From a virus, in the IMG/VR virus record IMGVR_UViG_3300048583_000035, positions 1 to 41,278 of that record: a stretch of 41,278 bases of DNA, one strand, 5' to 3'. The position numbers were made by a program, and so were the translations under genes. The notes under the pieces are model-generated. The model saw nothing but the letters and a program-made list of their open reading frames with translations. It made no database searches and was not told where the DNA came from. Shown one piece after another: positions 1-41,278 of the stretch. How positions within the stretch are numbered: the first letter of the stretch is position 1; the number at the start of each line of letters is the position of its first letter.

Positions 1-127
1 TAAGTCGCTTCGTTCGTGCCGGGCGAGCCAGCCTCGCCGGGGTCCGCTGTGTAGAGGCGAACTTGCAGGTTCGCGCCGTAGCTGGGCATCGCCACAGCAT
101 TGGCCTCGAACTTCACGAAGTCGTTCT
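1..127. repeat. terminal direct duplication, copy 1 (identical to 41152..41278): closure overlap of a circular or circularly permuted genome
   Basis: Bases 1-127 (taagtcgcttcgttcgtgcc...cacgaagtcgttct) recur exactly as the last 127 bases of the window. Unique length is therefore 41151 bp. Confidence 0.95.
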
Positions 128-149
128 CGGTCGTGTTGCCCTTGCTCAT
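1..149 (-). CDS. 5' segment of a virion structural protein gene that wraps the contig junction (continues 41151->40857)
   Basis: ATG 149-147 overlaps the TGA of the upstream gene (ATGA). The frame MSKGNTTENDFVKFEANAV... runs off base 1 and is continued through the 127-bp overlap by ORF 40857..41267. Joined product is 147 aa. Confidence 0.8.
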   Translation of the reverse strand, partial: MSKGNTTENDFVKFEANAVAMPSYGANLQVRLYTADPGEAGSPGTNEAT

Positions 150-709
150 CAAAACCCCGCTGGAAAGTAAGAAGACCCGCCACCACCACCGCCACCGCCC
201 GCAATCGTCACCGTGACCGCATCAGCCACACGCGATGCAACGACACCAGCGCCGACGAAGTTGAGCGATGTCACCGTGCCGGCTGTGCCGAGGCCTGTTC
301 CCTCGTCCTGAATCTGCACAGACGCCTGCCCGCCGCCACCACCGCCGCCCGGGATCGTCACCAGCGTCTTGCCGCCAGAGTCGGTGACAGTCACGCCAGC
401 GCCGGCAAAGTTCAGCGTGCCGCGCTGCGTCAGCGGTACGCCCTCGTCTTCGATGACATGCCCCGGCGCTTGCGCCTCAAGCACATCAACGCGCGCATCC
501 AGTCCAGAGGCCACAGCCAGCGCCGCAGCAGCATCCGCCGCCGCCGATTCCGCCATGTCCGCCGCGACTTCGACGGCATCGGGGATCGCCGCGTTCAGGT
601 CCGCGAACATCGCCTCGAAGGCGCGGATCTGCTCCGGCCTCTCGCCCAGCACTTCGGCCAGCTTTGCGCGCGTCAGTGGTCGCGTGGCGACTGCGGGCCG
701 GTTAGACAT
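149..709 (-). CDS. tail needle/fibre-like protein (P22 gene 26 position) with two poly-Gly-terminated repeats
   Basis: 186 aa. ATG 709 overlaps the stop of the gp10-like gene (ATGTCTAA). An Ala/Glu-rich helical N-terminus is followed by two related blocks: TLNFAGAGVTVTD..PGGGGGGG and SLNFVGAGVV..AGGGGGGGG. Confidence 0.5.
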   Translation of the reverse strand: MSNRPAVATRPLTRAKLAEVLGERPEQIRAFEAMFADLNAAIPDAVEVAADMAESAAADAAAALAVASGLDARVDVLEAQAPGHVIEDEGVPLTQRGTLNFAGAGVTVTDSGGKTLVTIPGGGGGGGQASVQIQDEGTGLGTAGTVTSLNFVGAGVVASRVADAVTVTIAGGGGGGGGSSYFPAGF

Positions 710-2105
710 TCAGCGCCTCCATCTGCGCCTCAAGCCGCACGATGGGCACATGCGCATCGGACGTGCCGCGAAACTTCAGCATGCGGTAATGCGACATCCG
801 GCCCTGCCGGCGCCACACAAGCCGCGCAGCACGGTTGCCCTGCTGGCCAGCGTTTGCCGCGCGCTCGATGCTCCACGTCTCGCCGTCGTGGCTGTAGCTT
901 GCCCACACGACAGGCTCCGGGCCTGGCGCAACGCGGCCTGGCAGCGCGACTAGCTCAAGCTCGTGCACGATGGCGCCGCGCCCGCCGTTGTAGACCATCG
1001 CAGTGCCGAACTGCCAGCCGATGCGCTCGCCGTAGTGCGTGGACACGTCATCGACAAGCTCGCCAACTTGCCCGCTGTCAATGTCGCCGGCCAGCCACTT
1101 GTCATAGCACCAGACCATGCCGCGCGCACGGTAGGCGGCCGGCGTCAGGTCGCCACTGTCGAGCGACACCCACACCGCCGCGCCGAGTTCCTGCGATGCT
1201 GCGTGATCGTAGACAAGGCAGCGGTCAGGCAGGTGAATGTGCAGGTGATGGCGACCACGGTCGATGCGTGTCTCGACCAGCACGGCCGACAGTTCGGCCT
1301 CGGTGTAGCCGCGCAGCAGCGTGTCAATTTCGTCGGTGGCGATGCGCGAGGTTGACCCGGCGCCCATCAGGTACACGGACGGCGCCTCGTTGCGGGCGCT
1401 GCCGACGAAAGCCCACGTTTCGAGATACGGCGCATAGGCGTGCGTGCCGATGATGCCGCGCACTACCTGCGCGCCCTCAATGCGCGAGAAGGGGAACAGG
1501 TCGCCGCCGACGTTCTGAAACACCTCGATGGTGTACCGGCCAAACGCATAGACCTCGTTGCGCAGTTCGTCAATGGCGAGGATGCCGTCCGGGTCGCTTT
1601 CCGCGCTGCCGTACTTCAGCGGGTTGACCGCCATCCGGTCATTGAGTTCGGTGACGATGATGAACTCGCCGTCCGTGCTCACGAAGTAGCCGGCCACCCA
1701 TGCGCCATCGATGACGTTGCCGAGGTCCGGGTCGGTGACGTAGACCAGCGTCGTGCCGTCCCAATAGTGCAGCCGGCCACCGGACCAGACTGCCAGCACG
1801 TCGAAGCTGCTGTCAAAGGAGCACCGGCCACCCGCGCCGACGTTGCCGCAGGCAGTGACGACGCCATCGGCTGCAATGCGCACAAGCTCGCTGCCGATGA
1901 CGCGGTACATGACGCCGCGCCAGACGTAGCCGCCGCGATCCGGGCCGGCTGTGTGCGCCGCGAATGCGCGGATGCCGTCAGCCGGACGCAGGTAGCCGCG
2001 ATTGATGCCGCTGTCCTTTGGCACCGGGACCATGTTGCGCGGGTACGACGTGCGCATGGCGCCAGCCGCATCAGCGTATATGCCGGAAAGGATAGCGACT
2101 TGCAT
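702..2105 (-). CDS. P22 gp10-like tail hub / packaged-DNA stabilisation protein
   Basis: 467 aa. The N-terminus ..SYPRNMVPVPKDSGINRGYLRPADGI.. resembles recalled P22 gp10 (..DYLPVNMLATPKE..SSGYLRSFPGI..). Size (P22 gp10 about 472 aa) and its place in the same late tail-gene cluster as the gp4-like gene agree. Confidence 0.7.
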   Translation of the reverse strand: MQVAILSGIYADAAGAMRTSYPRNMVPVPKDSGINRGYLRPADGIRAFAAHTAGPDRGGYVWRGVMYRVIGSELVRIAADGVVTACGNVGAGGRCSFDSSFDVLAVWSGGRLHYWDGTTLVYVTDPDLGNVIDGAWVAGYFVSTDGEFIIVTELNDRMAVNPLKYGSAESDPDGILAIDELRNEVYAFGRYTIEVFQNVGGDLFPFSRIEGAQVVRGIIGTHAYAPYLETWAFVGSARNEAPSVYLMGAGSTSRIATDEIDTLLRGYTEAELSAVLVETRIDRGRHHLHIHLPDRCLVYDHAASQELGAAVWVSLDSGDLTPAAYRARGMVWCYDKWLAGDIDSGQVGELVDDVSTHYGERIGWQFGTAMVYNGGRGAIVHELELVALPGRVAPGPEPVVWASYSHDGETWSIERAANAGQQGNRAARLVWRRQGRMSHYRMLKFRGTSDAHVPIVRLEAQMEALNV

Positions 2106-2133
2106 TTGTCAGGTGTACCGGCAGGGGATGGGA

Positions 2134-3165
2134 TCAGCGCCCGACGTAGGGCATCGATGCGTACTGGCCGATCAGCGGCAGCACGTAGGGCCGGTCCACG
2201 AGGTTGAAGATGAACTCAGCCTGATTTCCGCTGAAGTCGGACACGTCGCAGTTCCACAGCAGGCCAAGCTGGCAATGCGGGGCTTCAGCGAACCCGCGCA
2301 CCACGTTCTCGATCTGCACCTTGGACACAGCAAGATCGGACGAGCCGCCGCCGAACTCGCCGAGCACCAGCGGTTGACCCTGGCCCTTGCATCGCATCGC
2401 CGTGCGAGCGAGCCACTGGCCGAACAGTTCGCCGTTAGGCCCCATTAGGTTTGCCCGGTCGCAGTAGTTGTGGGTCGATTGACTCTCCCACCCGGCGTGC
2501 GTCAAGTTGGTTTGGGTGTACGCAACATCAGGAACGGTGCCAGCCGTCACGCCCGTAATCGTCGAGCTTTCGTGCGTCGATGTCCCGCTGACCACAAAGG
2601 AGCCGGCATCCTGAGCCAGTATCCATGTGCGGATGTCGTTCTGGACAGTCCGCGCGTTTGCGACTGTCAAGCCGGCCTGAGTCATCACGCTGATAATTTC
2701 GTTTCCGCACTCCCAACCCGCCAGTGCAGGGTGATTTTTCAGCGCGGGAACTGCCGTATCGACGACGAGCTTTAGATAGGTTCTGCTTGCTGTCGTTCCG
2801 GAAACAAGCGCCGAGGTCGCCTCAGACTTCCAAACCGGGATGTTTACGACGTTCCAATGCAAACACCAAAGGATTGTCATGTTGCGCGCGTGCGCAGCGT
2901 CCAGCAGCGTCGTGGCGTGTGCAATTGCAGTGGCCGAGGACGTTTCCCACGCACCCATGCCGCCAGAGAAGTTGAACCCGTCGCCAAAGACCCGAACCAC
3001 GCGACAGCCGCGCGCAGCAAGCATGTCGAAGATACTGATGTAGGCCGTTGGGGTCTGGTTGTTCAGAAGCCGCGCATAGACGCTGTAGGCGTTAGCCCCC
3101 AGCAGCTTGCACGGCGTGCCGTCAAGACGCAGCACCCCGGCGACGTTGGATAGCCGCGTCGGCAT
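2134..3165 (-). CDS. glycoside hydrolase family 5-like glycanase (virion-associated polysaccharide depolymerase candidate)
   Basis: 343 aa. Both GH5 signature glutamates are visible: acid/base in WECGNEI and nucleophile in PLVLGEFGG. The gene is embedded between tail genes. Confidence 0.75.
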   Translation of the reverse strand: MPTRLSNVAGVLRLDGTPCKLLGANAYSVYARLLNNQTPTAYISIFDMLAARGCRVVRVFGDGFNFSGGMGAWETSSATAIAHATTLLDAAHARNMTILWCLHWNVVNIPVWKSEATSALVSGTTASRTYLKLVVDTAVPALKNHPALAGWECGNEIISVMTQAGLTVANARTVQNDIRTWILAQDAGSFVVSGTSTHESSTITGVTAGTVPDVAYTQTNLTHAGWESQSTHNYCDRANLMGPNGELFGQWLARTAMRCKGQGQPLVLGEFGGGSSDLAVSKVQIENVVRGFAEAPHCQLGLLWNCDVSDFSGNQAEFIFNLVDRPYVLPLIGQYASMPYVGR

Positions 3166-4200
3166 TTAGGACAACTCAACAATCGACAGCGGCTCAAAGG
3201 GCCGAACCGCCAGCCGGTTAGCGATGGCGGCATGGTTGGGCGGCAGCGCGCCAGTGCCCTTGTAGTATTGGATACCGCCGTACAGCGCGCCGTAGGTGTT
3301 GTTTACTGCGTTGTTGACCGTGGAAGCTGCCGACGCGATTGTGATTCGCTGCGTAGATACACCGGGGCCTGTAAACTGCCCCGTCCACTGGTTTGCCAGC
3401 ACACCATTTAGGTACAGGTAAATCCCACCGACAGTGGGGTCCACTGCGTATGTCACATGCACAGTGCGGCCGACCACGATTGGGCTGGCTGTTGATGCGA
3501 TGTTGCCGCCGACCGTCAGCGCGTTGTTGACCGTCACAAGGTAAAGCTTGCCGGTCGCGTCCAACTTGACATACCAACCCGGCGCCACACCAGCCGTGCC
3601 AGCAGATATGAGGTTCACCGCTCGCACCGTTGCGGTGGGCTTAATCAGGAAACTGAAGATAAACCACTCAGTTGACATATCCCAAACCGGGGACAGCGAC
3701 GGCGAGTAGAGGTAAAGCCCGGTCCCGCTCGCGTTGTCGGTGATGACCGCAAGCGAGTTCAGCTCCCGGGAGGTGTCGCCCCACAGCGTCGCATCGACAA
3801 CCGTCGAGCCGAGCACAAGATCGTTGCCGCGCCCTGACACGTCACGCGCCGCGCCGCTGGTCGGCTGTTGCAGCGTCGGGATGCACATAAAGCATTTGCT
3901 GCTGATCTTGTTCCCAGCATCTGACACCAGGGCTTGGGCTGCCGCCACCTCTGCGGTAGACAGCACCGCAGGCGGCGACGCTGCCAAAGTCTTGATGCTG
4001 TAATCCAGCAGCGTGTAAGCCGTCAGGTGAACCGTCTGCTGCGTCAGGAACGGCCCGATCTGCCACGCATCGCCAGCGTTCAGCGGATCAGCGCCAGCGC
4101 CGCCCGTGCCGACGAGCGCAACGCCTGCGCCAGTGCCGTTGATGTACTGCCCGGCAGGCAGCGTGACCTGAGCGGAGGTGTTTGCGGTAATGGTCGGCAT
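3166..4200 (-). CDS. LamG/concanavalin-like beta-sandwich tail protein (receptor-binding candidate)
   Basis: ATG 4200 is preceded by AGGGG, 11 nt after the upstream stop. 344 aa, Gly/Thr/Val-rich. The C-terminal half (..GKLYLVTVNNALTVGG..IYLYLNGVLANQWTG..) looks like a LamG jelly roll. The longer track start (4350) is Arg/His-rich and overlaps the upstream gene. Confidence 0.5.
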   Translation of the reverse strand: MPTITANTSAQVTLPAGQYINGTGAGVALVGTGGAGADPLNAGDAWQIGPFLTQQTVHLTAYTLLDYSIKTLAASPPAVLSTAEVAAAQALVSDAGNKISSKCFMCIPTLQQPTSGAARDVSGRGNDLVLGSTVVDATLWGDTSRELNSLAVITDNASGTGLYLYSPSLSPVWDMSTEWFIFSFLIKPTATVRAVNLISAGTAGVAPGWYVKLDATGKLYLVTVNNALTVGGNIASTASPIVVGRTVHVTYAVDPTVGGIYLYLNGVLANQWTGQFTGPGVSTQRITIASAASTVNNAVNNTYGALYGGIQYYKGTGALPPNHAAIANRLAVRPFEPLSIVELS

Positions 4201-4211
4201 GTCGGCCCCTG

Positions 4212-4661
4212 TCAGGCGGTGCGAAACCAGGCGCGGAACACGCCATCGAATCGCAGGGTGAAGAATCCATTGGCCGCCAGCGTTGCCGGCGCACCGTTGA
4301 CCGTGGCGCCGTTGCCGGCAACCGTCAGCGTGGTGACAGCTTGCGTGCACGACACGCGGACGGTCTGCCCGTCAACGCACAGCGCCTCGGCAGGCAGCGT
4401 AATCGTGCCGGCCGCGTAGCCGGTCGCAGGCGTCAGCAGAAGCCACACGCTGCCGCCGTTGACGGTCGGCGCGATCTGCACGCCGAATCCGGTCGCGCTG
4501 GGTGCGCTGTATTGCGTGATTTCGCCGGATGCGCCGATGCCTTGCAGCAGCGTGGCAAGCTCGGCCACCGACGCCTTCCGGTCCTGGCCGTTGCCCGAGT
4601 CAAAGAATGGCAATTGCGAGTCGTTGGCAATCGTGCCGGCGTTCAGTGCGTTGATCGGCAT
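4212..4661 (-). CDS. virion/tail structural protein, unknown family
   Basis: 149-aa ORF with high GC3, lying between the gp4-like gene and the LamG-like gene in the late operon. Confidence 0.5.
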   Translation of the reverse strand: MPINALNAGTIANDSQLPFFDSGNGQDRKASVAELATLLQGIGASGEITQYSAPSATGFGVQIAPTVNGGSVWLLLTPATGYAAGTITLPAEALCVDGQTVRVSCTQAVTTLTVAGNGATVNGAPATLAANGFFTLRFDGVFRAWFRTA

Positions 4662-4665
4662 GCGG

Positions 4666-5151
4666 CTACTCCGGGAGGATGTCGAGAGACTCGCCGACGC
4701 CTTCGCGCAGCGGACTTGTGTCGGGCTCGGGCAGGAACACCGCGTGGAAGACGTTCGGCTTGTGACCGGCGCCAGCAGGCATGCCGCCGCGCAATTGCTG
4801 CTGCTGCGGCTGTGCCGCGTCGATCAGCAGCGCGTCATAGGCGTTGCGCGCAGCGGTGCGCGTCTCGGGCGTGATGACCTTGCCGTAGCCCGGCGCAATG
4901 CGCATTGCAAGGCCGAGGTAAACCGCTTCGGCCGCCGCGTCTGCAATGCCGCTGGCCGCGTTGATGTTGCTTGCGCCGGGGCTCGACGGCAGCGCGTAGC
5001 TCAAGCGGATGCCCTTCGACGCCCACGCGGCCACCATTGCGTCAAGCCGCTGCAGGTCGTCCAGCAATTCGTCGGCGTCGTTCACGTCAAAGGCGCCGCC
5101 TAGCCCAAGCTCACGCCGGGCCGCCAAAACGAGCGCCTGTTTTGTCCACAT
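4666..5151 (-). CDS. P22 gp4-like head-completion / tail adaptor protein
   Basis: 161 aa. ..LVLAARRELGLGG..LDDLQRLDAMVAAW.., ..AMRIAPGYG.. and ..GMPAGAGH.. parallel recalled P22 gp4 (LVRAALRKLGVAS..VDDLEAMMAEW..ACRIAPDYA..RMPTGSGN). Confidence 0.65.
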   Translation of the reverse strand: MWTKQALVLAARRELGLGGAFDVNDADELLDDLQRLDAMVAAWASKGIRLSYALPSSPGASNINAASGIADAAAEAVYLGLAMRIAPGYGKVITPETRTAARNAYDALLIDAAQPQQQQLRGGMPAGAGHKPNVFHAVFLPEPDTSPLREGVGESLDILPE

Positions 5152-5153
5152 GG

Positions 5154-5468
5154 TCAGCCGGCCAGCTTGTCGGCGATCAGCGCCGCGAGCTTCTTGTCGC
5201 CCGTGCGACCGTCGAACTTGATGCCGAGTTCGCGCGCCTTGGCTTCCAGTTCGTCGCGGGTCGGCGGGGCGTCGTCGTCGGGCTCTTCGGCAGGCGCGGC
5301 AGTCGGCACGGCTTCAGCAGCAGCCTTGGCAGCGTACTGGTCCGGGTGCCAGCCATCGGCCAGCAGCGCGGCCATGTGCTCGGCGTCCTTCGCCGTTGCA
5401 AGATCGTAGGTGCCGCTTTCCAGCGTCCAAGCGGTGCCGACGCGGTACAGCAGCTGAGGGAATTCCAT
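5154..5468 (-). CDS. hypothetical head-associated protein
   Basis: 104 aa, directly downstream of the coat gene and its terminator. Acidic/Pro linker and a C-terminal ..ELEAKARELGIKFDGRTGDKKLAALI.. helix-extension-helix-like tail. Confidence 0.45.
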   Translation of the reverse strand: MEFPQLLYRVGTAWTLESGTYDLATAKDAEHMAALLADGWHPDQYAAKAAAEAVPTAAPAEEPDDDAPPTRDELEAKARELGIKFDGRTGDKKLAALIADKLAG

Positions 5469-5483
5469 TCGCTTCTCCAGTCC

Positions 5484-5514
5484 AGAAGAAAGCCCCGGCG
5501 CGATGGCCGGGGCT
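5484..5514 (-). terminator. intrinsic terminator after the coat gene
   Basis: The minus strand reads AGCCCCGGC-CATCGC-GCCGGGGCT followed by TTCTTCT, starting 8 nt after the coat stop codon. Confidence 0.6.
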
Positions 5515-5521
5515 GCAGGCT

Positions 5522-6745
5522 TTAGACCTGGTTAGCGATGATGATCCCCGCCTTCTCGGGATCAAGCACCGTGGCCGCGTACAGCGTGGTCGCGCGCACG
5601 AACAACAGGCCCGTCTGCGCGTTGATCTGCGCAACCATGACGATGGGCACACCGTTCTTCGTGGTCGCCGTCATCACCTGCGCGCCAGTGCCCTGCGGGA
5701 ACTCAAGCCGGCCGTAATCCAAGGCCACGGCGCCTTGAGCCCAGAAGGCATTGACCGGACGGGTCGCAGTGTTCAAGAACGTGATCGCGGCACCGTTGGC
5801 GGCTTGCGTCGTGACGTTCTGGTACGGGCCAGTGATGATGATGCGCGGCGATATCACGAGGTTGACCGTGCCGGCGCCACTGATGACGCGGAACGTCATC
5901 GGCTGGCCGGTGTCGCTCTTGTCGATCATGTGAACCGCGTTCACGTTCGCAATCGTGAAGCAATCGCCGTTCTTGATGTTGGCGATGTTCGCGCCTTGAA
6001 TCACCAGCGGGCCGACACGGTTGTCGGTCGGCACGTCGCCGGTCATCGCGGTGACGCTGTGCGACTGGTTGCCGTTGATGGTCGTGCTGGCCACGGTGCC
6101 GACTGCGGCGAGGTTGGCCACGTTGTCGGTGCGAAACGTGCTGAACGACGCAATGTCCGGCACCTTCGACCGCTCGTAGGCGTCCTTCGACCGGTCGCCC
6201 AGATACGCGCGGTTGCCCAGGTCTTGAGCGATCACGCTGTAGTCGAACGGGTTCAGGAACATCTTGCGATTGCCGCTGGAGATGCCGCGCGACAGCATCA
6301 CCGCTTCAGCCGTGGCGCCATCGGTCCACGAGATTGCGCCGACCTTGCGGACGACGATGTTTGCGCGGGCCGCGACAGCCGCGTAAAGGTTCTTGTCCAC
6401 TTCCGCAGCCAGGCGCAGCGCGGCGGCGTCGCCCATGCGGCGCATGTGATCCGGGTCGCGGAGTTCCTGCGCGTTGAGTTCGTAGATCACGTTGTCCGGC
6501 GAGCGGTACACCGTGGGCACGAAACGCTCGATCACGTCGGTGCGCGTGGCAGCAGACACGTCCAGACCGGTGACGATGCTGGCGTGGTAGTTCTGCTTCT
6601 TGTAGAACGTATCGCCGGCCCGTTGCATGGTCTTCGGGGCGGGATAGGAGGTTTCGGCCTCCATCGAAATCACGCAGTTGGCGTCGAAGCCTTCCACGAG
6701 GTTCTCGAACATGAGTTCGAGGTCTTTGGCGAGAGCGTTGGGCAT
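5522..6745 (-). CDS. major capsid protein, P22 gp5 (coat)-like
   Basis: 407 aa, after the scaffold gene. ..TMQRAGDT.., ..FLNPFDYS.. and ..NAFWAQGAVAL.. match recalled P22 coat landmarks (..SMQRSSNT.., ..FFNPQDYK.., ..NVFWADDAIRI..). Confidence 0.8.
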   Translation of the reverse strand: MPNALAKDLELMFENLVEGFDANCVISMEAETSYPAPKTMQRAGDTFYKKQNYHASIVTGLDVSAATRTDVIERFVPTVYRSPDNVIYELNAQELRDPDHMRRMGDAAALRLAAEVDKNLYAAVAARANIVVRKVGAISWTDGATAEAVMLSRGISSGNRKMFLNPFDYSVIAQDLGNRAYLGDRSKDAYERSKVPDIASFSTFRTDNVANLAAVGTVASTTINGNQSHSVTAMTGDVPTDNRVGPLVIQGANIANIKNGDCFTIANVNAVHMIDKSDTGQPMTFRVISGAGTVNLVISPRIIITGPYQNVTTQAANGAAITFLNTATRPVNAFWAQGAVALDYGRLEFPQGTGAQVMTATTKNGVPIVMVAQINAQTGLLFVRATTLYAATVLDPEKAGIIIANQV

Positions 6746-6845
6746 ATTGCCTCCAGATGAGAGTGACGAAAGTGCATGTCAGTTCTCATCCGTAAGGCGG
6801 GACGGTCGCCGAAAGAGCGGTGCCGGCATCTCGCCGGCTGGTCGG

Positions 6846-7775
6846 TCAGCCTTTGGCCTGCAGCTTGCGTTTCGCGGCGAAATACTCGGTCATGTCGCCA
6901 GTCTGCAAACCCTTTTCCCGAAGCTGTTCGAGCTTCCGGTTTGCGCCCATTGTAGCGGCAGCGCCCGCAACTGTGCCACGCACCTCACGCTCAGGTGCCG
7001 GTGCAGTCTTGTTGCGGGTCGTGACTTTCAATATCGTCTCCAGCTTTGCCACTGCAAATGCGAACTTCACCGGGTCCGTAATGGCGGCCAATTCCTTGGC
7101 CTTTGCGGGGCTCTTGCCCAGCGCATACACCACATGCGCGGCATTCTCGGCGCCTTGGATGATGATGCCCTGCTGCACGACGGAGAGCGTGTCTTGCACG
7201 GTCGCCTCGGCGTCCTCGTAGTCGGCCACCTTCAGCGCGCTCTTCGCCTTGCCGTAGGTTTCCAGCTTGGCCTGCCACGCGGCGCGGGCCTGATCTTCGG
7301 CGCGCTTGGCCTCTGCCGCTTGCGTGTCGGCCTGGCGCTTGCGGTCGTGCCACGCTTCAAGCTGCTCGGCGAACTTGTCGCCGTCGAAGTCGCAGCCTTC
7401 GAGCGTCGGCTTCTCGCCGACCACGACAGCGGCGGCCGGCTGCTGCGCTGCGCCCCTGATGCGCTCGACCTCGGCGTCTTTCTCGCGCAGCTTGCGCACG
7501 AGTTCGCGGTTCGTCTTGCGCAAGTCGCGCACCCAATCCGGCGCGCGGCTGTCCTGATCCTGCTCGGGCGGCTTCTCGTCGCCGATGGTGACGATTACCT
7601 CGTCGTCTGCGCCTGCGTCGGCGTCTGCCGCTGCGCCTTCGGCGTCTGATCCTTCGTCGGCCGCGTCTGCTGGCTTGTCGTCAGCGTCAGCGTCGTTGTT
7701 GCCGTCTGCCGGATCGTCCAAGACCGTCAGGTCGTCGTCGTTTCCAGCGTCGTCAGGATCAGGTTTCTCGCTCAT
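6846..7775 (-). CDS. scaffolding protein
   Basis: 309 aa with an extremely acidic N-terminus (DPDDAGNDDD..) followed by Ala/Glu/Lys-rich helical sequence. Located between the portal-adjacent gene and the coat gene. Confidence 0.6.
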   Translation of the reverse strand: MSEKPDPDDAGNDDDLTVLDDPADGNNDADADDKPADAADEGSDAEGAAADADAGADDEVIVTIGDEKPPEQDQDSRAPDWVRDLRKTNRELVRKLREKDAEVERIRGAAQQPAAAVVVGEKPTLEGCDFDGDKFAEQLEAWHDRKRQADTQAAEAKRAEDQARAAWQAKLETYGKAKSALKVADYEDAEATVQDTLSVVQQGIIIQGAENAAHVVYALGKSPAKAKELAAITDPVKFAFAVAKLETILKVTTRNKTAPAPEREVRGTVAGAAATMGANRKLEQLREKGLQTGDMTEYFAAKRKLQAKG

Positions 7776-7805
7776 CGGCGCCTTTCAGGGCTGTGCGGTG
7801 CCGGG

Positions 7806-7835
7806 ATTATAGGGATTGTGTTCAAAGTTTTGCAA
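7806..7835 (-). promoter_or_regulatory. sigma70-like promoter upstream of scaffold/coat genes
   Basis: The minus strand reads TTGCAA-18 nt-TATAAT (perfect -10) in a low-GC 96-bp gap, about 30 nt upstream of the scaffold ATG. Confidence 0.45.
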
Positions 7836-7871
7836 TGGTAGAGGCTGCAACCGTGCGGATTGATTGAACGG

Positions 7872-8255
7872 CTAGGCTTCCATCCTGCGCGCAAACTCGG
7901 CCATTAGTTCCTGCGCGATGCACTGAATCGCGTATGCCTCTTGCTCTCTCCCGGGCTCTCGCTCTCCGATGTCGATGCAGTAGCTTTGCCAGACATGCAC
8001 GGCCTCGTGGACCAGCAAGCCGGCAACCTCGACAGGCTTTTTGCCTTGCCAGTTCTTCAAGCAAACGATGCAAACCGTAGTGCCGTCTTCGTTCTCCAGG
8101 GTGTGCATCGTGGCGTCGGCGAACTTGCCGACGCCGGGGAATCGGTCCTTGTGCCCGATGTGCCTCAAGGCCGCGTGGAACTCTTCATCGCTCAGGCACA
8201 GAGCCAGATAGGGGCCGGGCCTCGCAATCCTGCGGTCAAGCCATGCCGTCTTCAT
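7872..8255 (-). CDS. HExxH-motif protein (putative Zn-metallopeptidase), translationally coupled to portal
   Basis: 127 aa. Contains ..GLLVHEAVHVWQ.. plus a downstream ..EQEAYAIQ.. segment. Its ATG overlaps the portal stop (ATGA). Confidence 0.45.
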   Translation of the reverse strand: MKTAWLDRRIARPGPYLALCLSDEEFHAALRHIGHKDRFPGVGKFADATMHTLENEDGTTVCIVCLKNWQGKKPVEVAGLLVHEAVHVWQSYCIDIGEREPGREQEAYAIQCIAQELMAEFARRMEA

Positions 8256-10309
8256 CGCTCAAGGCCGGCTGTCGGCTGTGAGGCTTTCATCAGCGCATCG
8301 GCGACGCCCAGAATCTGCGCCTGCTGCTCGCCTTCCGTCTCCGAAACCACCTTCGCCGTCTGCGCCTTCTTCAAGTCAGCAGACGCCAGCGTTTCCAGCG
8401 TGTCGGCCCGCGCCTTGACGGCCTTCGCCTCGGCTTCCTGCGCCGCTTTCATCAGGTATTCGGTCTGCGCATCCGGCTTCGCGTTGGCCTGCTCTTCGGC
8501 CATGCGCGCCTTCTCATCCTCGTTCGGCTTGATGATGCCCATGCGCACCGCCTTGGCCCGCGCCCAATCGCGCAGGTCGCTCAAGCCCTCGCCTTCGAGG
8601 TTCGCCACCGTCGAGAGCGTCAGCGCCTGCTTCGTCTCGGGATCGTCCGTGATCGTGGCGATGCCGGTCAGCGCGCGGACAACTGCACTGCGCAGGCTGC
8701 TCGACGACGGCCCGACATCCGAGACGACATCGAAGTCAGCGCGCGTGATGTCGTTGCGCATCACCGTGCGGCCGGTCTTCTTGTCGTATGCCGGCTCGTT
8801 CAGCACCACCGACCCGGGCCGGCCGTTGTTGTCCACGATCTTGGCCCGGCGCCGCTGCTCCGTGGCGATGTCGCGCATCATCGACAGCCACACTTGCCCG
8901 GCGCGGGCGTGCGCCTTGGCAAAGTTCGACATGTAAATGAAAACCTGCATGTCTAGTCGGTTCTGGATCAGCTCAACCGCCTTGCCGCTGAGGTTTTGCT
9001 TCATTTCCTCGCCGGCCTGCTGGTTTCCGAGAAGGTCGGTCAGCGCCTGCTGCGCAATCTGCGTCAGCGCGGCCATCGCAGGCGGGATGATCGGCGCCTT
9101 CGTGTACGCCAGCGGCCCGGACGGCTGGCGCTGCCCGTTCTCGTCGGTGACGGGGTTCAGCAGCAAATATGGATACTTCTCGACGTTATCGCGCGCCCAC
9201 ATTTGCGCGTGCCCGGCAATCTGCTCTGGCGTAACAATGGGCTTTTCGATGTCGAAGCGCCCGGCCATCTCGGCAAGCCACGACAGCAGCATGTTGTACA
9301 ACCTCTGCGCGTCCTTTGCCAGCCGGACATGGCCCATGCACCGCTCGACGCCATCGACCACCCAGCGCTTGCCGAAGACGGGGATGATCGGGATACAGCG
9401 CCCGGCGATGACGCCGCAGTCTTCGAGGATGCCGCCGCCGCTCAGGATGTACTTCTCGACGCGCTTGCGCTTCACCTTCTTGGTGCGCGCCAGCTTGAAG
9501 CCGGTTGCCGCCAGTTCGCCCAGCAGTTCCGGGTCTGCTTCAATCTCCGCTTCCGTGACCTTGACCTCGGCGCCTTCGACCAAGCCGGTGAACCACCGCA
9601 CGGTTTCCGTCTTCTCGACCACGCGGTAATACTCGGCGACCCACACAACGTCAGCCGTGCACCAATCAAACTCCACTTGGTTGATCGTCTTCGGCCACGT
9701 CTGCGGATGCTCGCCGAATTCCTCTTCATACGCCTCGTAGGTGTACGGAATCAGCACATAGCAGCGTTTCGCATCGGCCTTGTCCTGCCGCTTGGCGTCG
9801 AGGTCGAAGAAGACGCACGAGTCGGCGTCGTGGATCGGCTCCATCCGCACGCGCTGGCGCTCGTTGTCCTCGCTCTCGTCGTCTTCGTAGCACGCCCGCA
9901 GCCGCCAGGCGCCGAATCCGCCGCCGACAGCTTCCTCGAAGGCGTTGTCATATGCCTCCAGCGCCGTGCAAGCCTGCTCGTCGGCCCGGTAGAGCCCGTC
10001 GCAGGTGTCGGCCATCGTGTCGTCGTTGCTGCCGTCCTTCGACTGGAAATCGACGGTGATCCGGTTCGCGCGATACTCGTTGATGATGCGGATGACGGCC
10101 AAGTGGACGGCGTTGAATTCGTAGCGCGGCTTGTTGGCGAACTGCTCGCCGTGCGGGCCTTCCCATTGCGCGCCGCTGACCGAGTAAAAGCGCCGGTCGC
10201 CTAGGCACTGCTGCCGCTCGTCGTAGACCGCGCCTTGTATGCGGTCAAAGTCGGCGATGGCCTCGGCGTGAATGTCGGCTAATCGGTCTTCGGTGCTTTG
10301 GCGCGGCAT
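8252..10309 (-). CDS. portal protein, P22 gp1-like
   Basis: 685 aa. ..GFGAWRLRACYEDDE..RVRMEPIHDADSCVFFD..DKADAKRCYVL..VAEYYRVVEKTET.. parallels recalled P22 portal (GVGAWRLVTDYED..IRREPIHSACSHVIWD..DKSDARHCTVI..IAEFYEVVEKKET). Confidence 0.9.
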   Translation of the reverse strand: MPRQSTEDRLADIHAEAIADFDRIQGAVYDERQQCLGDRRFYSVSGAQWEGPHGEQFANKPRYEFNAVHLAVIRIINEYRANRITVDFQSKDGSNDDTMADTCDGLYRADEQACTALEAYDNAFEEAVGGGFGAWRLRACYEDDESEDNERQRVRMEPIHDADSCVFFDLDAKRQDKADAKRCYVLIPYTYEAYEEEFGEHPQTWPKTINQVEFDWCTADVVWVAEYYRVVEKTETVRWFTGLVEGAEVKVTEAEIEADPELLGELAATGFKLARTKKVKRKRVEKYILSGGGILEDCGVIAGRCIPIIPVFGKRWVVDGVERCMGHVRLAKDAQRLYNMLLSWLAEMAGRFDIEKPIVTPEQIAGHAQMWARDNVEKYPYLLLNPVTDENGQRQPSGPLAYTKAPIIPPAMAALTQIAQQALTDLLGNQQAGEEMKQNLSGKAVELIQNRLDMQVFIYMSNFAKAHARAGQVWLSMMRDIATEQRRRAKIVDNNGRPGSVVLNEPAYDKKTGRTVMRNDITRADFDVVSDVGPSSSSLRSAVVRALTGIATITDDPETKQALTLSTVANLEGEGLSDLRDWARAKAVRMGIIKPNEDEKARMAEEQANAKPDAQTEYLMKAAQEAEAKAVKARADTLETLASADLKKAQTAKVVSETEGEQQAQILGVADALMKASQPTAGLER

Positions 10310-10448
10310 GGCATCCCCTGTGCGGGCATGCGCTGCTGGCGGCGCGAAGACTCAGCGGGCCGATTGCGGCCGGACGGTGCGATTCTATCGACGCGGGGAG
10401 GGCTCCGGTTGCCCGGCACCGCTTGCGCGTGACCCTCGCGGCTGGATT

Positions 10449-11702
10449 CTAGCGGCGCTGGCCCCATGCGCTGACCATCGGGAGGGGTTCTGTCAACGCT
10501 GCCGGCTTTGCGGCGCCTGCCCGCCTCGCGGCCTCGCATGCGTAGCGCAGCGCGTCGATAACGTGGTTGTCCTTGTCGCGCAGCTTCGGAAGCACGGCGC
10601 CGGTAAGCGGGTCTGTCTCGAAGCTGTACGCCGTCAGCTCGTCAATTGTGTGAACGCAGCGCGGATGCACCACGATGTCGAACGATTTCAGAAACTCGAC
10701 GCCCTCTTCTAGCGACCGCGCGCCCTTGACGGCCGGCAGCATCTTCGGGAACCCGTTGCGCCGCATATAGCTGATCGTCTCGGGCCGGCTGCTGTCTGCC
10801 GTCGTCGGCCATCGCTCGGCCTCGGGAATCGTGCGGAACAGGTCCGGCAAAAAGTCAACCTCGCAGCCCACCTGATACGCCTCATGGATCACGTACAGCG
10901 TGCGCCCGACTATTGCGCACTGCACCAATACAGACGGGTCAACCGAAAAGCCCCAGTCCGCGCCCTGCCGGAGAATCCACGAAGCATCGGCCTCAAACTC
11001 GTCAATCTTCCAATTCTTGAATACGCGCGTTTCACTGTTGCGGACGTATTCGCCTTGCCAGACGTGGCGCCATTTGTCGCTGTCGCGCTTACGGTCCCAT
11101 TCCATCTCTTGCCGCAGCACGGCCGGAAAGAACGGGTTACTGTCCCAATTGACCTCGCGGACCAGCGCGCCAGGCGGTGCGCCGTCAGGCCCGCGAAACA
11201 TCACGTCAACGGGATCGGTCGCGTTCTCCGGGTTCCACTCTGCCCAAACCTCAGACCCAGGCTTGCGCACAGTCGGAATCAGCAAGTCCCATGACCGCTG
11301 CGACAGCCGAGAAGCCTCGAATACTGCGGCGATGTCGAGCCCTTCGGTTGATTTCACCGCGTCCGGGTTTGTCCGCAGCCCAGCAAATATGAACAGGCTT
11401 CCGTTCTTCCCGCGTATCTCGGTGTCGGTCGATTCATACATGCCCGACAACCCAGACGCCTGAATCTTGTCATCGAGCAGCCGCTTGACAGAATCTCGGA
11501 TCGATTTCTGCACCTCTCGCGCGCAGAGAATTCGCAGCGGCTTTTCTGCGGCTTTCAGTAGCAGAGCCTGCGCAAAGCTGTGCGACTTGGCAGAGCCTCG
11601 CCCGCCGTGGACGGCGCGGTAGCGCACCGGCAAGCCATCGTCGGCCACCGTCGCCCAAAGGAACCTGAAAGCTTCAGGAACCTGAACGTGCGACGAACTC
11701 AA
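10449..11702 (-). CDS. terL: terminase large subunit (Terminase_3/PBSX-like)
   Basis: 417 aa. Walker A context ..RYRAVHGGRGSAKSHSFAQ... The start is uncertain: TTG 11702 overlaps the upstream gene by 29 nt. Confidence 0.85.
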   Translation of the reverse strand: MSSSHVQVPEAFRFLWATVADDGLPVRYRAVHGGRGSAKSHSFAQALLLKAAEKPLRILCAREVQKSIRDSVKRLLDDKIQASGLSGMYESTDTEIRGKNGSLFIFAGLRTNPDAVKSTEGLDIAAVFEASRLSQRSWDLLIPTVRKPGSEVWAEWNPENATDPVDVMFRGPDGAPPGALVREVNWDSNPFFPAVLRQEMEWDRKRDSDKWRHVWQGEYVRNSETRVFKNWKIDEFEADASWILRQGADWGFSVDPSVLVQCAIVGRTLYVIHEAYQVGCEVDFLPDLFRTIPEAERWPTTADSSRPETISYMRRNGFPKMLPAVKGARSLEEGVEFLKSFDIVVHPRCVHTIDELTAYSFETDPLTGAVLPKLRDKDNHVIDALRYACEAARRAGAAKPAALTEPLPMVSAWGQRR

Positions 11703-11943
11703 CGATTACTTTCGACGTGTGCTCGCCGTTCGGGCCGGCGCCTTTGACCGTCATGGGAAGCGTCTTACCAACCAACGTAAGAAACGCCGAAGCCGTGCGC
11801 GGATCATTCGCGCGCTCGGTCAGATACTCCACGCCGCCCGCTTGATCCAGCGCGCCGAGAATCATGTCTTTGAGTTCGCGCGTGACTTTGCCGGGGCCTC
11901 GCTTGCCCTGATTCGGCTTCTTCTCCCCTTTCTTAAAAGTCAT
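11674..11943 (-). CDS. putative small terminase / DUF5681-like DNA-binding protein
   Basis: 89 aa with a basic N-terminus (FKKGEKKPNQGKRGPGK), immediately upstream of terL. Confidence 0.4.
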   Translation of the reverse strand: MTFKKGEKKPNQGKRGPGKVTRELKDMILGALDQAGGVEYLTERANDPRTASAFLTLVGKTLPMTVKGAGPNGEHTSKVIVEFVARSGS

Positions 11944-12161
11944 GGCTTACCCTCCTTCGCCTTTGCCCTGCGCGAATCCCGATCCCGCGCTTGCCCGACA
12001 TGCCATTGCCCGCAATGCCGGCACCGATACGCCTCGACAAAACAATCCCGCTCGTGATTTTGCCGCATACGCTTTGCTCTGTGCTCCGCTTGTCCGTGGC
12101 TGGAAAACGCCTTCTTGCCGGTGCAGCCGGGTTTGAACTCTGGCGCAGGGTCGAAGTTCAT
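11940..12161 (-). CDS. small basic Cys/His protein
   Basis: 73 aa containing ..CFVEAYRCRHCGQWH... Its ATG overlaps the VRR-NUC stop (ATGA). Confidence 0.5.
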   Translation of the reverse strand: MNFDPAPEFKPGCTGKKAFSSHGQAEHRAKRMRQNHERDCFVEAYRCRHCGQWHVGQARDRDSRRAKAKEGKP

Positions 12162-12526
12162 TGGGCGTCAATTGACACGCGCATCATTCCAGCGTACCCC
12201 TGCACGATCCTTGCAGCCGCCGTCCAGTCCCAGCAAATCACCACGCACCATCCTTCGCGCTGCAACGCATCGATGCGCTCGCGCTGCTGCTTTGACGGCC
12301 CGTTGTCGCCGTGCTTGAACTCGATTGCCAGCCCTACAAACCCACCGCGCGGACTGGGCCACACCCAATCGGGTACGCCCGGCCGCACGCCTTCAGCCTT
12401 GAGCTTGCTTGCCGTTGCCGGGTGCCGAAAGCCTCCGTTCGGCACCGCGTAGCTGGTGTCGATGCCTTCGATGCGCTGCATTTCTAGCCAACGCACGAAA
12501 GCGGCCTGTGTGTCGTGCTCGCTCAC
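12158..12526 (-). CDS. VRR-NUC domain nuclease
   Basis: 122 aa from GTG 12526 (GTGA overlap with the upstream ORF). ..SEHDTQAAFVRWL..VPNGG..GVPDWVWP..GLAIEFKHG..S..Q.. fits the PD-(D/E)xK VRR-NUC pattern. Confidence 0.65.
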   Translation of the reverse strand: MSEHDTQAAFVRWLEMQRIEGIDTSYAVPNGGFRHPATASKLKAEGVRPGVPDWVWPSPRGGFVGLAIEFKHGDNGPSKQQRERIDALQREGWCVVICWDWTAAARIVQGYAGMMRVSIDAQ

Positions 12527-12780
12527 CAAACCCCCGGATTCGGCCGCACCACCGGCTCCGGCTTCGGCTCCGGCAGCATGTGCAGCGTCGTGACGTTGAC
12601 GTACCGCACGCACAGCGCGGTTCCGCCGCCGAGCGTGGCAACGGTGAAATCCGCCAGCGTCGCGCCTTGCTTCTGCAGCGACGCCAGCGCGCGAGCGCAG
12701 CGGCTGCGCACCGCACAGCCCCGGCTCGGCTCGCATCGCGGCTCGCTGTCCGGCAGTCGAATTGCGTCTGATCTGCTCAT
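12523..12780 (-). CDS. hypothetical Cys-containing protein
   Basis: 85 aa. ATG 12780 lies 1 nt after the PAPS-reductase-like stop, and its own TGA overlaps the GTG of the VRR-NUC gene. GC3 is high throughout. This is the internal start of track ORF 12523..12921. Confidence 0.5.
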   Translation of the reverse strand: MSRSDAIRLPDSEPRCEPSRGCAVRSRCARALASLQKQGATLADFTVATLGGGTALCVRYVNVTTLHMLPEPKPEPVVRPNPGVW

Positions 12781-12781
12781 G

Positions 12782-13642
12782 TCAATCTCCGCAGAAGCAT
12801 GCGATGGCTTCTTCGTTGTCGTGGCCGAATGCGTCGATCTGATTCGCGGCAGCCTGCGCCATGCCGGCGTAGCTGTCGCGGTCCATCCGAAAGCGCCACG
12901 CGCCGCCGCTCTTGCGTTCAACGAAATTGGCTGCGGCGTAATCCTCCTGCTTCACCCACCACACAGAACGGCTCGGGCGCTCTGCGATCAGGCTGCGCAC
13001 TTGGCTGGCAGGCTTCAGGAAACAAAGCACGCAATTTCCTGCCGTGGTGCGGCCGTTGCGACTCGGCAATTCCAGGTCGAAATCCTGCGCAGCCCAAAAG
13101 GCGCCAACGTCCGCAACTGAAATGCCAGCATCTGCCAACGGCAGCGCTCGCCAGCCTCTGCCACGGCCGCCCTTCGGGTCGGCGCGCATCTTCGCCACGC
13201 GGCGCGGCTCGTCAGCACGAACACCGACAAAGCTGTCCCAGTCCTCCCAACCAATGGCGCGAAGGTGGCGCTCCATCGTCAGGATCTTCAATTCCACGGT
13301 GCAGAAGCGGGCCACCGGGTTCGGCAGGTATCGCCGCTTGCGGATGATGGCCTCGAACGGCTCTCCGTTGCGGCTGGCCGTGTCGAAGTCCACAAGCGCG
13401 TAGCCCTGCGCATCGTCGCGGTACTCCACCCAGGTAATGGGCACGCCCCATTGCATCCCGCATTCGCGCACAAAGCGCAGCGTGGCCTCATCCTCCAAGC
13501 CGGTGTTGGCGAAGCAAACAACCGCGTCGGCCGGCAATCCGGTGTTGGCCTGCAGCACGCGCCACAGCATGTAGCCGCTTGTCCGGCCGCCGCTGAAACT
13601 AATGCACGTCGGGCCGGTGATCTTGAACGGGTCGTGGCTCAT
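12782..13642 (-). CDS. PAPS-reductase-like PP-loop protein
   Basis: 286 aa from ATG 13642 (ATGA overlap with the upstream stop). PP-loop ..CISFSGGRTSGYML.. near the N-terminus and a C-terminal Cys pair ..IACFCGD. Confidence 0.7.
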   Translation of the reverse strand: MSHDPFKITGPTCISFSGGRTSGYMLWRVLQANTGLPADAVVCFANTGLEDEATLRFVRECGMQWGVPITWVEYRDDAQGYALVDFDTASRNGEPFEAIIRKRRYLPNPVARFCTVELKILTMERHLRAIGWEDWDSFVGVRADEPRRVAKMRADPKGGRGRGWRALPLADAGISVADVGAFWAAQDFDLELPSRNGRTTAGNCVLCFLKPASQVRSLIAERPSRSVWWVKQEDYAAANFVERKSGGAWRFRMDRDSYAGMAQAAANQIDAFGHDNEEAIACFCGD

Positions 13643-13827
13643 GCCTGCACCTTCTTCGCTTCCTTCGCTTGCACACACACGGCGCACCGCCAGCCGATCT
13701 GCGTCCGCTTGCGGCCCAGCGTTGCGCGCGGCAGTTCGCAGTCGCAGCAGCGGAAAGTCACGTTTGACACCGTGCCGACGTTGCGCCATGCCGGCTCGAA
13801 TCGCGGCGTTCTGTCGTCGCTGCTCAT
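13639..13827 (-). CDS. small zinc-ribbon protein
   Basis: 62 aa from ATG 13827 (ATGA overlap). Contains ..CCDCE..(16)..CAVC... Confidence 0.5.
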   Translation of the reverse strand: MSSDDRTPRFEPAWRNVGTVSNVTFRCCDCELPRATLGRKRTQIGWRCAVCVQAKEAKKVQA

Positions 13828-14195
13828 GGCACCAGCCCGTTCCACGCGCTCACCAGCATTCGCTCGATTTCCGGCAACCGCTCGCGCAGTTCTTCAGGCT
13901 TCAGGCTGTAGGCCTTCAAGTCCCACCAGATGCCGCCAGCCTCGGCAGTGATGCGCAGTTCGACACTGTTGCGCGCTGCCGATGATTCCGGTAGACCGTC
14001 AATGTCGTGCGTGTACGGCTGCACGACGATCTGCACGCCTTCTTTCGTGTCGTTGCACTCGCAGCGCCTGGCATCGAGCACGCTGCGCCGCCACGCATAC
14101 CAGTCGCATAGGTTGTGCTCGCTGCGCAAGCCGTTGACGCTGCACCGGAAGCCCTGCGACTGCAGCCATTCGCGCAAACTGTCCTGCCCTCTCAT
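13824..14195 (-). CDS. hypothetical early protein
   Basis: 123 aa, with ATGA overlaps at both ends and balanced composition. Confidence 0.55.
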   Translation of the reverse strand: MRGQDSLREWLQSQGFRCSVNGLRSEHNLCDWYAWRRSVLDARRCECNDTKEGVQIVVQPYTHDIDGLPESSAARNSVELRITAEAGGIWWDLKAYSLKPEELRERLPEIERMLVSAWNGLVP

Positions 14196-14464
14196 GCCGC
14201 CTCCTTGGCCAGCGCGAGCAGCTTCGGCCCCGCGCTGTACACCAGCCGATACCCGCCACCGCTGCCCGGCTCACGGTTCACACGCTGCACCAACAGCAGG
14301 CCATCAGCGACAGCAGGTCGCAGCGCCTGCGGCACTCGACGGCCTGGCGGCAGCTCCCAGCGCAGCGCAATGTCGTCCGTGTAAAGCCACTCGTCGGGAT
14401 TGCGCCTAAAAAACTCGACCACGCACCATGCGAGCGATCCCTGGAACACACGAGCGCGCGTCAT
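14192..14464 (-). CDS. hypothetical early protein (possible winged helix)
   Basis: 90 aa from ATG 14464 (ATGA overlap). The longer track start is Arg/Gly-rich. Confidence 0.5.
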   Translation of the reverse strand: MTRARVFQGSLAWCVVEFFRRNPDEWLYTDDIALRWELPPGRRVPQALRPAVADGLLLVQRVNREPGSGGGYRLVYSAGPKLLALAKEAA

Positions 14465-14880
14465 GCCGCCACCTCGAACACGCTCGCCGGCCCGACCTTG
14501 CCCAGCGGCCTGGCCTTGTGCGCCTCGATGACGCGATGTATCGGCGCGCGATCCGACCACGCTTCATGCCGATCAAACGCCCGCCTCGGCGTCCGCAGCC
14601 GGTCGCGCTCTGCACGCTCTGCGCGCTTTTGCTCGTTGTTTCGCTGGCGCTCTTCGCTCAAGTGCACGCGCGCTGCAGCGGCATGCTCTGACAGCACCAG
14701 CAGGCTTGCCGGCCGCTGCCGAAACGCCGCAATCTCGCCCTTGTCGCGCAGGTCGTTGGCGACCTTGCAGACCGCCTTGGATGTCACGCCGAGCGTCTTG
14801 GCCGCGTCTGTTGACGCAATGCCCAGCGGGTGCGATTCCAGCAGCACTAGCAGCCGCTTCGTGATGGTGTTGTGCTTCAT
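14461..14880 (-). CDS. winged-helix DNA-binding protein
   Basis: 139 aa. MarR-like N-terminus ..LLVLLESHPLGIASTDAAKTLGVTSKAVCKVANDLRDKGEI.. and a basic C-terminal half. Confidence 0.55.
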   Translation of the reverse strand: MKHNTITKRLLVLLESHPLGIASTDAAKTLGVTSKAVCKVANDLRDKGEIAAFRQRPASLLVLSEHAAAARVHLSEERQRNNEQKRAERAERDRLRTPRRAFDRHEAWSDRAPIHRVIEAHKARPLGKVGPASVFEVAA

Positions 14881-15374
14881 GCCGGATCTCCGGTGCCAAG
14901 CGGCTCGACGCGGCGCGGGTTGAACCGCACGAAGTCGCGCGCCCAGATCAGCGTTTGCTCGTCGGCCATGCGGCGCCCGTGCTCGTGGTTGTCCACGATG
15001 CGTTGCGCTGCCATGCGCATAAGTTCTGTGCGCTCGGCATGCGCACGAATCATGCGCGGGTCTGGTGCGTCGTCAGTCATGAGATGCGGCTCCGTATCGT
15101 TGTCATCCACCCAGAGGCCCCCTAACCCCAAACGGGGTTTGAAGACTTGAGCGCCACCCCCTTGCGGGTTCTCACCATGCAATGCGTCAGGGTTAGCCCC
15201 GCACTGCCCTCGACCGTGAGATTTCGGCCAGTCGCTGGAGTTGTGGGGCTTGCACCCGGCATCGGTCGCCATACCAGCACCGTTTTCTTTCGCGGTCGGT
15301 GCCGCGGTGTTTCTTGCCCTGCCAGCCCATTCAGGCCCATACATTTCCGCGAGGCGCACGGTGCTCGTAGTCAT
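14877..15374 (-). CDS. hypothetical early protein
   Basis: 165 aa. The ATG overlaps the primase stop (ATGA). Confidence 0.5.
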   Translation of the reverse strand: MTTSTVRLAEMYGPEWAGRARNTAAPTAKENGAGMATDAGCKPHNSSDWPKSHGRGQCGANPDALHGENPQGGGAQVFKPRLGLGGLWVDDNDTEPHLMTDDAPDPRMIRAHAERTELMRMAAQRIVDNHEHGRRMADEQTLIWARDFVRFNPRRVEPLGTGDPA

Positions 15375-16231
15375 GGCACGCCTTGCGCCTCCGAAACAGT
15401 CGCGTCCAACATCAGCGACGCCACGCGAAAGATTCCTTCCTTCTTGTGCAGGTCGTTGGCATCAAAGCCCACTTCGCCGGCCATGCAATAGCGAAGCCCC
15501 GTTGCCTGCGCAGCGCGCTCGCCTGCACCGCTCTCGTCGTGATCTGCAAACACCAGCGCCTCGCCCGCAAGCTGGCCGGCAACGTGCACGAGGTTCCCAG
15601 CGCTAAAGCAGATAAGCACCGCATCTCGCAGCCGTAGCATGCGAATGGCGGCCTCAACGCTCAGACCAGTGGCATACCCCTCAACAAGCCATGTGCGAGG
15701 CGCCTGGGCCGATCCAAGGCGGAACACAGCGCCCTTTGCGCGCATGCCTGGCAGCATCTTCTTTTCGTACTTGCGCTCATCAGGCAGCCACCGGATAACC
15801 TGCGCCCCGACCAGCTTGTTTGTCGTCAGATGACGCATCGGCACCATCAACGACTCGTCGGGAAGCACAAGCCCGGCCATATCCTCAAAGCCCTTGATCT
15901 GCAAGTAGCCGTGCGGCTGCTGCTTTGCGCTGCGGCGCATCTCTTCGGCCCTGTGCGCGGCGCGCTCCCAGCCTTCACGCATCTTGCGCTCATGCTCGGC
16001 CACCTTCGCGTGCATCGCAGCCATGTCAACCGGCGCCGCTTCACCGTGCGGGCGCCAAACCGACACATCGACCATCGTCGCGTGGTTCTGTACAAACCCA
16101 ACATCGCCAAGCCACTTGTACGCACCATTTTTCGTGCGCGGGTGATCGGTCGTCGGCACGCGCACCCAGCGGCCCGCCTCGATGCCGTCAACGATCAGGC
16201 CATGCACGCGGCAGAATTCATCAAACCTCAT
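15371..16231 (-). CDS. Toprim-domain DNA primase
   Basis: 286 aa. N-terminal ..GRWVRVPTTDHPRTKNGAYKW.. and C-terminal Toprim residues (..VEGYATGLSV.., ..FADHDESGAGE..). Confidence 0.65.
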   Translation of the reverse strand: MRFDEFCRVHGLIVDGIEAGRWVRVPTTDHPRTKNGAYKWLGDVGFVQNHATMVDVSVWRPHGEAAPVDMAAMHAKVAEHERKMREGWERAAHRAEEMRRSAKQQPHGYLQIKGFEDMAGLVLPDESLMVPMRHLTTNKLVGAQVIRWLPDERKYEKKMLPGMRAKGAVFRLGSAQAPRTWLVEGYATGLSVEAAIRMLRLRDAVLICFSAGNLVHVAGQLAGEALVFADHDESGAGERAAQATGLRYCMAGEVGFDANDLHKKEGIFRVASLMLDATVSEAQGVP

Positions 16232-17772
16232 GCTGCCGCCTTCTCACGCGCCTTCGCGTATGCAATGTTCTTGGCCTTGATGCGGTTGAGCACGTTGCGC
16301 GTGATTTCCACGCCCGGCGTCGTATCGACACGCCAGCCACGCGGCGGCTCTGTGCCGGTCATCTCGCGAAATAAGTGATAAGCCCGCGCCTGCTGCTTCT
16401 CGGGTGCGCTGTGTGCCCGCGCGTAGGTGGCAACCTGCGCCCATACGTGCGCGCGGTCGTCGCCCATCTTCTTGCCGCCGAGCATCACGATTTCGCGCAT
16501 CTCGCCGGCCGAAGACTCGGTCAGCGATGCCTGCTGCACCTCATGCCCGCAAGCCATGCAGCGCCGCGTGAATGGGCTGTGGCCGCACACCGGGCAAGCC
16601 TTCGGCGCCTTGTCTTCCGGGTCATCCTTACGCACTGCCTTGTCCAGCTTCTCGCCAGCGTCCAGCGCGTCCAGCCCGTTGAAGTAGATGTCCTCAAAGT
16701 CCTCGCGGAAGCGGATGATGTTGCCGCTGTGGTCGAGAAGGATGCAGTCCTTCTTGCCCGTCTCCGGCGATGACCGCAGGCCACGGCCCCACATCTGAAT
16801 CGCAGTGCTCAAGCTCTTGCGCAGCGGACGGCAATCAACGACACAGCCAACGTCAGGCACGTCAAAACCCTTCGCCAGCGCCTCGACGCTGATAAGCACG
16901 CGCAGCCGCGAAGTCGGCTTTTTGTATTCGACCAGCAGCGCAGCGCGCTCGACTGGCGTTGTATGACTGGTGAACACCGAAGCCATCACGCCGGCTTCGT
17001 TGAACTGCCTGCACAGTTCCTCGCAGTGCGCAATCGTGGCGCCAAAGACGATGGTCTTGCGGCCTTCGCCGTGCTTCGCCCACTCGCTCACCACATCGCC
17101 AACGATGCCCATGCCGCGCTCTGCTGCCGCACGGTCTGTCCACTCGCCGCCCGATGTCTCTGCGCCCGTCATGTCGGGCCGCGTGCACGACAGCACGCGC
17201 ATCGGCACCAGCACGCCAGATTTCGTCAAGTCGTGCATCGTGGTGGCGTTGACCAAATTCGTGAACAGCTTGCCCAAGCCCGAGGAAAATGGCGTAGCCG
17301 ACAGACCAACAACAGCGGCGCGGCATGTCGGAATGTGCTCAGTCCACGCCGCCATCTGCGTGTGCGCCTCATCGATCACGATCACGTCGGCGTCGGGCCA
17401 CTCGCGCCTAGCGATGGTCTGCGCGCTGGCGATCTGAAACGGCATTGAAGAATTCGCGCGCCAGTGCTGAGCCTGCAGCACTCCGTGAGCACTCAAGCCG
17501 TAGCGGTCGGCCGCCTCGCTCGTTTGGTTAATAAGCGTCGTGCGGTCGCACACAAACACCGCACGCTTGCCGCGAATCAGCGCTTCGTGGATCACTCGCA
17601 GACCAAGGTAGCTCTTCCCGGCGCCGGTCGGCGCCATGAGCATCTGGCACCGATGCCCGGCGCGCAGCCCCTGCCGCAGCGCCTCGTGCGACGAGTCCTG
17701 AAACGGCCGGGCAGGCGGAAAGCACGCAGATGCGTAATTCGGCGCGTCGTCTGGGAAGAGCGTGTGGTTCAT
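16228..17772 (-). CDS. SF2 (DEAD/DEAH-type) helicase with C-terminal zinc ribbon
   Basis: 514 aa from ATG 17772 (ATGA overlap). Walker A ..APTGAGKSY.., motif II ..VIVIDEAH.., and C-terminal ..CPVCGH..(7)..CMACGH... Confidence 0.85.
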   Translation of the reverse strand: MNHTLFPDDAPNYASACFPPARPFQDSSHEALRQGLRAGHRCQMLMAPTGAGKSYLGLRVIHEALIRGKRAVFVCDRTTLINQTSEAADRYGLSAHGVLQAQHWRANSSMPFQIASAQTIARREWPDADVIVIDEAHTQMAAWTEHIPTCRAAVVGLSATPFSSGLGKLFTNLVNATTMHDLTKSGVLVPMRVLSCTRPDMTGAETSGGEWTDRAAAERGMGIVGDVVSEWAKHGEGRKTIVFGATIAHCEELCRQFNEAGVMASVFTSHTTPVERAALLVEYKKPTSRLRVLISVEALAKGFDVPDVGCVVDCRPLRKSLSTAIQMWGRGLRSSPETGKKDCILLDHSGNIIRFREDFEDIYFNGLDALDAGEKLDKAVRKDDPEDKAPKACPVCGHSPFTRRCMACGHEVQQASLTESSAGEMREIVMLGGKKMGDDRAHVWAQVATYARAHSAPEKQQARAYHLFREMTGTEPPRGWRVDTTPGVEITRNVLNRIKAKNIAYAKAREKAAA

Positions 17773-18503
17773 GCGGACGCCTTTTCCAGCTTCTCGAACT
17801 TCGTGCGCCAGGACTTCGCCAGCCTGATTGCTGCCGCTGCCTCGTTCGTCAGGCCAGCGATGCGCGACTCCAGCGTTCGGATCAGCGCCGCCTGCTGCTT
17901 GCACTTCTCTGTCATCGCGGCCAACTTGTCGTCAGACTCCAGCAACAGCCGCACGACCTCGGCGTCGTCCTCGGCACTACGCTGGGCTTCGGCGATTTCC
18001 TCGGCGCTCGGCCCTTCTTCGTCTTGTGGCTCGGCCTCACGCTGCTTGATGAACTTTGCGCCGGCCTTCTCAAGCCGCGCCGACACTCGCGCGCCTTCCT
18101 GCTTGTCGCGCTCGCGCTTAGCCGCAAGCTCTGCCTCAAACTGCTCTACAGGCACGGCGGCCAGCTTCTGAGCCCGGCTCGACAGGTCTTTGCTGATGCC
18201 GGCATCGGCCAGCGTGGGGGCGGTTTTCCCGTGGTCGTTGCTGACGACCACGGGACCGCGCTTCAAAGTCGCGGCCGGCTTCAGCCCGCCTTCGGCCTTC
18301 GTCGCAGCCAGCATCTCGCCAAGCCGGCGCTCTGCGCGAATGCGAATCTCGGCCGCATCAACCTCAAGCGTCTTGTCCTGCGCCATGCGGCCATACGCTT
18401 GCATCGCGGCAGCCTTGTCGGCCCAGGTCTTCACCTCATCGACCGACTTGCATTCGGCGATGGCGCGGCACGCCGCTTCGTACTTGATGAGTTGCTGTGT
18501 CAT
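17769..18503 (-). CDS. conserved phage early protein, unknown function
   Basis: 244 aa from ATG 18503 (ATGA overlap). N-terminus MTQQLIKYEAACRAIAECKSVDEVK.. and a coiled-coil C-terminus. Confidence 0.55.
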   Translation of the reverse strand: MTQQLIKYEAACRAIAECKSVDEVKTWADKAAAMQAYGRMAQDKTLEVDAAEIRIRAERRLGEMLAATKAEGGLKPAATLKRGPVVVSNDHGKTAPTLADAGISKDLSSRAQKLAAVPVEQFEAELAAKRERDKQEGARVSARLEKAGAKFIKQREAEPQDEEGPSAEEIAEAQRSAEDDAEVVRLLLESDDKLAAMTEKCKQQAALIRTLESRIAGLTNEAAAAIRLAKSWRTKFEKLEKASA

Positions 18504-18763
18504 GGTGTCTTGAAGGAGAAGGAAGGGCACCGCTGCAAGATGTCGCGCAGCGCAGCGCCGCGCTTTGCACAGCGGTACTCAGTGCGCCAGTGATCGCACT
18601 CGATGCACATGCGCCGGTCGTCGCGCTCGTAGTCGCGCTCAAACAAGCGATCTGCCCACGTCTCAGCGTCCGGCTCGCTCAGTCCGCGATGCATAAACAG
18701 ACTGACGCGAAAACTGAAGCGCGCGATTTCGCGCTCACCCCACGGAGGCAGATTGCGGCTCAC
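18500..18763 (-). CDS. small CxxC protein
   Basis: Contains ..REIARFSFRVSLFMHRGLSEPDAETWADRLFERDYERDDRRMCIEC... Start is either GTG 18763 or ATG 18694. Confidence 0.5.
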   Translation of the reverse strand: MSRNLPPWGEREIARFSFRVSLFMHRGLSEPDAETWADRLFERDYERDDRRMCIECDHWRTEYRCAKRGAALRDILQRCPSFSFKTP

Positions 18764-18870
18764 CGGCCCACCCCTGTCATTGCATCCACCCCCACACCGT
18801 AGGCCCCTGCGGGCACCATGTAGGGGGGACGGCTGAAGCCGATGTCGGCGCAAGATGCGGACATGGGCGA

Positions 18871-19101
18871 TCAATCCGCAGCAGCAGCAACCGGGGCCGG
18901 CTCGGTGAACTCGGCAAGCATGTCTGTGCGGTGCAAGCGGTGGTCAACCGTCGCCAGCTTCTCGATCAGGTCAATGGAAGCTCGCTTGCCGCGCCAGCGC
19001 GTTGCGATCTGCCAAAGGTACGTGTCGCTGACGTTGACGGCCCTCGCCAGTTCGCGACGCTGGTCGCCGGATAGCTGCGGGTAAAGCGTGCTGAGTCTCA
19101 T
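18871..19101 (-). CDS. Cro-like HTH regulator, divergent from the repressor gene
   Basis: 76 aa containing ..LARAVNVSDTYLWQIATRWRGKR... It is the first gene of the minus-strand early operon and has no Shine-Dalgarno sequence. Confidence 0.55.
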   Translation of the reverse strand: MRLSTLYPQLSGDQRRELARAVNVSDTYLWQIATRWRGKRASIDLIEKLATVDHRLHRTDMLAEFTEPAPVAAAAD

Positions 19102-19109
19102 GGGACCGA

Positions 19110-19138
19110 ATGTTAACTGTCGGACAACTTTAGCGCAA
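19110..19138 (-). promoter_or_regulatory. PR-like promoter for the Cro-like operon
   Basis: The minus strand reads TTGCGC-17 nt-TAACAT. Only 8 nt separate the -10 from the ATG, which implies a near-leaderless mRNA. Confidence 0.4.
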
Positions 19139-19158
19139 GCCCCATCCTTGTCCGTCAG
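19117..19158. promoter_or_regulatory. candidate operator pair (inverted TTGTCCGNCAG)
   Basis: CTGTCGGACAA (19117-19127, inside the PR-like spacer) and TTGTCCGTCAG (19148-19158) are inverted copies matching 10 of 11 positions, 20 bp apart, between the divergent regulator genes. Confidence 0.3.
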
Positions 19159-19165
19159 AAAACTT

Positions 19166-19624
19166 ATGCCAGGCTTGCTGCGCTACCGTTCTGGGGTGAA
19201 AGACGTACAGCAGGTCCGCGCATGGAACCTACAGCTTTTGCTGATGGAGTGCGAAGCCGACCTCGGAAAGAGTCGCGGCGCCCCCGCGCTGCTCTCGACA
19301 CGCACAGGCGTCAAGGAATCCTTACTGTCCGTGCTGCTTCGGTCTAAGCTACATTCCGAAACAGGGAAGGCCCGGAAGATCGGTGACGACACCGCCCGGA
19401 AGCTTGAGACTGGCATGTCTAAGCCTGTTGGGTGGATGGATGTTGACCACAGCGAGGCGCGCGACCACATCGAAGCGCAGCACCTCGACAGCCTGCGACT
19501 GCTGACTCCATCGCAGCGCGAACAACTCATGCGCCTGGCCGCAGAGTTCGCAGCAGCAAACGCGGCAAACGCGCTTGAGACGCCGCCAGCTTCCGCACCG
19601 CCTCAGAGCCTGGGCCGCCACTAG
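19166..19624 (+). CDS. CI-like repressor (HTH)
   Basis: 152 aa from ATG 19166 (no SD; the alternative GTG 19088 would overlap the cro-like start). HTH context ..LLSTRTGVKESLLSVLL..IGDDTARKLETGMSKPVGWMD... Local GC3 is lower than in neighbouring genes. Confidence 0.55.
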   Translation: MPGLLRYRSGVKDVQQVRAWNLQLLLMECEADLGKSRGAPALLSTRTGVKESLLSVLLRSKLHSETGKARKIGDDTARKLETGMSKPVGWMDVDHSEARDHIEAQHLDSLRLLTPSQREQLMRLAAEFAAANAANALETPPASAPPQSLGRH

Positions 19625-19689
19625 GCCAAGCCCGCCGTCTTGCGGGTAAACCCGCCCCCTAGATCGCATCATTTCTTCACTGCCGGGTA

Positions 19690-19718
19690 TTGACCGCAAG
19701 TTAACCCGGCGATAAGAT
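19690..19718 (+). promoter_or_regulatory. PL-like promoter for the plus-strand early-left operon
   Basis: TTGACC-17 nt-TAAGAT lies in the 134-bp gap between the repressor gene and the first early-left ORF. Confidence 0.45.
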
Positions 19719-19758
19719 GCCTCCAATGCGCTGAACGGTTCGGCGCCTGGAGACGCAA

Positions 19759-20052
19759 ATGCGCACAGTCAAGATCACGGGCCACGTCTACGAGGTCCGC
19801 TATTCGTGGGACAGGGAAAGCACGTTCATCACGATGTCGCACAGCGGCTTCGATGACGAAAACTACACCTACGTCGGCCCGGTCGAGGTCCACTACGCGA
19901 TCCCCGACAGCTACAACCCCACGGCCGTCAAGCTGGCCGCGCTGCAGGCCAAGCGCGAAGAAGCGGCGCGCGAGTTCGCGGCAACCGTCCGCGCCATCGA
20001 TGAGCAGATCAGCAAGCTCCAGGCGCTGACGTGCGACGGGGTGGCGGCATGA
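19759..20052 (+). CDS. hypothetical early-left protein
   Basis: 97 aa with SD GGAGA 7 nt upstream. The composition is protein-like, whereas the antisense ORF 19669..20061 is Arg-rich. Confidence 0.6.
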   Translation: MRTVKITGHVYEVRYSWDRESTFITMSHSGFDDENYTYVGPVEVHYAIPDSYNPTAVKLAALQAKREEAAREFAATVRAIDEQISKLQALTCDGVAA

Positions 20053-20357
20053 AGAACTCAAAATTTAGCCTGCTGGCTTCGATCATGGCCGTTGCTGGCA
20101 TTGCCGCTGCACAGGCCACCGCTCCCGTGTGGACGCCGACGCCGGGTCGCTCCAAAGGCAAAATCAAGTCAAACCGCTATCGCGGCAAAGCCGGCACATA
20201 CGGGCGCGGCTTGGTAAACCACTTCAACCGCAAGCGGCAGCAGCAACAACAAAAGTTGCCGCATCTGCGCGACGATCACGGCGCGTACACGATGGTCGGA
20301 AAGGGCTTGACGCGCCGCACATGGCTTGCCGGCATCAGCGCGCAGCGGGGGTATTGA
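20049..20357 (+). CDS. small secreted basic protein
   Basis: 102 aa from ATG 20049 (ATGA overlap). Signal-peptide-like MKNSKFSLLASIMAVAGIAAAQA. Confidence 0.55.
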   Translation: MKNSKFSLLASIMAVAGIAAAQATAPVWTPTPGRSKGKIKSNRYRGKAGTYGRGLVNHFNRKRQQQQQKLPHLRDDHGAYTMVGKGLTRRTWLAGISAQRGY

Positions 20358-20358
20358 C

Positions 20359-20799
20359 ATGCGCCCGGCAGTTACCGCCGCCGAGAAGGCCGCGATCCTC
20401 AGCCACTACACCGCGCAAGCTGCGCTTGCCAGCGATGCCGCGCTGTACGGCCCGGCGCTGGGCCATCCGCTCGATCCGCGCACGCCCGACGACGACCGGA
20501 TGAGCGAAGACGAGGCGAAAGAAGCCGCGACGGATGAACTGGTGCGCTGCCCTTACGACGTCACGTTCTGGCTAGACCAGCATGTCGGCATCGACACTGA
20601 CTCCATGCCGGCATGCACCGAGACCATTTGGCAGGTGACGCACTGCAGCGACGTGCGCCGGCTTTTGACGCTGGTCATGGACGGCAACAACGCGCAGATC
20701 ATCAACGCGGCCAAGCGGCTGCGCGAGCTGTACGTCGAAGCGCACAAGTTCGAGATTGCCGAGCGCGCGGCGGAACTGCTGAAGGAGCAGCGGGCATGA
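20359..20799 (+). CDS. hypothetical protein
   Basis: 146 aa. ATG 20359 lies 1 nt after the upstream stop. Confidence 0.55.
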   Translation: MRPAVTAAEKAAILSHYTAQAALASDAALYGPALGHPLDPRTPDDDRMSEDEAKEAATDELVRCPYDVTFWLDQHVGIDTDSMPACTETIWQVTHCSDVRRLLTLVMDGNNAQIINAAKRLRELYVEAHKFEIAERAAELLKEQRA

Positions 20800-20993
20800 G
20801 CAACAAGCCGAACATGAGCTATTGCAAGTTCCGCAACACGCTTGACGCTCTTCGTCAGTGCCGCGAATCGCTGTACGAAGGCGAGTGGCCCAAAGACGAA
20901 GAACTTGCCGCAGCCAAGCAGTTGATCCGAATGTGCGGCGAACTGTCGGCCGACTGGTCTGCGGACTTTGACCCATTGAAAGGTGAGCAATGA
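20796..20993 (+). CDS. hypothetical protein
   Basis: 65 aa, with ATGA overlaps at both ends. Confidence 0.5.
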   Translation: MSNKPNMSYCKFRNTLDALRQCRESLYEGEWPKDEELAAAKQLIRMCGELSADWSADFDPLKGEQ

Positions 20994-21160
20994 AGCACAG
21001 CAACATCCAAACACCGCGCCTCATGCGCGACGGGCAATGGAGCCTCGGCAGCGTGTCGGCCAGCGAGCGCGCACCGTGGCGCCTCGGGGACGTTGCGTGG
21101 GCCGTGGCGTGTGTCGCGGCTTGCGTGGCTGTCGGCGCGATTCTGGCGTGGGGGGTGTGA
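20990..21160 (+). CDS. small membrane protein
   Basis: 56 aa (below the ORF-track cutoff): MKHSNIQTPRLMRDGQW..VAWAVACVAACVAVGAILAWGV. Overlaps the neighbouring genes' stop/start codons at both ends (ATGA upstream, TGATG downstream). Confidence 0.5.
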   Translation: MKHSNIQTPRLMRDGQWSLGSVSASERAPWRLGDVAWAVACVAACVAVGAILAWGV

Positions 21161-21399
21161 TGCGCGAAATCACCACCGAAGAAGGCGACGCGCTGATCCG
21201 CGCAAGCTGGCCGCCGCGCCGCGCTGCCGTGCAGGACATCAACTACGAAGCGCACACGTCCGAGTGCGGCAACTGCGGCGCCGAGGAAGACGAGCCGAAG
21301 CCGCGTCACTGGCTGCGCATCGCCGCGCTGGTCGTCTCCTGCGCTCTGCTGGGCTGGGCGCTGGTCGCTGGCATGCGCATGGCGGGGATGCTGCCATGA
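21160..21399 (+). CDS. small membrane protein
   Basis: 79 aa with a C-terminal TM segment ..WLRIAALVVSCALLGWALVAG.. and a CxxC motif. Confidence 0.5.
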   Translation: MREITTEEGDALIRASWPPRRAAVQDINYEAHTSECGNCGAEEDEPKPRHWLRIAALVVSCALLGWALVAGMRMAGMLP

Positions 21400-21599
21400 A
21401 CGCGCGAGACAAGTCCTACCACTGGTGGACAGACGGATGGCCGCTGCCCGAGGAAATGCCCGCGTGGTGGGCTGACCGGCCGCTGACGGCTGAGCAGCTT
21501 GACGCGATGGCCGAGGAATACGCGCGGGAGCAGCGCGAAGGCGCCAGCGCCGACACCGGCCCGGTTGACGCAGCCGGCACGTACACCGGCAACAACTGA
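21396..21599 (+). CDS. hypothetical protein
   Basis: 67 aa, with an ATGA overlap. Confidence 0.5.
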   Translation: MNARDKSYHWWTDGWPLPEEMPAWWADRPLTAEQLDAMAEEYAREQREGASADTGPVDAAGTYTGNN

Positions 21600-21653
21600 T
21601 TTTGATAGGTTCGCCGCCACCTGTGAGAGCGGCACAACTAGGAAAGCGACATC

Positions 21654-22295
21654 ATGGGATTCATTGCAAAAGACTCTGGCGGCGGCAACTTCCGCCGCGT
21701 TCCGGCAGGCGCCTACATCGGGCGCTGCTACAGCCTGATCGACCTTGGCACACAGACCAGCACCGGCCAGTTCGGCGAGAAGTCGCAGCACAAGCTGCGC
21801 ATCGGCTGGGAACTGTTCGGCGAGGACGAGAACGGCGCACCGCTGACCGTTGAAGTCGATGGGCGCGAGATGCCCATGACGATTAGCAAGAGCTACACCG
21901 TGAGCCTGCACGAAAAGGCGGGCTTGCGGAAGGACTTGCAAGCGTGGCGTGGGCGCGAGTTCACCGACGAAGAAGCGAAGGCGTTCGACGTGTCGAAGCT
22001 GCTCGGCGCCTACTGCATGGTCAACGTCACCACCAGCGAGACAAACGGCAAGACGTACAGCAACGTCGCCGGGCTTACGCCGCTGCCGGGCGCGCTGAAG
22101 AACGCAAAGCCGGCTCCGGTGCATGACATCGTGGCGTTCGACTTGGACTCTCCCGACATGGAGGTGTTCGCGTCGTTCCACGAGAAGCTTCAAGAAGCCA
22201 TCAAGCGTTCGCCGGAGTGGAAGCGCGTAGGAAGGCAGGCGGAGCCGCCAGCAGGCGGCGACAGTGGATTTCCTGACGACGACATCCCGTTCTGA
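21654..22295 (+). CDS. DUF669-type phage single-stranded DNA-binding protein
   Basis: 213 aa. N-terminus ..FRRVPAGAYIGRCYSLIDLG.. and the acidic SSB-type C-terminal tip ..FPDDDIPF. Confidence 0.65.
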   Translation: MGFIAKDSGGGNFRRVPAGAYIGRCYSLIDLGTQTSTGQFGEKSQHKLRIGWELFGEDENGAPLTVEVDGREMPMTISKSYTVSLHEKAGLRKDLQAWRGREFTDEEAKAFDVSKLLGAYCMVNVTTSETNGKTYSNVAGLTPLPGALKNAKPAPVHDIVAFDLDSPDMEVFASFHEKLQEAIKRSPEWKRVGRQAEPPAGGDSGFPDDDIPF

Positions 22296-22297
22296 GC

Positions 22298-22708
22298 ATG
22301 ACCGCTGTAGCAGCATCAAGCGTTCGCATCCGCAGCATGGCAGATGGCACGCTTCGCGCCGAAATTGATTTCGAGCCGCGCGACGCTGCTGCAGCGTTTG
22401 CCATGCTTGGACAGCCCGGCCAGCCCATCGCTGTGGCGCCGCTCAAGACGGCAGCGCAACAACAGGCGCAGGAGGCGGCGCCAAAGGCCGCAGGCGGGCC
22501 GCTGGCGAAGCTGGCGGGGCAGTGGTGCCAGATGCCGCAGTTCCTCGCGTGGAGCGGCTGCAACACGGCTGACGCCGCCGCAGAGTTCATCCGGCGCGAG
22601 TGCGGCATCAGCAGCCGCGCCGAGCTTGACCACAACGCGGCAGCGGCTGCAGCGTTCCACACGCACATCCGCGAGCCGTTTTCAACGTACATGAAGGGCA
22701 CAGGATGA
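22298..22708 (+). CDS. hypothetical early protein
   Basis: 136 aa containing ..WCQMPQFLAWSGC..AAEFIRRECGISSRAELD... Confidence 0.5.
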   Translation: MTAVAASSVRIRSMADGTLRAEIDFEPRDAAAAFAMLGQPGQPIAVAPLKTAAQQQAQEAAPKAAGGPLAKLAGQWCQMPQFLAWSGCNTADAAAEFIRRECGISSRAELDHNAAAAAAFHTHIREPFSTYMKGTG

Positions 22709-23202
22709 CATCGCTTCTACTCATCGCTCAGGAATACCGGGCAGCAGCGGCGCAGCTTGCCGACCTCGACCTCCCGGCAGAAGTCGTCTCCGACACGCTG
22801 GAGAGCCTGGCCGGCGACATTGAAACCAAAGCGCAGAGCGTGGCGCACATGGTCCGCAGCTTGGAAGCGCAAGCCGCCGCCGTGAAGCAGTGGGCGAAGG
22901 ACGCCAGCGAGCGCGCGAAGGCCATCGAAGCACGCGCCGAACGGCTGCGCGAGTACCTGAGCAGCAACATGCAGGCATGCGGCATTCAGCGCATCGAAGG
23001 ACCGGGCATCACGCTGAGCTTTCGCAAGACGAGCGCCGTCGTGATCGATGACGAAGCGCAGATTCCGGCAGCGTACATGCGGCAGAAGCCGCCGCCGCCT
23101 GCGGAGCCGGACAAGCTGGCGCTGGCCGCTGCGCTGAAGACCGGCGAGACGATCCCGGGCGCGCGGCTGGAAACGCGGCAGGCGCTGCAGGTGCGGGCTT
23201 GA
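22705..23202 (+). CDS. Siphovirus Gp157-like protein
   Basis: 165 aa. Coiled-coil N-terminal half and a characteristic C-terminus ..EPDKLALAAALKTGETIPGARLETRQALQVRA. Confidence 0.6.
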   Translation: MTSLLLIAQEYRAAAAQLADLDLPAEVVSDTLESLAGDIETKAQSVAHMVRSLEAQAAAVKQWAKDASERAKAIEARAERLREYLSSNMQACGIQRIEGPGITLSFRKTSAVVIDDEAQIPAAYMRQKPPPPAEPDKLALAAALKTGETIPGARLETRQALQVRA

Positions 23203-23300
23203 ACGCAACAGCTAACCTGGACCCGACAGCATGAGCAACGATTCACGAAGCGAGACCCCGGCGCATGCTGTCGGGGCTCAGGTTCAGCGAGGGGTTAGGC
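23198..23300 (-). repeat. attC-like site S1 (array-distal boundary; left box degenerate)
   Basis: Plus strand: CTTGAAC-GCAACA-GCT-AACCTG-GACCCGACAGCATG(30-nt loop)CATGCTGTCGGGGC-T-CAGGTT-C-AGC-GAGGG-GTTAGGC. The left box overlaps the TGA of the Gp157-like gene. Confidence 0.65.
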
Positions 23301-23302
23301 GC

Positions 23303-23578
23303 GTGGTGTGCGCAGCCCTGCGAGCTACAGACGGCCGGCTACTGCTGGGAATACGGCACTACAGCCAAGACATGCACGACCAACTGGCGCAACGTGCTGA
23401 CCGCGACCGCTTCCTGCTGCGGCTAGACCCGAACCAGGGCTTCGTTGACCAGCACGGCGTGTACATGACGCGGGAGGAAGCCTACCGAGTTGCCGAAGCG
23501 GCTGGGCAGATTGCCTACCCGGAGCGTTGCGGACGTGGCCTTGAAGGGCCGAAGCTTTACAGCGAAGGACTGTACTGA
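23303..23578 (+). CDS. hypothetical protein (cassette 1)
   Basis: 91 aa from GTG 23303, 8 nt after the GAGGGG of S1. The alternative ATG 23231 lies inside the S1 stem. Sequence ..VVCAALRATDGRLLLGIRHYS..GFVDQHGVYMTREEAYRVAEAAGQI..LYSEGLY. Confidence 0.55.
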   Translation: MVCAALRATDGRLLLGIRHYSQDMHDQLAQRADRDRFLLRLDPNQGFVDQHGVYMTREEAYRVAEAAGQIAYPERCGRGLEGPKLYSEGLY

Positions 23579-23585
23579 TGCAAGC

Positions 23586-23670
23586 GCCTAACGTAAAGCT
23601 AACCGGCGCCTGCACGGCGCCGTGAGTAGCACCCTTGCCGGAGGGCGTCCGGTTCAGCGAAATGTTAGGC
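23586..23670 (-). repeat. attC-like site S2
   Basis: Plus strand: GCCTAAC-GTAAA-GCT-AACCGG-CGCC..(branched loop)..GGCG-T-CCGGTT-C-AGC-GAAAT-GTTAGGC. Confidence 0.75.
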
Positions 23671-23688
23671 GCGTGGTGCCGGAGCGAG

Positions 23689-24012
23689 ATGATGACTGAA
23701 GACCAAGTACGCGAGATGGTGAAGGAGTGTGGCCTTGACTGGCAGCGCGGGTACATGCCGATGTTTGATGGCGATCCAACGAACCGCTATGCGGCGCTGG
23801 TCAACGCCGCGCGAACGAACGCCCTGCAAGACGCCGCCCGCTGGGTGGACGAAGAAGTGGGCCACGCCGTGCAAGATGGCTGGAGCGTTGAAGCGGTGCA
23901 GGCCCTGATGGCGACGCGGGACATGCTCCGGGCGCACGCCGACATGAATGCGACGACCGTTGAGGTAATCCCAAGCGCCGATACGCCAACTTGGCGCGAC
24001 GGTGTGCGTTGA
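23689..24012 (+). CDS. hypothetical protein (cassette 2)
   Basis: 107 aa, with GGAG 5 nt upstream of ATG 23689. MMTEDQVREMVKECGLDWQRGY... Confidence 0.6.
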   Translation: MMTEDQVREMVKECGLDWQRGYMPMFDGDPTNRYAALVNAARTNALQDAARWVDEEVGHAVQDGWSVEAVQALMATRDMLRAHADMNATTVEVIPSADTPTWRDGVR

Positions 24013-24014
24013 GG

Positions 24015-24072
24015 GCCTAACGTTGCAATTAAGCGGCTGCCGTAGGCGGTCCGCTTGAATTGCTTGTTAGGG
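24015..24072 (-). repeat. attC-like site S3 (58 bp)
   Basis: Plus strand: GCCTAAC-GTTGC-AATT-AAGCGG-CTGCC(GTA)GGCGG-T-CCGCTT-G-AATT-GCTT-GTTAGGG. The bulges are T24050 and G24057. Confidence 0.85.
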
Positions 24073-24097
24073 CGCTGGTGGAGAAACGGGACGAACT

Positions 24098-24760
24098 ATG
24101 CACGCCACATGCCGCTGGTGCGGACACGCTGAACGAGAGCACGACCGGCAGTATGGGTGCGGCGAGTGCGATTGCGAACACTTTGAAAGGGAAAGAACGA
24201 TGAGCATGGACCATGTGCAACTAGCCCGCGCGCTGTGGGTGTGGTTTGGCTACCGCATTGACGAGAGCAGCGAGCCAGGCGCAGACCCGCGCGTTGACGC
24301 GCTCGCCGAGAAACTGGAAGAGTGGATTCCGGCCTTGCCCTACGAGCCGCTACACAGTGACCAGATTGAGCGCATTGCGCTTGAGTTGGGATGGGACCTT
24401 GACCAAGGGCGCGTAGGCGGCGACCTTGACACTTTTGCGCGCTACGTCGAGCAGGCGCACGGCATTTGCATTACCAACATGGCCGGAGGTGGCAAGGCCG
24501 ACCGCTACGTGAGCCACAACAAGAAAGTGGGGAACATTGGGCCTGCCAACCTGCCGCGCCTAGAAGTGGACGCGGCACACTGCCGGCGCATGGCATGCGG
24601 CGTGCAGGAATGGATGGCGCAGGGCTCAAACCCGGACGAGATGCCGAAGCCGCAGATTGCCGCGCTGGCGTTGCTGGTGAAGGAGCTTTGCACCGAAGTC
24701 CGACGCCTAGGCGAAGACAACACAACGCCGATGCAGCCGCATGCGCACGGGTTGATGTGA
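24098..24760 (+). CDS. hypothetical protein with N-terminal CxxC..CxxC motif (cassette 3)
   Basis: 220 aa starting MHATCRWCGHAEREHDRQYGCGECDCEHF... An in-frame alternative start is ATG 24200, preceded by AAGGGA. Confidence 0.55.
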   Translation: MHATCRWCGHAEREHDRQYGCGECDCEHFERERTMSMDHVQLARALWVWFGYRIDESSEPGADPRVDALAEKLEEWIPALPYEPLHSDQIERIALELGWDLDQGRVGGDLDTFARYVEQAHGICITNMAGGGKADRYVSHNKKVGNIGPANLPRLEVDAAHCRRMACGVQEWMAQGSNPDEMPKPQIAALALLVKELCTEVRRLGEDNTTPMQPHAHGLM

Positions 24761-24767
24761 GCGAGCG

Positions 24768-24866
24768 CCCTAACGGTCGAAGTGGGCCGGAGACCCGGCC
24801 AAAAGGAACGTGATGACTGAGCAAACGACGGAAGCCGGGGCTCTCGGCTCGACTGAGGGGTTAGGC
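24768..24866 (-). repeat. attC-like site S4 (long loop carries SD and ATG of cassette 4 ORF)
   Basis: Plus strand: CCCTAAC-GGTCGA-AGT-GGGCCG-GAG-A-CCCGGC(34-nt loop)GCCGGG-G-CTC-T-CGGCTC-G-ACT-GAGGG-GTTAGGC. The loop contains AAGGAA and ATG 24813. Confidence 0.75.
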
Positions 24867-25133
24867 CTGGAGCCGGAGCGCGCAGCGTTTGAGCGCTGGT
24901 ACGCCACGACTGACGCGCGCTGGTGGAACACAAGCGATGCGGCATTTGCGGCGTGGCGCGCGGCCGTGGCGGCAGAGCGCGAGCGGTGCGCCGTCGCCGC
25001 TTGGAGCCACTACATGGACATTTGCAAGAAGCGCGGGCTACCTGCCGCAATGTTTGATGATTGGTGCGCAGCAGGGGCCATACGCGGGCCTAACGTGGGA
25101 GTTAAGCCGCAGACACCGGCCGCGCCGACGTAA
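24813..25133 (+). CDS. hypothetical protein (cassette 4)
   Basis: 106 aa. The start lies in the S4 loop, and no in-frame start exists for 100 nt after the S4 right box. The ORF reads through the S5 left box (CCT AAC) and stops in the S5 loop. Confidence 0.6.
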   Translation: MTEQTTEAGALGSTEGLGLEPERAAFERWYATTDARWWNTSDAAFAAWRAAVAAERERCAVAAWSHYMDICKKRGLPAAMFDDWCAAGAIRGPNVGVKPQTPAAPT

Positions 25134-25188
25134 CCACACACACAAATGCTGGCAGCCGGTGGCTGTCGGCTTGAACGACTAGTTAGGG
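25088..25188 (-). repeat. attC-like site S5
   Basis: Plus strand: GCCTAAC-GTGGGA-GTT-AAGCCG-CAGAC..(loop)..GGCTG-T-CGGCTT-G-AAC-GACTA-GTTAGGG. The minus strand contains GTTCAAGCCGAC and CGGCTTAACTC. Confidence 0.85.
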
Positions 25189-25214
25189 CTCAGCGCCCGC
25201 CACAGGAGTGAACC

Positions 25215-25502
25215 ATGTACGTGATTGCAACCGAAAGCCGCCGCAAAGACGAAGTGCTGTTTATGGTGGACCGGAACCGCCAGCGCGCCAGCTTTTGGAG
25301 CAACCGCCTTAACGACGCCATGAAGTACGGCGACAAGTCTGCGGCCCAGCAGAAAGCTACAAAGCTGCGATTCAACCGGCCGCGCGTGCTGACGCTTCAA
25401 GACGCTGCGCGCATTGCTGGCGAGCAGGCACGCGAGCATGAGCATGAGCAAGCGATGGCCGACGATGAGGCCGGATGGGATGGGCACAAGGGGCATTTCT
25501 GA
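25215..25502 (+). CDS. hypothetical protein (cassette 5)
   Basis: 95 aa with a GGAG SD. MYVIATESRRKDEVLFMVDRNRQRASFW... Confidence 0.6.
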   Translation: MYVIATESRRKDEVLFMVDRNRQRASFWSNRLNDAMKYGDKSAAQQKATKLRFNRPRVLTLQDAARIAGEQAREHEHEQAMADDEAGWDGHKGHF

Positions 25503-25503
25503 G

Positions 25504-25561
25504 CCCTAACGCCCGAGTTCACGCGGCGCCGTAGGCGCTCGCGTGGAACGAAGTGTTAGGC
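25504..25561 (-). repeat. attC-like site S6 (58 bp)
   Basis: Plus strand: CCCTAAC-GCCCGA-GTTC-ACGCG-GCGCC(GTA)GGCGC-T-CGCGT-G-GAAC-GAAGT-GTTAGGC. Confidence 0.85.
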
Positions 25562-25591
25562 ATCACTTTTACCGAAGCGAAGGGAGCGACG

Positions 25592-25906
25592 ATGGACATT
25601 GACACTGCAGACCATGTGCTGCACGGCCCGAGCGGCGAAACCTGGGTGGTGGCCTACGTTGAAGGCGACCGGCTGGCTTGGTGCGGGTGGCCCGAAGGCG
25701 AGGCAAAGCTGGCCGATTGCACGCTGCTGAAGAAGGCCACTACCGAGCAGCGTGACAAGCTGCTGCTGGAGATGGCCGATTGCACGAACGACCGTCGCGG
25801 AAGGTATGCGCGGCAGCGCCTTGATTTGAACGACTGCCCGCGAACAAGCCGGTTAAACATGGACAGGGACCGGATGTGGGCAGAGCACGGCATCCCTGGC
25901 GCGTGA
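25592..25906 (+). CDS. hypothetical protein (cassette 6)
   Basis: 104 aa from ATG 25592, preceded by AGGGAG. MDIDTADHVLHGPSGETWVVAYVEGDRLAWCGWPEGE... Confidence 0.6.
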   Translation: MDIDTADHVLHGPSGETWVVAYVEGDRLAWCGWPEGEAKLADCTLLKKATTEQRDKLLLEMADCTNDRRGRYARQRLDLNDCPRTSRLNMDRDRMWAEHGIPGA

Positions 25907-25907
25907 T

Positions 25908-25965
25908 GCCTAACGGCCAAGCTCACCTGCCGCCGCAGGCGGTCAGGTGCAGCGAGGGGTTAGGC
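25908..25965 (-). repeat. attC-like site S7 (58 bp)
   Basis: Plus strand: GCCTAAC-GGCCAA-GCT-CACCTG-CCGCC(GCA)GGCGG-T-CAGGTG-C-AGC-GAGGG-GTTAGGC. Confidence 0.85.
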
Positions 25966-25984
25966 CCCAACTTGGAGAACTGAA

Positions 25985-26317
25985 ATGACGGTGATGAGCA
26001 ACGAAGACACGGCGCTGCCGGAGACGACCGAAGACGAGGCTTGGTACGACGCCGAGATTGCCCCGGCGCTGGCCGCGCTTGCGAAGCGGTGCCACGAGCG
26101 CGGGATGTCGTTTATTGCAGCGGTGGAGTACCAGCCCGGCGACCGGGCGGGCACCTACTACCTGACGCAAGACGCCGGAACTGCTATGCGCATGCTGCAC
26201 CTGTGCGCGCAGACCGTGCCAAACGTGGACGGCTACATCATGAGCCTACGCAAGTGGGCCGATGCCAACGGTGTGGACACCGGCGGCAGCTTTGTGATGC
26301 GGCGCCTTGGGGCCTAA
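25985..26317 (+). CDS. hypothetical protein (cassette 7)
   Basis: 110 aa with a GGAG SD. The stop codon is the TAA inside the S8 left box (GCC TAA C). Confidence 0.6.
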   Translation: MTVMSNEDTALPETTEDEAWYDAEIAPALAALAKRCHERGMSFIAAVEYQPGDRAGTYYLTQDAGTAMRMLHLCAQTVPNVDGYIMSLRKWADANGVDTGGSFVMRRLGA

Positions 26318-26380
26318 CGTTGCCGGTAACCGGCCCGTTGCGGCTTGCCGCAATGGGTCCGGTTGACTGGCGTGTTAGGC
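26312..26380 (-). repeat. attC-like site S8
   Basis: Plus strand: GCCTAAC-GTTGCC-GGT-AACCGG-CCCGTTGCGG(CTTG)CCGCAATGGG-T-CCGGTT-G-ACT-GGCGT-GTTAGGC. Confidence 0.85.
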
Positions 26381-26406
26381 AGCACTGTTGAACAACGAGG
26401 AAACGT

Positions 26407-26760
26407 ATGAGCAACCACACACCAGGGCCTTGGCATACAGCGACTGCTGACGAATGGCGCACTGCCAGCGGCGAGCATGCGCAGTGGGGCCGCTTTGACA
26501 TCAGCGCCGGCAGCAACGACCAGGCCGCAGAGAACTACTACCGCGTGGCCAGCGTGAGCAACGTGAACAACTCGGACCAGAACCTGGCCAATGCGAAGCT
26601 GATTGGGGCCGCGCCTGACCTACTGATGGCGCTGCGGGAGATTGCCGCCGACTACGCCGACCGATTTGACATGGACAGCCCGAGCACAAACCCCGGCATG
26701 AAGTACGTGGTGCAGCAGGCACGCGAGGCTATCGCGAAGGCGACGGGTTGTGCTGCCTAA
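26407..26760 (+). CDS. conserved hypothetical phage protein (cassette 8)
   Basis: 117 aa with a GAGGA SD. ..HTPGPWH..NLANAKLIGAAPDLLMALREI... The stop is the TAA inside the S9 left box. Confidence 0.6.
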   Translation: MSNHTPGPWHTATADEWRTASGEHAQWGRFDISAGSNDQAAENYYRVASVSNVNNSDQNLANAKLIGAAPDLLMALREIAADYADRFDMDSPSTNPGMKYVVQQAREAIAKATGCAA

Positions 26761-26812
26761 CGTTCGTATTGAGCCGCAGCCGTAGGCTGTCGGCTCGAAT
26801 ACGGGGTTAGGG
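26755..26812 (-). repeat. attC-like site S9 (58 bp)
   Basis: Plus strand: GCCTAAC-GTTCGT-ATT-GAGCCG-CAGCC(GTA)GGCTG-T-CGGCTC-G-AAT-ACGGG-GTTAGGG. Confidence 0.85.
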
Positions 26813-26858
26813 CGCTGATGCCGGAGCGCGATCATGTTTGCGTGTTACAAAATAGTTG

Positions 26859-26886
26859 TTGACGCTGGCGGTTGCTGTGCTACAGT
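26859..26886 (+). promoter_or_regulatory. sigma70-like promoter inside cassette 9
   Basis: TTGACG-16 nt-TACAGT. The transcript would begin at the 22-nt leader that is shared with the promoter at 30494. Confidence 0.55.
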
Positions 26887-26891
26887 AACCA

Positions 26892-26913
26892 CATCGCAAC
26901 ACGCAACCCGGAG
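26892..26913 (+). repeat. 22-nt leader repeat, copy 1 (CATCGCAACACGCAACCCGGAG)
   Basis: Identical to 30528..30549. It ends in the GGAG Shine-Dalgarno sequence and contains the internal direct repeat CGCAAC-A-CGCAAC. Confidence 0.9.
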
Positions 26914-26919
26914 AGACAA

Positions 26920-27063
26920 ATGCAAACCACCTACTGGAACGGAGACCTGGCCCGCTACACCGGCAAGACCATGACATTGCACGGCGGGTTGTTCTACGAA
27001 ATCGAACTGCTTGAAGGCCACCTGAAGGGCCAAACCAAAGTCACGCAACGCGCCCCCAAGTAA
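26920..27063 (+). CDS. small hypothetical protein (cassette 9, gene 1)
   Basis: 47 aa: MQTTYWNGDLARYTGKTMTLHGGLFYEIELLEGHLKGQTKVTQRAPK. The ATG is 6 nt after the leader GGAG. Confidence 0.5.
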   Translation: MQTTYWNGDLARYTGKTMTLHGGLFYEIELLEGHLKGQTKVTQRAPK

Positions 27064-27075
27064 AGGAGACTTGAC

Positions 27076-27294
27076 ATGCACACCTTCCAAGTTGTTACCC
27101 GCGAAGTCCAACATGCCGGTCGTCAAATCACTGCTGACGTTGTGCGCAACGATGGGCGTGTCGTTCGCTCTGGCATGTGGCCCGACTATGCCGAGGCCGA
27201 CTGCGCACTGCTGAACGAGTATTGCGCTGGAGGCTGGACTGCTGCGCAGTACCACGCCGAGCGTGCTGTGCGTATGGCGTCTCTGCGCAAATGA
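27076..27294 (+). CDS. hypothetical protein (cassette 9, gene 2)
   Basis: 72 aa with an AAGGAG SD. Confidence 0.55.
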   Translation: MHTFQVVTREVQHAGRQITADVVRNDGRVVRSGMWPDYAEADCALLNEYCAGGWTAAQYHAERAVRMASLRK

Positions 27295-27476
27295 GCGCCG
27301 ACAAGAACAAAGGGGGGCGACCCCCGGCCCCGCCCGGCCTGCGCCGGGTAAACGTCCCGCTTCGCCTGCCCGAGTGGCTGGTGCAGTGGATGGCAGAGCA
27401 GGCCGAGACGCCTGCGGAGTTGATCGAAGCCGCACTGCTGAAGGCGCACAAGCTGCGCCCGCCGCGTGCGCCCTAA
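27291..27476 (+). CDS. ribbon-helix-helix-like small DNA-binding protein (cassette 9, gene 3)
   Basis: 61 aa with an ATGA overlap. ..KGGRPPAPPGLRRVNVPLRLPEWLVQWMAEQA..AELIEAALLKA... The stop is the TAA in the S10 left box. Confidence 0.5.
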   Translation: MSADKNKGGRPPAPPGLRRVNVPLRLPEWLVQWMAEQAETPAELIEAALLKAHKLRPPRAP

Positions 27477-27528
27477 CGTTCGAGCTAACTTGCCGCCGTA
27501 GGCGGTCAAGTTGAGCGAGGGGTTGTGC
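27471..27528 (-). repeat. attC-like site S10 (58 bp; variant right box GTTGTGC)
   Basis: Plus strand: CCCTAAC-GTTCGA-GCT-AACTTG-CCGCC(GTA)GGCGG-T-CAAGTT-G-AGC-GAGGG-GTTGTGC. Confidence 0.85.
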
Positions 27529-27563
27529 TTCACCCATCCGAAGCGCGCAACTGTAGGAACTAC

Positions 27564-27785
27564 ATGATTCTTGAAATGATGCCAACGCTGCTGATGCGCG
27601 CGTTCCATGTGCCAGAGGTGGTTGTGGACTGCGGGAAGCCCGACGACTTTGAAGGCACCGCCTGCGCCGCGTTTCTGATGTGGCGCATGGAGTACCCGGA
27701 CTACAGCGCGAAGCTGCGTATTCCTGAGCAGCCAGAGGCCGAGAAGGCGCTGAACCGGGCACTCTTCCGTAGGCGTGCCGCGTGA
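27564..27785 (+). CDS. hypothetical protein (cassette 10)
   Basis: 73 aa from ATG 27564, preceded by AGGAA. MILEMMPTLLMRAFHVPEVVVDCGKPDDFEG... Confidence 0.55.
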   Translation: MILEMMPTLLMRAFHVPEVVVDCGKPDDFEGTACAAFLMWRMEYPDYSAKLRIPEQPEAEKALNRALFRRRAA

Positions 27786-27786
27786 A

Positions 27787-27879
27787 GCACAACGCAGAAG
27801 TAACCGGCTTCGGCCGAGCGGAGGATCGATGACCAACGAACGTACGCCGGCCGAAGTCCGGTTGACTGCCGGGTTAGGC
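27787..27879 (-). repeat. attC-like site S11 (variant left box GCACAAC; loop carries SD and ATG)
   Basis: Plus strand: GCACAAC-GCAGA-AGT-AACCGG-CTTCGGCCG(31-nt loop)CGGCCGAAG-T-CCGGTT-G-ACT-GCCGG-GTTAGGC. The loop contains GGAGGA and ATG 27829. Confidence 0.8.
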
Positions 27880-28128
27880 CCGCTGCCCGAGCCAGCCGCA
27901 GAAGCGGTGATGGACTTATGCGCCGACCACCAAGGGCCAGTAGAGGCATGGCAGTACCTGCCGGCCGACGCGATGCTCTACACCGCGAACCAGATGCGCA
28001 GCTATGCCGCCGCAGAGATGGTGCGTGCAGTTTCCGCAGAGCGTGCGCGCTGGACAGAAGCGGTGATGGCCGAGCTTGACGGCAACGGCCAGGCGCACGC
28101 CATCGTGGACTATGCGACAAGGGCCTAA
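27829..28128 (+). CDS. hypothetical protein (cassette 11)
   Basis: 99 aa from the loop ATG (an alternative ATG 27910 lies after the site). The stop is the TAA in the S12 left box. Confidence 0.55.
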   Translation: MTNERTPAEVRLTAGLGPLPEPAAEAVMDLCADHQGPVEAWQYLPADAMLYTANQMRSYAAAEMVRAVSAERARWTEAVMAELDGNGQAHAIVDYATRA

Positions 28129-28218
28129 CGACGAAGCTGAACGGGAGCCCACGCATGACCAAGCCTGAAAACGCACCCGCCGCTGCCGTGGGCTCTCCGT
28201 TCGAGCGCCCTGTTGGGC
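28123..28218 (-). repeat. attC-like site S12 (variant right box GTTGGGC; loop carries ATG)
   Basis: Plus strand: GCCTAAC-GACGAA-GCT-GAACGG-GAGCCC(39-nt loop with ATG 28155)GGGCTC-T-CCGTTC-G-AGC-GCCCT-GTTGGGC. Confidence 0.8.
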
Positions 28219-28544
28219 GGCCGGTGCCGGAGCGCGTGACCTTGGCGTGCCTGCTGGTGCAGCAAAACTTCAAGCCCGGCGACCAGGCGCCACAAGGCTA
28301 CTTGGCGTGGCACGAGTGGGCCGAGGTGCAGCACAAGGCCGGGTTGCGGCAGAAGCAGTGCGGCCGGTGCGGGCTGTGGCGCTACCCGCAGCAGTTGAGC
28401 GCAGAGGTTGACCGCGCCGAGCTTGTGATGACGAAGAAGCGCAAGTCGCGGCGCGTGACGGTGGAGACGCCGGTCTGCAACGACTGCCACAAGCCGCCCA
28501 ACGTGGGAGCTAAGTTGGAGACAACGGCGCCCGCACAGAACTGA
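28155..28544 (+). CDS. zinc-ribbon protein (cassette 12)
   Basis: 129 aa containing ..CGRCGLWRYP..(28)..CNDC... It starts in the S12 loop and stops in the S13 loop after reading through the left box GCCCAAC. Confidence 0.6.
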   Translation: MTKPENAPAAAVGSPFERPVGRPVPERVTLACLLVQQNFKPGDQAPQGYLAWHEWAEVQHKAGLRQKQCGRCGLWRYPQQLSAEVDRAELVMTKKRKSRRVTVETPVCNDCHKPPNVGAKLETTAPAQN

Positions 28545-28603
28545 CCGGAGCATGACGGCGCAGATGGGCGCCGTTGGCTCTCAACTTGAGCGACAGGTTA
28601 GGC
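28496..28603 (-). repeat. attC-like site S13 (variant left box GCCCAAC)
   Basis: Plus strand: GCCCAAC-GTGGGA-GCT-AAGTTG-GAGACAACGGCGCCC(33-nt loop)GGGCGCCGTTGGCTC-T-CAACTT-G-AGC-GACAG-GTTAGGC. Confidence 0.8.
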
Positions 28604-28630
28604 CACGCTGTGGCCGAAGCGAGGTAAAGC

Positions 28631-28852
28631 ATGAGAAGCACACGATCTAACCTGATGGCGATTGCAGCAATCGCGGCGATGGGCGCGGGGCTGGCGCAGG
28701 CGGCAATGCCGGCGCCGCGCAAGGGCAGTAACCGTGACTACAAGCCCACGCCACCGCGCTGCGACACAGCGCTGGCGCGCGAAATTGCCGAGCACAACGA
28801 AGCCGTCGAGCGCCGCAAGGCTGAAAAGAAGGCGCGGAAGCTGGCGCGCTGA
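28631..28852 (+). CDS. small secreted basic protein (cassette 13)
   Basis: 73 aa with a GAGG SD. Signal-peptide-like MRSTRSNLMAIAAIAAMGAGLAQA. Confidence 0.6.
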   Translation: MRSTRSNLMAIAAIAAMGAGLAQAAMPAPRKGSNRDYKPTPPRCDTALAREIAEHNEAVERRKAEKKARKLAR

Positions 28853-28860
28853 ATTGCGTG

Positions 28861-28911
28861 GCCTAACGTGTTTTAGGCCACACCATCGGAAACTCTGCAC
28901 AAGTTTTAGGC
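28861..28911 (-). other. attI-like simple site plus a direct-repeat copy (int-proximal end of the array)
   Basis: The minus strand reads GGCCTAAAACACG|TTAGGCC (plus 28861-28879). This compares with the recalled class-1 attI1 core GCCCTAAAACAAAG|TTAGGC. GTTTTAGGC recurs 33 bp away (28870-28878 and 28903-28911). No L stem or bulges are present here. Confidence 0.6.
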
Positions 28912-28913
28912 AC

Positions 28914-29198
28914 ATGCGAAGCTACTACGCCCCATCGACGCGCCACAACGGCAGCGAACGCAGCGACATCCTGAGCCGCGAGCGCGAGCCGTACACGCGA
29001 CCGCTACCGTACATCGGTCGGCTGTTGATCGCGCTGCCGGGCTACAGCATTGATTGGACGCTGCGGCAGGACATGCGCGACATGCGGCGCTTCTATGCGC
29101 TCGGCGCAGATGGCGAGCGGCTGGCCCATGCCGCGCCGAAGGAGTTGCTGCGCAGCGTTGCGCTGCTGGTGCCGCGCTACAGCGTGGCGGAGGATTGA
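28914..29198 (+). CDS. hypothetical protein between the attI-like site and xis
   Basis: 94 aa: MRSYYAPSTRHNGSERSDILSREREPYTRPLPYIG... The ATG abuts the second GTTTTAGGC repeat. Confidence 0.5.
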   Translation: MRSYYAPSTRHNGSERSDILSREREPYTRPLPYIGRLLIALPGYSIDWTLRQDMRDMRRFYALGADGERLAHAAPKELLRSVALLVPRYSVAED

Positions 29199-29201
29199 GC
29201 G

Positions 29202-29408
29202 TTGAAGCAAGACGAAGAAAAGTACATCCCGCTACTTGAGTGGGGCGCTAGGCGTTACGGCTCGCTTGCGTCTGAGTACACGCTGCGCCAGTGGGCGAAG
29301 AGTGGCGAGATATATCCGCCGCCGCAGAAGGTCGGCAATCGATGGGCTGTGCTGCCGACTGCGCAGCGGATAGTAGATGGCAGGCTTCCGCTGGTGTCGC
29401 GGCTGTGA
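29202..29408 (+). CDS. xis: excisionase, lambda Xis-like
   Basis: TTG 29202 lies 7 nt after GGAGGA. ..YIPLLEWGARRYGSLASEYTLRQWAKSGEIYPPPQKVG.. parallels recalled lambda Xis MYLTLQEWNARQRRPRSLETVRRWVRECRIFPPPVKDG. Confidence 0.7.
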   Translation: MKQDEEKYIPLLEWGARRYGSLASEYTLRQWAKSGEIYPPPQKVGNRWAVLPTAQRIVDGRLPLVSRL

Positions 29409-30466
29409 ACGCAGCCCGTCGCCAGCGCAGCCGCAGCACCTGGCCGCGCGGAATGATGGAACCGCGCCCCGGGTACTACGCCTGGCGCCATCCAGACGGC
29501 CGAACGTTTGCAATCGGCCGCGTGCCGCTGTCGCACGCAATCGCCGAGGCCGCCGCTGCGAATGCGCACCTCGAAAGCCTGAAGCCGGGCCTAGTCGAGC
29601 GGCTGACCGGCGCAGACCGCACCGTGGCCGACCTGCTCGGCAAGATGGACCCGGCCCGCACGCCGAACACTGCAAAGAGCATGCGCAGCCTGGACAAGAT
29701 CATCACCGCCGCAATCGGCACCGTGCCATGCGGGCAGTTGACCGTGCGCCAGTGCGCCGACTTGATCGAAAGCATCCGCGAAGCTGGCAAGGAGCGCAGC
29801 GCGCAGGCCGTGCGCTCGCGCCTAGTGTCGGCGTGCAAGCTGGGCGGCGAACTCGGCTGGATGGAGAGCAACCCGGCCGCCATGACGCGCGCCCGCAAGG
29901 TGACAACGAAGCGCGGCCGGCTGACGCTGGAAACGTTCCGCGCGATCTACGCGAAGGCTGGCGAGGTCGCAGAGTGGCTACCGCACGCAATGATGCTGGC
30001 GCTGGTGACCGGCGCAGACCGCGTGACGATCACGCGCATGACGCGGGACATGGTGGCCGATGGGCACCTGACGTACCGGCGCAGCAAGACGGGCGCCGCT
30101 GTGGCCGTGCCGCTGCGGCTGCGGCTGGATGCTGTGGGCGTGACGCTGGATGAGCTTGTGCGGCCGAAGACGGGCGTCGTGAGCCGGTATCTGGTGCACC
30201 ACGTCAACCCGCACGGCAACGCGCCTGCGGGGAGCGCGGTGTTTCCGGATCGCGTGTCGAAGGCGTTCACGGCTGCGCGCAAGTTGGCTGGGTTGCCGGA
30301 CGAGGGCGCGGGGACTTTTCACGAGCTGCGGTCGCTGTCGAAACGCTTGTATGACCAGCAGGGCGGAGTAGACACCAGAGCCCTCCTCGGTCACAAGACG
30401 CAGAAGATGGCCGACATGTATGCCGACCCGCGAGGCATAGAGGCGATCCGGGTGCGGGTGGCATGA
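29405..30466 (+). CDS. int: tyrosine integrase, lambda Int family (arm-binding N-terminus)
   Basis: 353 aa from GTG 29405 (GTGA overlap with xis). ..RPGYYAWRHPDGRTFAIG.. and ..TFHELRSLSKRLY..ALLGHKTQKMADMYADPRG.. align with recalled lambda Int (..NGYYCYRDPRTGKEFGLG.. and ..TFHELRSLSARLY..HLLGHKSDTMASQYRDDRG). Confidence 0.85.
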   Translation: MNAARRQRSRSTWPRGMMEPRPGYYAWRHPDGRTFAIGRVPLSHAIAEAAAANAHLESLKPGLVERLTGADRTVADLLGKMDPARTPNTAKSMRSLDKIITAAIGTVPCGQLTVRQCADLIESIREAGKERSAQAVRSRLVSACKLGGELGWMESNPAAMTRARKVTTKRGRLTLETFRAIYAKAGEVAEWLPHAMMLALVTGADRVTITRMTRDMVADGHLTYRRSKTGAAVAVPLRLRLDAVGVTLDELVRPKTGVVSRYLVHHVNPHGNAPAGSAVFPDRVSKAFTAARKLAGLPDEGAGTFHELRSLSKRLYDQQGGVDTRALLGHKTQKMADMYADPRGIEAIRVRVA

Positions 30467-30493
30467 GCGCAGATGTAACAGTGCAAATAGTGC

Positions 30494-30522
30494 TTGCGTG
30501 AGTGCTCACGATGCCCTAGAGT
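30494..30522 (+). promoter_or_regulatory. sigma70-like promoter downstream of int
   Basis: TTGCGT-17 nt-TAGAGT, followed by the same 22-nt leader as the promoter at 26859. Confidence 0.55.
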
Positions 30523-30527
30523 ACATG

Positions 30528-30549
30528 CATCGCAACACGCAACCCGGAG
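30528..30549 (+). repeat. 22-nt leader repeat, copy 2
   Basis: CATCGCAACACGCAACCCGGAG, identical to 26892..26913. Confidence 0.9.
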
Positions 30550-30557
30550 CAAACAAC

Positions 30558-30764
30558 ATGAACGGCCAACAACTCACCACCGCCCAGCAACTGCAAGTGC
30601 GCCGCGCTGCGGCACGTCATCTGCGCGGCATTCCGGCCCGCCAGAACGCCGCCAGCATTGACCTGCTGGAAACGCAACTGCTGCTCGAAGAAATTGAGTC
30701 CCGCTCGACGCCGGAAGAGCGCGCCCGCTGGGAGCGCGAAGAGCACTCCCTTGGCTTGATTTGA
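30558..30764 (+). CDS. hypothetical protein (post-int operon, gene 1)
   Basis: 68 aa from ATG 30558, 8 nt after the leader GGAG. Confidence 0.55.
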   Translation: MNGQQLTTAQQLQVRRAAARHLRGIPARQNAASIDLLETQLLLEEIESRSTPEERARWEREEHSLGLI

Positions 30765-30775
30765 AAGGAAGCGCT

Positions 30776-31069
30776 ATGACCACCAACGAAACCGAGCGCG
30801 ATGGCGCGTATGACCGGGCCTGCCGCGACCCGCGCGACAACTGCCCGGCAGAGGGCGCCGTGCTGAAGCGCGAATGGCGCCAAAAGACCGCGACGATTGC
30901 TATGCTGACCGCGATGATTGACCAGCAGGGCAAGGCCAACCGCGAGCACCACGACGCGCTGCTGGCGCTGTACGTGGCGCTGCGCGACAGCGCGCCCAAG
31001 CTCTCACCGGCTGCTGCGGAAGCCTTCGGCAAGGCGCGTGAGGTGCTGGCGCGTTACGGGGCCAAATGA
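30776..31069 (+). CDS. hypothetical protein (post-int operon, gene 2)
   Basis: 97 aa from ATG 30776, preceded by AAAGGAAG. Confidence 0.55.
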   Translation: MTTNETERDGAYDRACRDPRDNCPAEGAVLKREWRQKTATIAMLTAMIDQQGKANREHHDALLALYVALRDSAPKLSPAAAEAFGKAREVLARYGAK

Positions 31070-31350
31070 CCAAGACCAAAACCCTGCTGTTTTGCCCGTA
31101 CACAAGCAGGCCGCGCCATCCAAACGATATTGCAAGTGACCCCGAGGGACTGCTAATCGTTGAAGACATTGCGGCGCCGACCTTGGCTGCAGCTAAGACC
31201 CCCGCCCAGCGCCAGGCCGAACGCAAGGCCCGCGAGCTTGCCGCAGGCCGTGTGCAGTGGAAGTGCTGGGTGCACCCCGACGACGTGGCATTGATGCGAG
31301 AGCACGCGGCCAAGCTGGCGCGTCGCAGGGAACGACAAGGAGTGAAGTGA
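31066..31350 (+). CDS. hypothetical protein (post-int operon, gene 3)
   Basis: 94 aa, with an ATGA overlap. Confidence 0.5.
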   Translation: MTKTKTLLFCPYTSRPRHPNDIASDPEGLLIVEDIAAPTLAAAKTPAQRQAERKARELAAGRVQWKCWVHPDDVALMREHAAKLARRRERQGVK

Positions 31351-31604
31351 TGTGGCAACCGATTGAGACGGCGCCGCGAGACGGCACACAGGTGTTGCTT
31401 TACGCGCCCGGCAGGTTGACCTATGGAGCGTGGTCAGAGCCATCTACTACGCCGCGCATCAAGTACCAAGATGGATTCGCTCCTGAGCCCGAATGGGACG
31501 AGTTTGAGCCGTACTGGGCAAGCTGGGATGGCGGGTTTACCGAAAAGGCGCCGCCGACCCACTGGATGCCGCTACCGCCGCCCCCAAGCGGCAACACGGC
31601 GTGA
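31350..31604 (+). CDS. DUF551-like protein
   Basis: 84 aa from ATG 31350 (TGATG overlap). MWQPIETAPRDGTQVLL.. and a C-terminal ..PTHWMPLPPPP. Confidence 0.6.
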   Translation: MWQPIETAPRDGTQVLLYAPGRLTYGAWSEPSTTPRIKYQDGFAPEPEWDEFEPYWASWDGGFTEKAPPTHWMPLPPPPSGNTA

Positions 31605-32080
31605 CCAAAATCGATACGCTGGCCGCGCTGTCATAGGTGCGCCGGAGACTGGCAGATAATGCCCATGCAAACGAAGAGCACCCTAACCCTAGGGATTGCG
31701 GCCATATAAATCAACAACTTGCGCACGTTTTCTCGACGGCGCCTGAGTACGAAGAATCAATAGGTTAGCGCACATGCGATACGCTGCGAATCAACGTCAA
31801 ACACGTTGCAGCCATAGGACAAGCCCGATGGGTGATGTGCCCCACTTTGCCCGGCTTGTGGCTGTTGCAGCCGCCCAGCATGCCCCGGAGGGTGAGCTTC
31901 GATTTCCACGGCGCCCGTTTCGTGGGCCAGACGATCATCACCTTGTTGCCGTGTTCCTGCGGTCCCGCTCAAAGGCCGCGCGCCGGGCTTGTCAGTACAG
32001 CGCATCCGCTTTGCTCGTCGGCCGCCACGGACATGGGCGCGCTGCTTTGCCACTTCGCGGACGGTACGCGGAAACGAGAA

Positions 32081-32155
32081 AGCCGTCAGGCTCGCCGCTT
32101 CCGTGGTACCAGCACGTTCCCGGTTGGCCCGGGTGAAGCAGCAAGCCTGACGGCT
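32081..32155. terminator. long hairpin between the convergent operons (possible bidirectional terminator or structured RNA/attP element)
   Basis: AGCCGTCAGGCT (32081-32092) pairs perfectly with AGCCTGACGGCT (32144-32155). Inner stems are GCTTC/GAAGC and CCCGG/CCGGG. T-rich flanks occur on both strands (ATTTTCT on plus, TTCTCGTTTCC on minus). Confidence 0.3.
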
Positions 32156-32267
32156 CGCAGATTTTCTGCCAATGCTGGTACCAGTGGCAAGACTGGATTT
32201 TATCACAGCACCACGTTTGTGGGGTGGCAAGATTGCAATAGGCGTGATAGGAACGCCAGAGCAGGCG

Positions 32268-32657
32268 TCAGCGGTTGCCCTCGGCGCCCTTGACCTTTTC
32301 AAACGTGCGCAACGCACCGAGCCCTAGCATGCCCATCAGCACCGGCATCATCTGCGTCATATCCGCAGGCGCCAGCGTGATCGGGTAGCCGGCCAGCGTC
32401 GCCACCATCTGCGAAACCGGCAGGCCGATCCAGTTCCAGCCGAACGCCGCAGCGCAGGCCCAGCCGACAGCAGGGCGCCATCCGGCCACGAAAAGCGACG
32501 TATGCGCCGCCTCGGCCTTGTTGACCTCTAGCTGACCCTGCACCAGCGCGACGGCCGCCGCAAGCTGCTCGCGCTCCTGCTCGCTCTTGTCGGGCCAGAT
32601 CTTGTTGATGACGGTGCCGGCAAGCTCCATGCCAGCGGATAGCGGGTTCAGGGGCAC
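32268..32657 (-). CDS. holin, 3-TM family
   Basis: GTG 32657 lies 6 nt after AAGGAG. N-terminus (V)PLNPLSAGMELAGTVINKIWPDKSEQEREQ.. is followed by three hydrophobic segments. The longer track start (32861) overlaps the upstream gene. Confidence 0.65.
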   Translation of the reverse strand: MPLNPLSAGMELAGTVINKIWPDKSEQEREQLAAAVALVQGQLEVNKAEAAHTSLFVAGWRPAVGWACAAAFGWNWIGLPVSQMVATLAGYPITLAPADMTQMMPVLMGMLGLGALRTFEKVKGAEGNR

Positions 32658-32748
32658 ATTGCTCTCCTTGGTAGGCCACGGCTCGCCGCCAATGGCAAGC
32701 ACCTTGCCGTGCTCGTCAAACTCAACGATGGTGTCGCGCCACACGGCG

Positions 32749-33183
32749 TCATTGCACGATGACCAGCTTCGCAATGGCGATGCCGACCAGCGCGACCGCA
32801 GCGAGGATGCCGCGTATCGCCCATGCCCGCGTTTCGACCACCGGCCCCATCTGCCGCTCAAGTTCGTGAACCCGGCCGCTGATGTCGAGCACGTCGCGGC
32901 GCAGCGACACGACTTCGCCGTCAGTGTGCTGCATCTTCATGTCGTGCTTCACAAGCACGGTCAGCGCGTCGCGCAGTTCGTTGACGCCATCGGCGACGCC
33001 TTCGACTTTCTCCTTGACGCTCTGCACCTGGCCCTTGATCTGGCCGACATCGCCGACCAGCGCGTCAATGCGCCGCGAGTCTGCGCCGGTCATGCCGGCC
33101 AGGACTTCGTGCTCGCGCGCCAGGTCGGCGACCGCGCGTTCAGCGTCGCGGCCTCGGATGATGCGGGGTTCGGTCACGATCAC
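32749..33183 (-). CDS. coiled-coil protein with C-terminal membrane anchor
   Basis: 144 aa. GTG 33183 overlaps the tailspike stop (GTGA). A heptad-rich centre is followed by the C-terminal TM segment ..WAIRGILAAVALVGIAIAKLVIVQ. Confidence 0.5.
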   Translation of the reverse strand: MIVTEPRIIRGRDAERAVADLAREHEVLAGMTGADSRRIDALVGDVGQIKGQVQSVKEKVEGVADGVNELRDALTVLVKHDMKMQHTDGEVVSLRRDVLDISGRVHELERQMGPVVETRAWAIRGILAAVALVGIAIAKLVIVQ

Positions 33184-35693
33184 TCCGCAGGCCAGAAGGT
33201 GACGAAGTAATCTCGACTGCCGCCCGTTCTGTTCTCGACGTACAAGAACGTGCCGTCGAAATGCAGATTCGTCTGCCCGTCCGTGCCCGTCGTGCCCACC
33301 GGCACGCTCGCCAAGCCGCCGACGCCAGTCGATGCGCCGAAGCTGGTAAGCGTTGCGCTGCCGTTCGTGATGGCTCCAAAGTACCGCGACGCCAGCGAGT
33401 TCTGTGCGTGCAACAGGATCACGATGTTGGTGCCGGCAAACGCCGTGCGAATACGGCCCGCCGTGTCGTCGTTCAGAAGCACCGTGCGCGTGACCGGACT
33501 GCCAACCGCTGACACCACGCTGACGGCAGCGTTAACGCTGACGCTTGGCCCGTAGCGCCTGACAGCCGTAGACGTGTCTGGCGTGTCAAGCGAGTTGCCT
33601 TCGTCGCGGAAGTTCTGAAGCTGCAGGCTAGGCGCGCTGGTGCCGATCAACCCGATGGGCGCGCTGACAGAGTTGGGACGCACGCCGATGGTGTTGTTGC
33701 GCAGCGAAAGGTCAGCCAGCACCTCGGCCGTCGCAGCATCGACATAGACGAAGTAACGATTGATTTCGCGGACTTCGTTGCTTTCGATCAGTATCGAGCC
33801 GCGATCCCATGTGCTCTGAATGCTGACGAAGTATTGCGCCTGCTTGTTGAAGATGTTGCTTGCCTCGAACGAGTTCCGCTCTACGCCATCGGCCGCGCCG
33901 TCATATGGCGGACCCTCTTGGAACAGGCTCCGATACGTGTTGCCGCGAATCGTGACGTTGGCGCCGAAGGCAAGGTCAACGCACGACGTGGTAAACCTTC
34001 CGTAGAAGAAATTGCCGATGACCATCTCGTCACGCCCGCGCAGGTTAATGCCGCGCTCGGTGTTGGCGATGATGTTGTTGCGGTACAGCGTGCCGCGTCC
34101 AGTGCCGTGGCTACCCATGCCGAAGTTGCTGACGACACCCTCGGGCGTGTAGAGCGCCGCGTCTTCCTGCACGCCGCCGCCCATGATTTCGTTGCGCTCG
34201 ATGATGGCGAAGCTGGTCGGCGTGCTGCCCGACACGTCGATGCCGCGACGACAGCCCCAGATTTGCGAGTCATAGACGCGGGGGAAGGTGCAGTTAGCGA
34301 ACTGCACGCCGTAGCCCGTCGTCGTGTCGTTGGCGCGAGAGATGCGCAGGTTTCGCAGTTCGGGCCGGTAGCTGGTCGTGCAGATGACGCCAGCAGCCAT
34401 GCCGCTATCGACTTGCAAGTTTTCGCCGATGAATCCGAGGGTCTGACTGATGCGGATGCCGAAGCTGTTTGAGTTCGCAGTCTGCGACCGCTGCACCCGA
34501 ATGTTGCTCATCCGCACCTCGATAGGCTGCAGCGCGGTGACGGTGACAGCCTCCAGGCCATCGCCGAAGGAGTCGTCAAGCACGTCATAGCCGTCCATCA
34601 ATGGCGCATCAAGCGTAAGCGTGTTGCCGGAGATTGAGCGGACAAGGTGCAGTTCGCCCTTGAACAGTTGCGGGAAGCGGTAAACGCTGGTCGCGTCCGG
34701 CGCCGTCTTCCAAGGCGTTGACATCGTGGCAACGCGGGTGCCGCTGTTGTACGACTGCACGACGCGCGCCTGGCCAGCGCCTGTGCCGCTGGTGATCGTT
34801 ACCGCCATGCCGACAAAGCCGGTAAACGTGGTGCCGACCTTGAGCGTGATCGTGGACGCGCCGCCAGCCGTTGCCGTGCCAGTGGCGTCCGAGCTTGGCG
34901 TGATGCCGCTGGTTTCGCGCGGATCGTGATACCAAGCCTTCGTAGACTGCAGCGACACCAGCATGCCGGGCGTGATGTTTGTAACGCTGGCGACGGTGAT
35001 CTTGTTGAAGCCGATAGGCGCGTTGACGGTCAGCGTCGTGGTCGCCGCGCTGGTCAGACCGCCGCCGATGTCGATGGCGTTGCTGCCGGTCGGCGAGGTG
35101 TAGAGCGCCGAGATGATTGCCGCATCGGCGCCGGTCGTGCCCACCGTGATACTGCCGTCGATCTGCAGTTCCGAGGCGATGGAATACGTGGCGGCGCTGG
35201 TCAGTAGCAGCGTCTTGCCGTAAGCCGCGTTGATGGCCTCTTGTAGCGTCGTGAAGTCATCGGCGTACACCACGCGCTGCAGCACCGTATTTACCGTGCG
35301 AGCGATCGCGCCAGTGCCGACCGGCATGTAGCCGATGAGGTTCGCGCCGCTCGACGGGTTTGCAGCCGTGGCGAGGTCGGTCTTGAAGCCGCTAAGCACA
35401 TTCCAGTCGGCGCTGGTGGCAGCGTAAACCACCGTCTTGCCCTGGCTGTCGCGCACCATCAGCGAATAGTTGCTGTCGGCGTACACGTGCGCCGGAGTGC
35501 CTGCGCGCGAGGCATAGCCGTTGATCGTGCGCACCGGCTGCGCCGCAGGCTGGGTGCCGGCAGCGTCCCAATAGACCGTGATCGGCGCCGTCTCCGGGTT
35601 GCCACCGGCAACGCCGAAATACAGGTAGCCGCCTTGCAGCGGGTCGCCTGCGAGGTCGAAATACTGCGGAAATGGGGCGTCGGTGACGAGCAT
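33180..35693 (-). CDS. tailspike with right-handed beta-helix (pectate-lyase-fold depolymerase candidate)
   Basis: 837 aa from ATG 35693. N-terminus MLVTDAPFPQYFDLAGDPLQGGYLYFG... Repeated beta-helix rungs are visible (..IWGCRRGIDVSG.., ..NNIIANTERGINLRGRDEMVIGN..). It is the last structural gene, as P22 gene 9 is. Confidence 0.7.
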   Translation of the reverse strand: MLVTDAPFPQYFDLAGDPLQGGYLYFGVAGGNPETAPITVYWDAAGTQPAAQPVRTINGYASRAGTPAHVYADSNYSLMVRDSQGKTVVYAATSADWNVLSGFKTDLATAANPSSGANLIGYMPVGTGAIARTVNTVLQRVVYADDFTTLQEAINAAYGKTLLLTSAATYSIASELQIDGSITVGTTGADAAIISALYTSPTGSNAIDIGGGLTSAATTTLTVNAPIGFNKITVASVTNITPGMLVSLQSTKAWYHDPRETSGITPSSDATGTATAGGASTITLKVGTTFTGFVGMAVTITSGTGAGQARVVQSYNSGTRVATMSTPWKTAPDATSVYRFPQLFKGELHLVRSISGNTLTLDAPLMDGYDVLDDSFGDGLEAVTVTALQPIEVRMSNIRVQRSQTANSNSFGIRISQTLGFIGENLQVDSGMAAGVICTTSYRPELRNLRISRANDTTTGYGVQFANCTFPRVYDSQIWGCRRGIDVSGSTPTSFAIIERNEIMGGGVQEDAALYTPEGVVSNFGMGSHGTGRGTLYRNNIIANTERGINLRGRDEMVIGNFFYGRFTTSCVDLAFGANVTIRGNTYRSLFQEGPPYDGAADGVERNSFEASNIFNKQAQYFVSIQSTWDRGSILIESNEVREINRYFVYVDAATAEVLADLSLRNNTIGVRPNSVSAPIGLIGTSAPSLQLQNFRDEGNSLDTPDTSTAVRRYGPSVSVNAAVSVVSAVGSPVTRTVLLNDDTAGRIRTAFAGTNIVILLHAQNSLASRYFGAITNGSATLTSFGASTGVGGLASVPVGTTGTDGQTNLHFDGTFLYVENRTGGSRDYFVTFWPAE

Positions 35694-35720
35694 GGGCGGG
35701 CCTTGTGCTATGTTTCGGGC

Positions 35721-35837
35721 ATGACGTACATCGAAGCCAAGCTGGCGTGGTTCTTCTTCATGGTCTTGCTGGCGTTCGTGTGGGGCATCTTTTGCGGCCT
35801 GACGGGGCGCGACCTCAAGGGCCGGAAGATCCAGTGA
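35721..35837 (+). CDS. 38-aa hydrophobic peptide encoded antisense between late genes
   Basis: MTYIEAKLAWFFFMVLLAFVWGIFCGLTGRDLKGRKIQ. G/C occupies the third position in about 35 of 38 codons. It fills the otherwise unexplained 121-nt gap and overlaps the 3' end of gene 35815..37485 by 23 nt. Confidence 0.45.
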   Translation: MTYIEAKLAWFFFMVLLAFVWGIFCGLTGRDLKGRKIQ

Positions 35838-37485
35838 CCGGCGCCGCTCGGTAGCCAAGCCCCGCGGCAACGTCTAGTGGCAGCCGGTTGAGAGCGCCCG
35901 GCGTCTGCAGCAATCTCGCCTGCACAAGCGGAGACAGCGCCGTTGCTCGCGCAGCAGGCCGGGCCACGACCGCGCCGAATGCCAGCGGGTTCTGTGTGAT
36001 GGCCGACAGACCGGCACCAGCGAACCAGTCGAGCGGGCTCATCTGCGGCAGGCTGCCCATTACTTCGGGCGTCTGCGCCGCCTTCGGGAACGTGTCCGCA
36101 AAGCTGGCCGCAGTGCGCAACTCGCCTGTCAGCGGCTTGCCCTTCTGCAGTTCCTTGGCAAGCACGCGGGCATCGACGGTCCCAGATGCCGCGTTTAGCG
36201 CCTTCTCGACGGTGTAGGTCTTGGCAATCAGCTTGCGCGACTCGCGGAAGCCGTGCAAAAGTTGCTGCTGACCACTCGCTGCCAAATGCGCCTCTAGCGC
36301 ATCTTCTAGCGCCGTTGATGCCGCCTTGGCTGCGCGTCCCAGGTCTTTTGACCCGCCTCTGAAAGCGTCATCTGCCGCCGACCGTAGCTCGCTGATCTTG
36401 GCAACCGCCGAAGCGGCGTCAAACGCGGGAGAGCGCAGCGAGTCAATCAGTTCAATGACCGGGCTAGGCTTGGCGCCCGGGAAACCCTGCGCAGCCTTCA
36501 AAGCCGGCGCCGCGATGCGGTCAAGCGCATTCGTATACGCCTGCCCCGGGATGACAGTGCCGGCGCTGCCGACCGCCTCATACGCCTGCCCTGCAGCCTG
36601 CCGCACTGACTGCAACACTTCGGGCGTGATCTGCGCGCCCGCTGGCAGCCCCAGCGCTTTGGATGCAAGCCGGTTTGTCACGGCCTGATTGCGCGCGCTG
36701 GCGTTTTGTGCCGTCGTGATTTTCCCGGCAGTGCCTTCAAGCACGCGATTTGTCAGAGACGCTTTTGCCTGCGTCGGAGGAATGACGTAGCCGGCTTCGC
36801 GCGCAGCTTTGATCGCTGCGGCTAGTTCGGGTGACTGCAGCGGGCCGCGCACGACGTTTCCGACCGCCTGGCCAGCTTTGCCAGCCACCGCCATAGCGCC
36901 CGGCAGCGCCGCACCGATGGCGGCGCCAGACCCCATGCTGGCAGGATCAACCAATCCGGCAGCGGTTGCGCCGGTCAGAGCGCCGCCAGCCGACCGTGCC
37001 GCAAGCCCGGCCGCGCCAGTTACACCGCCGGCCGACATCCCGGCAGTGCGCACAGCTTCAATGACGGGCGCCGCCACACCAGCGGCGCCAGGGATGCGGG
37101 CTGCTGCGTTTGCCAGCGCGCCGCCAACCCCGAGCGTGCCGGCAACTTCTGTTGCCAGCTTGCCGCCTTGGTAGGCTACGGAGGACGGGTCGGCGCCTGT
37201 CAGGCTCACAAGCCCTGCATCGATGTCGGCGCGGCGCTGTCGATTAGATTCCAGCGACAAGCCCTTGCCCGCCAGCGCGTCCGATGCAATGTCGAAGGGA
37301 GACAGCAGCGTTGCGCCGATGCTGCCAGCGCCGCGAACTGCTCCGGCAGCAAGGTTCACGGCCTGCTGTCCCGCGCGCTCAGAGAAGGATGGCAGGACAG
37401 CCTGAGTGTCGATGTCAAAGCCTTCTGGCAGCGCGGGCGCAGCGCCGTCAAGCACAAAGCCGGGCGGAAGTGCTGGCGTCGTCAT
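35815..37485 (-). CDS. internal virion / ejection protein (P22 gp16-sized)
   Basis: 556 aa from ATG 37485 (ATGA overlap), Ala/Gly-rich. It is third in a series of 234/477/556 aa that mirrors P22 gp7/gp20/gp16 sizes. Confidence 0.5.
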   Translation of the reverse strand: MTTPALPPGFVLDGAAPALPEGFDIDTQAVLPSFSERAGQQAVNLAAGAVRGAGSIGATLLSPFDIASDALAGKGLSLESNRQRRADIDAGLVSLTGADPSSVAYQGGKLATEVAGTLGVGGALANAAARIPGAAGVAAPVIEAVRTAGMSAGGVTGAAGLAARSAGGALTGATAAGLVDPASMGSGAAIGAALPGAMAVAGKAGQAVGNVVRGPLQSPELAAAIKAAREAGYVIPPTQAKASLTNRVLEGTAGKITTAQNASARNQAVTNRLASKALGLPAGAQITPEVLQSVRQAAGQAYEAVGSAGTVIPGQAYTNALDRIAAPALKAAQGFPGAKPSPVIELIDSLRSPAFDAASAVAKISELRSAADDAFRGGSKDLGRAAKAASTALEDALEAHLAASGQQQLLHGFRESRKLIAKTYTVEKALNAASGTVDARVLAKELQKGKPLTGELRTAASFADTFPKAAQTPEVMGSLPQMSPLDWFAGAGLSAITQNPLAFGAVVARPAARATALSPLVQARLLQTPGALNRLPLDVAAGLGYRAAPVTGSSGP

Positions 37486-38915
37486 TTCAGCGGCACCCAT
37501 TTGCCATCACGAAGCACAAGGCGTTCGCCAGTCTTCGGGTTTGTTGCGGTTGGCTCTGCAACTGGCGCAGGTTTTTCAGGCTCGGCCGGCTCCTGCAATT
37601 TGCTGCTGATCTGCGACGCCAAGGCTTCAAACTTCATACCGGGCTGCACCGGAATTCCAGCAACCGTTGCGGGAGCTTTAGCTGCCGACATGCCGCCAAA
37701 CTCAGACACCCATTCGGCTTTAGCCGACGAGACTTCGGCGTCTATGCGACTCATCTTTGCCATGCCGCGCAGGAATGAGGCAATGGCCTGCCCTGATGCG
37801 TTTTCGCTTGGCATGCCGCGCAAAGCCAGTTCAATGTCTCGGTCTGTTGCCGGCCCAGGAGGCAAAGACTTGATTGCCATGCTGTTGCGCAGGCGCACGT
37901 ATTCGGCGCGCATCAGCGACATCTGATCTTGGCTGCCTGTAGCCCGTTTGAGCATTTCGGCGCCGGCCGAAAGAGCGCCCCAGCCGGCTCCGCTAGTCTC
38001 GAATCGAGTTGCCAGAGCGTCCATCCCGGATGCAGCTTGTGCGGCAATCGCAGATGCCGTGACGGCCTCATCAACGGTCTTCTTTGCGGCCGGGTCTAGC
38101 TTGGTTTTCTGCAGCGCGCTTAGCTTTTCTGCAATGTCGGCGCTTAGCTTTTGCTCATCAAGCACCAAGCGTTTAGCGCGGTTGTCGATTTGGTCGTTGA
38201 TGTTTCTGATCTCTGCGCGAGAGCGCTGCACGTTCAGCCGAGCCAGTTCACCGGCAAACGCCGCTTCCGTTTGCTCTTTAGTCAACTTGGCCGCCGCCAT
38301 CGCTGGCGCGTTTTCTGCCGTCACCTGCGCCGTCGTCGCATCGGCACCAGCCTTGGCAACAACGGCCGGCTGTAGCTCGGCTTTCCGCTTCTCGTCGAAG
38401 AGCTTCAGGATGCCTTCCGACACCTTGTCGCCGCCCGGAATGGCGTTCATGGCGACGACGGTCGAAGACAGCAGCGAGGTCGGGTCAGTCTCTGCCCACG
38501 TCGCGGAAGCCTCGGCCGCCGCCGCGCCTTTCTCGTCACCGCTGGCGCGCAAAGCCTCTGCGCGCGTGCGCAGTGCCTTGATGGCGACATCCGGCCGCCC
38601 TGACGCCAGCGCAGACGCGACCTCGGCGCCGTGCTGAAGTTGCCCGCGCTGCTCGTCGGCATTCATTGACTCAAACCCGACCTTGAGCTTTTCGGCAAGC
38701 TGCGGGTAACGCACCATCAGGCCGGGAATCTTGCGCGGGTCGCTGGATGCCTCGGCTAGCTCCGCCTGCATCCGCTGCTGCGCTTCCATCTGCTGCTGCT
38801 GCTGCATCCGCAGCGCGTCGGCCTGCTGCTGCGCCTGGCCCTGCTGCAAGCCCTGCAGGAACGTGTCGGCAGGGTTCGGGATGTTCCCGAGCGTGTAGTT
38901 GTACGGAGCCACCAT
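37482..38915 (-). CDS. internal virion / ejection protein (P22 gp20-sized)
   Basis: 477 aa, Gln/Ala/Glu-rich coiled coil. TGATG overlap with the upstream gene. Confidence 0.5.
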   Translation of the reverse strand: MVAPYNYTLGNIPNPADTFLQGLQQGQAQQQADALRMQQQQQMEAQQRMQAELAEASSDPRKIPGLMVRYPQLAEKLKVGFESMNADEQRGQLQHGAEVASALASGRPDVAIKALRTRAEALRASGDEKGAAAAEASATWAETDPTSLLSSTVVAMNAIPGGDKVSEGILKLFDEKRKAELQPAVVAKAGADATTAQVTAENAPAMAAAKLTKEQTEAAFAGELARLNVQRSRAEIRNINDQIDNRAKRLVLDEQKLSADIAEKLSALQKTKLDPAAKKTVDEAVTASAIAAQAASGMDALATRFETSGAGWGALSAGAEMLKRATGSQDQMSLMRAEYVRLRNSMAIKSLPPGPATDRDIELALRGMPSENASGQAIASFLRGMAKMSRIDAEVSSAKAEWVSEFGGMSAAKAPATVAGIPVQPGMKFEALASQISSKLQEPAEPEKPAPVAEPTATNPKTGERLVLRDGKWVPLK

Positions 38916-39619
38916 CAGATGCCCCCCGTAAGGAAATTGCCTTGTATCGGGGTGCCGCCGAACTGGATTCCAGGCCCGCCGAGTGCCGATGGCGTGCCGA
39001 GCGTTGGCTGTCCCCCGATGTAGCGACCAAAGGCGCCCGTCAGGCTCCCCAGACTGCTATTGATGGCCGCACCCTGCGCCAGCGCGTTGCCAGCCTGCGC
39101 AGCGCCCATCTGCCCGTACAGGTTGCCGATGTTCGTGCCGGTCTGCATGCCGGCATTGCCGACGCCTGCAGCCGCGTTTGCGCCTATGCTGGTCAGCCCG
39201 CCCAGCCGCGCGAACTGCTGATCGATAAGCGCCGACAGCAGTTGCGGCCGAAACTGCGCCAATGCGCCCTGCGTGTTGCCACCGCGCAGCCCGCCCGTCG
39301 CGCTGGCGTTCTGGAGAATGCTGTTTTCGCCCTGCTGCATCAGCGCCGCGAACTGCGGTGAACGCTGAATGTTTGCAATAGCGCTGCGCTGCTGCGCTGC
39401 ACCGTCAAGGCCGAGGATGTCTTCTTGCGCATCCAGTGCGCCAGTGCCGGCAGTGACGTAAGGCCGCAGCAGCTTCTGAAGCGCGGCGAACTGCCGCTCT
39501 TGCGCTGCGATGCCGGCGTTTGCGCTTGCAGTCTGCGCGTTCGATGCCCTGCTGGCAGAGCGAGACTGCACGAGGCCGCCGAGTAGCGAACCTCCGATGC
39601 TTGCCACCAATCCCCACAT
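38915..39619 (-). CDS. internal virion / ejection protein (P22 gp7-sized)
   Basis: 234 aa, Gly/Ala/Gln/Asn-rich, with an AAGGGAG SD. Confidence 0.5.
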   Translation of the reverse strand: MWGLVASIGGSLLGGLVQSRSASRASNAQTASANAGIAAQERQFAALQKLLRPYVTAGTGALDAQEDILGLDGAAQQRSAIANIQRSPQFAALMQQGENSILQNASATGGLRGGNTQGALAQFRPQLLSALIDQQFARLGGLTSIGANAAAGVGNAGMQTGTNIGNLYGQMGAAQAGNALAQGAAINSSLGSLTGAFGRYIGGQPTLGTPSALGGPGIQFGGTPIQGNFLTGGI

Positions 39620-39730
39620 AACTCGCGCTCCCTTGTCGGGGTGTTGCGAGCTGCTGGCGGCTCAGTGACTCAGCGGCCGGGCAAATGGCCCGGCGAGTGC
39701 GCGCATTGTAGGGGCGCGCGGCCCGTGGTG

Positions 39731-40222
39731 CTACGTTACGTCTTTGACCACCGTCGTGCGCTCGCTGCCGGTCATGGTGGCAGTCACGCGGTCTTTGGTG
39801 TCGTTGAGGTCGCGGAACTTGACGATTGGATTCGGTCCGCTGGTGTCGATGTCGGTCTTGCCGGCCGCCACTGCGATCAGCAGCCGAAGCGCCTGCTTTA
39901 GCGAGTAGCCAGACTCAATCTGTGCTTCGAGCACGGCGCCGGTCACGTCGTCTTGCGATAGCTCGTTGACCTTGCCGACAGCGCCGAGCCGATACCGCTG
40001 CCGCATCTGTGCGAGTGGCGACGATGCCGACGCGGTATTGACGGCCGCCATCTTCCGGCCGCCCGTCAGCTTGGCCAGCGGCGACGATGCGACGGCAGTG
40101 CCTACAGCGTTCAACCGCTTGTCGGTCTTGAGCGTGGCTTCTGCGGTCGGGTCCACAGTGCCCACGGCGGACATCGCCGCAGGGCCATAGAAGTGCAGCG
40201 CAGCCCAAGACGCGAGCGGCAT
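39731..40222 (-). CDS. virion structural protein, unknown
   Basis: 163 aa in the late operon. Confidence 0.5.
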   Translation of the reverse strand: MPLASWAALHFYGPAAMSAVGTVDPTAEATLKTDKRLNAVGTAVASSPLAKLTGGRKMAAVNTASASSPLAQMRQRYRLGAVGKVNELSQDDVTGAVLEAQIESGYSLKQALRLLIAVAAGKTDIDTSGPNPIVKFRDLNDTKDRVTATMTGSERTTVVKDVT

Positions 40223-40223
40223 G

Positions 40224-40853
40224 TCAGTCTGCGGTGTAGGTTGCCAGCACGCCGAAGGTGACGGACAAACCGAACGTGCCGACCGTGTTTGACGTGACGT
40301 TTTGCACCGTGATGCCTTGACCCTCGCGCAGCACGATGGGCTTGGCTTTCGGGTTCTTCAGTTGCGGCAACAGGTCTTGACCTTCCGCCCGCGTCATCGG
40401 CGCCTGAGCGGTCGTGAGTTCCTCGCCTGACATCACCAGCCCAGACAGCCGGTTGCCGGCCGTCACCGTGCCGTTTGTGCGCACGGTCACCTGCGCCGGC
40501 AGTGCAGCCGCTGCGCTGTCGTGCAGTTCTGGCGTGATCGTCGTGCCGCCGCTTGATGCGCTGCACTTGAGCACGTCCCAGCGCAGCACTGCGCCGGTCA
40601 CCGCCGCGACTTGCAGCAGGATGGCGCGCAGGTCGTATATCTCGACCACCACGCCAGACCCAGCCGCGTTGAACAGGGTCAGCATATGCTTCGACGCGGC
40701 CGGGGCCACGTCGTTTGCCCACGCCGTGTAGGTCGGCGCAAACTCAAGCGACACCACCTGCGCGAGCACGTTGTCAGCACCGACGACGCGCTCAAGCATC
40801 TTCAGCTTGTCGCCCGTGCTGTCGGGCGGGACTTGGGTGAACGTGGCCGACAT
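40224..40853 (-). CDS. virion structural protein, unknown
   Basis: 209 aa in the late operon. Confidence 0.5.
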   Translation of the reverse strand: MSATFTQVPPDSTGDKLKMLERVVGADNVLAQVVSLEFAPTYTAWANDVAPAASKHMLTLFNAAGSGVVVEIYDLRAILLQVAAVTGAVLRWDVLKCSASSGGTTITPELHDSAAAALPAQVTVRTNGTVTAGNRLSGLVMSGEELTTAQAPMTRAEGQDLLPQLKNPKAKPIVLREGQGITVQNVTSNTVGTFGLSVTFGVLATYTAD

Positions 40854-40856
40854 CGA

Positions 40857-41278
40857 TCAATCCTCCGCAAAGACCAGCGCGCCGGCCGGGAAAAGTGGCG
40901 TCGAGAGCGCCGAAACGATGATCGGCGTGGTCAGTGCCGTCTTCCGCAGAATCTGCGACGTGCCGGGCGCGCAGGTCGCAACGTGCGTAATCGTCTGCGT
41001 GCCGACAAACGACACATTGCACTCCGGGAAGGTGATCTGCGCCGCGTTCTTGTAGGCGTTGCCTGAAGCGTTTGCGCTGTACGGGCTCAAGCCATCGCAA
41101 ATGGTCCAGCCGGCCACGTCACGCGACACCAGCACAAGCGCGTAGTCGTCATAAGTCGCTTCGTTCGTGCCGGGCGAGCCAGCCTCGCCGGGGTCCGCTG
41201 TGTAGAGGCGAACTTGCAGGTTCGCGCCGTAGCTGGGCATCGCCACAGCATTGGCCTCGAACTTCACGAAGTCGTTCT
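40857..41278 (-). CDS. 3' part of the junction-spanning virion structural protein gene (true start at 149)
   Basis: The frame ..DFVKFEANAVAMPSYGANLQV..LVFAED is open to the window end. Its upstream codons lie in 128-149 of the circle. Confidence 0.8.
   Translation of the reverse strand, partial: NDFVKFEANAVAMPSYGANLQVRLYTADPGEAGSPGTNEATYDDYALVLVSRDVAGWTICDGLSPYSANASGNAYKNAAQITFPECNVSFVGTQTITHVATCAPGTSQILRKTALTTPIIVSALSTPLFPAGALVFAED
41152..41278. repeat. terminal direct duplication, copy 2
   Basis: Identical to bases 1-127. Confidence 0.95.

Follow-up and report, generated by a model that had tools for sequence, protein, structure and literature searches.

Are the imperfect palindromes that separate the small open reading frames (ORFs) of this phage's accessory region integron attC sites, and do the genes between them form mobile cassettes? 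The window analysed here is the whole stretch of DNA (41,278 nt, IMG/VR record IMGVR_UViG_3300048583_000035). Our answer is that it very probably carries a genuine integron-type cassette array in the early rightward operon of a complete P22-like temperate phage, formed and oriented as described below.

The initial annotation had claimed thirteen attC-like folded sites of 58-108 bp sharing one internal order, and had proposed an attC covariance search as a check. A strict structural scanner found 13 sites in the window and no more, every one on the + strand, within 23198-28603 and in the same length range (58-108 nt); shuffled sequence gave about one. A covariance model (R2) trained only on the bottom strands of bona fide and experimentally validated attC sites matched 13/13, all on the + strand and at full length, with no other match in the window and with E-values of 1.6e-8 to 2.4e-4 for 12 of them. 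The following sites rest on ssDNA folding, the strict scanner and model R2, which gave the bit scores.

23198-23300, + strand: attC S1, 103 nt, 5′ box CTTGAAC, 3′ box GTTAGGC, bulges C and T, 15.8 bits
23586-23670, + strand: attC S2, 85 nt, GCCTAAC...GTTAGGC, 41.6 bits, E 2.8e-8
24015-24072, + strand: attC S3, 58 nt, GCCTAAC...GTTAGGG, 40.4 bits
24768-24866, + strand: attC S4, 99 nt, CCCTAAC...GTTAGGC, 30.7 bits, RBS and ATG (24813) in the loop
25088-25188, + strand: attC S5, 101 nt, GCCTAAC...GTTAGGG, 40.1 bits
25504-25561, + strand: attC S6, 58 nt, CCCTAAC...GTTAGGC, 41.0 bits
25908-25965, + strand: attC S7, 58 nt, GCCTAAC...GTTAGGC, 34.2 bits
26312-26380, + strand: attC S8, 69 nt, GCCTAAC...GTTAGGC, 32.8 bits
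26755-26812, + strand: attC S9, 58 nt, GCCTAAC...GTTAGGG, 42.6 bits, E 1.6e-8
27471-27528, + strand: attC S10, 58 nt, CCCTAAC...GTTGTGC, 31.7 bits
27787-27879, + strand: attC S11, 93 nt, GCACAAC...GTTAGGC, 26.4 bits, RBS and ATG (27829) in the loop
28123-28218, + strand: attC S12, 96 nt, GCCTAAC...GTTGGGC, 32.7 bits, RBS and ATG (28155) in the loop
28496-28603, + strand: attC S13, 108 nt, GCCCAAC...GTTAGGC, 30.2 bits

The ssDNA folds of all 13 sites agree with the claimed internal order: a box, an unpaired spacer (6/5 nt, or 5/5 in S2 and S11), a 3-bp L box, one bulged base, 6 bp, a bulged T, an apical stem and a variable loop. On the + strand both bulges are in the 3′ arm; the first is G in ten sites and C in S1, S2 and S7, as had been annotated, and the second is T in 13/13. 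Fold stability z-scores range from -2.3 to -7.4, and the sites are about 80% identical to each other over 58 nt. The window contains 25 copies of CCTAAC where 5.6 would be expected; 21 of them fall in the 23.2-28.9 kb interval, alternating + then -. The annotated 5′ box fails for S1, whose true 5′ box is CTTGAAC (23198-23204), overlapping the stop codon of the upstream Gp157-like gene; the GCTAAC noted there is the L box plus stem.

Moreover, the likeness to class 1/aadA attC sites (attC_aadA7, attC_aadA2, attC_gcuF) extends to RYYYAAC/GTTRRRY boxes, a 6/5-nt spacer, a 3-bp L box, extrahelical G and T 6 bp apart on the bottom-strand 3′ arm, a variable terminal loop, the 58-108 nt length and even the loop motif CGTAG. 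In architecture the phage sites agree base for base with the bottom strand published for aadA7. Covariance models detect each other's sites both ways: model R1, trained on 5 phage sites, retrieved attC_aadA2 (58 bits, E 1.5e-13), attC_gcuF and attC_aacA4 from real class 1 integrons, on the bottom strand. When the phage-derived structural scanner was run on 56 kb of plasmid DNA it found only 4 sites, and 4/4 were true attCs on the bottom strand. The identification of the 23198-28603 sites as integron-type attC sites of the aadA/class-1-like kind is supported by these data.

Such hairpins could also be RNA or transcription elements (intrinsic terminators, RNase processing sites, mRNA stabilisers) or REP-like repeats, with a merely coincidental likeness to attC. 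They do lie between ORFs and fold stably, and sense transcription leaves room for a side effect on the mRNA. The stems are not followed by T-tracts, however, terminators are not enriched (15 found against 12.3 expected), an Rfam search gave no match, and models of real attC sites match 13/13 on one strand only. Neither the complementarity of neighbouring boxes nor the box-exact breakpoints described below has an RNA-level explanation. We regard this reading as close to refuted and give it next to no weight.

In 13/13 cases a site's 3′ box is perfectly complementary to the next site's 5′ box, including the variant pairs GTTGTGC/GCACAAC and GTTGGGC/GCCCAAC, while only 3/13 are complementary to the 5′ box of their own site (permutation P = 2.5e-5). 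This is the signature of circular cassettes.

Comparison with related phage contigs shows that backbones 99-100% identical differ in cassette content, with breakpoints exactly at RYYYAA|C in three independent contig pairs. The window and contig L001 share 99.05% identity over 740 bp up to CTTGAAC-G (breakpoint 23204/23205) and carry unrelated cassettes beyond; the Gp157-like protein is 100% identical in L001 despite these different cassettes. Contigs L096 and L099 are 100% identical as far as GCCTAACGTT and unrelated after it. L238 and L239 are unrelated upstream, where their backbones encode RecT/YqaJ and ERF, respectively, and then 99.97% identical from inside the 5′ box. Of 44 informative matches between arrays, 28 stop at the downstream site's 5′ box. 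The presence/absence polymorphism with breakpoints at a CCTAA|C-type box that the initial annotation proposed to look for is thus found, and the invariant gene content that would have refuted it is the opposite of what is observed. The interior of an attC travels with the ORF downstream of it in 4 informative pairs and with the ORF upstream of it in 0. This linkage rests on few near-identical pairs; in diverged cassette pairs (87% identity) the interior of the upstream attC is not conserved, and S10 has an identical interior in L001 with different boxes.

Present shuffling could alternatively proceed by homologous recombination, the sites being of attC origin and now serving the phage recombination module as linker homologies. 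T4-type PeSLs (promoter-early stem-loops) and lambdoid boundary sequences, conserved elements between genes that border small accessory genes, have been proposed to mediate modular shuffling of phage genomes and are thought to act in this way. The array lies directly downstream of recombination genes (Gp157 here, RecT/YqaJ or ERF in L238 and L239), its sites share some 80% identity over 58 nt, and the window has no intI. The three mapped junctions, however, have homology on one side only, besides 3-4 nt of the box, so homologous exchange cannot produce them. A pair of complementary variant boxes around one cassette requires a circular intermediate that was cut inside the R box, and the match ends cluster at one position instead of spreading along the conserved arms. 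These junctions differ from PeSLs and boundary sequences by a site-specific, circular-intermediate signature, and we consider homologous shuffling unlikely.

Applying the boundary rule from the relatives' breakpoints at RYYYAA|C gave 13 cassettes of 316-753 bp, each reading on the + strand as C, attC interior, GTTRRRY, 1-3 ORFs and RYYYAA. All are on the + strand.

23204-23591, +: cassette 1, S1 interior and ORF 23231-23578 (115 aa, phrog_839)
23592-24020, +: cassette 2, ORF 23689-24012 (107 aa), homologue in L087 87% identical
24021-24773, +: cassette 3, ORF 24098-24760 (220 aa), Cys-rich N-terminus
24774-25093, +: cassette 4, ORF 24813-25133 (106 aa), start in the S4 loop, end in the S5 loop
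25094-25509, +: cassette 5, ORF 25215-25502 (95 aa, phrog_29068)
25510-25913, +: cassette 6, ORF 25592-25906 (104 aa)
25914-26317, +: cassette 7, ORF 25985-26317 (110 aa), stop codon formed by the TAA of the next CCTAAC box
26318-26760, +: cassette 8, ORF 26407-26760 (117 aa, phrog_1273, cluster record PF27050 Phage_P22_Y8K6)
26761-27476, +: cassette 9, three small ORFs (26920-27063, 27076-27294, 27291-27476)
27477-27792, +: cassette 10, ORF 27564-27785 (73 aa), flanked by complementary variant boxes GTTGTGC and GCACAA
27793-28128, +: cassette 11, ORF 27829-28128 (99 aa), start in the S11 loop
28129-28501, +: cassette 12, ORF 28155-28544 (129 aa) running into the S13 loop, flanks GTTGGGC and GCCCAA
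28502-28866, +: cassette 13, ORF 28631-28852 (73 aa), hydrophobic N-terminus, nearest the attI-like site

The 15 between-site ORFs show no similarity to each other, as had been annotated. Cassette 9 has its own promoter-like site (26859-26886) within a 20-nt inverted repeat, and its last ORF has copies about 92% identical in at least six other arrays, the match ending at the 5′ box. The coding strand of the phage is the attC bottom strand, the recombinogenic one. In each cassette the attC therefore precedes its ORF, the reverse of the canonical integron order, and the ORFs are antisense to the conventional attC top strand. Unlike class 1/aadA attC sites, the phage sites lie 5′ of their own ORF and partly overlap it: the ORFs of cassettes 1, 4, 11 and 12 begin within attC loops, some of which carry an RBS and start codon, and those of cassettes 4 and 12 extend into the following site.

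The array could be a piece of a host chromosomal integron, passively captured by illegitimate recombination or imprecise excision and carried as cargo without a platform role. There is a precedent in Vibrio anguillarum prophages (PMC9892861), intI is missing, and most cassette ORFs are without known function. Three, however, match PHROG families, and every one of the ORFs runs in the direction of the phage operon, on the attC bottom strand, opposite to chromosomal arrays. Similar arrays were found in dozens of IMG/VR contigs; of 173 inter-site segments in 50 viral arrays, codon scoring assigned 150 an ORF on the bottom strand. Arrays of this type, oriented alike, recur across many phage backbones that differ from one another, and some of these arrays have a conserved attI-like end; cassettes also differ between near-identical backbones. 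We therefore consider passive capture very unlikely.

The array is placed between a recombination-module gene of the Gp157 family and orf94-xis-int, with the following flanking features.

19690-19718, + strand: promoter-like site TTGACC-17-TAAGAT, a consensus match only, at the head of the early operon, whose extent through the array is inferred from ORF orientation
22705-23202, + strand: Sipho_Gp157 family backbone gene (Pfam PF05565, E 7e-43), stop codon inside the first R box
28861-28879, - strand: attI-like simple site, reading GGCCTAAAACAC-G|TTAGGC against GCCCTAAAACAAAG|TTAG in attI1
28903-28911, + strand: second GTTTTAGGC copy, 32 nt downstream of the first
28914-29198, + strand: orf94, a backbone gene conserved downstream of the array; L003 has a homologue following its own array, and a family search gave no match
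29202-29408, + strand: excisionase Xis (Pfam PF07825 Exc, E 1.4e-7)
29453-30466, + strand: phage integrase of the lambda type (Pfam Phage_integrase, Phage_int_M, Arm-DNA-bind_1)

A folded site had been annotated in every gap up to 28.9 kb; the 13 sites stand, but some ORFs overrun the gaps, and 28861-28911 is not an attC and resembles attI. The array terminates here in a single R box (28861-28867), with a CTAAC|GTGTTTTAG junction that also forms the array end in about ten other viral contigs. By analogy with the attI1 direct repeats, the second GTTTTAGGC copy may serve as an accessory binding site; this function is only inferred.

No intI was found in the window, which has neither an NCBIfam integron-integrase match nor tblastn similarity to IntI1. 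The integrase at 29453-30466 was ruled out as an integron integrase by its lambda-type domains and lack of IntI similarity. The array is therefore formally a CALIN (an attC cluster without integron integrase), and its current activity, which we only infer, is unproven. True IntI is present in some related viral contigs with the layout cassettes-attI-intI-int; a protein of L094 matches TIGR02249 (integron integrase) with 425 bits against a cutoff of 265. IntI relatives are encoded at 48 viral loci, where attC sites lie only upstream of intI, on the intI strand, and only intI-strand ORFs have Pfam matches (DNA methylases, DUF5131). In these relatives a classical integrase and tail genes follow downstream, and the attI sequence differs from the window's, AAC|TTCAATTCG. 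No intI was seen in the retrieved DNA of the ~10 arrays with the window-type attI-like end.

Could the phage's own lambda-type Int, with Xis, exchange the cassettes? Both genes are found on the same strand, 0.3-0.6 kb past the attI-like site, mimicking the position of intI in the relatives. We find this hard to credit: the enzyme has an arm-binding domain and core domains of the lambda type and is not similar to IntI, the intI-bearing relatives retain a separate classical integrase beside intI, and arrays with the same attI-like end also adjoin lysis and terminase genes with no integrase nearby.

The order and strand of attC bottom strands, attI-like site and integrase gene are those of a canonical class 1 integron, as are the resemblance of the attI-like core to attI1, the crossover G|TT on the top strand (AA|C on the bottom) and the newest cassette beside attI. 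Unlike in canonical integrons, intI is absent from the window and the cassette ORFs face attI and int; no Pc expression from intI/attI is possible, so phage promoters would be required. For the integron-type array, we infer that cassettes would have entered as circles, cut by a tyrosine recombinase at RYYYAA|C on the folded bottom strand, and inserted at a site like attI1, the halves of which now lie on either side of the array: putatively CTTGAA|C at 23198-23204, the S1 box inferred to be the distal half of the ancestral attI, and C-GTG-TTTTAGGCC at 28867-28879. The recombinase would be IntI supplied in trans, by a host integron or by related phages, some of which carry intI in the layout given above. 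On the host side, a single genome scan gave one short MAG contig and nothing more. Expression of the cassette ORFs is inferred to depend on read-through of transcription that starts at the phage early promoter.

The initial annotation knew of no such array in a phage. Integrons and clusters of 2-4 attC sites have been reported in phage genomes, and five phage attCs were validated by recombination with IntI1 (Qi, Rajabal, Ghaly, Tetu and Gillings 2023, PMC9892861), so that view is right only in part and the window array is not a new category. It shares with those CALINs the lack of intI and, among its relatives' cassettes, orphan DNA methyltransferases. It differs from the published cases, with 2-4 sites or captured pieces of host chromosomal integrons (PMC9892861), in its 13 cassettes forming an internal, by inference co-transcribed, module, in its uniformly bottom-strand ORFs and attI-like end, and in the recurrence of its type in dozens of IMG/VR contigs, some with intI just before the phage int. 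The array points to a site-specific route by which phages swap accessory genes.

The window is the whole contig (41,278 bp). Its nucleotides 1-100 recur elsewhere in it, presumably at the end (the position was not mapped); the longer stretch 1-200 does not. A direct terminal repeat of at least 100 nt is therefore suggested, as would arise from circular assembly or from terminal redundancy of a full genome, and it is because of this repeat, itself only suggested, that the window is taken as complete. The genes around the array are as follows.

Minus strand: P22-type portal, large terminase, P22 stabilisation protein, beta-helix tailspike, helicase and Toprim protein
~19.7-31 kb, plus strand: block of plus-strand genes
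22705-23202, plus strand: Sipho_Gp157-family gene
28914-29198, plus strand: small conserved ORF (orf94)
29202-29408, plus strand: excisionase (Pfam Exc)
29453-30466, plus strand: lambda-type integrase

The order Gp157 gene, array, conserved ORF, xis and int places the array interval at the position of the lambdoid exo-to-xis accessory region. A near-identity search of phage GenBank with the window matched only a coat gene (74% identity) and found nothing related to the array. With Gp157 as query, the genome scan gave one short MAG contig as its sole match, and the metagenome scan gave 15 relatives (35-64% identity), none with attC sites; Gp157 relatives in the range 35-65% lack arrays. Gp157 is therefore no marker for the array, and the module is not bound to the Gp157 backbone. 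Outside the array, in the replication and structural half, a 335-aa gene of unknown function (12786-13612, minus strand) shares 89.6% DNA identity with positions 7979-8805 of a related viral contig (L183), where the copy lies between two attC sites; no attC remnant is present around the gene of the window.

The motif CCTAAC occurs 25 times in the window against 5.6 expected, and 21 copies lie within 23.2-28.9 kb, with strands alternating. A strict scanner (xxxxAAC, a 4-7-nt spacer, 3 + 6 + 4 bp, and two one-base bulges fixed on the 3' arm) found exactly 13 sites (S1-S13), all on the plus strand between 23198 and 28603; shuffled sequence gave about one. The initial annotation had proposed 13 attC-like folded sites of one shared architecture, and both points were reproduced. 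Folding each site as single-stranded DNA, together with the scanner, showed the central spacer to be unpaired, with an L box, a variable terminal structure and extrahelical bases on a single arm. The spacers are 6/5 nt (5/5 in S2 and S11). Also as first described, ten sites have G as the first bulged base, S1, S2 and S7 have C, and the second is T in 13/13. Two corrections concern the ends of the proposed array, 23198-28911. Both the RYYYAAC and the GTTRRRY box, a consensus that accommodates the variants GCACAAC, GCCCAAC, GTTGTGC and GTTGGGC, are present in 12/13 sites, but the 5' box of S1 is CTTGAAC at 23198, which is what the array-distal junction with attI should carry. The segment 28861-28911, considered as a fourteenth site (S14), has a fold unlike attC and no model match, and is read as attI-like instead.

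The two bulges stand 6 bp apart on the 3' arm of the plus strand, which agrees with the aadA7 bottom strand. Element by element, S6 and the bottom strand of attC_aadA7 (Table S3 of Qi et al. 2023, PMC9892861) follow an identical plan:

attC_aadA7, bottom strand: ATCTAAC GCTTGA ATT AAGCCG CGCCGC GAAG GCGGCG-T-CGGCTT-G-AAT GAATT GTTAGAC
S6, plus strand: CCCTAAC GCCCGA GTT CACGCG GCGCC GTA GGCGC-T-CGCGTG-G-AAC GAAGT GTTAGGC

A covariance model of five phage sites was searched against real class 1 integrons fetched from plasmids. It matched attC_aadA2 (58 bits, E 1.5e-13), attC_gcuF and attC_aacA4, in all cases on the strand opposite to the resistance genes. A second model was trained on eight bona fide attC bottom strands, namely aadA7, four phage attCs of Qi et al. 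validated with IntI1, aadA2, gcuF and aacA4. It recovered 13/13 sites of the window at full length on the plus strand, 12 of them with E values from 1.6e-8 to 2.4e-4, and nothing else in the window below E 0.1; with this model as surrogate, the attC assignment first made from the sequence alone passed a covariance search. The strict scanner, applied to 56 kb of plasmid DNA, returned four sites only: each is a true attC on the bottom strand, with a 6/5 spacer and the bulged bases G and T. An Rfam scan of the window gave zero matches.

Folded repeats such as these could instead be intrinsic terminators, for which a G+C-rich stem followed by a T-run is the criterion, or REP elements, for which it is dispersed copies genome-wide. 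This explanation fails: no T-run follows the sites, there is no terminator enrichment, all copies lie in one 5.4-kb array on one strand, and the covariation of the boxes would be left unexplained. By every test run, all of them on sequence, the 13 sites are attC sites; their recombination by IntI is inferred. The phage coding strand is the attC bottom strand. With 13 sites in 5.4 kb and intI nowhere in the 41-kb genome, the array satisfies the CALIN criterion (at least two attC sites arrayed, no intI nearby).

The 3' box of each site perfectly complements the 5' box of the next in 13/13 cases, and the 5' box of its own site in 3/13 (permutation P 2.5e-5). This holds for the rare pairs GTTGTGC/GCACAAC and GTTGGGC/GCCCAAC, as well as for the lone box that closes the array. 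Such complementarity between neighbours is the classical signature of former circular cassettes with one attC each. AA|C is the crossover where IntI cleaves the bottom strand. Read on the coding strand, a cassette is C + attC interior + GTTRRRY + ORF(s) + RYYYAA, so that start codons may sit in attC loops without being separated from their ORFs. The long loops of S4, S11 and S12, and of sites in three relatives (L001, L003 and L096), are long because they hold an RBS and a start codon. In the window these are:

24813, plus strand: start codon in the loop of S4
27829, plus strand: start codon in the loop of S11
28155, plus strand: start codon in the loop of S12

The N-termini of loop-started ORFs are encoded by the attC 3' arm and the R box, and several such cassettes have similar leaders, e.g. 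...G(S/L)(T/S)EGLG.... The ORFs of cassettes 4 and 12 cross the cassette boundary and stop in the loop of the next site, and hence their C-termini depend on the adjoining cassette. The ORFs had been placed in the gaps between sites, but several start in loops or enter the next site. The 15 enclosed ORFs are mutually unrelated, as originally stated, with no similarity found among them, and Pfam and NCBIfam gave no matches to the cassette ORFs of the window.

The ORFs of the window lie on the attC bottom strand, as seen from the tiling of ORFs with RBS and start codons, from PHROG matches and from a codon score of 11:1. The criterion that cassette ORFs lie on the attC top strand and are expressed from Pc is not satisfied; in the class 1 control, ORFs lie on the top strand. 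Across the viral arrays, the codon model placed the ORF on the bottom strand in 150/173 segments. Comparison of the longest ORFs was too noisy in G+C-rich DNA, and the codon model was used instead. Purine skew was discarded, because in the class 1 control it was positive on the bottom strand though the ORFs are on the top strand. Canonically, recombination of the bottom strand sets cassette orientation for expression from Pc (PMC13108822), and in the array of the window this rule is inverted.

Cassette 9 (26834-27476) has a promoter-like site of its own, followed by three small ORFs:

26859-26886: promoter-like site, TTGACG-16-TACAGT with TG, inside a 20-nt inverted repeat (26838-26857 / 26887-26906)
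27291-27476: last of the three ORFs, encoding a 61-aa protein

The 61-aa protein belongs to a 78-member cluster at 90% identity from many metagenomes, and its ORF recurs in at least six other arrays at ~92% DNA identity. Cassette 9 may be a self-regulated module. As an enriched motif, CCGGAGCG was rejected (5 copies in the window vs 4.4 expected). Four of the five copies lie 7-9 nt past the 3' R box of S2, S4, S9 and S12 (23679, 24873, 26821 and 28227), and the motif also follows sites in three related contigs (L001, L087 and L111). This may reflect a common RBS context or a further conserved element at the cassette 5' end.

Presence or absence of cassettes among relatives, with breakpoints at the boxes, had been proposed as a check and was found in three independent contig pairs, in each case with the breakpoint inside the 5' box. 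The Gp157 protein of L001 is identical to that of the window, and the DNA is 99.05% identical over 740 bp up to CTTGAAC-G, past which the cassettes are wholly different. L096 and L099 share 100% identity as far as GCCTAACGTT and are unrelated beyond. L238 (RecT/YqaJ backbone) and L239 (ERF backbone) are unrelated upstream and 99.97% identical from inside the 5' box onward, and the 5' box of each agrees with its own upstream neighbour. When ~230 inter-site units were compared, match ends clustered at the 5' box of the downstream site (28/44), and in four informative near-identical pairs the upstream attC interior moved with the ORF, the downstream interior never. Homologous exchange could also shuffle cassettes, but at the mapped junctions it fails, since homology is present on one side only.

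Some sites in relatives are degenerate. A lone GCCTAAC box lies within a 239-aa ORF of L001 (2490-2496) and may mark the fusion of two cassettes after attC loss. In L003, the array begins two genes past Gp157, not directly after it, and its first site (6806-6848) consists of the 3' half only.

Joined, the flanks of the array read GGGCTTGAA|C-GTG-TTTTAGGCC. The proximal end on the minus strand (28861-28879) is GGCCTAAAACAC-G|TTAGGC (also written GGTGTGGCCTAAAACAC-G|TTAGGC) and resembles attI1, GCCCTAAAACAAAG|TTAG (GCAGTCGCCCTAAAACAAAG|TTAG), a sequence read in the locus L006 and present in at least 5000 plasmids without a mismatch (100% identity). After a further 32 nt comes a second GTTTTAGGC. 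The 28861-28879 site lies at the array end, and on the strand, expected for attI. Judged by this resemblance and placement, it is attI-like only, its function being untested. The junction CTAAC|GTGTTTTAG closes arrays in ~10 other viral contigs with differing downstream genes, such as endolysin, holin and terminase in L168; no intI was found downstream of ends of this type in other contigs. In L003, a tRNA-Leu(GAG) gene (14713-14784) directly follows the orf94 homologue and a short ORF, with no integrase between, which suggests that the prophage ends there and that int or attP is placed differently than in the window.

No match to IntI1 with E < 1 was found in the window by tblastn, and its only integrase is lambda-type, without a TIGR02249 match. 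For the idea that this phage Int acts on the cassettes there is no support. Two loci found through the attC motif carry IntI, and the protein of one (L094) scores 425 bits on TIGR02249. Homologous arrays adjoin true IntI genes in L094/L191, L111, L210, L212 and L218, which indirectly supports recombination of the sites by an integron integrase, and a search with the L094 IntI identified 48 viral (IMG/VR) loci that encode IntI relatives (L190-L237). Where upstream sequence is available, attC sites occur only upstream of intI and only on its strand; the attC/intI topology is thus canonical, but the cassette ORFs lie on the intI strand, to which Pfam matches (N6_N4 and D12 methylases, DUF5131) are confined. 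The attI of these loci differs from that of the window, reading AAC|TTCAATTCG...GCATAACAC ~60 nt ahead of the intI start. In L210 (9911-12434) and L218 (9857-12443), cassettes, attI and intI are followed by a classical tyrosine integrase of 430-440 aa, and in L203 and L226 phage tail genes lie further downstream of intI. In several ~40 kb contigs, intI is at the extreme contig end. A search for tRNAs beside IntI in the relatives gave no consistent attB-type tRNA. The layout of the window is that of these relatives minus intI. IntI would be supplied in trans by the host or by co-resident phages, which is inferred and not shown.

Orphan DNA methyltransferases (N6_N4, D12 and C5) often occur within the arrays of relatives or next to them, with three in one array of L111, which fits the view that some of the cassette pool acts against restriction.

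Methyltransferases in or beside arrays of related viral loci
L111: 3615-10754
L191: 8263-9444
L210: 5145-6182
L212: 3491-4282
L218: 4192-6192
L238: 10427-11527

The 15-mer AGCGAGGGGTTAGGC matched at least 118 viral stretches, an unrelated 14-mer giving 50 matches in all. Among the AGCGAGGGGTTAGGC matches listed, 67 loci have at least two strict sites, nearly all oriented on a single strand. Passive capture of a host array could also bring attC sites into a phage; three observations make it unlikely: the orientation is uniformly inverted, cassette ORFs match phage families, and this array type recurs across phage backbones. The initial remark that no cassette array of this kind was known as a built-in module of a phage genome holds only in part: a survey of 10,705 phage genomes, in which five phage attCs were also validated, reported three integrons, one In0 and 17 small CALINs (Qi et al. 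2023, PMC9892861). What remains of it is narrower. Beyond that study, we found no account in the literature searched of large, operon-embedded, ORF-inverted arrays, nor of the layout cassettes-attI-intI-int.

Taking these observations together, we lean, though only slightly, towards the following reading as a whole. The arrays would belong to a phage-adapted integron lineage whose platform (attI with or without intI) lies where the early operon of a temperate phage ends, directly ahead of int. Since the cassette ORFs lie on the attC bottom strand, phage promoters would express them. Inverted cassettes would form a shared pool and pass between unrelated phage backbones through IntI-type recombination; orphan DNA methylases would be among them, along with many small genes of unknown function, plausibly for anti-defence or host takeover. 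The window, lacking intI, would be a member of this lineage dependent on the IntI of a host or co-resident phage.

Small accessory ("moron") phage genes are usually thought to be gained by rare illegitimate or short-homology recombination. The junctions of these arrays show precise, reversible, site-specific movement of single genes between phages, and so a mechanism for mosaicism. The inverted gene orientation must have been selected by phage transcription. As clearly bounded units, the cassettes provide a catalogue of phage accessory genes, and many of these could have anti-restriction or anti-defence functions. Integron biology would reach from bacterial chromosomes and plasmids into core phage architecture, and cassettes could move between phage and bacterial integrons by this route.

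Follow-up and report, generated by a model that had tools for sequence, protein, structure and literature searches.

A probable integron-type cassette array with inverted open reading frames in a complete P22-like phage genome

The window analysed in this study (the whole stretch of DNA, 41,278 nucleotides) is a complete circular 41-kb genome of a P22-like temperate phage, and its positions 23198-28912 probably constitute an integron-type array of 13 cassettes of 316-753 bp with attC sites between them. The array occupies part of the early region; a Gp157-family gene precedes it, and an excisionase-like ORF followed by the integrase gene comes after it (Table 1). The whole body of evidence is best explained by an integron-type array that is carried by a phage and receives IntI in trans, a reading that we hold to be likely. 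Since intI is absent from the complete genome, in which a lambda-type Int is the sole integrase, the array is a CALIN that was presumably mobilised in trans. This particular array may be a relic in decay rather than a currently mobile element.

Table 1. Features of the array and its flanks. Right box starts and left box ends are those of the boxes before and after each ORF unit; run, length of perfect complementarity between these two boxes.
Feature	Position	Strand	Right box start	Left box end	Run (nt)	Details
Gp157-family gene, conserved left array flank	22705..23202	+				Pfam Sipho_Gp157, E=7e-43
attC S0	23198..23300	+				left box CTTGAAC, right box GTTAGGC; scanner: 0 L-arm mismatches
Cassette 1	23204..23591	+	23294	23592	9	ORF 23231-23578, 115 aa; PHROG 839, E=2e-23
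attC S1	23586..23670	+				interior 71-nt
Cassette 2	23592..24020	+	23664	24021	7	ORF end 24012
attC S2	24015..24072	+				interior 44-nt, tip GCCGTAGGC
Cassette 3	24021..24773	+	24066	24774	11	ORF 24098-24760, 220 aa
attC S3	24768..24866	+				interior 85-nt; cassette 4 RBS and start in loop
Cassette 4	24774..25093	+	24860	25094	8	ORF 24810-25133, extends 39 nt into S4
attC S4	25088..25188	+				interior 87-nt
Cassette 5	25094..25509	+	25182	25510	12	ORF 25215-25502; PHROG 29068, E=2e-4
attC S5	25504..25561	+				interior 44-nt
Cassette 6	25510..25913	+	25555	25914	12	ORF 25553-25906
attC S6	25908..25965	+				interior 44-nt
Cassette 7	25914..26317	+	25959	26318	12	ORF 25985-26317
attC S7	26312..26380	+				interior 55-nt
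Cassette 8	26318..26760	+	26374	26761	12	ORF 26407-26760; PHROG 1273, E=2e-16
attC S8	26755..26812	+				interior 44-nt
Cassette 9, multi-ORF	26761..27476	+	26806	27477	10	small ORFs ending 27063, 27294, 27476
attC S9	27471..27528	+				interior 44-nt
Cassette 10	27477..27792	+	27522	27793	12	ORF end 27785; coding strand ambiguous
attC S10	27787..27879	+				interior 79-nt; loop with GGAGGA and cassette 11 ATG
Cassette 11	27793..28128	+	27873	28129	9	ORF 27829-28128; coding strand ambiguous
attC S11	28123..28218	+				interior 82-nt; cassette 12 ATG in loop
Cassette 12	28129..28501	+	28212	28502	10	ORF 28155-28544
attC S12	28496..28603	+				interior 94-nt; contains final 42 nt of cassette 12 ORF
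Cassette 13	28502..28866	+	28597	28867	12	ORF 28631-28852
S13, terminal junction (attI-like by resemblance)	28861..28912	+				last cassette left box GCCTAA|C, then GTGTTTTAGGCC
Right flank	28914..30466	+				94-aa ORF (28914-29198), small excisionase-like ORF (29202-29408), integrase
Lambda-type tyrosine integrase	within 29291-30466	+				Pfam Phage_integrase and Phage_int_M, both weak

Anatomy, polarity and coding content of the array

The anatomy and polarity of the hairpins demonstrated that they are integron attC sites. Each site opened with a left R box (..YYTAAC) and closed with a right R box (GTTRRR..), the two conforming to RYYYAAC/GTTRRRY; unpaired spacers, of 5-6 nt on the left and 5 nt on the right, separated the boxes from an L stem that had extrahelical T and G bases and ended in a variable tip. 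All 13 hairpins fitted the succession of AAC, 5-6 nt spacer and 9-nt arm with no arm mismatch, and the remainder of each site followed the pattern of 6 nt, bulge, 3 nt, 5-nt spacer and GTT. Over 127 distinct sites, the helix of L stem and tip was 98% paired, with compensatory changes in 12 of its 14 pairs, and the variable R-box positions were unpaired in 14-25% of the sites. Moreover, a covariance model of the window hairpins on the coding strand (R1) matched the aadA1 attC of R100 on the intI1 strand, opposite that of aadA1, with 47.5 bits (E about 1e-10) and with the T and G bulges aligned; the coding strand gave 13.9 bits. The L arms of S4 (GTTAAGCC/GGCTT-G-AAC) were identical to the bottom strand of the aadA1 attC. 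This strand preference of R1 identifies the coding strand of the phage as the bottom (recombined) strand of attC, and the cassette ORFs are therefore inverted relative to those of classical cassettes. The bottom strand of attC is about 1000-fold more recombinogenic and determines cassette orientation (review, PMC8946536). The hairpins had no T tails and no likeness to terminators, the attC sites carried no promoter or terminator consensus, and comparison of the hairpins with Rfam matched no family.

The two ends of the array differ from its interior sites. The TGA stop of the Gp157-family gene lies inside the left box of S0, which is non-consensus and backbone-derived. At the opposite end, no L arms follow GTGTTTTAGGCC in S13, and a second GTTTTAGGCAC occurs at 28902. 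The reverse complement of S13 reads GGCCTAAAAC-AC-GTTAGG, to be compared with GCCCTAAAAC-AAA-GTTA of attI1, and the same AAC-GTGTTTTAGGC was found in L166 behind a different last cassette. By this short resemblance to attI1, S13 may be described as attI-like. The sequence-only reading of this DNA had overlooked S0, a complete first site whose left box GGGCTTGAAC ends at 23204, and its site numbers are one above those used here, where the first hairpin is S0.

The cassette ORFs are real and run on the + strand, as indicated by the PHROG matches of cassettes 1, 5 and 8, by third-position bias (substitutions per codon position of 13/21/54 in cassette 3 and 0/2/12 in cassette 8) and by a codon score that was sense in 10 of 12 units, cassettes 10 and 11 being antisense by this score. 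A promoter-like site was present in cassette 9 at 26859-26886. The ORFs of cassettes 4 and 12 pass their own left box and enter the interior of the next hairpin, and thus the cassette boundaries do not always enclose complete genes.

Box complementarity and cassette exchange

The right box before each ORF was perfectly complementary to the left box after it over 7-12 nt (Table 1), versus successive runs of 9, 6, 6, 6, 6, 7, 7, 6, 3, 3, 3 and 3 nt between the two boxes of single hairpins. The sequence-only reading had claimed both the across-ORF runs and the frequent mismatch within hairpins; all 13 of its run lengths were reproduced exactly, and its four quoted pairs and its mismatching hairpins were all located. 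When the partnership of left and right boxes was shuffled and the perfect complementary runs were summed, none of 200,000 permutations attained the observed across-ORF sum of 136 (permuted mean 79.8, sd 6.7, maximum 121). At positions 4-12 alone, 101 of 117 positions matched across ORFs versus 58 of 108 within hairpins. In addition, 92 units of 23 other viral contigs gave a mean run of 9.0 across units versus 5.6 within hairpins, with an observed sum of 832 versus a permutation maximum of 536, and the run length had its mode at 12 nt with a sharp fall above. The 13 cassette bodies shared no DNA or protein similarity with one another, and therefore a long duplicated segment, which the sequence-only reading had named as a possible refutation, fails as the cause of the pattern. 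The co-variation of the boxes is itself a textbook, long-known signature of integron cassettes and establishes no new principle.

Cassettes have been exchanged between arrays. A copy of cassette 8 in L011 was 96% identical in DNA and had the same boxes and other neighbours, and a homologue of cassette 3 in L019 (85% at the amino acid level) had the same boxes and was the last cassette before an N-terminal fragment of IntI, which lay 57 nt past it. The same ORFs with their private boxes, for which the sequence-only reading had proposed a search, were thus found among different neighbours. Other homologous cassettes had boxes that differed yet remained mutually complementary (GTTAGGCAGCAT/ATGCTGCCTAAC versus GTTATGCAGCAT/ATGCTGCATAAC). 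A homologue of cassette 7 in L017 (62% at the amino acid level) had a box pair that was complementary over 9 nt and co-varied at one position, and the L161 cassette homologous to cassette 1 showed a compensatory box change. The earlier view that the pattern is a footprint of mobility rather than of conserved terminators is borne out by the attC match, by this exchange and by the lack of T tails.

Crossover point and source of the recombinase

The array breakpoint at the left box was observed in L162, which was 99% identical to positions 22466-23205 of the window, encoded an identical Gp157-family protein and diverged directly after GGGCTTGAAC|G, where another hairpin and other cassettes began. 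When interiors with an identity of at least 90% were compared between contigs, 15 pairs (6 distinct interiors) shared the downstream flank only and none shared the upstream flank only; a further 93 pairs of near-identical interiors shared neither flank. The interior of S9 was identical at 44 of 44 positions to sites in L001 and L024, where flanks and boxes are unrelated, and in the relatives of cassettes 8 and 3 the interiors on both sides differed from those of the window. The linkage between a hairpin interior and its downstream ORF is therefore leaky, and a single fixed crossover is insufficient as an explanation.

The sequence-only reading had proposed that every unit once formed a circle, its own two ends making up one R box, and was inserted by crossover within the box. 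This proposal is the integron cassette model, which the evidence supports with two refinements: the circle would carry the hairpin interior as well as the R box, and the crossover, within the box as supposed, is placed in the left box (CCTAA|C on the coding strand), given the inversion of the attC sites relative to the ORFs. We infer catalysis by IntI and circular intermediates as follows. An integron integrase would fold the bottom strand and cleave between A and C of AAC, and the mobile unit would comprise C, hairpin interior, right box, ORF and left box (..CCTAA). In the excised circle, the box halves of the unit would pair in an R stem that could reach 12 bp; insertion would place them on either side of the ORF and make every resident hairpin a hybrid of two cassettes, which would explain complementarity across ORFs together with mismatch within hairpins. 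Both array ends agree with a crossover in the left box: S0 is complete as a hairpin but its left box is foreign, and in S13 a left box is joined to the attI-like sequence. Transcription of the early operon would read the ORFs and run toward the integrase end, where the array stops at the attI-like junction.

General or phage-encoded homologous recombination, with the hairpins serving as short homology patches in the manner of T4 cassettes and no site-specific recombinase involved, is an improbable source of these exchanges. The array directly follows the recombination-module gene Gp157, identical 44-nt interiors stand beside unrelated cassettes, interiors are not strictly tied to either neighbour and no intI is present, all of which would suit such shuffling. 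However, the breakpoints fall at the 7-nt box cores and never within interiors, the L arms remain paired both in the 13 window sites and over the 127 distinct sites, and the exchange is polar where homologous shuffling would be symmetric. Moreover, the complementary unit ends and the compensatory changes would have no reason, and the strand-specific match to a real attC and the relatives with IntI and attI in canonical geometry also speak against it.

A second possibility, that the hairpins are stem-loops that process or stabilise the early transcript, with pairing between the 5' end and the 3' end of every processed mRNA and no trace of DNA mobility involved, appears very unlikely. The transcript is probably polycistronic and has all the hairpins in its sense strand, an RBS and a start codon are present in several loops, and the compensatory box changes in cassette families show selection for pairing, which could in principle act on RNA. 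This leaves unexplained, however, the occurrence of cassettes in different arrays and orders, the sharp breakpoint of L162, the polar linkage of interiors, the attI-like end, the attC identity and the association with IntI, and neither an Rfam match nor terminator tails were found. An RNA role may be additional to mobility.

Under the preferred reading of an integron-type array, movement must rely on IntI in trans, because the genome has no integron integrase. The sources of IntI would be IntI-encoding phage relatives or chromosomal integrons of the host with attC sites of this type. The relatives carry the full system of attC arrays plus their own IntI; IntI relatives were encoded by 293 viral contigs, and the three that were tested passed the curated integron-integrase cut-off. 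In the best 80 of the 293 contigs, the array, where present, lay upstream of intI, with 124 sites on the intI strand versus 31 on the opposite one and 51 sense versus 7 antisense units, the ORFs pointing mostly toward intI. Furthermore, the same attC type adjoins true IntI genes in genomes of Betaproteobacteria.

That the lambda-type integrase of the phage itself, and not IntI, recombines the sites is likewise highly improbable. Along the attC bottom strand, the order of array, attI-like junction and integrase is that of true integrons, but the region before xis and int is the usual region of accessory genes in lambdoid and P22-like phages. The window integrase gave no hit in an NCBIfam search and had no real similarity to IntI1. 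It was 39% identical to the L096 Int, which has a lambda arm-binding domain and directly follows a separate, bona fide IntI in the order array, IntI and window-like Int. This arrangement points to a putative division of labour between the two enzymes. Lastly, MITE- or REP-like hairpin insertions between genes, or chance or duplication, are extremely unlikely, since identical interiors do occur between unrelated genes but insertion into a palindromic target predicts complementary boxes in each hairpin, the opposite of the observed pattern, and the permutation test and the dissimilar cassette bodies rule out the other two.

Comparison with known systems

In T4-type phages, short conserved promoter-stem-loops (PeSLs), which form mobile regulatory cassettes, likewise flank small accessory ORFs in a hyperplastic region, and these ORFs are shuffled between phages; PeSLs act via homologous recombination and carry promoters. 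The present sites differ from PeSLs in being attC homologues with polar, box-limited breakpoints and no promoter or terminator consensus.

The closest anatomical counterparts are integron cassettes and their attC sites (59-base elements), such as aadA1 of the class 1 integron In2 on R100, which share with the phage sites the R''/R' boxes RYYYAAC/GTTRRRY, the unpaired central spacer, the L stem with its extrahelical T and G, and the variability of the terminal structure. In classical integrons as in the phage array, the box halves of a cassette are complementary and the resident sites hybrid, and array, attI and integrase follow one another in the same geometry when read on the bottom strand. 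Unlike classical cassettes, those of the phage have attC before the ORF, their ORFs point toward the integrase end rather than away from it, the R stem reaches 12 bp, the genome has no intI and the array is located in an early operon instead of following a Pc promoter.

In Beta- and Gammaproteobacteria, the sedentary chromosomal integrons of the soil/freshwater IntI group have the same attC type beside IntI, in Burkholderiales and others, and, like the phage array, near-identical attC interiors common to unrelated cassettes. In the fetched chromosomal loci, none of the window cassette ORFs was found, and the longest open frame was usually that of the opposite strand (45 versus 5), with a mixed codon score.

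A search of the deposited-phage collection with the array region gave no match, and an IntI homologue was present in only 9 of its records, none of the present type. Integron components have been described in 21 deposited phages, with CALINs down to two attC sites (PMC9892861); these are likewise attC clusters in phage genomes without intI, and IntI1 was shown to be able to recombine attC sites from phages (Qi et al. 2023, PMC9892861). The present array goes beyond the surveyed phage CALINs in its 13 cassettes, complete P22-like genome, inverted ORFs and attI-like end, and in belonging to a large metagenomic family with its own IntI. What is new is the occurrence in a phage, the inversion of the ORFs and how large the family is.

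Pairing of the private boxes across cassettes

The 13 ORF-bearing cassettes (c1-c13) are delimited by hairpins (S0-S12, numbered 5' to 3') and by a terminal junction (S13), and each cassette has two private boxes, the right box before the ORF and the left box after it. With all boxes located between 23294 and 28872, these partners were perfectly complementary over 9, 7, 11, 8, 12, 12, 12, 12, 10, 12, 9, 10 and 12 nt from cassette 1 to 13, which reproduced exactly the lengths listed by the sequence-only reading. Its accompanying claim that the two boxes of a single hairpin pair less well also held, the perfect runs being only 3-9 nt. When partners were permuted, the observed sum of 136 lay above both the shuffled mean of 79.8 and the maximum of 121 in 200,000 trials. 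Moreover, across-unit complementarity was found in 92 units of 23 other viral contigs, and its run lengths had a mode of 12 nt with a steep fall above that value. Such co-variation is classical evidence for integron cassette boundaries. The principle first proposed from it, that the paired ends of a circle were inserted by crossover within the box, was right but is textbook knowledge.

One long duplicated segment, which would have produced the box pattern by copying, was ruled out because the 13 cassette bodies share no DNA or protein similarity. Intrinsic terminators, against which the first reading had already argued, were rejected as well: the hairpins lack T tails, and none of the terminator-like sites coincided with an entire + strand hairpin plus T tail, their number being at background (15 found versus 12.3 expected). 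Known RNA families were rejected, since Rfam gave no match to the hairpins or, in a whole-window scan at the gathering score, to the window. Hairpin MITEs predict the opposite box pattern.

The same ORF with the same private boxes was sought in other neighbourhoods, as the sequence-only reading had proposed, and was found twice. Cassette 8 has a 96% identical unit in contig L011, and the cassette 3 ORF has a homologue of 85% amino acid identity with the same boxes in contig L019, where it closes the array and an integron-integrase N-terminal fragment follows after 57 nt. For both cassettes, the hairpin interiors differed on both sides in the relatives. The same ORFs with non-complementary flanks would have spoken against the proposal; instead, the box pairs of homologous cassettes in other arrays differed but stayed complementary, as in GTTAGGCAGCAT/ATGCTGCCTAAC versus GTTATGCAGCAT/ATGCTGCATAAC, and cassette 1 compared with locus L161 likewise showed different, internally complementary pairs. 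Because homologous cassettes carry such different pairs, the own-end pairing is kept by selection and not merely inherited from one past event. The sequence comparisons also indicate that cassettes do move between arrays.

Identity and strand of the hairpins

Strict matches to RYYYAAC and GTTRRRY were found in 9/13 left boxes (R'') and 9/13 right boxes (R'), respectively, and the other boxes deviated at one or two positions with AAC and GTT invariant; this inverted pair of R'' and R' is the core-box motif of an attC site. An energy-based hairpin scanner was insensitive and unspecific, and was superseded by an explicit arm/bulge/spacer scanner and a covariance model. With the explicit scanner, all 13 hairpins showed on the 5' side ..YYTAAC, a spacer of 5-6 nt, a 9-nt arm and a variable tip, and on the 3' side arms of 6 and then 3 nt around a single bulged base (G in 10 hairpins and C in 3), followed by a spacer of 5 nt and GTTRRR. 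The arms were free of mismatches in all 13 hairpins, the interiors between the boxes measured 44-94 nt, and a second bulge, a T, followed the tip stem. A folded attC strand has a central spacer that stays unpaired, extrahelical bases in its L stem and a terminal structure that varies from site to site, and the hairpins showed all of these. Among 127 distinct related sites, the inner (L and tip) helix was paired to 98%, 12 of its 14 pairs showing compensatory changes, and the variable R-box positions were unpaired in 14-25% of the sites; this is the signature of hybrid sites in a large sample. S0 is a complete site as well, with a left box, GGGCTTGAAC, that shares sequence with the stop codon of the preceding gene.

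The covariance model R1, which was derived from the coding strand of five window sites, was strongly strand-specific (~79 bits on the + strand versus ~23 on the - strand). Moreover, R1 found the aadA1 attC of plasmid R100 at 47.5 bits (E ~1e-10) with both bulges aligned, on the intI1 strand and thus opposite to aadA1, versus only 13.9 bits on the aadA1 strand; similarity to a known attC was thus accompanied by an asymmetry between bottom and top strand. The bottom strand of attC, to which this strand corresponds by definition, is folded and recombined ~1000-fold better by integron integrases, and it sets the cassette orientation (PMC8946536). Core boxes, predicted fold and model match all indicate that the window hairpins are integron attC sites. 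Since R1 matches the strand opposite aadA1, the phage coding strand is the attC bottom strand, and the ORFs are inverted with respect to classical cassettes.

Probable crossover point and cassette reading frames

If IntI chemistry applies, the left box would be cleaved at CCTAA↓C, which corresponds to G↓TT on the top strand, and each interior would travel with the downstream ORF. Three independent observations, namely the breakpoint in contig L162, the polarity of the interiors and the array ends, appear to agree with left-box cleavage. L162 encodes an identical Gp157 protein and has 99% identity to window 22466-23205, and it diverges directly after GGGCTTGAAC↓G into another hairpin interior and other cassettes. 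Among interiors at least 90% identical between contigs, 15 pairs (six distinct interiors) share the downstream flank only and none the upstream flank only, a polarity that recurs in chromosomal loci. At its left end the array has a complete hairpin whose left box is foreign, and at its right end a left box joined to the non-hairpin AAC-GTGTTTTAGGCC. Furthermore, the reverse complement of S13, CCTAAAAC-AC-GTTAGG, resembles the attI1 core CCTAAAAC-AAA-GTTA, and in contig L166, which has homologous xis and int genes, AAC-GTGTTTTAGGC follows a different last cassette. S13 differs from the motif TTAAATTC..GACAC that precedes phage IntI genes, and a search for the S13 pattern in viral contigs gave no match.

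The linkage of the interiors is leaky in a way that one crossover point leaves unexplained: neither flank was shared in 93 pairs of near-identical interiors. In this respect, the interiors of the window family resemble the homogeneous attC sites of chromosomal arrays. The 44-nt interior of S9 was 100% identical in contigs L001 and L024, and both private boxes and both flanks were unrelated among the three contigs, so that interiors behave as a separately shared module. In L162, a right box directly abuts a left box (GTTAGGCCCCAAC) with nothing between, which could be an empty or collapsed cassette position.

The cassette ORFs are real and lie on the bottom-strand side, because three of them matched phage protein families, substitutions relative to homologues piled up at the third codon position (13/21/54, 0/2/12 and 20/22/39), and the codon score was sense in 10/12 units. 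Longest-ORF strand calls are uninformative at the 64% G+C of the window, and a codon log-likelihood score checked on known genes was used; no firm claim on ORF orientation is made for chromosomal loci, because this score is unreliable at their lower GC. The window does not have the classical layout, in which ORFs are on the attC top strand, directed away from intI and expressed from Pc. Reading in the frame CCT AAC GTG GGA G.T AAG (P-N-V-G-A/V-K), the c4 and c12 ORFs continue past their own left box and end 39-42 nt within the following attC hairpin, and their C-terminal tails would change at every cassette move. The c1, c4, c11 and c12 ORFs seem to start within the preceding hairpin loop. Long variable attC loops, also in L162, hold an RBS-like stretch together with the downstream ORF's start codon, and loop-started ORFs continue through the L' arm and the right box (e.g. 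peptide VGRP from GTTGGGCGGCC). These start codons were downgraded as proof of linkage between interior and downstream ORF, because c4 and c12 also end inside the next hairpin. Cassette 9 is the only multi-ORF cassette, with three small ORFs and an internal sigma-70-like promoter (TTGACG, 16 nt, TACAGT, with a TG extension), and may be a module that drives its own expression. The search for promoter-like sites gave none at the integrase-proximal array end.

Features of the phage genome, its cassette array and related contigs
Feature	Position	Strand	Remark
Direct terminal repeat	1-127; 41152-41278		
Putative tRNA-Ser(GCT)	18207-18282		ARAGORN prediction; no Rfam match at gathering score
Gp157-family gene	22705-23202	+	left neighbour of array
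Cassette array	23198-28912	+	
S0	23198-23300		
Apparent c1 start	23231		in S0
Apparent c4 start	24810		in S3
c4 read-through	25094-25133		
Cassette 9	26761-27476		
Promoter in cassette 9	26859-26886		
S9 interior	27477-27522		also L001 13254; L024 8563 (minus-strand coordinate)
Apparent c11 start	27829		in S10
Apparent c12 start	28155		in S11
c12 read-through	28502-28544		
S13	28861-28912		attI-like junction
94-aa ORF		+	right of array
Small excisionase-like ORF		+	right of array
Tyrosine integrase (Int)	29291-30466	+	right of array
L019 IntI fragment	7621-7983	-	120-aa ORF
L093 Gp157 homologue	~8728-9222		intI at 10001
L095 Gp157 homologue	~7842-8336		intI at 10001
L096 ORF upstream of intI	3709-4479		PAPS-reductase domain
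L162 loop start	~1198		
L162 abutting boxes	~2136-2148		
L167 IntI homologue	4680-5678		annotated xerD
L167 attC-like sites	~6650-9430		

Phage-borne relatives and comparison with known integrons

The first 127 nt of the window recur at its other end, and the sequence is therefore a complete circular genome of ~41.15 kb. Its genes include those for P22-type coat, portal and stabilisation proteins, for a large terminase and for a tailspike-like protein of beta-helix type, and the genome is therefore that of a P22-like temperate phage. Exact-protein look-ups of the 94-aa ORF, cassette 8 and Int returned nothing. A Gp157 homologue also lies just upstream of the array or of intI in the viral or prophage contigs L093, L095, L006, L020 and L036. 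In this group of phages, the integron platform seems to have a fixed place in the genome.

No intI was found anywhere in the complete genome (tblastn best E=0.03), and the lambda-type Int had no NCBIfam match and no real alignment to IntI1; an intI beside the array, as in a complete integron, is absent from the window and present in relatives. The 41-kb genome has 13 attC sites plus a terminal junction and lacks intI, and the array is best described as a CALIN (an attC cluster without an integron integrase) with an attI-like end. It belongs to a phage-borne integron family, and an IntI acting in trans would be required to move its cassettes. Int is 39% identical to its counterpart in contig L096, an Int that has a lambda arm-binding domain and is encoded immediately behind a distinct, genuine IntI. 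The ORF next to this intI on its upstream side encodes a PAPS-reductase-domain protein (E=5e-5), a domain that occurs in phage DNA-modification genes.

The hairpin pattern is present in 34 viral contigs and in 45 genome contigs, the latter mostly from Burkholderiales and other Betaproteobacteria, with Stutzerimonas, Rhodanobacter and a few others; several of these genome contigs have a true IntI beside the array in canonical geometry. An IntI-alignment search showed that 293 viral contigs encode IntI relatives, and three tested phage IntI proteins scored 427-476 bits against a curated integron-integrase cut-off of 265. Among the best 80 of these 293 loci, 124 sites shared the strand of intI as against 31 on the opposite one, the arrays, where present, were upstream of intI, and the codon score of the array units was sense in 51 versus antisense in 7. 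A ..TAAC-TTAAATTC..GACAC motif is conserved 40-60 nt before the intI start in viral IntI loci, and IntI-positive viral contigs also bear phage tail genes and a second integrase. In L019, the truncated integron-integrase N-terminus comes right after the array and is followed by phage tail genes, and this contig may be a decaying phage integron; a search for relatives of the fragment gave the L019 contig alone.

We give an even chance to the joint reading that the window is an IntI-less member of a large, uncharacterised phage-integron lineage with inside-out cassettes, read by the early operon and with its own gene shuffling. The hosts of such a lineage would be Betaproteobacteria and related bacteria, and its phages would be temperate. 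In an inside-out cassette the attC would come first, its loop often supplying the RBS and start codon, and the ORF would lie on the recombined strand; transcription of the whole array would belong to the phage early operon and run toward attI and intI, and a separate lambda-type Int would handle lysogeny. Integron chemistry would then shuffle early accessory genes, which could be counter-defence genes, among co-infecting phages and prophages. If the arrays are active, they would form a phage cassette economy for early accessory genes, apart from chromosomal arrays and in reverse orientation. How phages swap single small genes so precisely, and whether an integron integrase can act on phage genomes during infection or induction, would become directly testable, and the arrays offer a natural test of the uncoupling of attC strand choice from cassette expression.

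Integrons are regarded as bacterial devices, and the phage examples so far are few and small; integron components, including CALINs of two or more sites, have been reported in 21 deposited phages (Qi et al. 2023, PMC9892861). In our search of the deposited-phage collection, an IntI homologue was found in only 9 records, none of the window type, and blastn of the array against deposited phages gave zero matches. Literature searches yielded no description of this phage-integron family or of inverted cassettes in phages. Virus Rctr41k (L167, KX853513) has an IntI homologue with approximately five attC-like sites downstream and across-unit complementarity of 9-11 nt; its layout differs from the window type in that the integrase is upstream of, and co-directional with, the ORFs. 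In the present study, a complete phage genome was found to hold a 13-cassette array obeying integron rules, and hundreds of viral contigs to encode an integron integrase of their own. The inverted, phage-embedded form and the size of the family are new, whereas the co-variation itself belongs to what is already established for integrons.

Follow-up and report, generated by a model that had tools for sequence, protein, structure and literature searches.

Integron fragments captured by phages have been documented, and capture has been proposed for Vibrio phages (Qi et al., 2023; PMC9892861). In a canonical cassette, the ORF is followed by its attC site on the top strand; in the locus studied here the arrangement is the mirror image, with attC upstream of the ORF. 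The earlier-reported phage integrons that we tested display canonical polarity, whereas the present family is reversed, and no description of a reversed-cassette phage family was found in the literature. The window, i.e., the whole stretch of DNA analyzed (41,278 nucleotides), corresponds to a phage encoding portal, coat, Hc3, tailspike and ejection proteins and carrying a 127-bp terminal repeat. Very likely, the region between its gam-like gene and K-xis-int, with 13 attC sites, 13 cassettes and 15 ORFs, constitutes an integron-type cassette array within a complete P22-like temperate phage genome. Formally, the region is a CALIN, that is, an attC cluster without integron integrase, with no intI gene nearby.

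Structure and extent of the attC array

The last backbone gene before the array is a Mu Gam-like gene (22705-23202, + strand; phrog_253, E 1.8e-41), whose TGA stop lies inside the first 5' box, CTTGAAC (23198-23204). Between 23198 and 28603, 13 attC-type hairpins were identified, each folding as originally described, and a 14th 5' box, standing alone at 28861-28867, closes the array. The original prediction had placed 13 sites within 24015-28603; the number of sites stood, but the start did not, since 24015 is preceded by two of them (23198-23300 and 23586-23670) and the true start is 23198.

When aligned to a single model, all 13 sites display an unpaired T on the 3' arm of the + strand. The same arm also carries an unpaired C in three of them, namely S1 (23198-23300, boxes CTTGAAC/GTTAGGC, 32.6 bits with the covariance model, with its fold as further evidence), S2 (23586-23670, GCCTAAC/GTTAGGC, 47.0 bits, with 16.6 bits on the minus strand) and S7 (25908-25965, GCCTAAC/GTTAGGC, 71.8 bits). 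In the other ten the second unpaired base is a G: S3 (24015-24072, GCCTAAC/GTTAGGG, 73.2 bits), S4 (24768-24866, CCCTAAC/GTTAGGC, 47.4 bits), S5 (25088-25188, GCCTAAC/GTTAGGG, 52.1 bits), S6 (25504-25561, CCCTAAC/GTTAGGC, 69.2 bits), S8 (26312-26380, GCCTAAC/GTTAGGC, 63.2 bits), S9 (26755-26812, GCCTAAC/GTTAGGG, 73.7 bits), S10 (27471-27528, CCCTAAC/GTTGTGC, 71.8 bits), S11 (27787-27879, GCACAAC/GTTAGGC, 38.9 bits), S12 (28123-28218, GCCTAAC/GTTGGGC, 50.3 bits) and S13 (28496-28603, GCCCAAC/GTTAGGC, 44.8 bits). The 5' arm has no counterpart to these bases at any site, and both the folds and the model alignment bear out the bulge positions initially proposed for all 13 sites. The loops of S4, S11 and S12 contain the Shine-Dalgarno sequence (SD) and ATG of ORFs c4, c11 and c12, respectively.

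Compensatory changes were observed at 10 of the 13 pairs of the L stem, and 86.8% of cells were paired as compared to 70.4% after shuffling, with none of 500 shuffles reaching as high a value. Covariance model scores on the + strand ranged from 32.6 to 73.7 bits (E values 4e-7 to 1e-17) and did not exceed 16.6 bits on the minus strand; no further match with E<0.08 was found elsewhere in the 41 kb window. We regard the structure of the sites as demonstrated.

Polarity of the sites relative to the cassette ORFs

The reversed orientation had been inferred by comparison with the aadA1 attC. The 60-mer given for this site proved exact (100% identical among the matches listed), is present at 99% identity or more in 1962 plasmid records, and in R100 lies directly after aadA1 in the sense of the gene, as had been supposed. 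The minus-strand reading of S5 was correct by sequence as well, and a sequence comparison with L001 showed the arms of this site to be near-identical to the bottom strand of the aadA1 attC. In the seven class 1 attCs with readable arms, the gene-sense strand has its extra L-box base in the 5' arm; the sites of the window are the mirror image, with theirs in the + strand 3' arm.

Polarity was further assessed with a purpose-built covariance model, R1, constructed from + strand phage sites only, rather than with the curated attC model of IntegronFinder or HattCI. R1 matched eight canonical attCs (aadA1, aacA4, catB3 and others) at 36-50 bits, and only antisense to the gene, scoring 49.9 bits on the antisense against 10.3 on the sense strand for aadA1, 47.2 against 8.5 for aacA4, and 46.2 against 9.9 for catB3. 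Thus, the strand check by covariance model that accompanied the original prediction, carried out here with our own phage-built model, identifies the + strand as the attC bottom strand.

The ability of R1 to recover class 1 attCs from phage sites alone (E values 1e-7 to 1e-10) also bears on the idea that the repeats are phage intergenic hairpins (RNA structures, attenuators or REP/MITE-like elements) resembling attC only in appearance. Such an origin would be in line with the absence of any family match for the repeats in an Rfam search, the lack of IntI in the window, the presence of one core between unrelated ORFs, and the maintenance of core and short SD leader as a unit, which could mean a role in translation or at the RNA level. 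We nevertheless consider it very improbable, given that the R boxes show precisely the hybrid pattern of cassette arrays, that a true IntI and a conserved attI lie beside such arrays in related phages, and that precise single-cassette indels occur in IntI-bearing relatives. An additional RNA-level role of integron-type sites is not excluded.

Four independent lines of evidence agree on the polarity, namely the extra bases, the reciprocal covariance model, the natural breakpoints, and the platform geometry, as intI and attI of the intI-carrying relatives are found on the side predicted by bottom-strand polarity. Based on this agreement, which bears out the original prediction, we take the polarity as demonstrated, and hold with high confidence that the attC bottom strand corresponds to the + strand, with the ORFs antisense to the canonical cassette direction; with the same assurance, the + strand is taken as both the coding strand and the recombinogenic bottom strand of every attC. 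The opposite interpretation, in which these are ordinary attCs with the + strand as top, the bulge polarity was misread and the cassette consists of an ORF followed by attC, could draw on ORFs that end right beside the next 5' box or stop at its TAA, as in many canonical cassette ORFs with R'', and on two homology boundaries beginning at a 3' box. It is, however, already contradicted and hardly tenable: the covariance model parts the strands by ~35-40 bits in the opposite sense, the extra base of canonical attCs is on the other arm, breakpoints among near-identical relatives fall at AAC| of the 5' box, intI and attI are placed as only bottom-strand polarity would predict, and SD-bearing ORF starts lie within the loops of upstream sites (S4, S11 and S12).

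Cassette boundaries, coding content and transcription

Across the ORFs, the 3' box of each site is perfectly complementary to the 5' box of the following one at all 13 junctions, including the variant pairs GTTAGGG/CCCTAAC (three times), GTTGTGC/GCACAAC and GTTGGGC/GCCCAAC; within one site, the boxes are fully complementary in only 3 of the 13 cases. This hybrid nature of the boxes is regarded as demonstrated, as is the crossover position in natural variants, for which at least nine breakpoints among near-identical relatives were located at AAC| of the 5' box. The window and L004 are 99% identical over 740 nt and unrelated beyond ...CTTGAAC|G, directly behind the 5' box of S1 at the end of the gam-like gene; L051 and L059 are 99.3% identical over 2379 nt and unrelated beyond ...GCCGAAC|G; and homology between the window and L003 stops beyond ...CCCTAAC|G. 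A single-cassette indel at attI distinguishes L066 from L090, with AAC at both bounds, and comparison of L092 with L093 revealed a hybrid site (box 3 plus core 4) and further junctions, every one at AAC|. The exceptions are two homology boundaries at the 3' box (window 26804/L003 7840 and L003 12456/L047 14839), both involving the promoter-bearing module, at 86% identity.

Divergence at AAC| is the crossover expected for a bottom strand; together with the cross-ORF complementarity it establishes the composition that had been proposed for the cassette, with the attC site first, then the ORF downstream of it, and the end at ...AA|C. The mobile unit accordingly reads C, attC core, GTTRRRY, SD where present, ORF and RYYYAA, with the crossover at AA|C of the + strand 5' box. 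Identical cores were also found flanked by unrelated ORFs on both sides, and hence a core is not strictly tied to one ORF. The S10 core recurs in L004 with different boxes and ORFs, and the window shares with L030 the S3 core together with the next 28 nt, a leader on its downstream side.

All 15 ORFs are encoded on the + strand. Their coding log-odds were positive without exception (0.12-0.34 per codon, a range shared with known phage genes) and negative for each of the 23 ORFs of 50 aa or more on the minus strand, the strand being called correctly in controls with known genes; we consider the coding strand demonstrated. Three ORFs matched PHROG families: c1 (115 aa, 23231-23578, cassette 23204-23591, log-odds +0.15; phrog_839, E 2e-23), c5 (95 aa, 25215-25502, cassette 25094-25509, +0.31; phrog_29068, E 2e-4) and c8 (117 aa, 26407-26760, cassette 26318-26760, +0.30; phrog_1273, E 2e-16). 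The stop codon of c8, and that of c7 (110 aa, 25985-26317, cassette 25914-26317, +0.30), is provided by the TAA in the following 5' box; c11 (99 aa, 27829-28128, cassette 27793-28128, +0.19) stops at the TAA of GCCTAA|C, and its cassette end coincides exactly with the stop codon. Single ORFs are likewise found in the cassettes of c2 (107 aa, 23689-24012, cassette 23592-24020, +0.26), c3 (220 aa with a Cys-rich N-terminus, 24098-24760, cassette 24021-24773, +0.29), c6 (104 aa, 25592-25906, cassette 25510-25913, +0.28), c10 (73 aa, 27564-27785, cassette 27477-27792 lying between the variant boxes GTTGTGC...GCACAAC, +0.22) and c13 (73 aa, 28631-28852, cassette 28502-28866, adjoining the terminal junction, +0.20). 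Cassette 9 (26761-27476) carries c9a (26920-27063, +0.34), c9b (27076-27294, +0.12) and c9c (27291-27476, +0.22), the latter with homologs in the arrays of L003, L117, L126 and L110. Judging by position, we take the cassette genes to be accessory early genes of the ea-region type (lambda, P22), a function that is only inferred.

Two ORFs overrun their proposed cassettes: c4 (106 aa, 24813-25133, cassette 24774-25093, +0.16) starts in the S4 loop and extends 13 codons beyond the next crossover into the S5 loop, and c12 (129 aa, 28155-28544, cassette 28129-28501, +0.18) runs from the S12 loop to a stop in the S13 loop, 14 codons beyond the next crossover. These overruns of 13-14 codons are a point against the attC-first reading of the cassette. 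The loop of S1 contains the ATG of c1.

With this polarity, an integron Pc promoter could not drive the cassette ORFs, which would most likely be read through from the phage early-left promoter in the direction of xis and int, transcription being inferred. A consensus scan identified a sigma-70-like promoter on the + strand upstream of the first early-left gene (19690-19718, TTGACC-17-TAAGAT), a candidate source of the transcript through the array whose function is inferred only. Cassette 9 has its own promoter, predicted by scan at 26859-26886 on the + strand (TTGACG-16-TACAGT; promoter and ORFs together span 26859-27476). Downstream, co-directional backbone genes occupy 28914-30466 of the + strand: K (28914-29198), of unknown function, xis (29202-29408; phrog_629 excisionase) and a lambda-type int (~29453-30466; phrog_7244 and phrog_1 integrase).

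Integrase-bearing relatives and the terminal junction

None of K, xis and int is an integron integrase, as no NCBIfam integron-integrase match and no significant similarity to IntI1 were obtained, and no integron integrase is encoded in the whole window. Consequently, gain or loss of cassettes in this phage would need IntI in trans, and the enzyme could come from the host or from a phage or prophage related to this one, or could have been supplied by an ancestor; present-day mobility of the 13 cassettes is inferred.

Related phages and prophages do encode such an enzyme. That of L066 belongs to the integron integrases (TIGR02249, 482 bits, cutoff 265) and shares 58% identity with IntI1, and 60 IMG/VR loci encode homologs of it. 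In the intI-bearing IMG/VR loci, 83 of 84 attC matches lay on the strand sense to intI, and almost all preceded the gene; of 80 intervals, 78 had their best-coding ORF on that strand, and two scored too low to call. Among loci related through Gam, 44 of 45 model matches were on the gene-sense strand. Prophages on 99-141 kb bacterial contigs displayed attC matches between genes that independent calls placed all co-directional with intI. That relatives encode IntI and carry attI immediately downstream of arrays of this kind is regarded as demonstrated, the conserved attI abutting variable 5' boxes, and the full platform in close relatives of this array type runs array, attI, intI, xis and int, with the same reversed polarity. 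The reversed-cassette layout is common to a phage family of which some members encode their own integron integrase, in support of the distinct phage-adapted cassette pool suggested by the original prediction.

These relatives also bear on whether the array is a captured fragment of a bacterial chromosomal integron, now fossil, in which ORF co-orientation would be accidental or secondary. Captures of this kind are on record (PMC9892861), thrS, infC and rplT of the host are found beside intI in L152, and the window itself lacks intI. We find this origin unlikely, however, because array type, polarity and genome position recur in a large number of phages and prophages related to this one, clean insertions or deletions of cassettes set apart the arrays of phages whose flanks are 96.5-99.99% identical, three of the cassette ORFs have their matches in phage protein families, all 13 sites retain intact structure and perfect cross-ORF box complementarity, and none of the earlier-reported phage integrons tested shares the reversed polarity, all being canonical.

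Returning to the array of the window, its end on the + strand (28861-28913) consists of the lone 5' box GCCTAAC, complementary to the 3' box of S13, followed by a conserved junction (GTGTTTTAGGCCACACC...AACTCTGCAC...). On the minus strand this junction resembles attI1 (CCTAAAAC..GTTA), and it is only weakly similar to attI in the IntI-bearing relatives (9 of 17 bases after the box, with ACACC at equal offset); from these resemblances, an attI remnant is tentatively proposed as possible. The junction is kept in L003.

attC sites of the window array and their polarity

The window corresponds to a complete, circularly closed assembly of a temperate phage genome of ~41.15 kb, with bases 1-127 and 41152-41278 forming an identical 127-bp terminal direct repeat. 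Its minus strand encodes P22-like portal, coat, head-closure, tailspike and ejection proteins, and its + strand carries the repressor, the early operon from ~19.7 kb, a Mu-Gam-like gene (gam, 22705-23202) and, at the end of the early operon, xis and a lambda-type int (29202-30466, + strand). Between gam and xis-int lie 11 of the 13 CCTAAC copies and 11 of the 12 GTTAGG copies counted in the window. They belong to an array of 13 hairpin-forming sites, all on the + strand: S1 (23198-23300), S2 (23586-23670), S3 (24015-24072), S4 (24768-24866), S5 (25088-25188), S6 (25504-25561), S7 (25908-25965), S8 (26312-26380), S9 (26755-26812), S10 (27471-27528), S11 (27787-27879), S12 (28123-28218) and S13 (28496-28603), the array ending at a lone 5' box (28861-28867, + strand). 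The sites of the original prediction were thus real, whereas the start that it gave for the array was not, as the array opens two sites further upstream, at 23198; its description was otherwise accurate in every checkable detail, including the minus-strand reading quoted for the site at 25088. The hairpin at 28858-28884 was considered as a 14th full site and ruled out, as it consists of the lone 5' box and a conserved junction.

All 13 sites display a 5' end in ...AAC and a 3' end beginning with GTT..., the commonest pair being GCCTAAC/GTTAGGC, with variants at the outer positions. DNA folding of each site yielded an R-box helix, an internal loop and a long stem broken by two single-base bulges, and both bulges were located on the 3' arm of the + strand in 13/13 sites, in the folds as well as in the covariance-model alignment, as had been predicted. 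In this alignment every site has T as the loop-proximal bulge, and the L box has a bulged G in 10 sites and a bulged C in the remaining 3. Covariation backs the pairing of the stem: compensatory changes were found in 10/13 L-stem pairs, paired cells amounted to 86.8% versus 70.4% in shuffles, and the signal was lost when the partners were slid. An Rfam scan of the window gave 0 matches, Rfam being without an attC model. By sequence and structure, these are attC sites.

The aadA1 attC sequence on which the original prediction based its strand assignment turned out to be exact (100% among the matches listed, with 1962 plasmid records at 99% or more); R100 carries it in aadA1 sense, immediately after the stop codon. 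The extra L-box base is found on the gene-sense 5' arm in the seven class 1 attCs with directly readable arms and annotated gene orientation (aac(6')-Il, fosI, catB8, aacA4, qacG2, IMP-11 and IMP-26), and the bulge is therefore on the 3' arm of the bottom strand. As a reciprocal test, we built a covariance model, R1, from 14 short phage sites read on the + strand, leaving 7 of the 13 window sites out of the building set. R1 recovered 13/13 window sites on the + strand at 32.6-73.7 bits, with no more than 16.6 bits on the minus strand, and matched canonical attCs solely on the strand antisense to their genes: 49.9 bits antisense against 10.3 sense for aadA1, 47.2 against 8.5 for aacA4, and 46.2 against 9.9 for catB3, with antisense-strand scores of 44.7 for qacG2, 44.7 for catB8, 41.6 for fosI, 37.1 for OXA-2 and 36.0 for aac(6')-Il (range over the eight, 36-50 bits). 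The model is specific, since it gave 0 matches in the 74.5 kb of MW202475 and MW202867, the closest deposited structural relatives. The R1 matches, obtained with a self-built model, and the bulge arm together indicate that the sites are attC and that the + strand of the window is the attC bottom strand, in agreement with the original prediction.

The coding strand was assessed with a codon model trained on the long genes of this phage, which themselves score 0.22-0.35. Codon log-odds were positive for 15/15 + strand array ORFs (0.12-0.34 per codon) and negative for 23/23 minus-strand ORFs of at least 50 aa; as a control, known genes with similar G+C were assigned correctly on both strands. Three of the array ORFs match PHROG families, and Shine-Dalgarno sequences precede most of them. 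As the + strand coding lies on the attC bottom strand, all 15 ORFs are antisense to canonical cassettes, as claimed, and all share the + strand with xis-int. The test for canonical cassettes accordingly failed in 15/15 cases, each ORF being encoded by the bottom strand and preceded by its attC. Pfam and NCBIfam searches assigned no function to the cassette proteins.

Crossover position, cassette unit and promoters

The outer box bases vary along the window array (GTTAGGG, GTTGTGC and GTTGGGC are among the variants). Across the intervening ORF, the 3' box exactly complements the 5' box of the next site at 13/13 junctions, the terminal lone box included, whereas both boxes of the same site match perfectly in 3/13 sites only; 13 other arrays follow the same trend (59/84 across the ORF versus 19/95 within the site). 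This matching is a signature of recombination inside the box. Box complementarity alone cannot reveal which box is cut; near-identical natural variants can. A metagenomic contig encoding an identical Gam protein (L004) matches the window at 99% over 740 nt, and the homology stops directly after ...GGGCTTGAAC|G, the first 5' box of the array. Two further related loci, L051 and L059, are 99.3% identical over 2379 nt and diverge after ...GCCGAAC|G, and the window and the related locus L003 have the c9c ORF in common, with homology stopping after ...CCCTAAC|G. In all three pairs, the upstream sequence and the 5' box are retained while the core and everything downstream are replaced, which is what a bottom-strand crossover at AA|C predicts. 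These natural breakpoints at the 5' box uphold the predicted cassette unit, that is, an attC followed by its downstream ORF, in the absence of cassette-by-cassette data on ORF-core linkage.

In the long sites S4, S11 and S12, the Shine-Dalgarno sequence and start codon of the downstream ORF lie inside the loop. Four array ORFs terminate at the TAA of the next ...CCTAA|C, and seven stop 1-9 nt ahead of the next box. Two ORFs, c4 (24813-25133) and c12 (28155-28544), read through the next 5' box and stop in the next attC loop, so that their last 13-14 codons are beyond the proposed cassette boundary. Identical cores, some with a short leader and Shine-Dalgarno sequence, precede unrelated ORFs.

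A promoter-like site is located ahead of the early operon (19690-19718), and the c9 cassette has its own promoter (26859-26886); no convincing + strand terminator was found within the array. A promoter-like element and a common leader (CATCGCAACACGCAACCCGGAG) head a multi-gene module, present in the window both in the array (26859-26919, with c9a-c9c) and after int (30467-30557, with m1-m4), the latter copy without an attC. Its homologs in relatives (7850-7960 and 12484-12608 in L003; 14868-14979 in a further related locus, L047) are found within arrays, behind different attC cores, four different cores being involved overall. The odd cores, the promoter module and the c4 and c12 overruns suggest additional homologous exchange between similar sites and some decay, and they leave the polarity conclusion untouched.

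When all cassette proteins were compared by tblastn with ~150 related loci, homologs were obtained for c9c alone (27291-27476), and also for two proteins encoded outside the array, K and m3. The c9c homologs occur in the arrays of three IntI-bearing phages (L117, 2367-2543; L126, 7971-8123; L110, 9735-9917), and in all three the c9c-type cassette has a sigma-70-like promoter directly after the attC. By eye, c9c resembles a ribbon-helix-helix protein, and its cassette may be of a regulatory or toxin-antitoxin type.

Integron integrases and attI in related phages and prophages

No integron integrase was found in the entire 41 kb genome of the window. Its own Int was ruled out as an IntI, being lambda-type, without a TIGR02249 match and without similarity to IntI1; at the position occupied by intI in relatives, the window has K, an ORF of 94 aa, ahead of xis and int. 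The window therefore fails the test for a complete integron (intI with the additional domain, plus attI), which is met in the related locus L066 and in 60 IMG/VR loci, and passes the CALIN test (at least 2 attC with no intI nearby), with 13 sites and no intI.

A scan of 84 loci encoding Gam relatives gave 45 model matches, 44 of them on the gene-sense strand, with arrays in L003 (18 sites), L047, L054 and L004, among others. The contig scan of genomes with the Gam protein returned only one distant locus, from a Methylibium MAG, with too little downstream DNA. In L054, the array (6385-9330) is located upstream, not downstream, of the gam homolog (10001-10495), the bottom strand still being gene-sense.

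The L066 protein is 58% identical to IntI1, contains the IntI-specific motif ALERKYPNAGKEWGWQYVF and is an integron integrase according to NCBIfam (TIGR02249, 482 bits for a cutoff of 265), and its gene starts ~80 bp downstream of the last box of the array. In IMG/VR, 60 loci encode homologs of this IntI, with best-segment identities of 37-100%, many of them on contigs of 36-43 kb. In these loci, 83/84 attC matches share the sense strand of intI, almost all of them lying shortly before that gene; to our knowledge, the attC bottom strand is always the one that encodes intI, and so this layout has the geometry of the canonical platform. The best-coding ORF is on the intI-sense strand in 78 of the 80 inter-site intervals, the other two scoring too low to be called, and minus-strand coding was favored in 0/80. 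One locus, L101, has three attC-model matches (11610-12651) beyond the 3' side of intI (10001-11023) and one more upstream of it, the three being on the intI strand.

Array and intI are separated by a conserved sequence, C TTAAATTCAACGACACC...ATGTCGCATAACTC...GGAG..ATG, which adjoins a variable RYYYAA, as is expected for an attI. L066 and L090 have near-identical backbones, and an AAC-bounded unit of 336 nt, comprising a site core and a 90-aa ORF, is present at the attI of L066 only. Likewise, in the pair L092 and L093, also near-identical in backbone, L093 has a hybrid site that joins the 5' box of L092 site 3 to the core of L092 site 4, and several further junctions between these two loci are found at AAC|. 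Precise insertion-deletion differences of this kind, at attI and attC of relatives with an IntI, constitute the only evidence, albeit indirect, that an integron integrase may recombine the sites.

In two bacterial contigs of 99 and 141 kb (L156 and L158), intI is found at the end of an integrated prophage, in the order early genes, small ORFs, intI, small ORF, phage int and host tig-clpP-clpX-lon(-hupB). All the called genes upstream of intI are co-directional with it, except for one HTH regulator located ~8.4 kb upstream of intI in L158, and attC matches occur between these genes, on the same strand. The tig-clpP-clpX-lon-hupB integration site offers a handle towards culturable hosts; the source names of the IntI-homolog proteins point to Betaproteobacteria, including a Gallionellaceae MAG. 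A Pfam PAPS_reduct gene lies directly upstream of the array in the L158 prophage, and a similar PAPS-reductase-like gene (phrog_424; 12782-13789, minus strand) is present among the replication and late genes of the window.

The junction after the last box of the window is conserved in L003, whose contig was the only one retrieved by an exact-pattern scan of IMG/VR. Its similarity to the attI of the IntI-bearing phages is weak (9/17 bases, with ACACC at an equal offset), as is that to attI1, too weak in both cases for a bona fide attI; the junction is a possible attI remnant and no more. Megablast of the window early region against deposited phages gave no match. The window thus represents a CALIN with cassettes assembled by IntI-type recombination, present-day movement not having been shown.

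Comparison with known integrons and proposed mechanism

The order ORF then attC, with expression from Pc, is regarded as a hallmark of integrons. The phage arrays share with class 1 integrons and with the chromosomal integrons of soil and freshwater Proteobacteria the RYYYAAC/GTTRRRY R''/R' boxes, the L boxes, a pair of extrahelical bases confined to one arm, which set strand selectivity, and a loop of variable size (site length 58-108 nt here), the arms being near-identical to those of the aadA1 attC. The crossover inside a conserved box, giving hybrid sites, and the placement of intI and attI relative to attC polarity in the phage relatives are canonical as well. In contrast, the phage ORFs are on the attC bottom strand with the attC upstream, they point towards attI and intI instead of away from them, they are not expressible from Pc, and any cassette newly inserted at attI would take a promoter-distal place in the phage operon.

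In the mechanism we propose, a canonical platform (IntI, attI, bottom-strand recombination and AA|C crossover) would sit inside a phage operon transcribed towards intI. The attC polarity would fix the orientation of insertion at attI, and the phage early transcript could express solely cassettes with a bottom-strand ORF; a mirror-image pool of cassettes, specific to phages, would therefore be maintained through selection. Transcription, an induction-controlled IntI and cassette function in these phages are all inferred. With somewhat better than even confidence, we read the findings jointly as a temperate phage lineage, with Betaproteobacteria of freshwater and soil as hosts, that keeps its own integron, with IntI and attI just upstream of xis-int in the early-left operon, and dedicated mirror-image cassettes (attC upstream of the ORF) expressed from the early promoter and shuffled by IntI at induction or infection; the variable early accessory region would be the integron array, possibly a counterpart to bacterial anti-phage cassette banks, and the window a member without intI by loss.

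An entire phage family with opposite cassette polarity on an otherwise canonical platform implies that the association of ORF and attC is not mechanistically fixed, and is set instead by the source of transcription; it also bears on the question of how cassettes are generated. Annotation pipelines that presume forward cassettes would mis-describe such arrays. Bacterial integrons store anti-phage defense cassettes (bioRxiv 10.1101/2024.07.02.601686, 10.1101/2024.07.02.601719), and a phage-borne, phage-expressed pool is an obvious place in which to search for counter-defense genes.

With the 'ea'/moron regions of lambdoid and P22-like phages, the array shares its position between gam and xis-int in the early-left operon and its small, highly variable genes of unknown function. 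The mosaicism of the 'ea'/moron regions is commonly attributed to recombination of the homologous or illegitimate kind; in the window, however, the gene boundaries are site-specific recombination sites, and single-strand, site-specific recombination by IntI would provide a testable route to the mosaicism of the early accessory region of temperate phages.

Reverse-oriented cassettes also occur in sedentary chromosomal integrons, as a minority scattered among forward cassettes, and are typically of the toxin-antitoxin (TA) type with a promoter of their own. The window cassettes resemble them in having ORFs antisense to the attC top strand, and c9 in having its own promoter, like the own-promoter TA cassettes of sedentary chromosomal integrons (PMC13108822), but 13/13 window cassettes are reversed and all but one are promoterless. 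Regarding phages, a survey of 10,705 genomes counted 17 small CALINs, 3 complete integrons and one In0, described as typical or captured elements, and some phage attCs were shown to recombine with IntI1 (Qi et al., 2023; PMC9892861). The window falls into the CALIN category of that survey, which likewise found attC and sometimes intI in phage genomes; unlike those elements, its 13-site array is large, belongs natively to the early operon, is reversed throughout and is common to a phage lineage. Two of the complete integrons of that survey, in Shewanella phage M16-3 and Vibrio phage p16, proved canonical on re-examination, with the attC on the intI-sense strand and the annotated cassette genes opposite. 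On reversed phage cassettes or IntI-encoding phage families we found Qi et al. (2023) alone, and neither a uniformly reversed array nor this IntI-encoding phage and prophage lineage was described in the literature covered, which excludes subscription journals.

Integrons of the 'inverted integrase' type, exemplified by Treponema denticola, resemble the phage arrays in that intI points the same way as the cassette ORFs, with an inverted intI that precedes an ordinary forward array. In L066-type loci, however, attI adjoins the 5' end of intI, as it does in canonical integrons, and the cassettes are upstream, running towards intI; the test for this type failed in the relatives, where the array precedes intI and the attC bottom strand is intI-sense. 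Separately, the region 4680-8545 of the deposited phage genome of Virus Rctr41k (KX853513; locus L150) includes a gene, annotated as xerD, for an IntI-like protein with 47.6% identity to that of L066; co-directional genes follow it, with weak attC-model matches on the opposite strand, and this different layout may be a Treponema-like 'inverted integrase' one.

Follow-up and report, generated by a model that had tools for sequence, protein, structure and literature searches.

Architecture of the locus

The window, by which we mean the entire stretch of 41,278 nucleotides analyzed here (about 41 kb, 63–65% GC), looks like a complete temperate phage genome. The early genes occupy the plus strand between 19.7 and 31.6 kb, where 13 attC hairpins sit between a gp157-like gene (22705–23202) and the xis-int pair. 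The array sits among the early accessory genes of a temperate phage that probably infects a member of the Burkholderiales from the Rubrivivax/Methylibium group. A megablast search with the 22–32 kb region against GenBank phages returned no matches. A tRNA-Ser gene (GCT; 18207–18282, plus strand) lies inside a minus-strand ORF (17769–18530), close to where the leftward gene block ends. The features of the array and its right-hand end are listed below, where the arrow (↓) marks the crossover point, as it does throughout the text.

23210–28603, plus strand: array of 13 attC sites, recognized by pattern, folding, covariance model and detector
28598–28866, plus strand: last, site-proximal cassette module, TTAGGCCACGC...ORF...GCGTGGCCTAA, with ORF 28631–28852 (73 aa) and 12-nt complementary private ends
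28861–28867, plus strand: R box of the attI-type site, GCCTAAC (minus strand G↓TTAGGC), whose six leftmost bases are cassette-derived
28866–28867: predicted crossover point, AA↓C on the plus and G↓TT on the minus strand, where homology between cassettes and between relatives stops
28868–28869, plus strand: spacer GT (AC on the minus strand); AACGT is invariant in 11 of 11 aligned sites, including those beside IntI
28870–28878, plus strand: L box GTTTTAGGC (GCCTAAAAC on the minus strand), the conserved non-cassette half
28885–28893, plus strand: ATCGGAAAC, a weak match (by eye) to the TGTCnnnTAAC direct repeats of IntI-linked attI regions
28903–28911, plus strand: second copy of GTTTTAGGC, 2 nt upstream of the ORF94 start codon
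28914–29198, plus strand: ORF94 (94 aa), member of an uncharacterized family of about 95–106 aa
29202–29408, plus strand: xis (excisionase; Pfam Exc, E = 1.4e-07), homologous to Exc genes upstream of int in four other phage contigs (L002–L005)
29291–30466, plus strand: lambda-type phage integrase (Pfam and PHROG); these coordinates denote the longest ORF from 29291, and the 337-aa gene call of the source covers 29453–30466

The attC array and its inverted cassettes

The 13 attC sites are all located on the plus strand at the following positions.

Sites 1–5: 23210–23300, 23586–23670, 24015–24072, 24768–24866, 25088–25188
Sites 6–9: 25504–25561, 25908–25965, 26312–26380, 26755–26812
Sites 10–13: 27471–27528, 27787–27879, 28123–28219, 28496–28603

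On this strand, each site is composed of RYYYAAC, 6 nt, an L stem, a loop, the opposite L stem with bulged T and G, 5 nt, and GTTRRRY. The spacing and the extra bases match those of a canonical attC bottom strand, as compared with the aadA1 attC of R100. A covariance model built from five sites (R1) scored the window sites with 72–79 bits on the plus strand and 17–23 bits on the minus strand, and a geometry-based detector reported 9–13 sites on the plus and 0–2 on the minus strand, depending on its stringency. Across 131 distinct attC sites, taken from 30 viral loci as well as the window, pairing in the L helix reaches 98.7%, with compensatory changes in 12 of the 14 pairs, and the observed covariation score was reached by none of 500 shuffles. 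All 12 ORF modules in the window carry private complementary ends of 9–12 nt, which is the signature of integron cassettes.

With 13 attC sites between 23210 and 28603 and no IntI across the 41-kb contig, the array is a CALIN. Seventeen CALINs, each with at least two attC sites by definition, were previously found in phage genomes, and IntI1 provided in trans was shown to recombine phage attC sites (Qi et al., 2023; PMC9892861). The array in the window resembles them as an attC cluster residing inside a phage genome without an integron integrase. Unlike these CALINs, it has 13 cassettes, a conserved attI-type end and a dedicated neighboring gene family, and its ORFs belong to a set, comprising 42 viral loci in our analysis, in which the ORFs are systematically inverted with respect to the attC polarity. 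The cassette ORFs are on the attC bottom-like strand in 12 of 12 cases in the window and in 124 versus 2 cases across the 42 viral loci (L006–L059), so the phage cassettes are systematically inverted and read toward the attI end. In bacterial-type arrays, cassette ORFs lie on the opposite strand (21 versus 3), as do the GNAT cassettes of Rubrivivax identified by Pfam. Coding strands were assigned by a codon log-odds model, which gave mixed results on the lower-GC Rubrivivax array, where the strand was fixed by the Pfam GNAT matches.

The ORF at 28155–28544 (129 aa, GC3 of 0.87) starts in the loop of the attC site at 28123–28219 and ends in the loop of the one at 28496–28603; an alternative in-frame GTG start is located at 28236 with GGAG upstream. 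The module at 26813–27470 contains three small ORFs (26872–27063, 27076–27294 and 27294–27476) along with an AT-rich stretch in which a promoter-like TTGACG...TACAGT is accompanied by an inverted repeat (26838–26906), and judging from these elements it may represent a multi-gene cassette with its own promoter. Several R' boxes are followed by a conserved sequence, GTTAGGSCGCKGRTGCCGGAGCG..., bearing a GGAG ribosome-binding motif (23294–23320, 23664–23695, 26806–26835 and 28213–28240), which indicates that the repeat unit does not stop with attC but reaches the 5' leader of the following ORF.

The junction at the end of the array

The hairpin architecture ends after the last cassette, as the first-pass annotation had described, and we found no attC-like hairpin on the plus strand beyond 28603. 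At the junction, the minus strand reads GGTGTGGCCTAAAACACG↓TTAGGCCACGC, i.e., ...AACACG↓TTAGGCCACGC across the site; the plus strand at 28856–28886 is GCGTGGCCTAACGTGTTTTAGGCCACACCAT, corresponding to ATGGTGTGGCCTAAAACACGTTAGGCCACGC on the minus strand. The sequence bears out the two opposed boxes, CCTAAAAC and GTTAGG, with the 2-nt spacer read earlier from the minus strand. The assigned private partner could be verified as well, because TTAGGCCACGC (about 28597–28608) is the exact complement of GCGTGGCCTAA (28856–28866) and the pair flanks the ORF at 28631–28852.

The R box varies among relatives (GCCCAAC, GCATAAC and GCCGAAC), and the sequence to its right is constant. Since the left box changes with the neighboring cassette while C-GT-GTTTTAGGC stays the same, the cassette gives way to the backbone at AA↓C, between 28866 and 28867. 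This is the canonical bottom-strand cleavage position, as checked against the aadA1 cassette boundary of R100. In every relative, cassette-specific sequence meets conserved sequence at this very G↓TT, so the crossover point is as well defined as had been proposed. The L box has close variants, namely GTTTTAGAC in L004, GCTGTAGAC in L142 and L143, GTTGTAGAC beside the full-length IntI of L161, and GTTTTAGGG in R100.

CCTAAAAC occurs twice in the 41-kb window, at 28870–28877 and 28903–28910 on the minus strand, and the two copies are separated by 33 bp as annotated. The annotation had likened the second GCCTAAAAC copy to the accessory direct-repeat sites of attI, an analogy that was not supported. 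The copy is in the L-box orientation, whereas DR1 and DR2 of attI1 repeat the R box (PMC8946536). Moreover, it is loosely conserved, degenerating to ATTTTGAGC, CTTTTAAGC, GATTTAAGC or AGTTTCAGC in close relatives and missing in several others. IntI-linked attI regions of the clade often contain two TGTCnnnTAAC repeats, and the window has at most one weak match to them by eye. This match at 28885–28893 may possibly be one accessory site, although the assignment is uncertain, as the motif was read by eye from four IntI-linked loci (L153, L196, L206 and L213) together with an ..AACTYTGC motif conserved in the right flanks.

The two boxes could also be read as a degenerate attC stub, or as a small hairpin such as a terminator or RNA element, left after deletion of an attC interior. 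GTGGCCTAA and TTAGGCCAC indeed form a 9-bp hairpin of -8.5 kcal/mol (z = -2.9). However, the stretch 28861–28886 is merely an R-type 9-bp palindrome with a 6-nt loop; it lacks L boxes and was not matched by model R1. Its left arm changes in relatives (GCCCAAC, GCATAAC) with no compensation in the right arm, the plus strand has neither a T tract nor a terminator call, and the sequence aligns to attI sites beside IntI, which together make such a remnant extremely improbable.

Judged from the window alone, chance is excluded only weakly: CCTAAAACNNGTTAGG with up to two mismatches has one match against 0.07 expected, and 7 of 100 shuffles contained at least one. It is the recurrence of the junction in other genomes that decides the matter.

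Recurrence of the junction in viral and bacterial arrays

The 18-mer GCCYAACGTGTTTTAGGC is found at the same array end and in the same orientation in six viral contigs, 64 metagenome contigs and several genomes. The form RYYYAAC-GT-GTTTTAGGC closes the arrays, with an L box identical in the six viral and 64 metagenome contigs. Most of the metagenome contigs have a GC content near 0.6, many are short, and attC sites were detected on the left in about half of them. The left box is GCCTAAC, GCCCAAC, GCATAAC or GCCGAAC depending on the locus; the R'' half varies, and the orientation is always the same. The attC family itself was found in 50 viral contigs. Rubrivivax sp. A210 also has the junction, along with a chromosomal array of the same attC family.

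In bacterial arrays (Rubrivivax sp. A210, i.e., L071; L065; and about 30 metagenome loci such as L089, L096, L102 and L135), GCCTAAC-GT-GTTTTAGGC is followed by a conserved hairpin-rich stretch of about 100 nt. This stretch falls into several families, e.g., ...GGCAACAAGTGGGTGCATGCC...TTGTTGCCATAGGC, and had no Rfam or Pfam match at the bacterial loci with the junction. A group II intron or an IS1111-attC insertion was considered as the source of GTGTTTTAGGC in these arrays, and no match supported either. In L071, attC sites flank the junction on both sides, and one ORF is oriented toward it. A second type of array terminus, RYYYAAC-NNNAA-TTAGGCGAC, occurs in L015, L034 and L054, and its general form is an inverted TTAGGC box located 6 nt past the cassette end; L034 and L054 additionally carry a complementary GTCGCCTAA/GCCGCCTAA box downstream.

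Comparison with attI sites

The attI1 core cited in the first-pass annotation was correct, as plasmid R100 reads GTCGCCCTAAAACAAAG↓TTAAAC, or ...GCAGGGCAGTCGCCCTAAAACAAAG↓TTAAAC when extended. Aligning the site with attI sites, the check that the annotation had called for, gave matches to R100 attI1, to environmental IntI1-like sites and to IntI-linked viral sites. The sites are compared below with intI placed on the plus strand.

Window: GCCTAA↓C-GT-GTTTTAGGC; right neighbor ORF94
R100: TTTAA↓C-TTT-GTTTTAGGG; right neighbor intI1
Three environmental IntI1-like integrons: RYYYAA↓C-TTT-GTTTT(C/A)(T/G)GG; right neighbor intI
L161: GCCGAAC-GT-GTTGTAGAC, then 33 nt and ATG; right neighbor full-length IntI (TIGR02249, 435 bits; cut-off 265)
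L187: GCCTAAC-GT-GTAGTGAAC; right neighbor IntI
L186: GCCCAAC-GT-CAAGTGAAC; right neighbor IntI
L036: GCCCTAAC-GT-GATTTCTAC; right neighbor a 120-aa N-terminal IntI fragment

A profile search identified 269 IMG/VR contigs encoding IntI relatives. Of 74 IntI loci examined, 43 have attC sites of this type to the left on the plus strand, and in most of them the chain of private partners ends 20–140 nt before intI. When RYYYAA↓C-spacer-GTTTT is placed on the plus strand, the attC bottom-like strand is also the plus strand in the window, R100, L072, L074, L076 and the 43 IntI-bearing viral loci. The polarity of the window therefore matches that of R100 and the environmental integrons.

The site in the window shares with attI1 (R100/In2) and the environmental IntI1-like attI sites the boundary between backbone and first cassette, the G↓TT crossover and the polarity relative to attC bottom strands, and its L box CCTAAAAC is identical to that of attI1. 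The spacer differs, being TTT (3 nt) in those sites and GT (2 nt) in the window, and this difference of one nucleotide counts against the attI assignment. Also unlike attI1, the window has no R-oriented repeats of the DR1/DR2 type, no adjacent intI and no evident Pc promoter, and its cassette ORFs are directed at the site, not away from it. The DR1/DR2 direct repeats are specific to attI1 and not universal; attIA has none (PMC8946536).

A closer likeness is found in the IMG/VR integrons with IntI (L161, L187, L186, and L036 with a truncated intI). They have the same AAC-GT-G.T.T...C core, attC family and polarity, their cassette ORFs are co-directional with the right-hand gene, and AACGT with the 2-nt spacer is invariant in the alignment. 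The L box of L161 deviates at two of nine positions, and the downstream start codon follows at a similar distance, after 33 nt in L161 and after 35 nt in the window. The difference is that an integron integrase, full-length or truncated, follows the site in these integrons, whereas a gene of the ORF94 family, xis and a lambda-type int follow in the window. The alignment indicates that the window site is homologous to the attI sites of a phage-borne integron clade, in which the spacer shorter by 1 nt is the norm. The recurrent junction, the alignment to IntI-adjacent attI sites and the likeness to attI1 together uphold the attI reading that had been proposed. Measured against the properties of an attI site, the sequence has a boundary with a G↓TTRRRY crossover, two inverted boxes, fixed polarity and homology to IntI-adjacent attI sites; it lacks the adjacent intI, whose position is held by ORF94.

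Cassettes can also enter secondary, non-integron sites known as attG (Loot et al., bioRxiv 10.1101/2022.09.11.507474). Like the window site, they are double-stranded targets with a single cleavage outside a canonical integron, at which cassettes enter other replicons and seed CALINs. Unlike attG sites, which are scattered and share a GWT consensus alone, the site in the window consists of 11–17 conserved nucleotides, is homologous to attI and is present in many genomes.

Among the IntI relatives, those of L151–L224 are 51–62% identical to IntI1, and many of the contigs encoding IntI relatives have this attC family and a mapped attI site. In L161 (5276–6954), the cassette ORFs are co-directional with intI, and an ORF with a weak match to a Rieske domain crosses the junction and stops at a TAG inside the L box. 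In L036 (the same locus as L144; 5330–5765, oriented), the array end is followed by 55 nt and then by the 120-aa N-terminal fragment of an integron integrase, which looks like intI decay in progress. The junction-proximal cassette of L036 is homologous (85% aa identity) to the window ORF at 24098–24760. A search for further loci with the truncated L036 IntI found only the query itself.

A gene family in the place of intI

ORF94 seemed unique by BLAST. Profile methods revealed a divergent family of at least 154 small proteins, and the family HMM detected 19 loci, all of which (19 of 19) carry the junction AAC-GT-G(T/C)T(T/G)TAG(G/A)C 7–57 nt upstream. The genes of this family have the position and orientation of intI in the IntI-bearing relatives, and none was found at the 74 IntI loci. 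ORF94 had no significant match in Pfam, PHROG, NCBIfam or PDB sequences, nor by Foldseek against PDB and BFVD. Its structural model has a disordered N-terminus followed by four strands and a helix (pLDDT 73.6). The topology recalls a PUR repeat, a resemblance that scored E = 0.38 and TM = 0.27 and does not constitute evidence. The start codon of the right-hand gene lies about 20–36 nt past the L box regardless of whether it encodes IntI or an ORF94-family protein, and the gene begins with ATGCAA, ATGCGA or ATGCAC (window 28914, L161 5917, L142 10001 and L004 38). From these sequences, the replacement by ORF94 may have retained the start region of intI.

Because an ORF94-family gene always follows within 7–57 nt, and the second copy of the L box is 2 nt from the start codon, the conserved sequence might be a regulatory or 5'-untranslated element of that gene, e.g., an operator or translational signal. 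We regard this as very unlikely. A near-identical site precedes intI rather than ORF94 in L161, and others occur in bacterial arrays having neither gene. The spacing between site and start codon varies by a factor of eight, a search of 28400–29500 for a sigma-70-like promoter found none, and conservation begins exactly at the cassette boundary. The half site of 11 nt has remained identical while ORF94-family proteins have diverged to about 11–29% identity, which argues for selection on the site.

The neighboring integrase and the absence of IntI

According to the first-pass annotation, the layout was that of a complete integron, i.e., an integrase gene, an attI-like site and cassettes. The attI-type site and the cassettes are indeed present, but in the place of intI there is an ORF94-family gene. 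None of the window proteins searched matched the NCBIfam integron-integrase model, and tblastn with IntI1 gave nothing below E = 1. The adjacent int encodes a lambda-type enzyme with Phage_integrase and central Phage_int_M domains and a weak Arm-DNA-bind match; its homologues are named 'enterobacteria phage integrase', and it is accompanied by an Exc-family xis. Together, xis and int would serve chromosomal integration. Int relatives with 73–80% identity, found by tblastn (L002, L003 and L005), belong to phages whose genes are tightly packed and which lack attC sites, and the junction in turn occurs with no adjacent int in L013, L047 and L141–L143, where lysis or terminase genes lie to the right; hence the adjacent int cannot be taken as an integron integrase. 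L004, in which Int is 76% identical to that of the window, has the junction and an ORF94-family gene at the contig end. A single-protein search of the viral contigs for Int relatives found nothing.

The same observations bear on whether the junction might be a site for the phage's own enzymes, either an attP-like core for the lambda-type Int or a target of a novel phage activity such as ORF94, by which the cassettes would be shuffled autonomously. In favor, the window and L004 each have the junction, an ORF94-family gene, xis and int in an uninterrupted row, L136 combines the junction and an ORF94-family gene with a generic integrase downstream, and ORF94 and intI are mutually exclusive at one position. 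However, the junction is found without int nearby in the five loci named above, related Ints are found without the site (L002 and L005), recognition of folded attC is known for IntI only (PMC8946536), and the ORF94 model offers no recognizable catalytic or DNA-binding fold. Taken together, a site for the phage's own Int or for ORF94 is very improbable indeed.

With an attI-type site and an array, no intI, and no sigma-70-like promoter in 28400–29500, the locus is not a complete integron. It represents a variant integron platform that is carried by a phage, lacks IntI and has a conserved attI.

Is the site still used?

We consider it probable, at roughly 0.6, that the sequence at 28861–28878 is an attI-type double-stranded simple site serving as the primary recombination site of a phage integron platform, with IntI presumably acting in trans. 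The conserved half, C-GT-GTTTTAGGC, belongs to the backbone, the variable half, RYYYAA, is the end of the adjoining cassette, and the predicted exchange point is AA↓C on the plus strand, between 28866 and 28867. Since an integron integrase is missing from the phage, the site probably depends on one furnished by the host or by another phage, the candidate sources being a host chromosomal integron and a co-resident IntI-positive phage. A host chromosomal integron is a possible source because Rubrivivax sp. A210 carries the same attC family. There is no IntI in the window and none beside this exact junction in about 80 loci, which speaks against the reading and leaves present-day activity putative.

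Closely related loci differ in the cassette next to the junction, as seen between the window with ORF94 and L141 with an 84% identical homologue, and between L142 and L143, which have an identical ORF106. In a linkage test, the attC interior on the left, ORF-upstream side traveled alone with the module in three cases and the right one alone in none, the outcome expected from cleavage at RYYYAA↓C. Continued activity is favored by selection on the half site, the differing junction cassettes, the intact attC pairing and the linkage test.

The contrary case is that of a fossil attI, inherited from an integron that lost intI, with the array persisting as a frozen CALIN that changes by general or illegitimate recombination alone. 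The lack of IntI in the window and beside the junction elsewhere fits this account, as does the decay of intI in L036. Furthermore, L047 and L057, which are closely related and have the same junction, share their two proximal cassettes and differ distally, not proximally, and some shared modules break at both R boxes. The modules shared with L027 (w26407, 96% nt identity) and with L036 (w24098, about 90% nt identity) keep neither neighboring attC interior, with homology extending from GTTAGG to CCTAAC(G) (window 26374–26761 and 24066–24774, respectively). The loss of both interiors is not predicted by canonical single-strand, one-site exchange alone. Nevertheless, the invariance of the 11-nt half site next to such a divergent protein, the variation of junction-adjacent cassettes among close relatives, and the near-perfect pairing of all attC sites with compensatory changes argue for continued selection on recombination competence, and we regard a fossil as unlikely.

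The ORF94-family protein, which has taken the place of intI beside a perfectly conserved attI half site in many phages, could conceivably be a phage factor acting there, e.g., by recruiting an IntI from the host or a co-resident phage or by handling folded attC strands, so that the platform would be an actively maintained means of cassette acquisition and no decaying integron. Such a role is a doubtful proposition at present.

Implications for phage and host integrons

Integrons are seen as devices by which bacteria capture genes, and those found in phages have been reported as rare and small. The locus described here indicates that among environmental phages a sizeable group has long cassette arrays in the accessory-gene region, and the 50 viral contigs with this attC family and the 269 encoding IntI relatives broaden the picture of phage integrons. 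These phage arrays keep a conserved attI-type docking site, and their cassette genes are turned so as to be read by phage early transcription. Phage accessory genes probably provide anti-defense and host-takeover functions. Should the platforms that lack IntI be serviced in trans, a single cassette pool would be common to phages and host chromosomal integrons, which would open a direct route for exchanging both phage accessory genes and bacterial cassettes. The site at the end of the array provides a concrete recipient sequence for such phage-host cassette exchange.

Follow-up and report, generated by a model that had tools for sequence, protein, structure and literature searches.

Inverted (reverse) integrons of Spirochaetes such as Treponema are characterized by a recombinase gene and cassette ORFs that are co-directional, with the intI gene located upstream of the array and encoding a true IntI. 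For phage genomes, 17 clusters of attC sites lacking an integrase (CALINs) and three complete integrons were described, and phage attC sites were found to be recombined by IntI1 (Qi, Rajabal, Ghaly, Tetu, Gillings 2023, PMC9892861). The DNA analyzed here, referred to as the window (41,278 nucleotides), represents the circular 41.15-kb genome of a temperate lambdoid phage, the host of which probably belongs to the Burkholderiales. It carries an attC array followed by a tyrosine integrase gene, an arrangement that most likely represents an ordinary integration module situated beside a phage-borne CALIN recombined in trans. Coordinates of all features are summarized in Table 1.

In common with the published phage CALINs (PMC9892861), the window contains attC sites and cassettes without an adjacent intI gene, the sites are of the type recognized by IntI1, and DNA methyltransferase cassettes occur, here in related arrays, where methyltransferases, Mom and Tad3 were seen. 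However, the window array comprises 13 sites as compared to 2–4, lies inside the early operon of a lambdoid temperate phage, has all its cassette ORFs on the attC bottom strand, closes with a conserved attI-like junction and orfX, and belongs to a family of about 60 IMG/VR contigs without a DNA match in INPHARED. One of two readings put forward in the earlier note, each regarded there as new, was a CALIN carried on a phage and served in trans by a host IntI. This is the best-supported reading, but it is not new in kind (PMC9892861); the array size, the inverted cassette ORFs and the conserved attI-like junction are the new variants.

Table 1. Features of the early operon, the attC array and the integration module in the window.
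Feature	Position	Strand	Remarks
Upstream part of early operon	19690–23202	+	Promoter-like site, then early genes
Promoter-like site, early operon	19690–19718	+	
Sipho_Gp157 gene	22705–23202	+	Last early gene before the array
attC E1	23210–23300	+ (bottom strand on +)	DNA fold; partial nhmmer match on +
attC E2	23586–23670	+	
attC E3	24015–24072	+	58 nt; R1 72.3 bits on + vs 21.6 on -
attC E4	24768–24866	+	Start codon of next ORF within its loop
attC E5	25088–25178	+	
attC E6	25504–25561	+	R1 73 bits on +
attC E7	25908–25965	+	R1 73 bits on +
attC E8	26312–26380	+	R1 46.9 bits on +
attC E9	26755–26812	+	R1 72 bits on +
attC E10	27471–27528	+	R1 65.3 bits on +
attC E11	27798–27879	+	
attC E12	28123–28218	+	
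attC E13	28496–28603	+	
attI-like junction	28861–28913	+	GCCTAA/C = last R box, then conserved orfX leader (GTGTTTTAGGCC...GGAAACTCTGC)
orfX	28914–29198	+	Conserved 94-aa gene behind the array junction
xis	29202–29408	+	Lambda-type excisionase, 68 aa; Pfam Exc PF07825, lambda/HK022 Xis structures
int	29405–30466	+	Lambda-type heterobivalent tyrosine integrase, 353 aa; GTG start
Insert between int and attP	30467–31604	+	Promoter-like site, then four small + strand ORFs (moron-like)
Proposed attP of Int	31596–31800	+	Homology to post-int DNA of relatives and lysogen junction
Proposed attP core	about 31659–31672	+	Around TGCCCATGCAAAC
Proposed attP arm-type site	31611–31619	+	TCGATACGC
Proposed attP arm-type site	31776–31784	+	GCGATACGC

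In total, 13 attC hairpins sharing a single polarity were found within 5.4 kb (23210–28603). Detection relied on DNA folding, on a covariance model, R1, which was applied to the window and to site orientation, and on an nhmmer profile, while a regex/fold finder of our own was dropped as too insensitive. Among 47 aligned attC copies, 95.5% of the cells were paired and 146 cells were compensatory, with a covariation of 0.369 vs 0.096 after shuffling. The model, built from these sites in the plus-strand orientation of the window, matched the aadA1 attC of plasmid R100 with 55.9 bits (E 4.5e-12) on the strand opposite aadA1, i.e., the intI1-coding strand, and the attC sites of aadA1 and sat2, representing class 1 and class 2 integrons, were recognized with 45–56 bits on the bottom strand only. 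Since the aadA1 site was matched on its bottom strand, the plus strand of the window corresponds to the attC bottom strand. Furthermore, the window sites share the R boxes (GCCTAAC and GTTAGGC), the L boxes and two bulged bottom-strand bases at fixed positions with the class 1 integron In2 of R100 (intI1, attI1, aadA1, attC), and they form the imperfect palindrome R''-L''...L'-R' with RYYYAAC/GTTRRRY boxes and extrahelical bases on the bottom strand. The hairpins are true integron attC sites. The 13 sites lie close together and no IntI homologue is encoded in the window, as a tblastn search with IntI1 over the 41-kb genome returned nothing at E<=10; the array accordingly has the composition of a CALIN. 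Searches of INPHARED phages by blastn gave no match for the consensus 58-nt attC and no DNA match for positions 22900–30600, and no Rfam family, attC being absent from that database, was matched anywhere in the window.

The protein encoded by int is a full-length homologue of lambda Int, residues 5–350 aligning with residues 4–353 of 356 (PDB 5j0n, 1z1b, 1z1g; E 3.5e-38), and no family besides lambda Int was matched in the PDB search. Identity to HK022 Int amounts to 33% across 99% of the length. Phage_integrase, Phage_int_M and Arm-DNA-bind_1 were recorded as Pfam domains, the last of them with 17.8 bits, which is under the cut-off of 22; the N-terminus was still counted as homologous to the arm-binding domain. 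Because this N-terminus aligns to lambda Int, the GTG start is favored over the later ATG (JGI call P0001, 337 aa). The catalytic R-K-H-R-H-Y residues are present within TGADR, SKTG, FHELRS, LLGH and MY, and these motifs align with R212, K235, H308/R311, H333 and Y342 of lambda Int, the first Arg being off by one column. Its partner Xis reached 31.8 bits for Pfam Exc (cut-off 23) and matched the lambda and HK022 Xis structures 1lx8 and 1pm6 with E 4e-5; moreover, the xis stop codon TGA (29406–29408) overlaps the int start codon GTG (29405–29407) in a shared GTGA.

Int gave nothing at E<=1 with the integron integrase profile TIGR02249 (NCBIfam; integrase_gron), for which the cut-off is 265 bits and the positive controls IntI1 and the recombinase of viral contig L042 scored 508.6 and 428.2 bits. 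Phage_int_SAM_4, the N-terminal SAM-like domain of the XerC/D-like architecture found in the L042 IntI, was not among its Pfam domains, blastp against IntI1 yielded E 0.037, and no long insertion matching the IntI-specific extra segment of the catalytic domain interrupts the colinearity with lambda Int. A peptide-pattern scan of IMG/VR retrieved no Int relatives. Judged from its sequence, the window integrase is an ordinary lambda-type enzyme and not an IntI. What had been noted earlier from the sequence, namely a lambda-Int-like recombinase with an arm-binding N-terminus and HELRS..LLGH..Y, a lambda-Xis-like partner coupled by GTGA and, by eye, missing XerCD-like IntI hallmarks, was borne out by these alignments, the Exc and Xis matches and the silent IntI profile.

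A lambda-style attP of its own is proposed for Int about 1.1 kb downstream of the gene, based on homology and one MAG junction. The candidate aligns with the DNA directly following int in L005 and L003, and a core TGCC(C/G)(A/C)TGCA.AC is common to it and to the prophage–host junction after int on the Burkholderiales MAG contig L001, from which the putative attB sequence TGCCCATGCAGACCATCAAGACC was taken. CGATACG arm-type repeats are present on both sides of the core. Window-wide, the arm motif TCGATACGC was observed 19 times vs 10.6 expected, which is not significant, the arm sites being supported by position and homology only. The proposed core has no resemblance to GCCTAAC. Accordingly arranged modules are known from lambda and HK022, with which the window shares Int homology over the full length including arm-binding N-terminus and catalytic residues, overlapping genes in the order xis, int at the end of the early-left operon, and, as proposed, an attP core flanked by arm-type repeats. 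In contrast to these phages, the window Int is only about 33% identical, a block of small genes of ~1.1 kb with a promoter-like site lies between int and attP, and the host target does not correspond to any attB known for lambda or HK022. The xis-int pair would thus integrate and excise the phage via this double-stranded site rather than act on attC hairpins.

Concerning the geometry of the locus, the earlier statement that the recombinase gene occupies the canonical intI position relative to attC polarity is correct: with polarity calibrated by the covariance model on the aadA1 attC of R100, int is found at the attI end, with transcription leading away from the array, as in the class 1 integron. 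The gene does not directly adjoin the array, since orfX (94 aa) and xis intervene between the junction (28861–28880) and int, which starts ~525 nt from the junction. Read along the bottom strand, the sequence is GCCTAACTTTGTTTTAGGGC in attI1 of R100 and GCCTAACGTGTTTTAGGCC at the window junction, both featuring the attI1-like simple site CCTAAAAC-N-GTTAGGC. The junction 18-mer occurs exactly in 56 metagenome contigs, and arrays at other loci end in the same attI-like junction. DR1/DR2-like IntI sites were not recognized in the window; a second TTTTAGGC copy (28905–28913), considered as an IntI-binding direct repeat, turned out upon comparison to be part of the conserved orfX leader. The junction also constitutes a perfect inverted repeat, GGCCTAA-CGTGTT-TTAGGCC (7 bp, 6-bp spacer), a kind of double-stranded core usable by any tyrosine recombinase.

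The other reading of the earlier note, recruitment of a lambda-family integrase to folded attC substrates, would have Int and Xis, perhaps with orfX, recombine the attC hairpins or the palindromic junction in place of IntI. The canonical geometry, the perfect inverted repeat and a genome without IntI are compatible with it, as is the occurrence of the same Int clade beside the junction in the window, L147 and L073 and probably also in L002 and L005, a recurrence indicating that the linkage is not random. Arrays with the same attC class were identified on about 60 other viral contigs (IMG/VR), 58 viral loci having at least three attC sites, and the slot behind them is variously filled. In L042 and L068, the array is succeeded by a true IntI, in the window, L073 (62% identity) and L147 (95% identity) by a lambda-type Int, and in L053 and L156 by another, generic tyrosine recombinase, whereas terminase, DNA polymerase or convergent late genes and no integrase are found in L014, L101, L155, L157 and L158. 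Conversely, Int relatives occur without an array in L003/L004 (76% identity, entire left operon visible) and L001 (62%); L002 and L005 were discarded as array-less examples, since both contigs break exactly at orfX and the upstream DNA is missing. The virus Rctr41k encodes an IntI-like protein, yet no attC of the window class was found in it by model R1. Recruitment is considered extremely improbable in view of the proposed lambda-style attP with its arm sites and its homology to relatives and a lysogen junction, the dissimilarity of its core to GCCTAAC, the lack of an IntI signature or of any segment added to lambda Int for the IntI-specific domain, array-less relatives, an attC polarity set by transcription (see below), and identical junctions and attC sites that elsewhere precede IntI, an unrelated recombinase or none.

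The xis and int genes would close the plus-strand early operon, the distal half of which would consist of the 13-cassette array. In canonical arrays, the attC top strand carries the cassette ORFs, which are read from Pc at the attI end, as confirmed for the control aadA1 in R100. This arrangement is not found here: the window cassette ORFs are inverted and run up to the recombinase gene, whereas canonical ones lead away from it, orfX, xis and int are co-directional with them, and expression would start at the phage promoter at the far end instead of Pc. The shared direction of recombinase and cassettes resembles the inverted integrons of Spirochaetes, but the window recombinase is located downstream and is of the lambda type. 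Using GC3>GC1 as a measure of the coding strand, which was unreliable for the low-GC control L096 (length x GC3 being ambiguous in high-GC DNA), 192 spacers code on the attC bottom strand vs 20 on the opposite one. Nine window spacers were assigned to the bottom strand by GC3 and two received no call; for several window cassette ORFs, translations and PHROG/tblastn matches agree with bottom-strand coding. Furthermore, L048, L075 and L083 each contain two divergent operons, and the attC sites of either operon have their bottom strand on the strand that is coding locally. The attC polarity tracks transcription, not the recombinase gene. With coding and attC bottom strand coinciding, whichever gene closes such an operon automatically acquires the position and orientation of intI, and given arrays at other places, polarity set by the coding strand, the varied slot and a separate proposed attP, the geometry provides no evidence of coupling between Int and the array.

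Polarity following transcription in both divergent operons could also be expected if the array were a non-recombining relic, with hairpins that mark nothing but old integron-derived DNA and are kept, for example, as punctuation of the early transcript (processing, stability, attenuation) and the adjacency of Int being coincidental. The bottom-strand hairpins lie on the sense strand and hence are present in the mRNA, start and stop codons sit inside several attC sites, and the genome lacks IntI. Such a relic is nevertheless unlikely, because conservation concerns what IntI reads (the R boxes and a pair of bulged bases in fixed places), genuine intI genes are found together with this attC class, no enrichment of terminator-like sites was observed, and cassette-sized blocks with R-box edges are 85–97% alike in otherwise different phages. 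The latter blocks are single window cassettes with relatives in L050, L090 and L036, similarity stopping at the R boxes, which is indirect evidence of recombination by IntI at G|TT of R'. In addition, cassette 1 and attC sequences of the window recur in the IntI-positive L068. These sequence comparisons indicate that cassettes move between phages.

Cassettes might instead be shuffled mainly by phage single-strand-annealing recombination, attC sites serving as short homologous linkers. Recombination genes do belong to the operon that carries the array (Sipho_Gp157 in the case of the window, ERF in L003, RecT in L155 and that of a PDDEXK nuclease in L068). In the case of cassette 8, the attC bodies on either side are not conserved along with the ORF, both being different in the relative, and the breakpoints coincide with the two R boxes, a pattern not predicted by a single IntI crossover point. 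However, R boxes of 7 bp are very short for annealing, the strict conservation of extrahelical bases and the strand asymmetry are needless for homology-driven exchange, and IntI is present in related arrays, so that this mechanism appears quite improbable as the main route of exchange.

Recombination in trans by IntI remains the preferred explanation. The adjacent integrase being an ordinary enzyme of the lambda type, for which a separate attachment site is proposed, the most likely source of recombination for the array is an IntI from elsewhere. Thus viewed, it would be a CALIN ending in the attI-like junction and orfX, and gain, loss and exchange of cassettes would be catalyzed in trans by a true IntI originating from the host or from a related co-resident phage; among the related phages, L042 and L068 have intI in exactly this slot. 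We infer that intI and xis-int replace one another as alternative modules at this position. A broader, tentative proposal, to which slightly less than an even chance is given, is that of a hitherto undescribed form of integron, adapted to phages and common among those infecting Burkholderiales-like hosts, with reversed cassettes, entry at the junction beside orfX, and an IntI encoded by some phages and borrowed by others, the window having swapped to xis-int; the cargo would be a shuffled accessory/anti-defence toolkit. Fixing cassettes opposite to those of bacterial integrons would allow the early promoter to read through them.

The ordinary nature of the integrase removes the most exotic reading. 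The setting is of greater use, providing a clean, testable case of an integron-type array in a temperate phage with a defined attI-like junction, defined attC polarity and IntI in sister phages. Integron cassette exchange thereby becomes testable as a source of phage mosaicism, and the question arises whether phages shuffle accessory and counter-defence genes by integron machinery, mirroring the defence cassettes recently discovered in bacterial integrons. For annotation pipelines, the locus carries a warning: a tyrosine recombinase encoded next to attC sites need not be the enzyme that serves the array.

The product of orfX had no sequence match in Pfam, PHROG or PDB, and its AF2 model (pLDDT 76.8) retrieved nothing below E 0.4 by Foldseek against PDB. 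For its homologues (n=23), an attC array and the junction always precede orfX.

Based on profile and structure searches, the recombinase encoded beyond the attC array was identified as a lambda-type integrase (Int) accompanied by an excisionase (Xis). Residues 5–350 of Int align with residues 4–353 of the 356 residues of lambda Int (PDB search, E 3.5e-38), which represents the sole PDB family matched; catalytic motifs are retained in this alignment, and HK022 Int shows 33% identity over 99% of the length. Pfam searches recovered Phage_integrase and Phage_int_M, together with a weak match to the lambda arm-binding domain. The xis product matched Pfam Exc above the cut-off as well as the Xis structures of lambda and HK022 (E 4e-5), and the xis TGA overlaps the GTG start of int. 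In contrast, no match of Int to NCBIfam TIGR02249 (integron integrase; cut-off 265 bits) was obtained at E≤1, with IntI1 of the class 1 integron plasmid R100 and the recombinase of the related locus L042 scoring 508.6 and 428.2 bits as controls. Comparison of Int with IntI1 by blastp yielded only E 0.037, confined to the box II region, and no IntI homologue encoded in the 41-kb genome was detected by tblastn (E≤10). These results bear out the earlier note, which had described a lambda-type Int coupled by GTGA to an Xis partner and lacking IntI hallmarks. The xis-int pair probably represents an ordinary lambda-type integration module.

Features of the attC array region, listed by position
Feature	Position	Strand	Details
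attC array	23210-28603	+ (bottom strand)	13 hairpin elements
attI-like junction	28861-28880	+	reads GCCTAACGTGTTTTAGGCC
orfX	28914-29198	+	94-aa ORF between junction and xis
xis	29202-29408	+	68 aa; Pfam Exc 31.8 bits (cut-off 23)
int	29405-30466	+	353 aa; GTG start at 29405; lambda Int match
Four small ORFs between int and proposed attP	30467-31604	+	promoter-like sequence ahead
Proposed attP	31596-31800		homology to post-int DNA of L003, L005 and L001

In the related loci L003 and L005, the 200 nt 3' of int contain repeated CGATACG motifs flanking the block CTGCC(C/G)(A/C)TGCA.ACCA on both sides. The same block is located 50 nt past int in the Burkholderiales MAG contig L001, where phage similarity ends; within ~130 nt beyond it follows an ORF on the - strand that, judged by eye, resembles the C-terminus of uvrB. 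Both features are expected of a prophage junction. The homologous region of the window features, in order, TCGATACGC (31611-31619), CATAGGTGCGC, TGCCCATGCAAAC (about 31659-31672), ATATAAATCAACAACTTGCG and GCGATACGC (31776-31784), and shows no resemblance to GCCTAAC. On the basis of this homology, the region is proposed to be Int's own attP, comprising a standard lambda-type core and arm sites; the arm motif alone showed no statistical enrichment. It is displaced from int by the four small ORFs, which are preceded by a promoter-like sequence (TTGCGT...TAGAGT) also present in L002; the block resembles a moron insert.

An exact 127-bp terminal direct repeat (bases 1-127 equal 41152-41278) points to an assembly that is circular or circularly permuted, corresponding to a genome of 41,151 bp with a GC content of ~64%. 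Late genes are carried on the - strand, and a long early operon extends on the + strand from ~19.7 to 31.6 kb. A complete tRNA-Ser(GCT) gene (18207-18282, +) is located near the boundary of both regions; no connection of this gene to integration was found.

The hairpins of the array are spaced 320–750 nt, carry GCCTAAC-type and GTTAGGC-type boxes at their ends and, when folded as the + strand, have two bulged bases in the 3' arm. A hairpin pattern derived from the window matched 90 IMG/VR contigs. When 47 copies were aligned, 95.5% of the proposed structure was paired, with 146 compensatory cells; its covariation score of 0.369 compares with 0.096 in shuffles and ≤0.046 for slid registers. A covariance model built from phage attC copies (R1) scored the window copies with 65–73 bits on the + strand and ~20 bits on the - strand. 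As the decisive control, R1 recognized the authentic aadA1 attC in the class 1 integron of R100 (55.9 bits, E 4.5e-12) and, in the R721 class 2 integron, the attCs of aadA1 and sat2 (55.8 and 45.0 bits), in all cases on the strand opposite the cassette gene, with only 10–20 bits on the other strand. Hence, the phage hairpins are aadA1-type attC sites, with the + strand of the window being the recombinogenic bottom strand. The TAA within the GCCTAAC box serves as stop codon of four cassette ORFs (26315-26317, 26758-26760, 27474-27476, 28126-28128), and the variable loops of the long attCs E4, E11 and E12 hold ORF starts (24813, 27829, 28155). Cassette 9 (26812-27471), the largest except for cassette 3, holds three small ORFs preceded by a promoter-like site of its own (TTGACG-16-TACAGT, TG upstream, 26859-26886).

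In R100, intI1 lies past attI1 on the side of the attC bottom strand, with its transcription directed away from the array; xis-int stand in the same relation to the window array. The simple site of attI1, read in the same orientation, is GCCTAACTTTGTTTTAGGGC and resembles the window junction. The R100-calibrated polarity and this junction thus confirm the previously noted position of the recombinase on the attI-like side, with transcription away from the array. Unlike in a canonical integron, however, orfX and xis separate the junction from int, and, whereas aadA1 of R100 runs away from intI1, the window cassette ORFs are all oriented toward int on the bottom strand. Arrays of this attC class are common: across roughly 90 viral loci, R1 detected 394 sites (median spacing ~470 nt), with at least three sites in 58 loci and at least five in 34. 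Spacers in viral loci of this attC class were coding on the bottom strand in 192 cases vs. 20 on the opposite strand, and in L048, L075 and L083 attCs occur in both divergent early operons, in each case with the bottom strand as local sense strand. Since polarity follows the local coding strand, any gene at the operon end has the 'canonical intI orientation', and Int need not serve the array for this geometry to arise. Should replication begin between the two operons in these three loci, the bottom strands would lie on the lagging-strand template.

The slot following the array is variably occupied in related loci. A true IntI was found in L042 (369 aa, TIGR02249 428 bits) and L068, with IntI remnants in L050 and L011/L071. 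The window, L073 (62% identity) and L147 (95%) have a lambda-type Int together with Xis at this place, and in L053 and L156 the tyrosine recombinase is an unrelated one. L014, L101, L155, L157 and L158 have terminase, DNA polymerase or convergent late genes instead. Furthermore, relatives of Int occur without any attC in L003/L004 (76% identity), where the left operon is complete and includes ERF and Gp157, and in L001 (62%). L002 and L005 were dropped as array-less examples, since orfX is exactly where both contigs break, which makes them uninformative. Recruitment of a lambda-family integrase to folded attC substrates, one of two readings offered by the earlier note, is therefore highly improbable: the proposed attP of Int differs from GCCTAAC, the slot is variable, array-less relatives exist and attC polarity tracks the coding strand. 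The other reading, a phage-borne cluster of attC sites lacking an integrase (CALIN) and served in trans, was retained: no IntI is encoded in the genome, some sister phages encode one, and the array would most likely be recombined by IntI from the host or a related phage.

The true IntI genes of L042 (698-1807, -) and L068 (10827-11558, +) are the last early-operon genes and co-directional with the cassette ORFs; each is immediately preceded by another type of attI, GCCTAAC|GTCAATTCGAC, and L068 additionally features two CCTGTCCGCTAACC repeats. An IntI-like protein (4680-5678; annotated xerD; 47% identity to L042 IntI) is also encoded by the published Virus Rctr41k (L098, KX853513.1; 41 kb), which comes from a methane-oxidising enrichment; its gene lies behind a run of small co-directional ORFs, and R1 found no attC of the window class in this virus.

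Phage CALINs are not new in kind, contrary to what had been supposed. Qi et al. 2023 (PMC9892861) reported three complete integrons, one In0 and 17 CALINs (≥2 predicted attC sites) among 10,705 phage genomes; TJE1, the example detailed there, has three sites. In that study, phage attCs were recombined by IntI1, the bottom strand better than the top strand, and methyltransferase cassettes were noted. The window array differs from these cases in its 13 sites, its location within a lambdoid phage's early operon, its uniformly inverted cassette ORFs, its conserved junction with orfX, and sister phages bearing a true IntI at the operon end. A literature search found no published description of this array family, and INPHARED gave no DNA match. 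The original observation as worded is largely explained; the surrounding system is worth experimental follow-up.

In the window, L053, L147 and L155-L158, variable cassettes lie left of the box GCCTAAC, to the right of which come a conserved leader (...GCATCC..GGAAACTCTGC...) and orfX. An attI-type insertion point would be expected to behave in this way, orfX lying on its platform side. The exact 18-mer GCCTAACGTGTTTTAGGC was present in 56 metagenome contigs, 44 of which have attC profile matches, nearly all on the strand of the 18-mer; most of the others contain the leader and orfX. It also occurs within long attC arrays of metagenome contigs (L106, L110, L119, L149) and thus may double as a minimal site of attC-like kind. 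In L106, L112, L114, L126 and L132 it is followed by conserved ~200-nt units, much as a minimal attC-like boundary would be. For orfX, 23 homologues were found, with no family assignment and no fold match; it occurs in two sequence flavours and, with its leader, always after the last R box (window, L133, L147, L053, L150, L155-L158).

Several observations speak for mobility of the cassettes. Close relatives of single window cassettes were identified in different phages (amino acid level: c3 in L050, 85%; c6 in L090, 94%; c7 in L046, 62%; c8 in L036, 97%). Common DNA blocks (24017-24775, 25505-25915, 26371-26816) lose similarity at R boxes, and IntI-positive L068 has cassette 1 and two attCs in common with the window. 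Between c8 and its L036 counterpart, both flanking attC bodies differ and both R boxes are breakpoints, which a single IntI crossover point fails to explain; possible sources of this pattern are recombination that occasionally uses the top strand, or exchange driven by homology. No function was assigned to the window cassettes, three of which match PHROGs of unknown function. Cassettes of L068 (3615-10754) encode DNA methyltransferases (three N6_N4_Mtase, one MT-A70), L042 likewise has DNA methyltransferase cargo (4377-5915), with a C5 methylase adjoining its array, Mom is located just past the last detected attC in L031, and L155 encodes Tad3 (5700-6161). This cargo of related arrays suggests a role in counter-defence.
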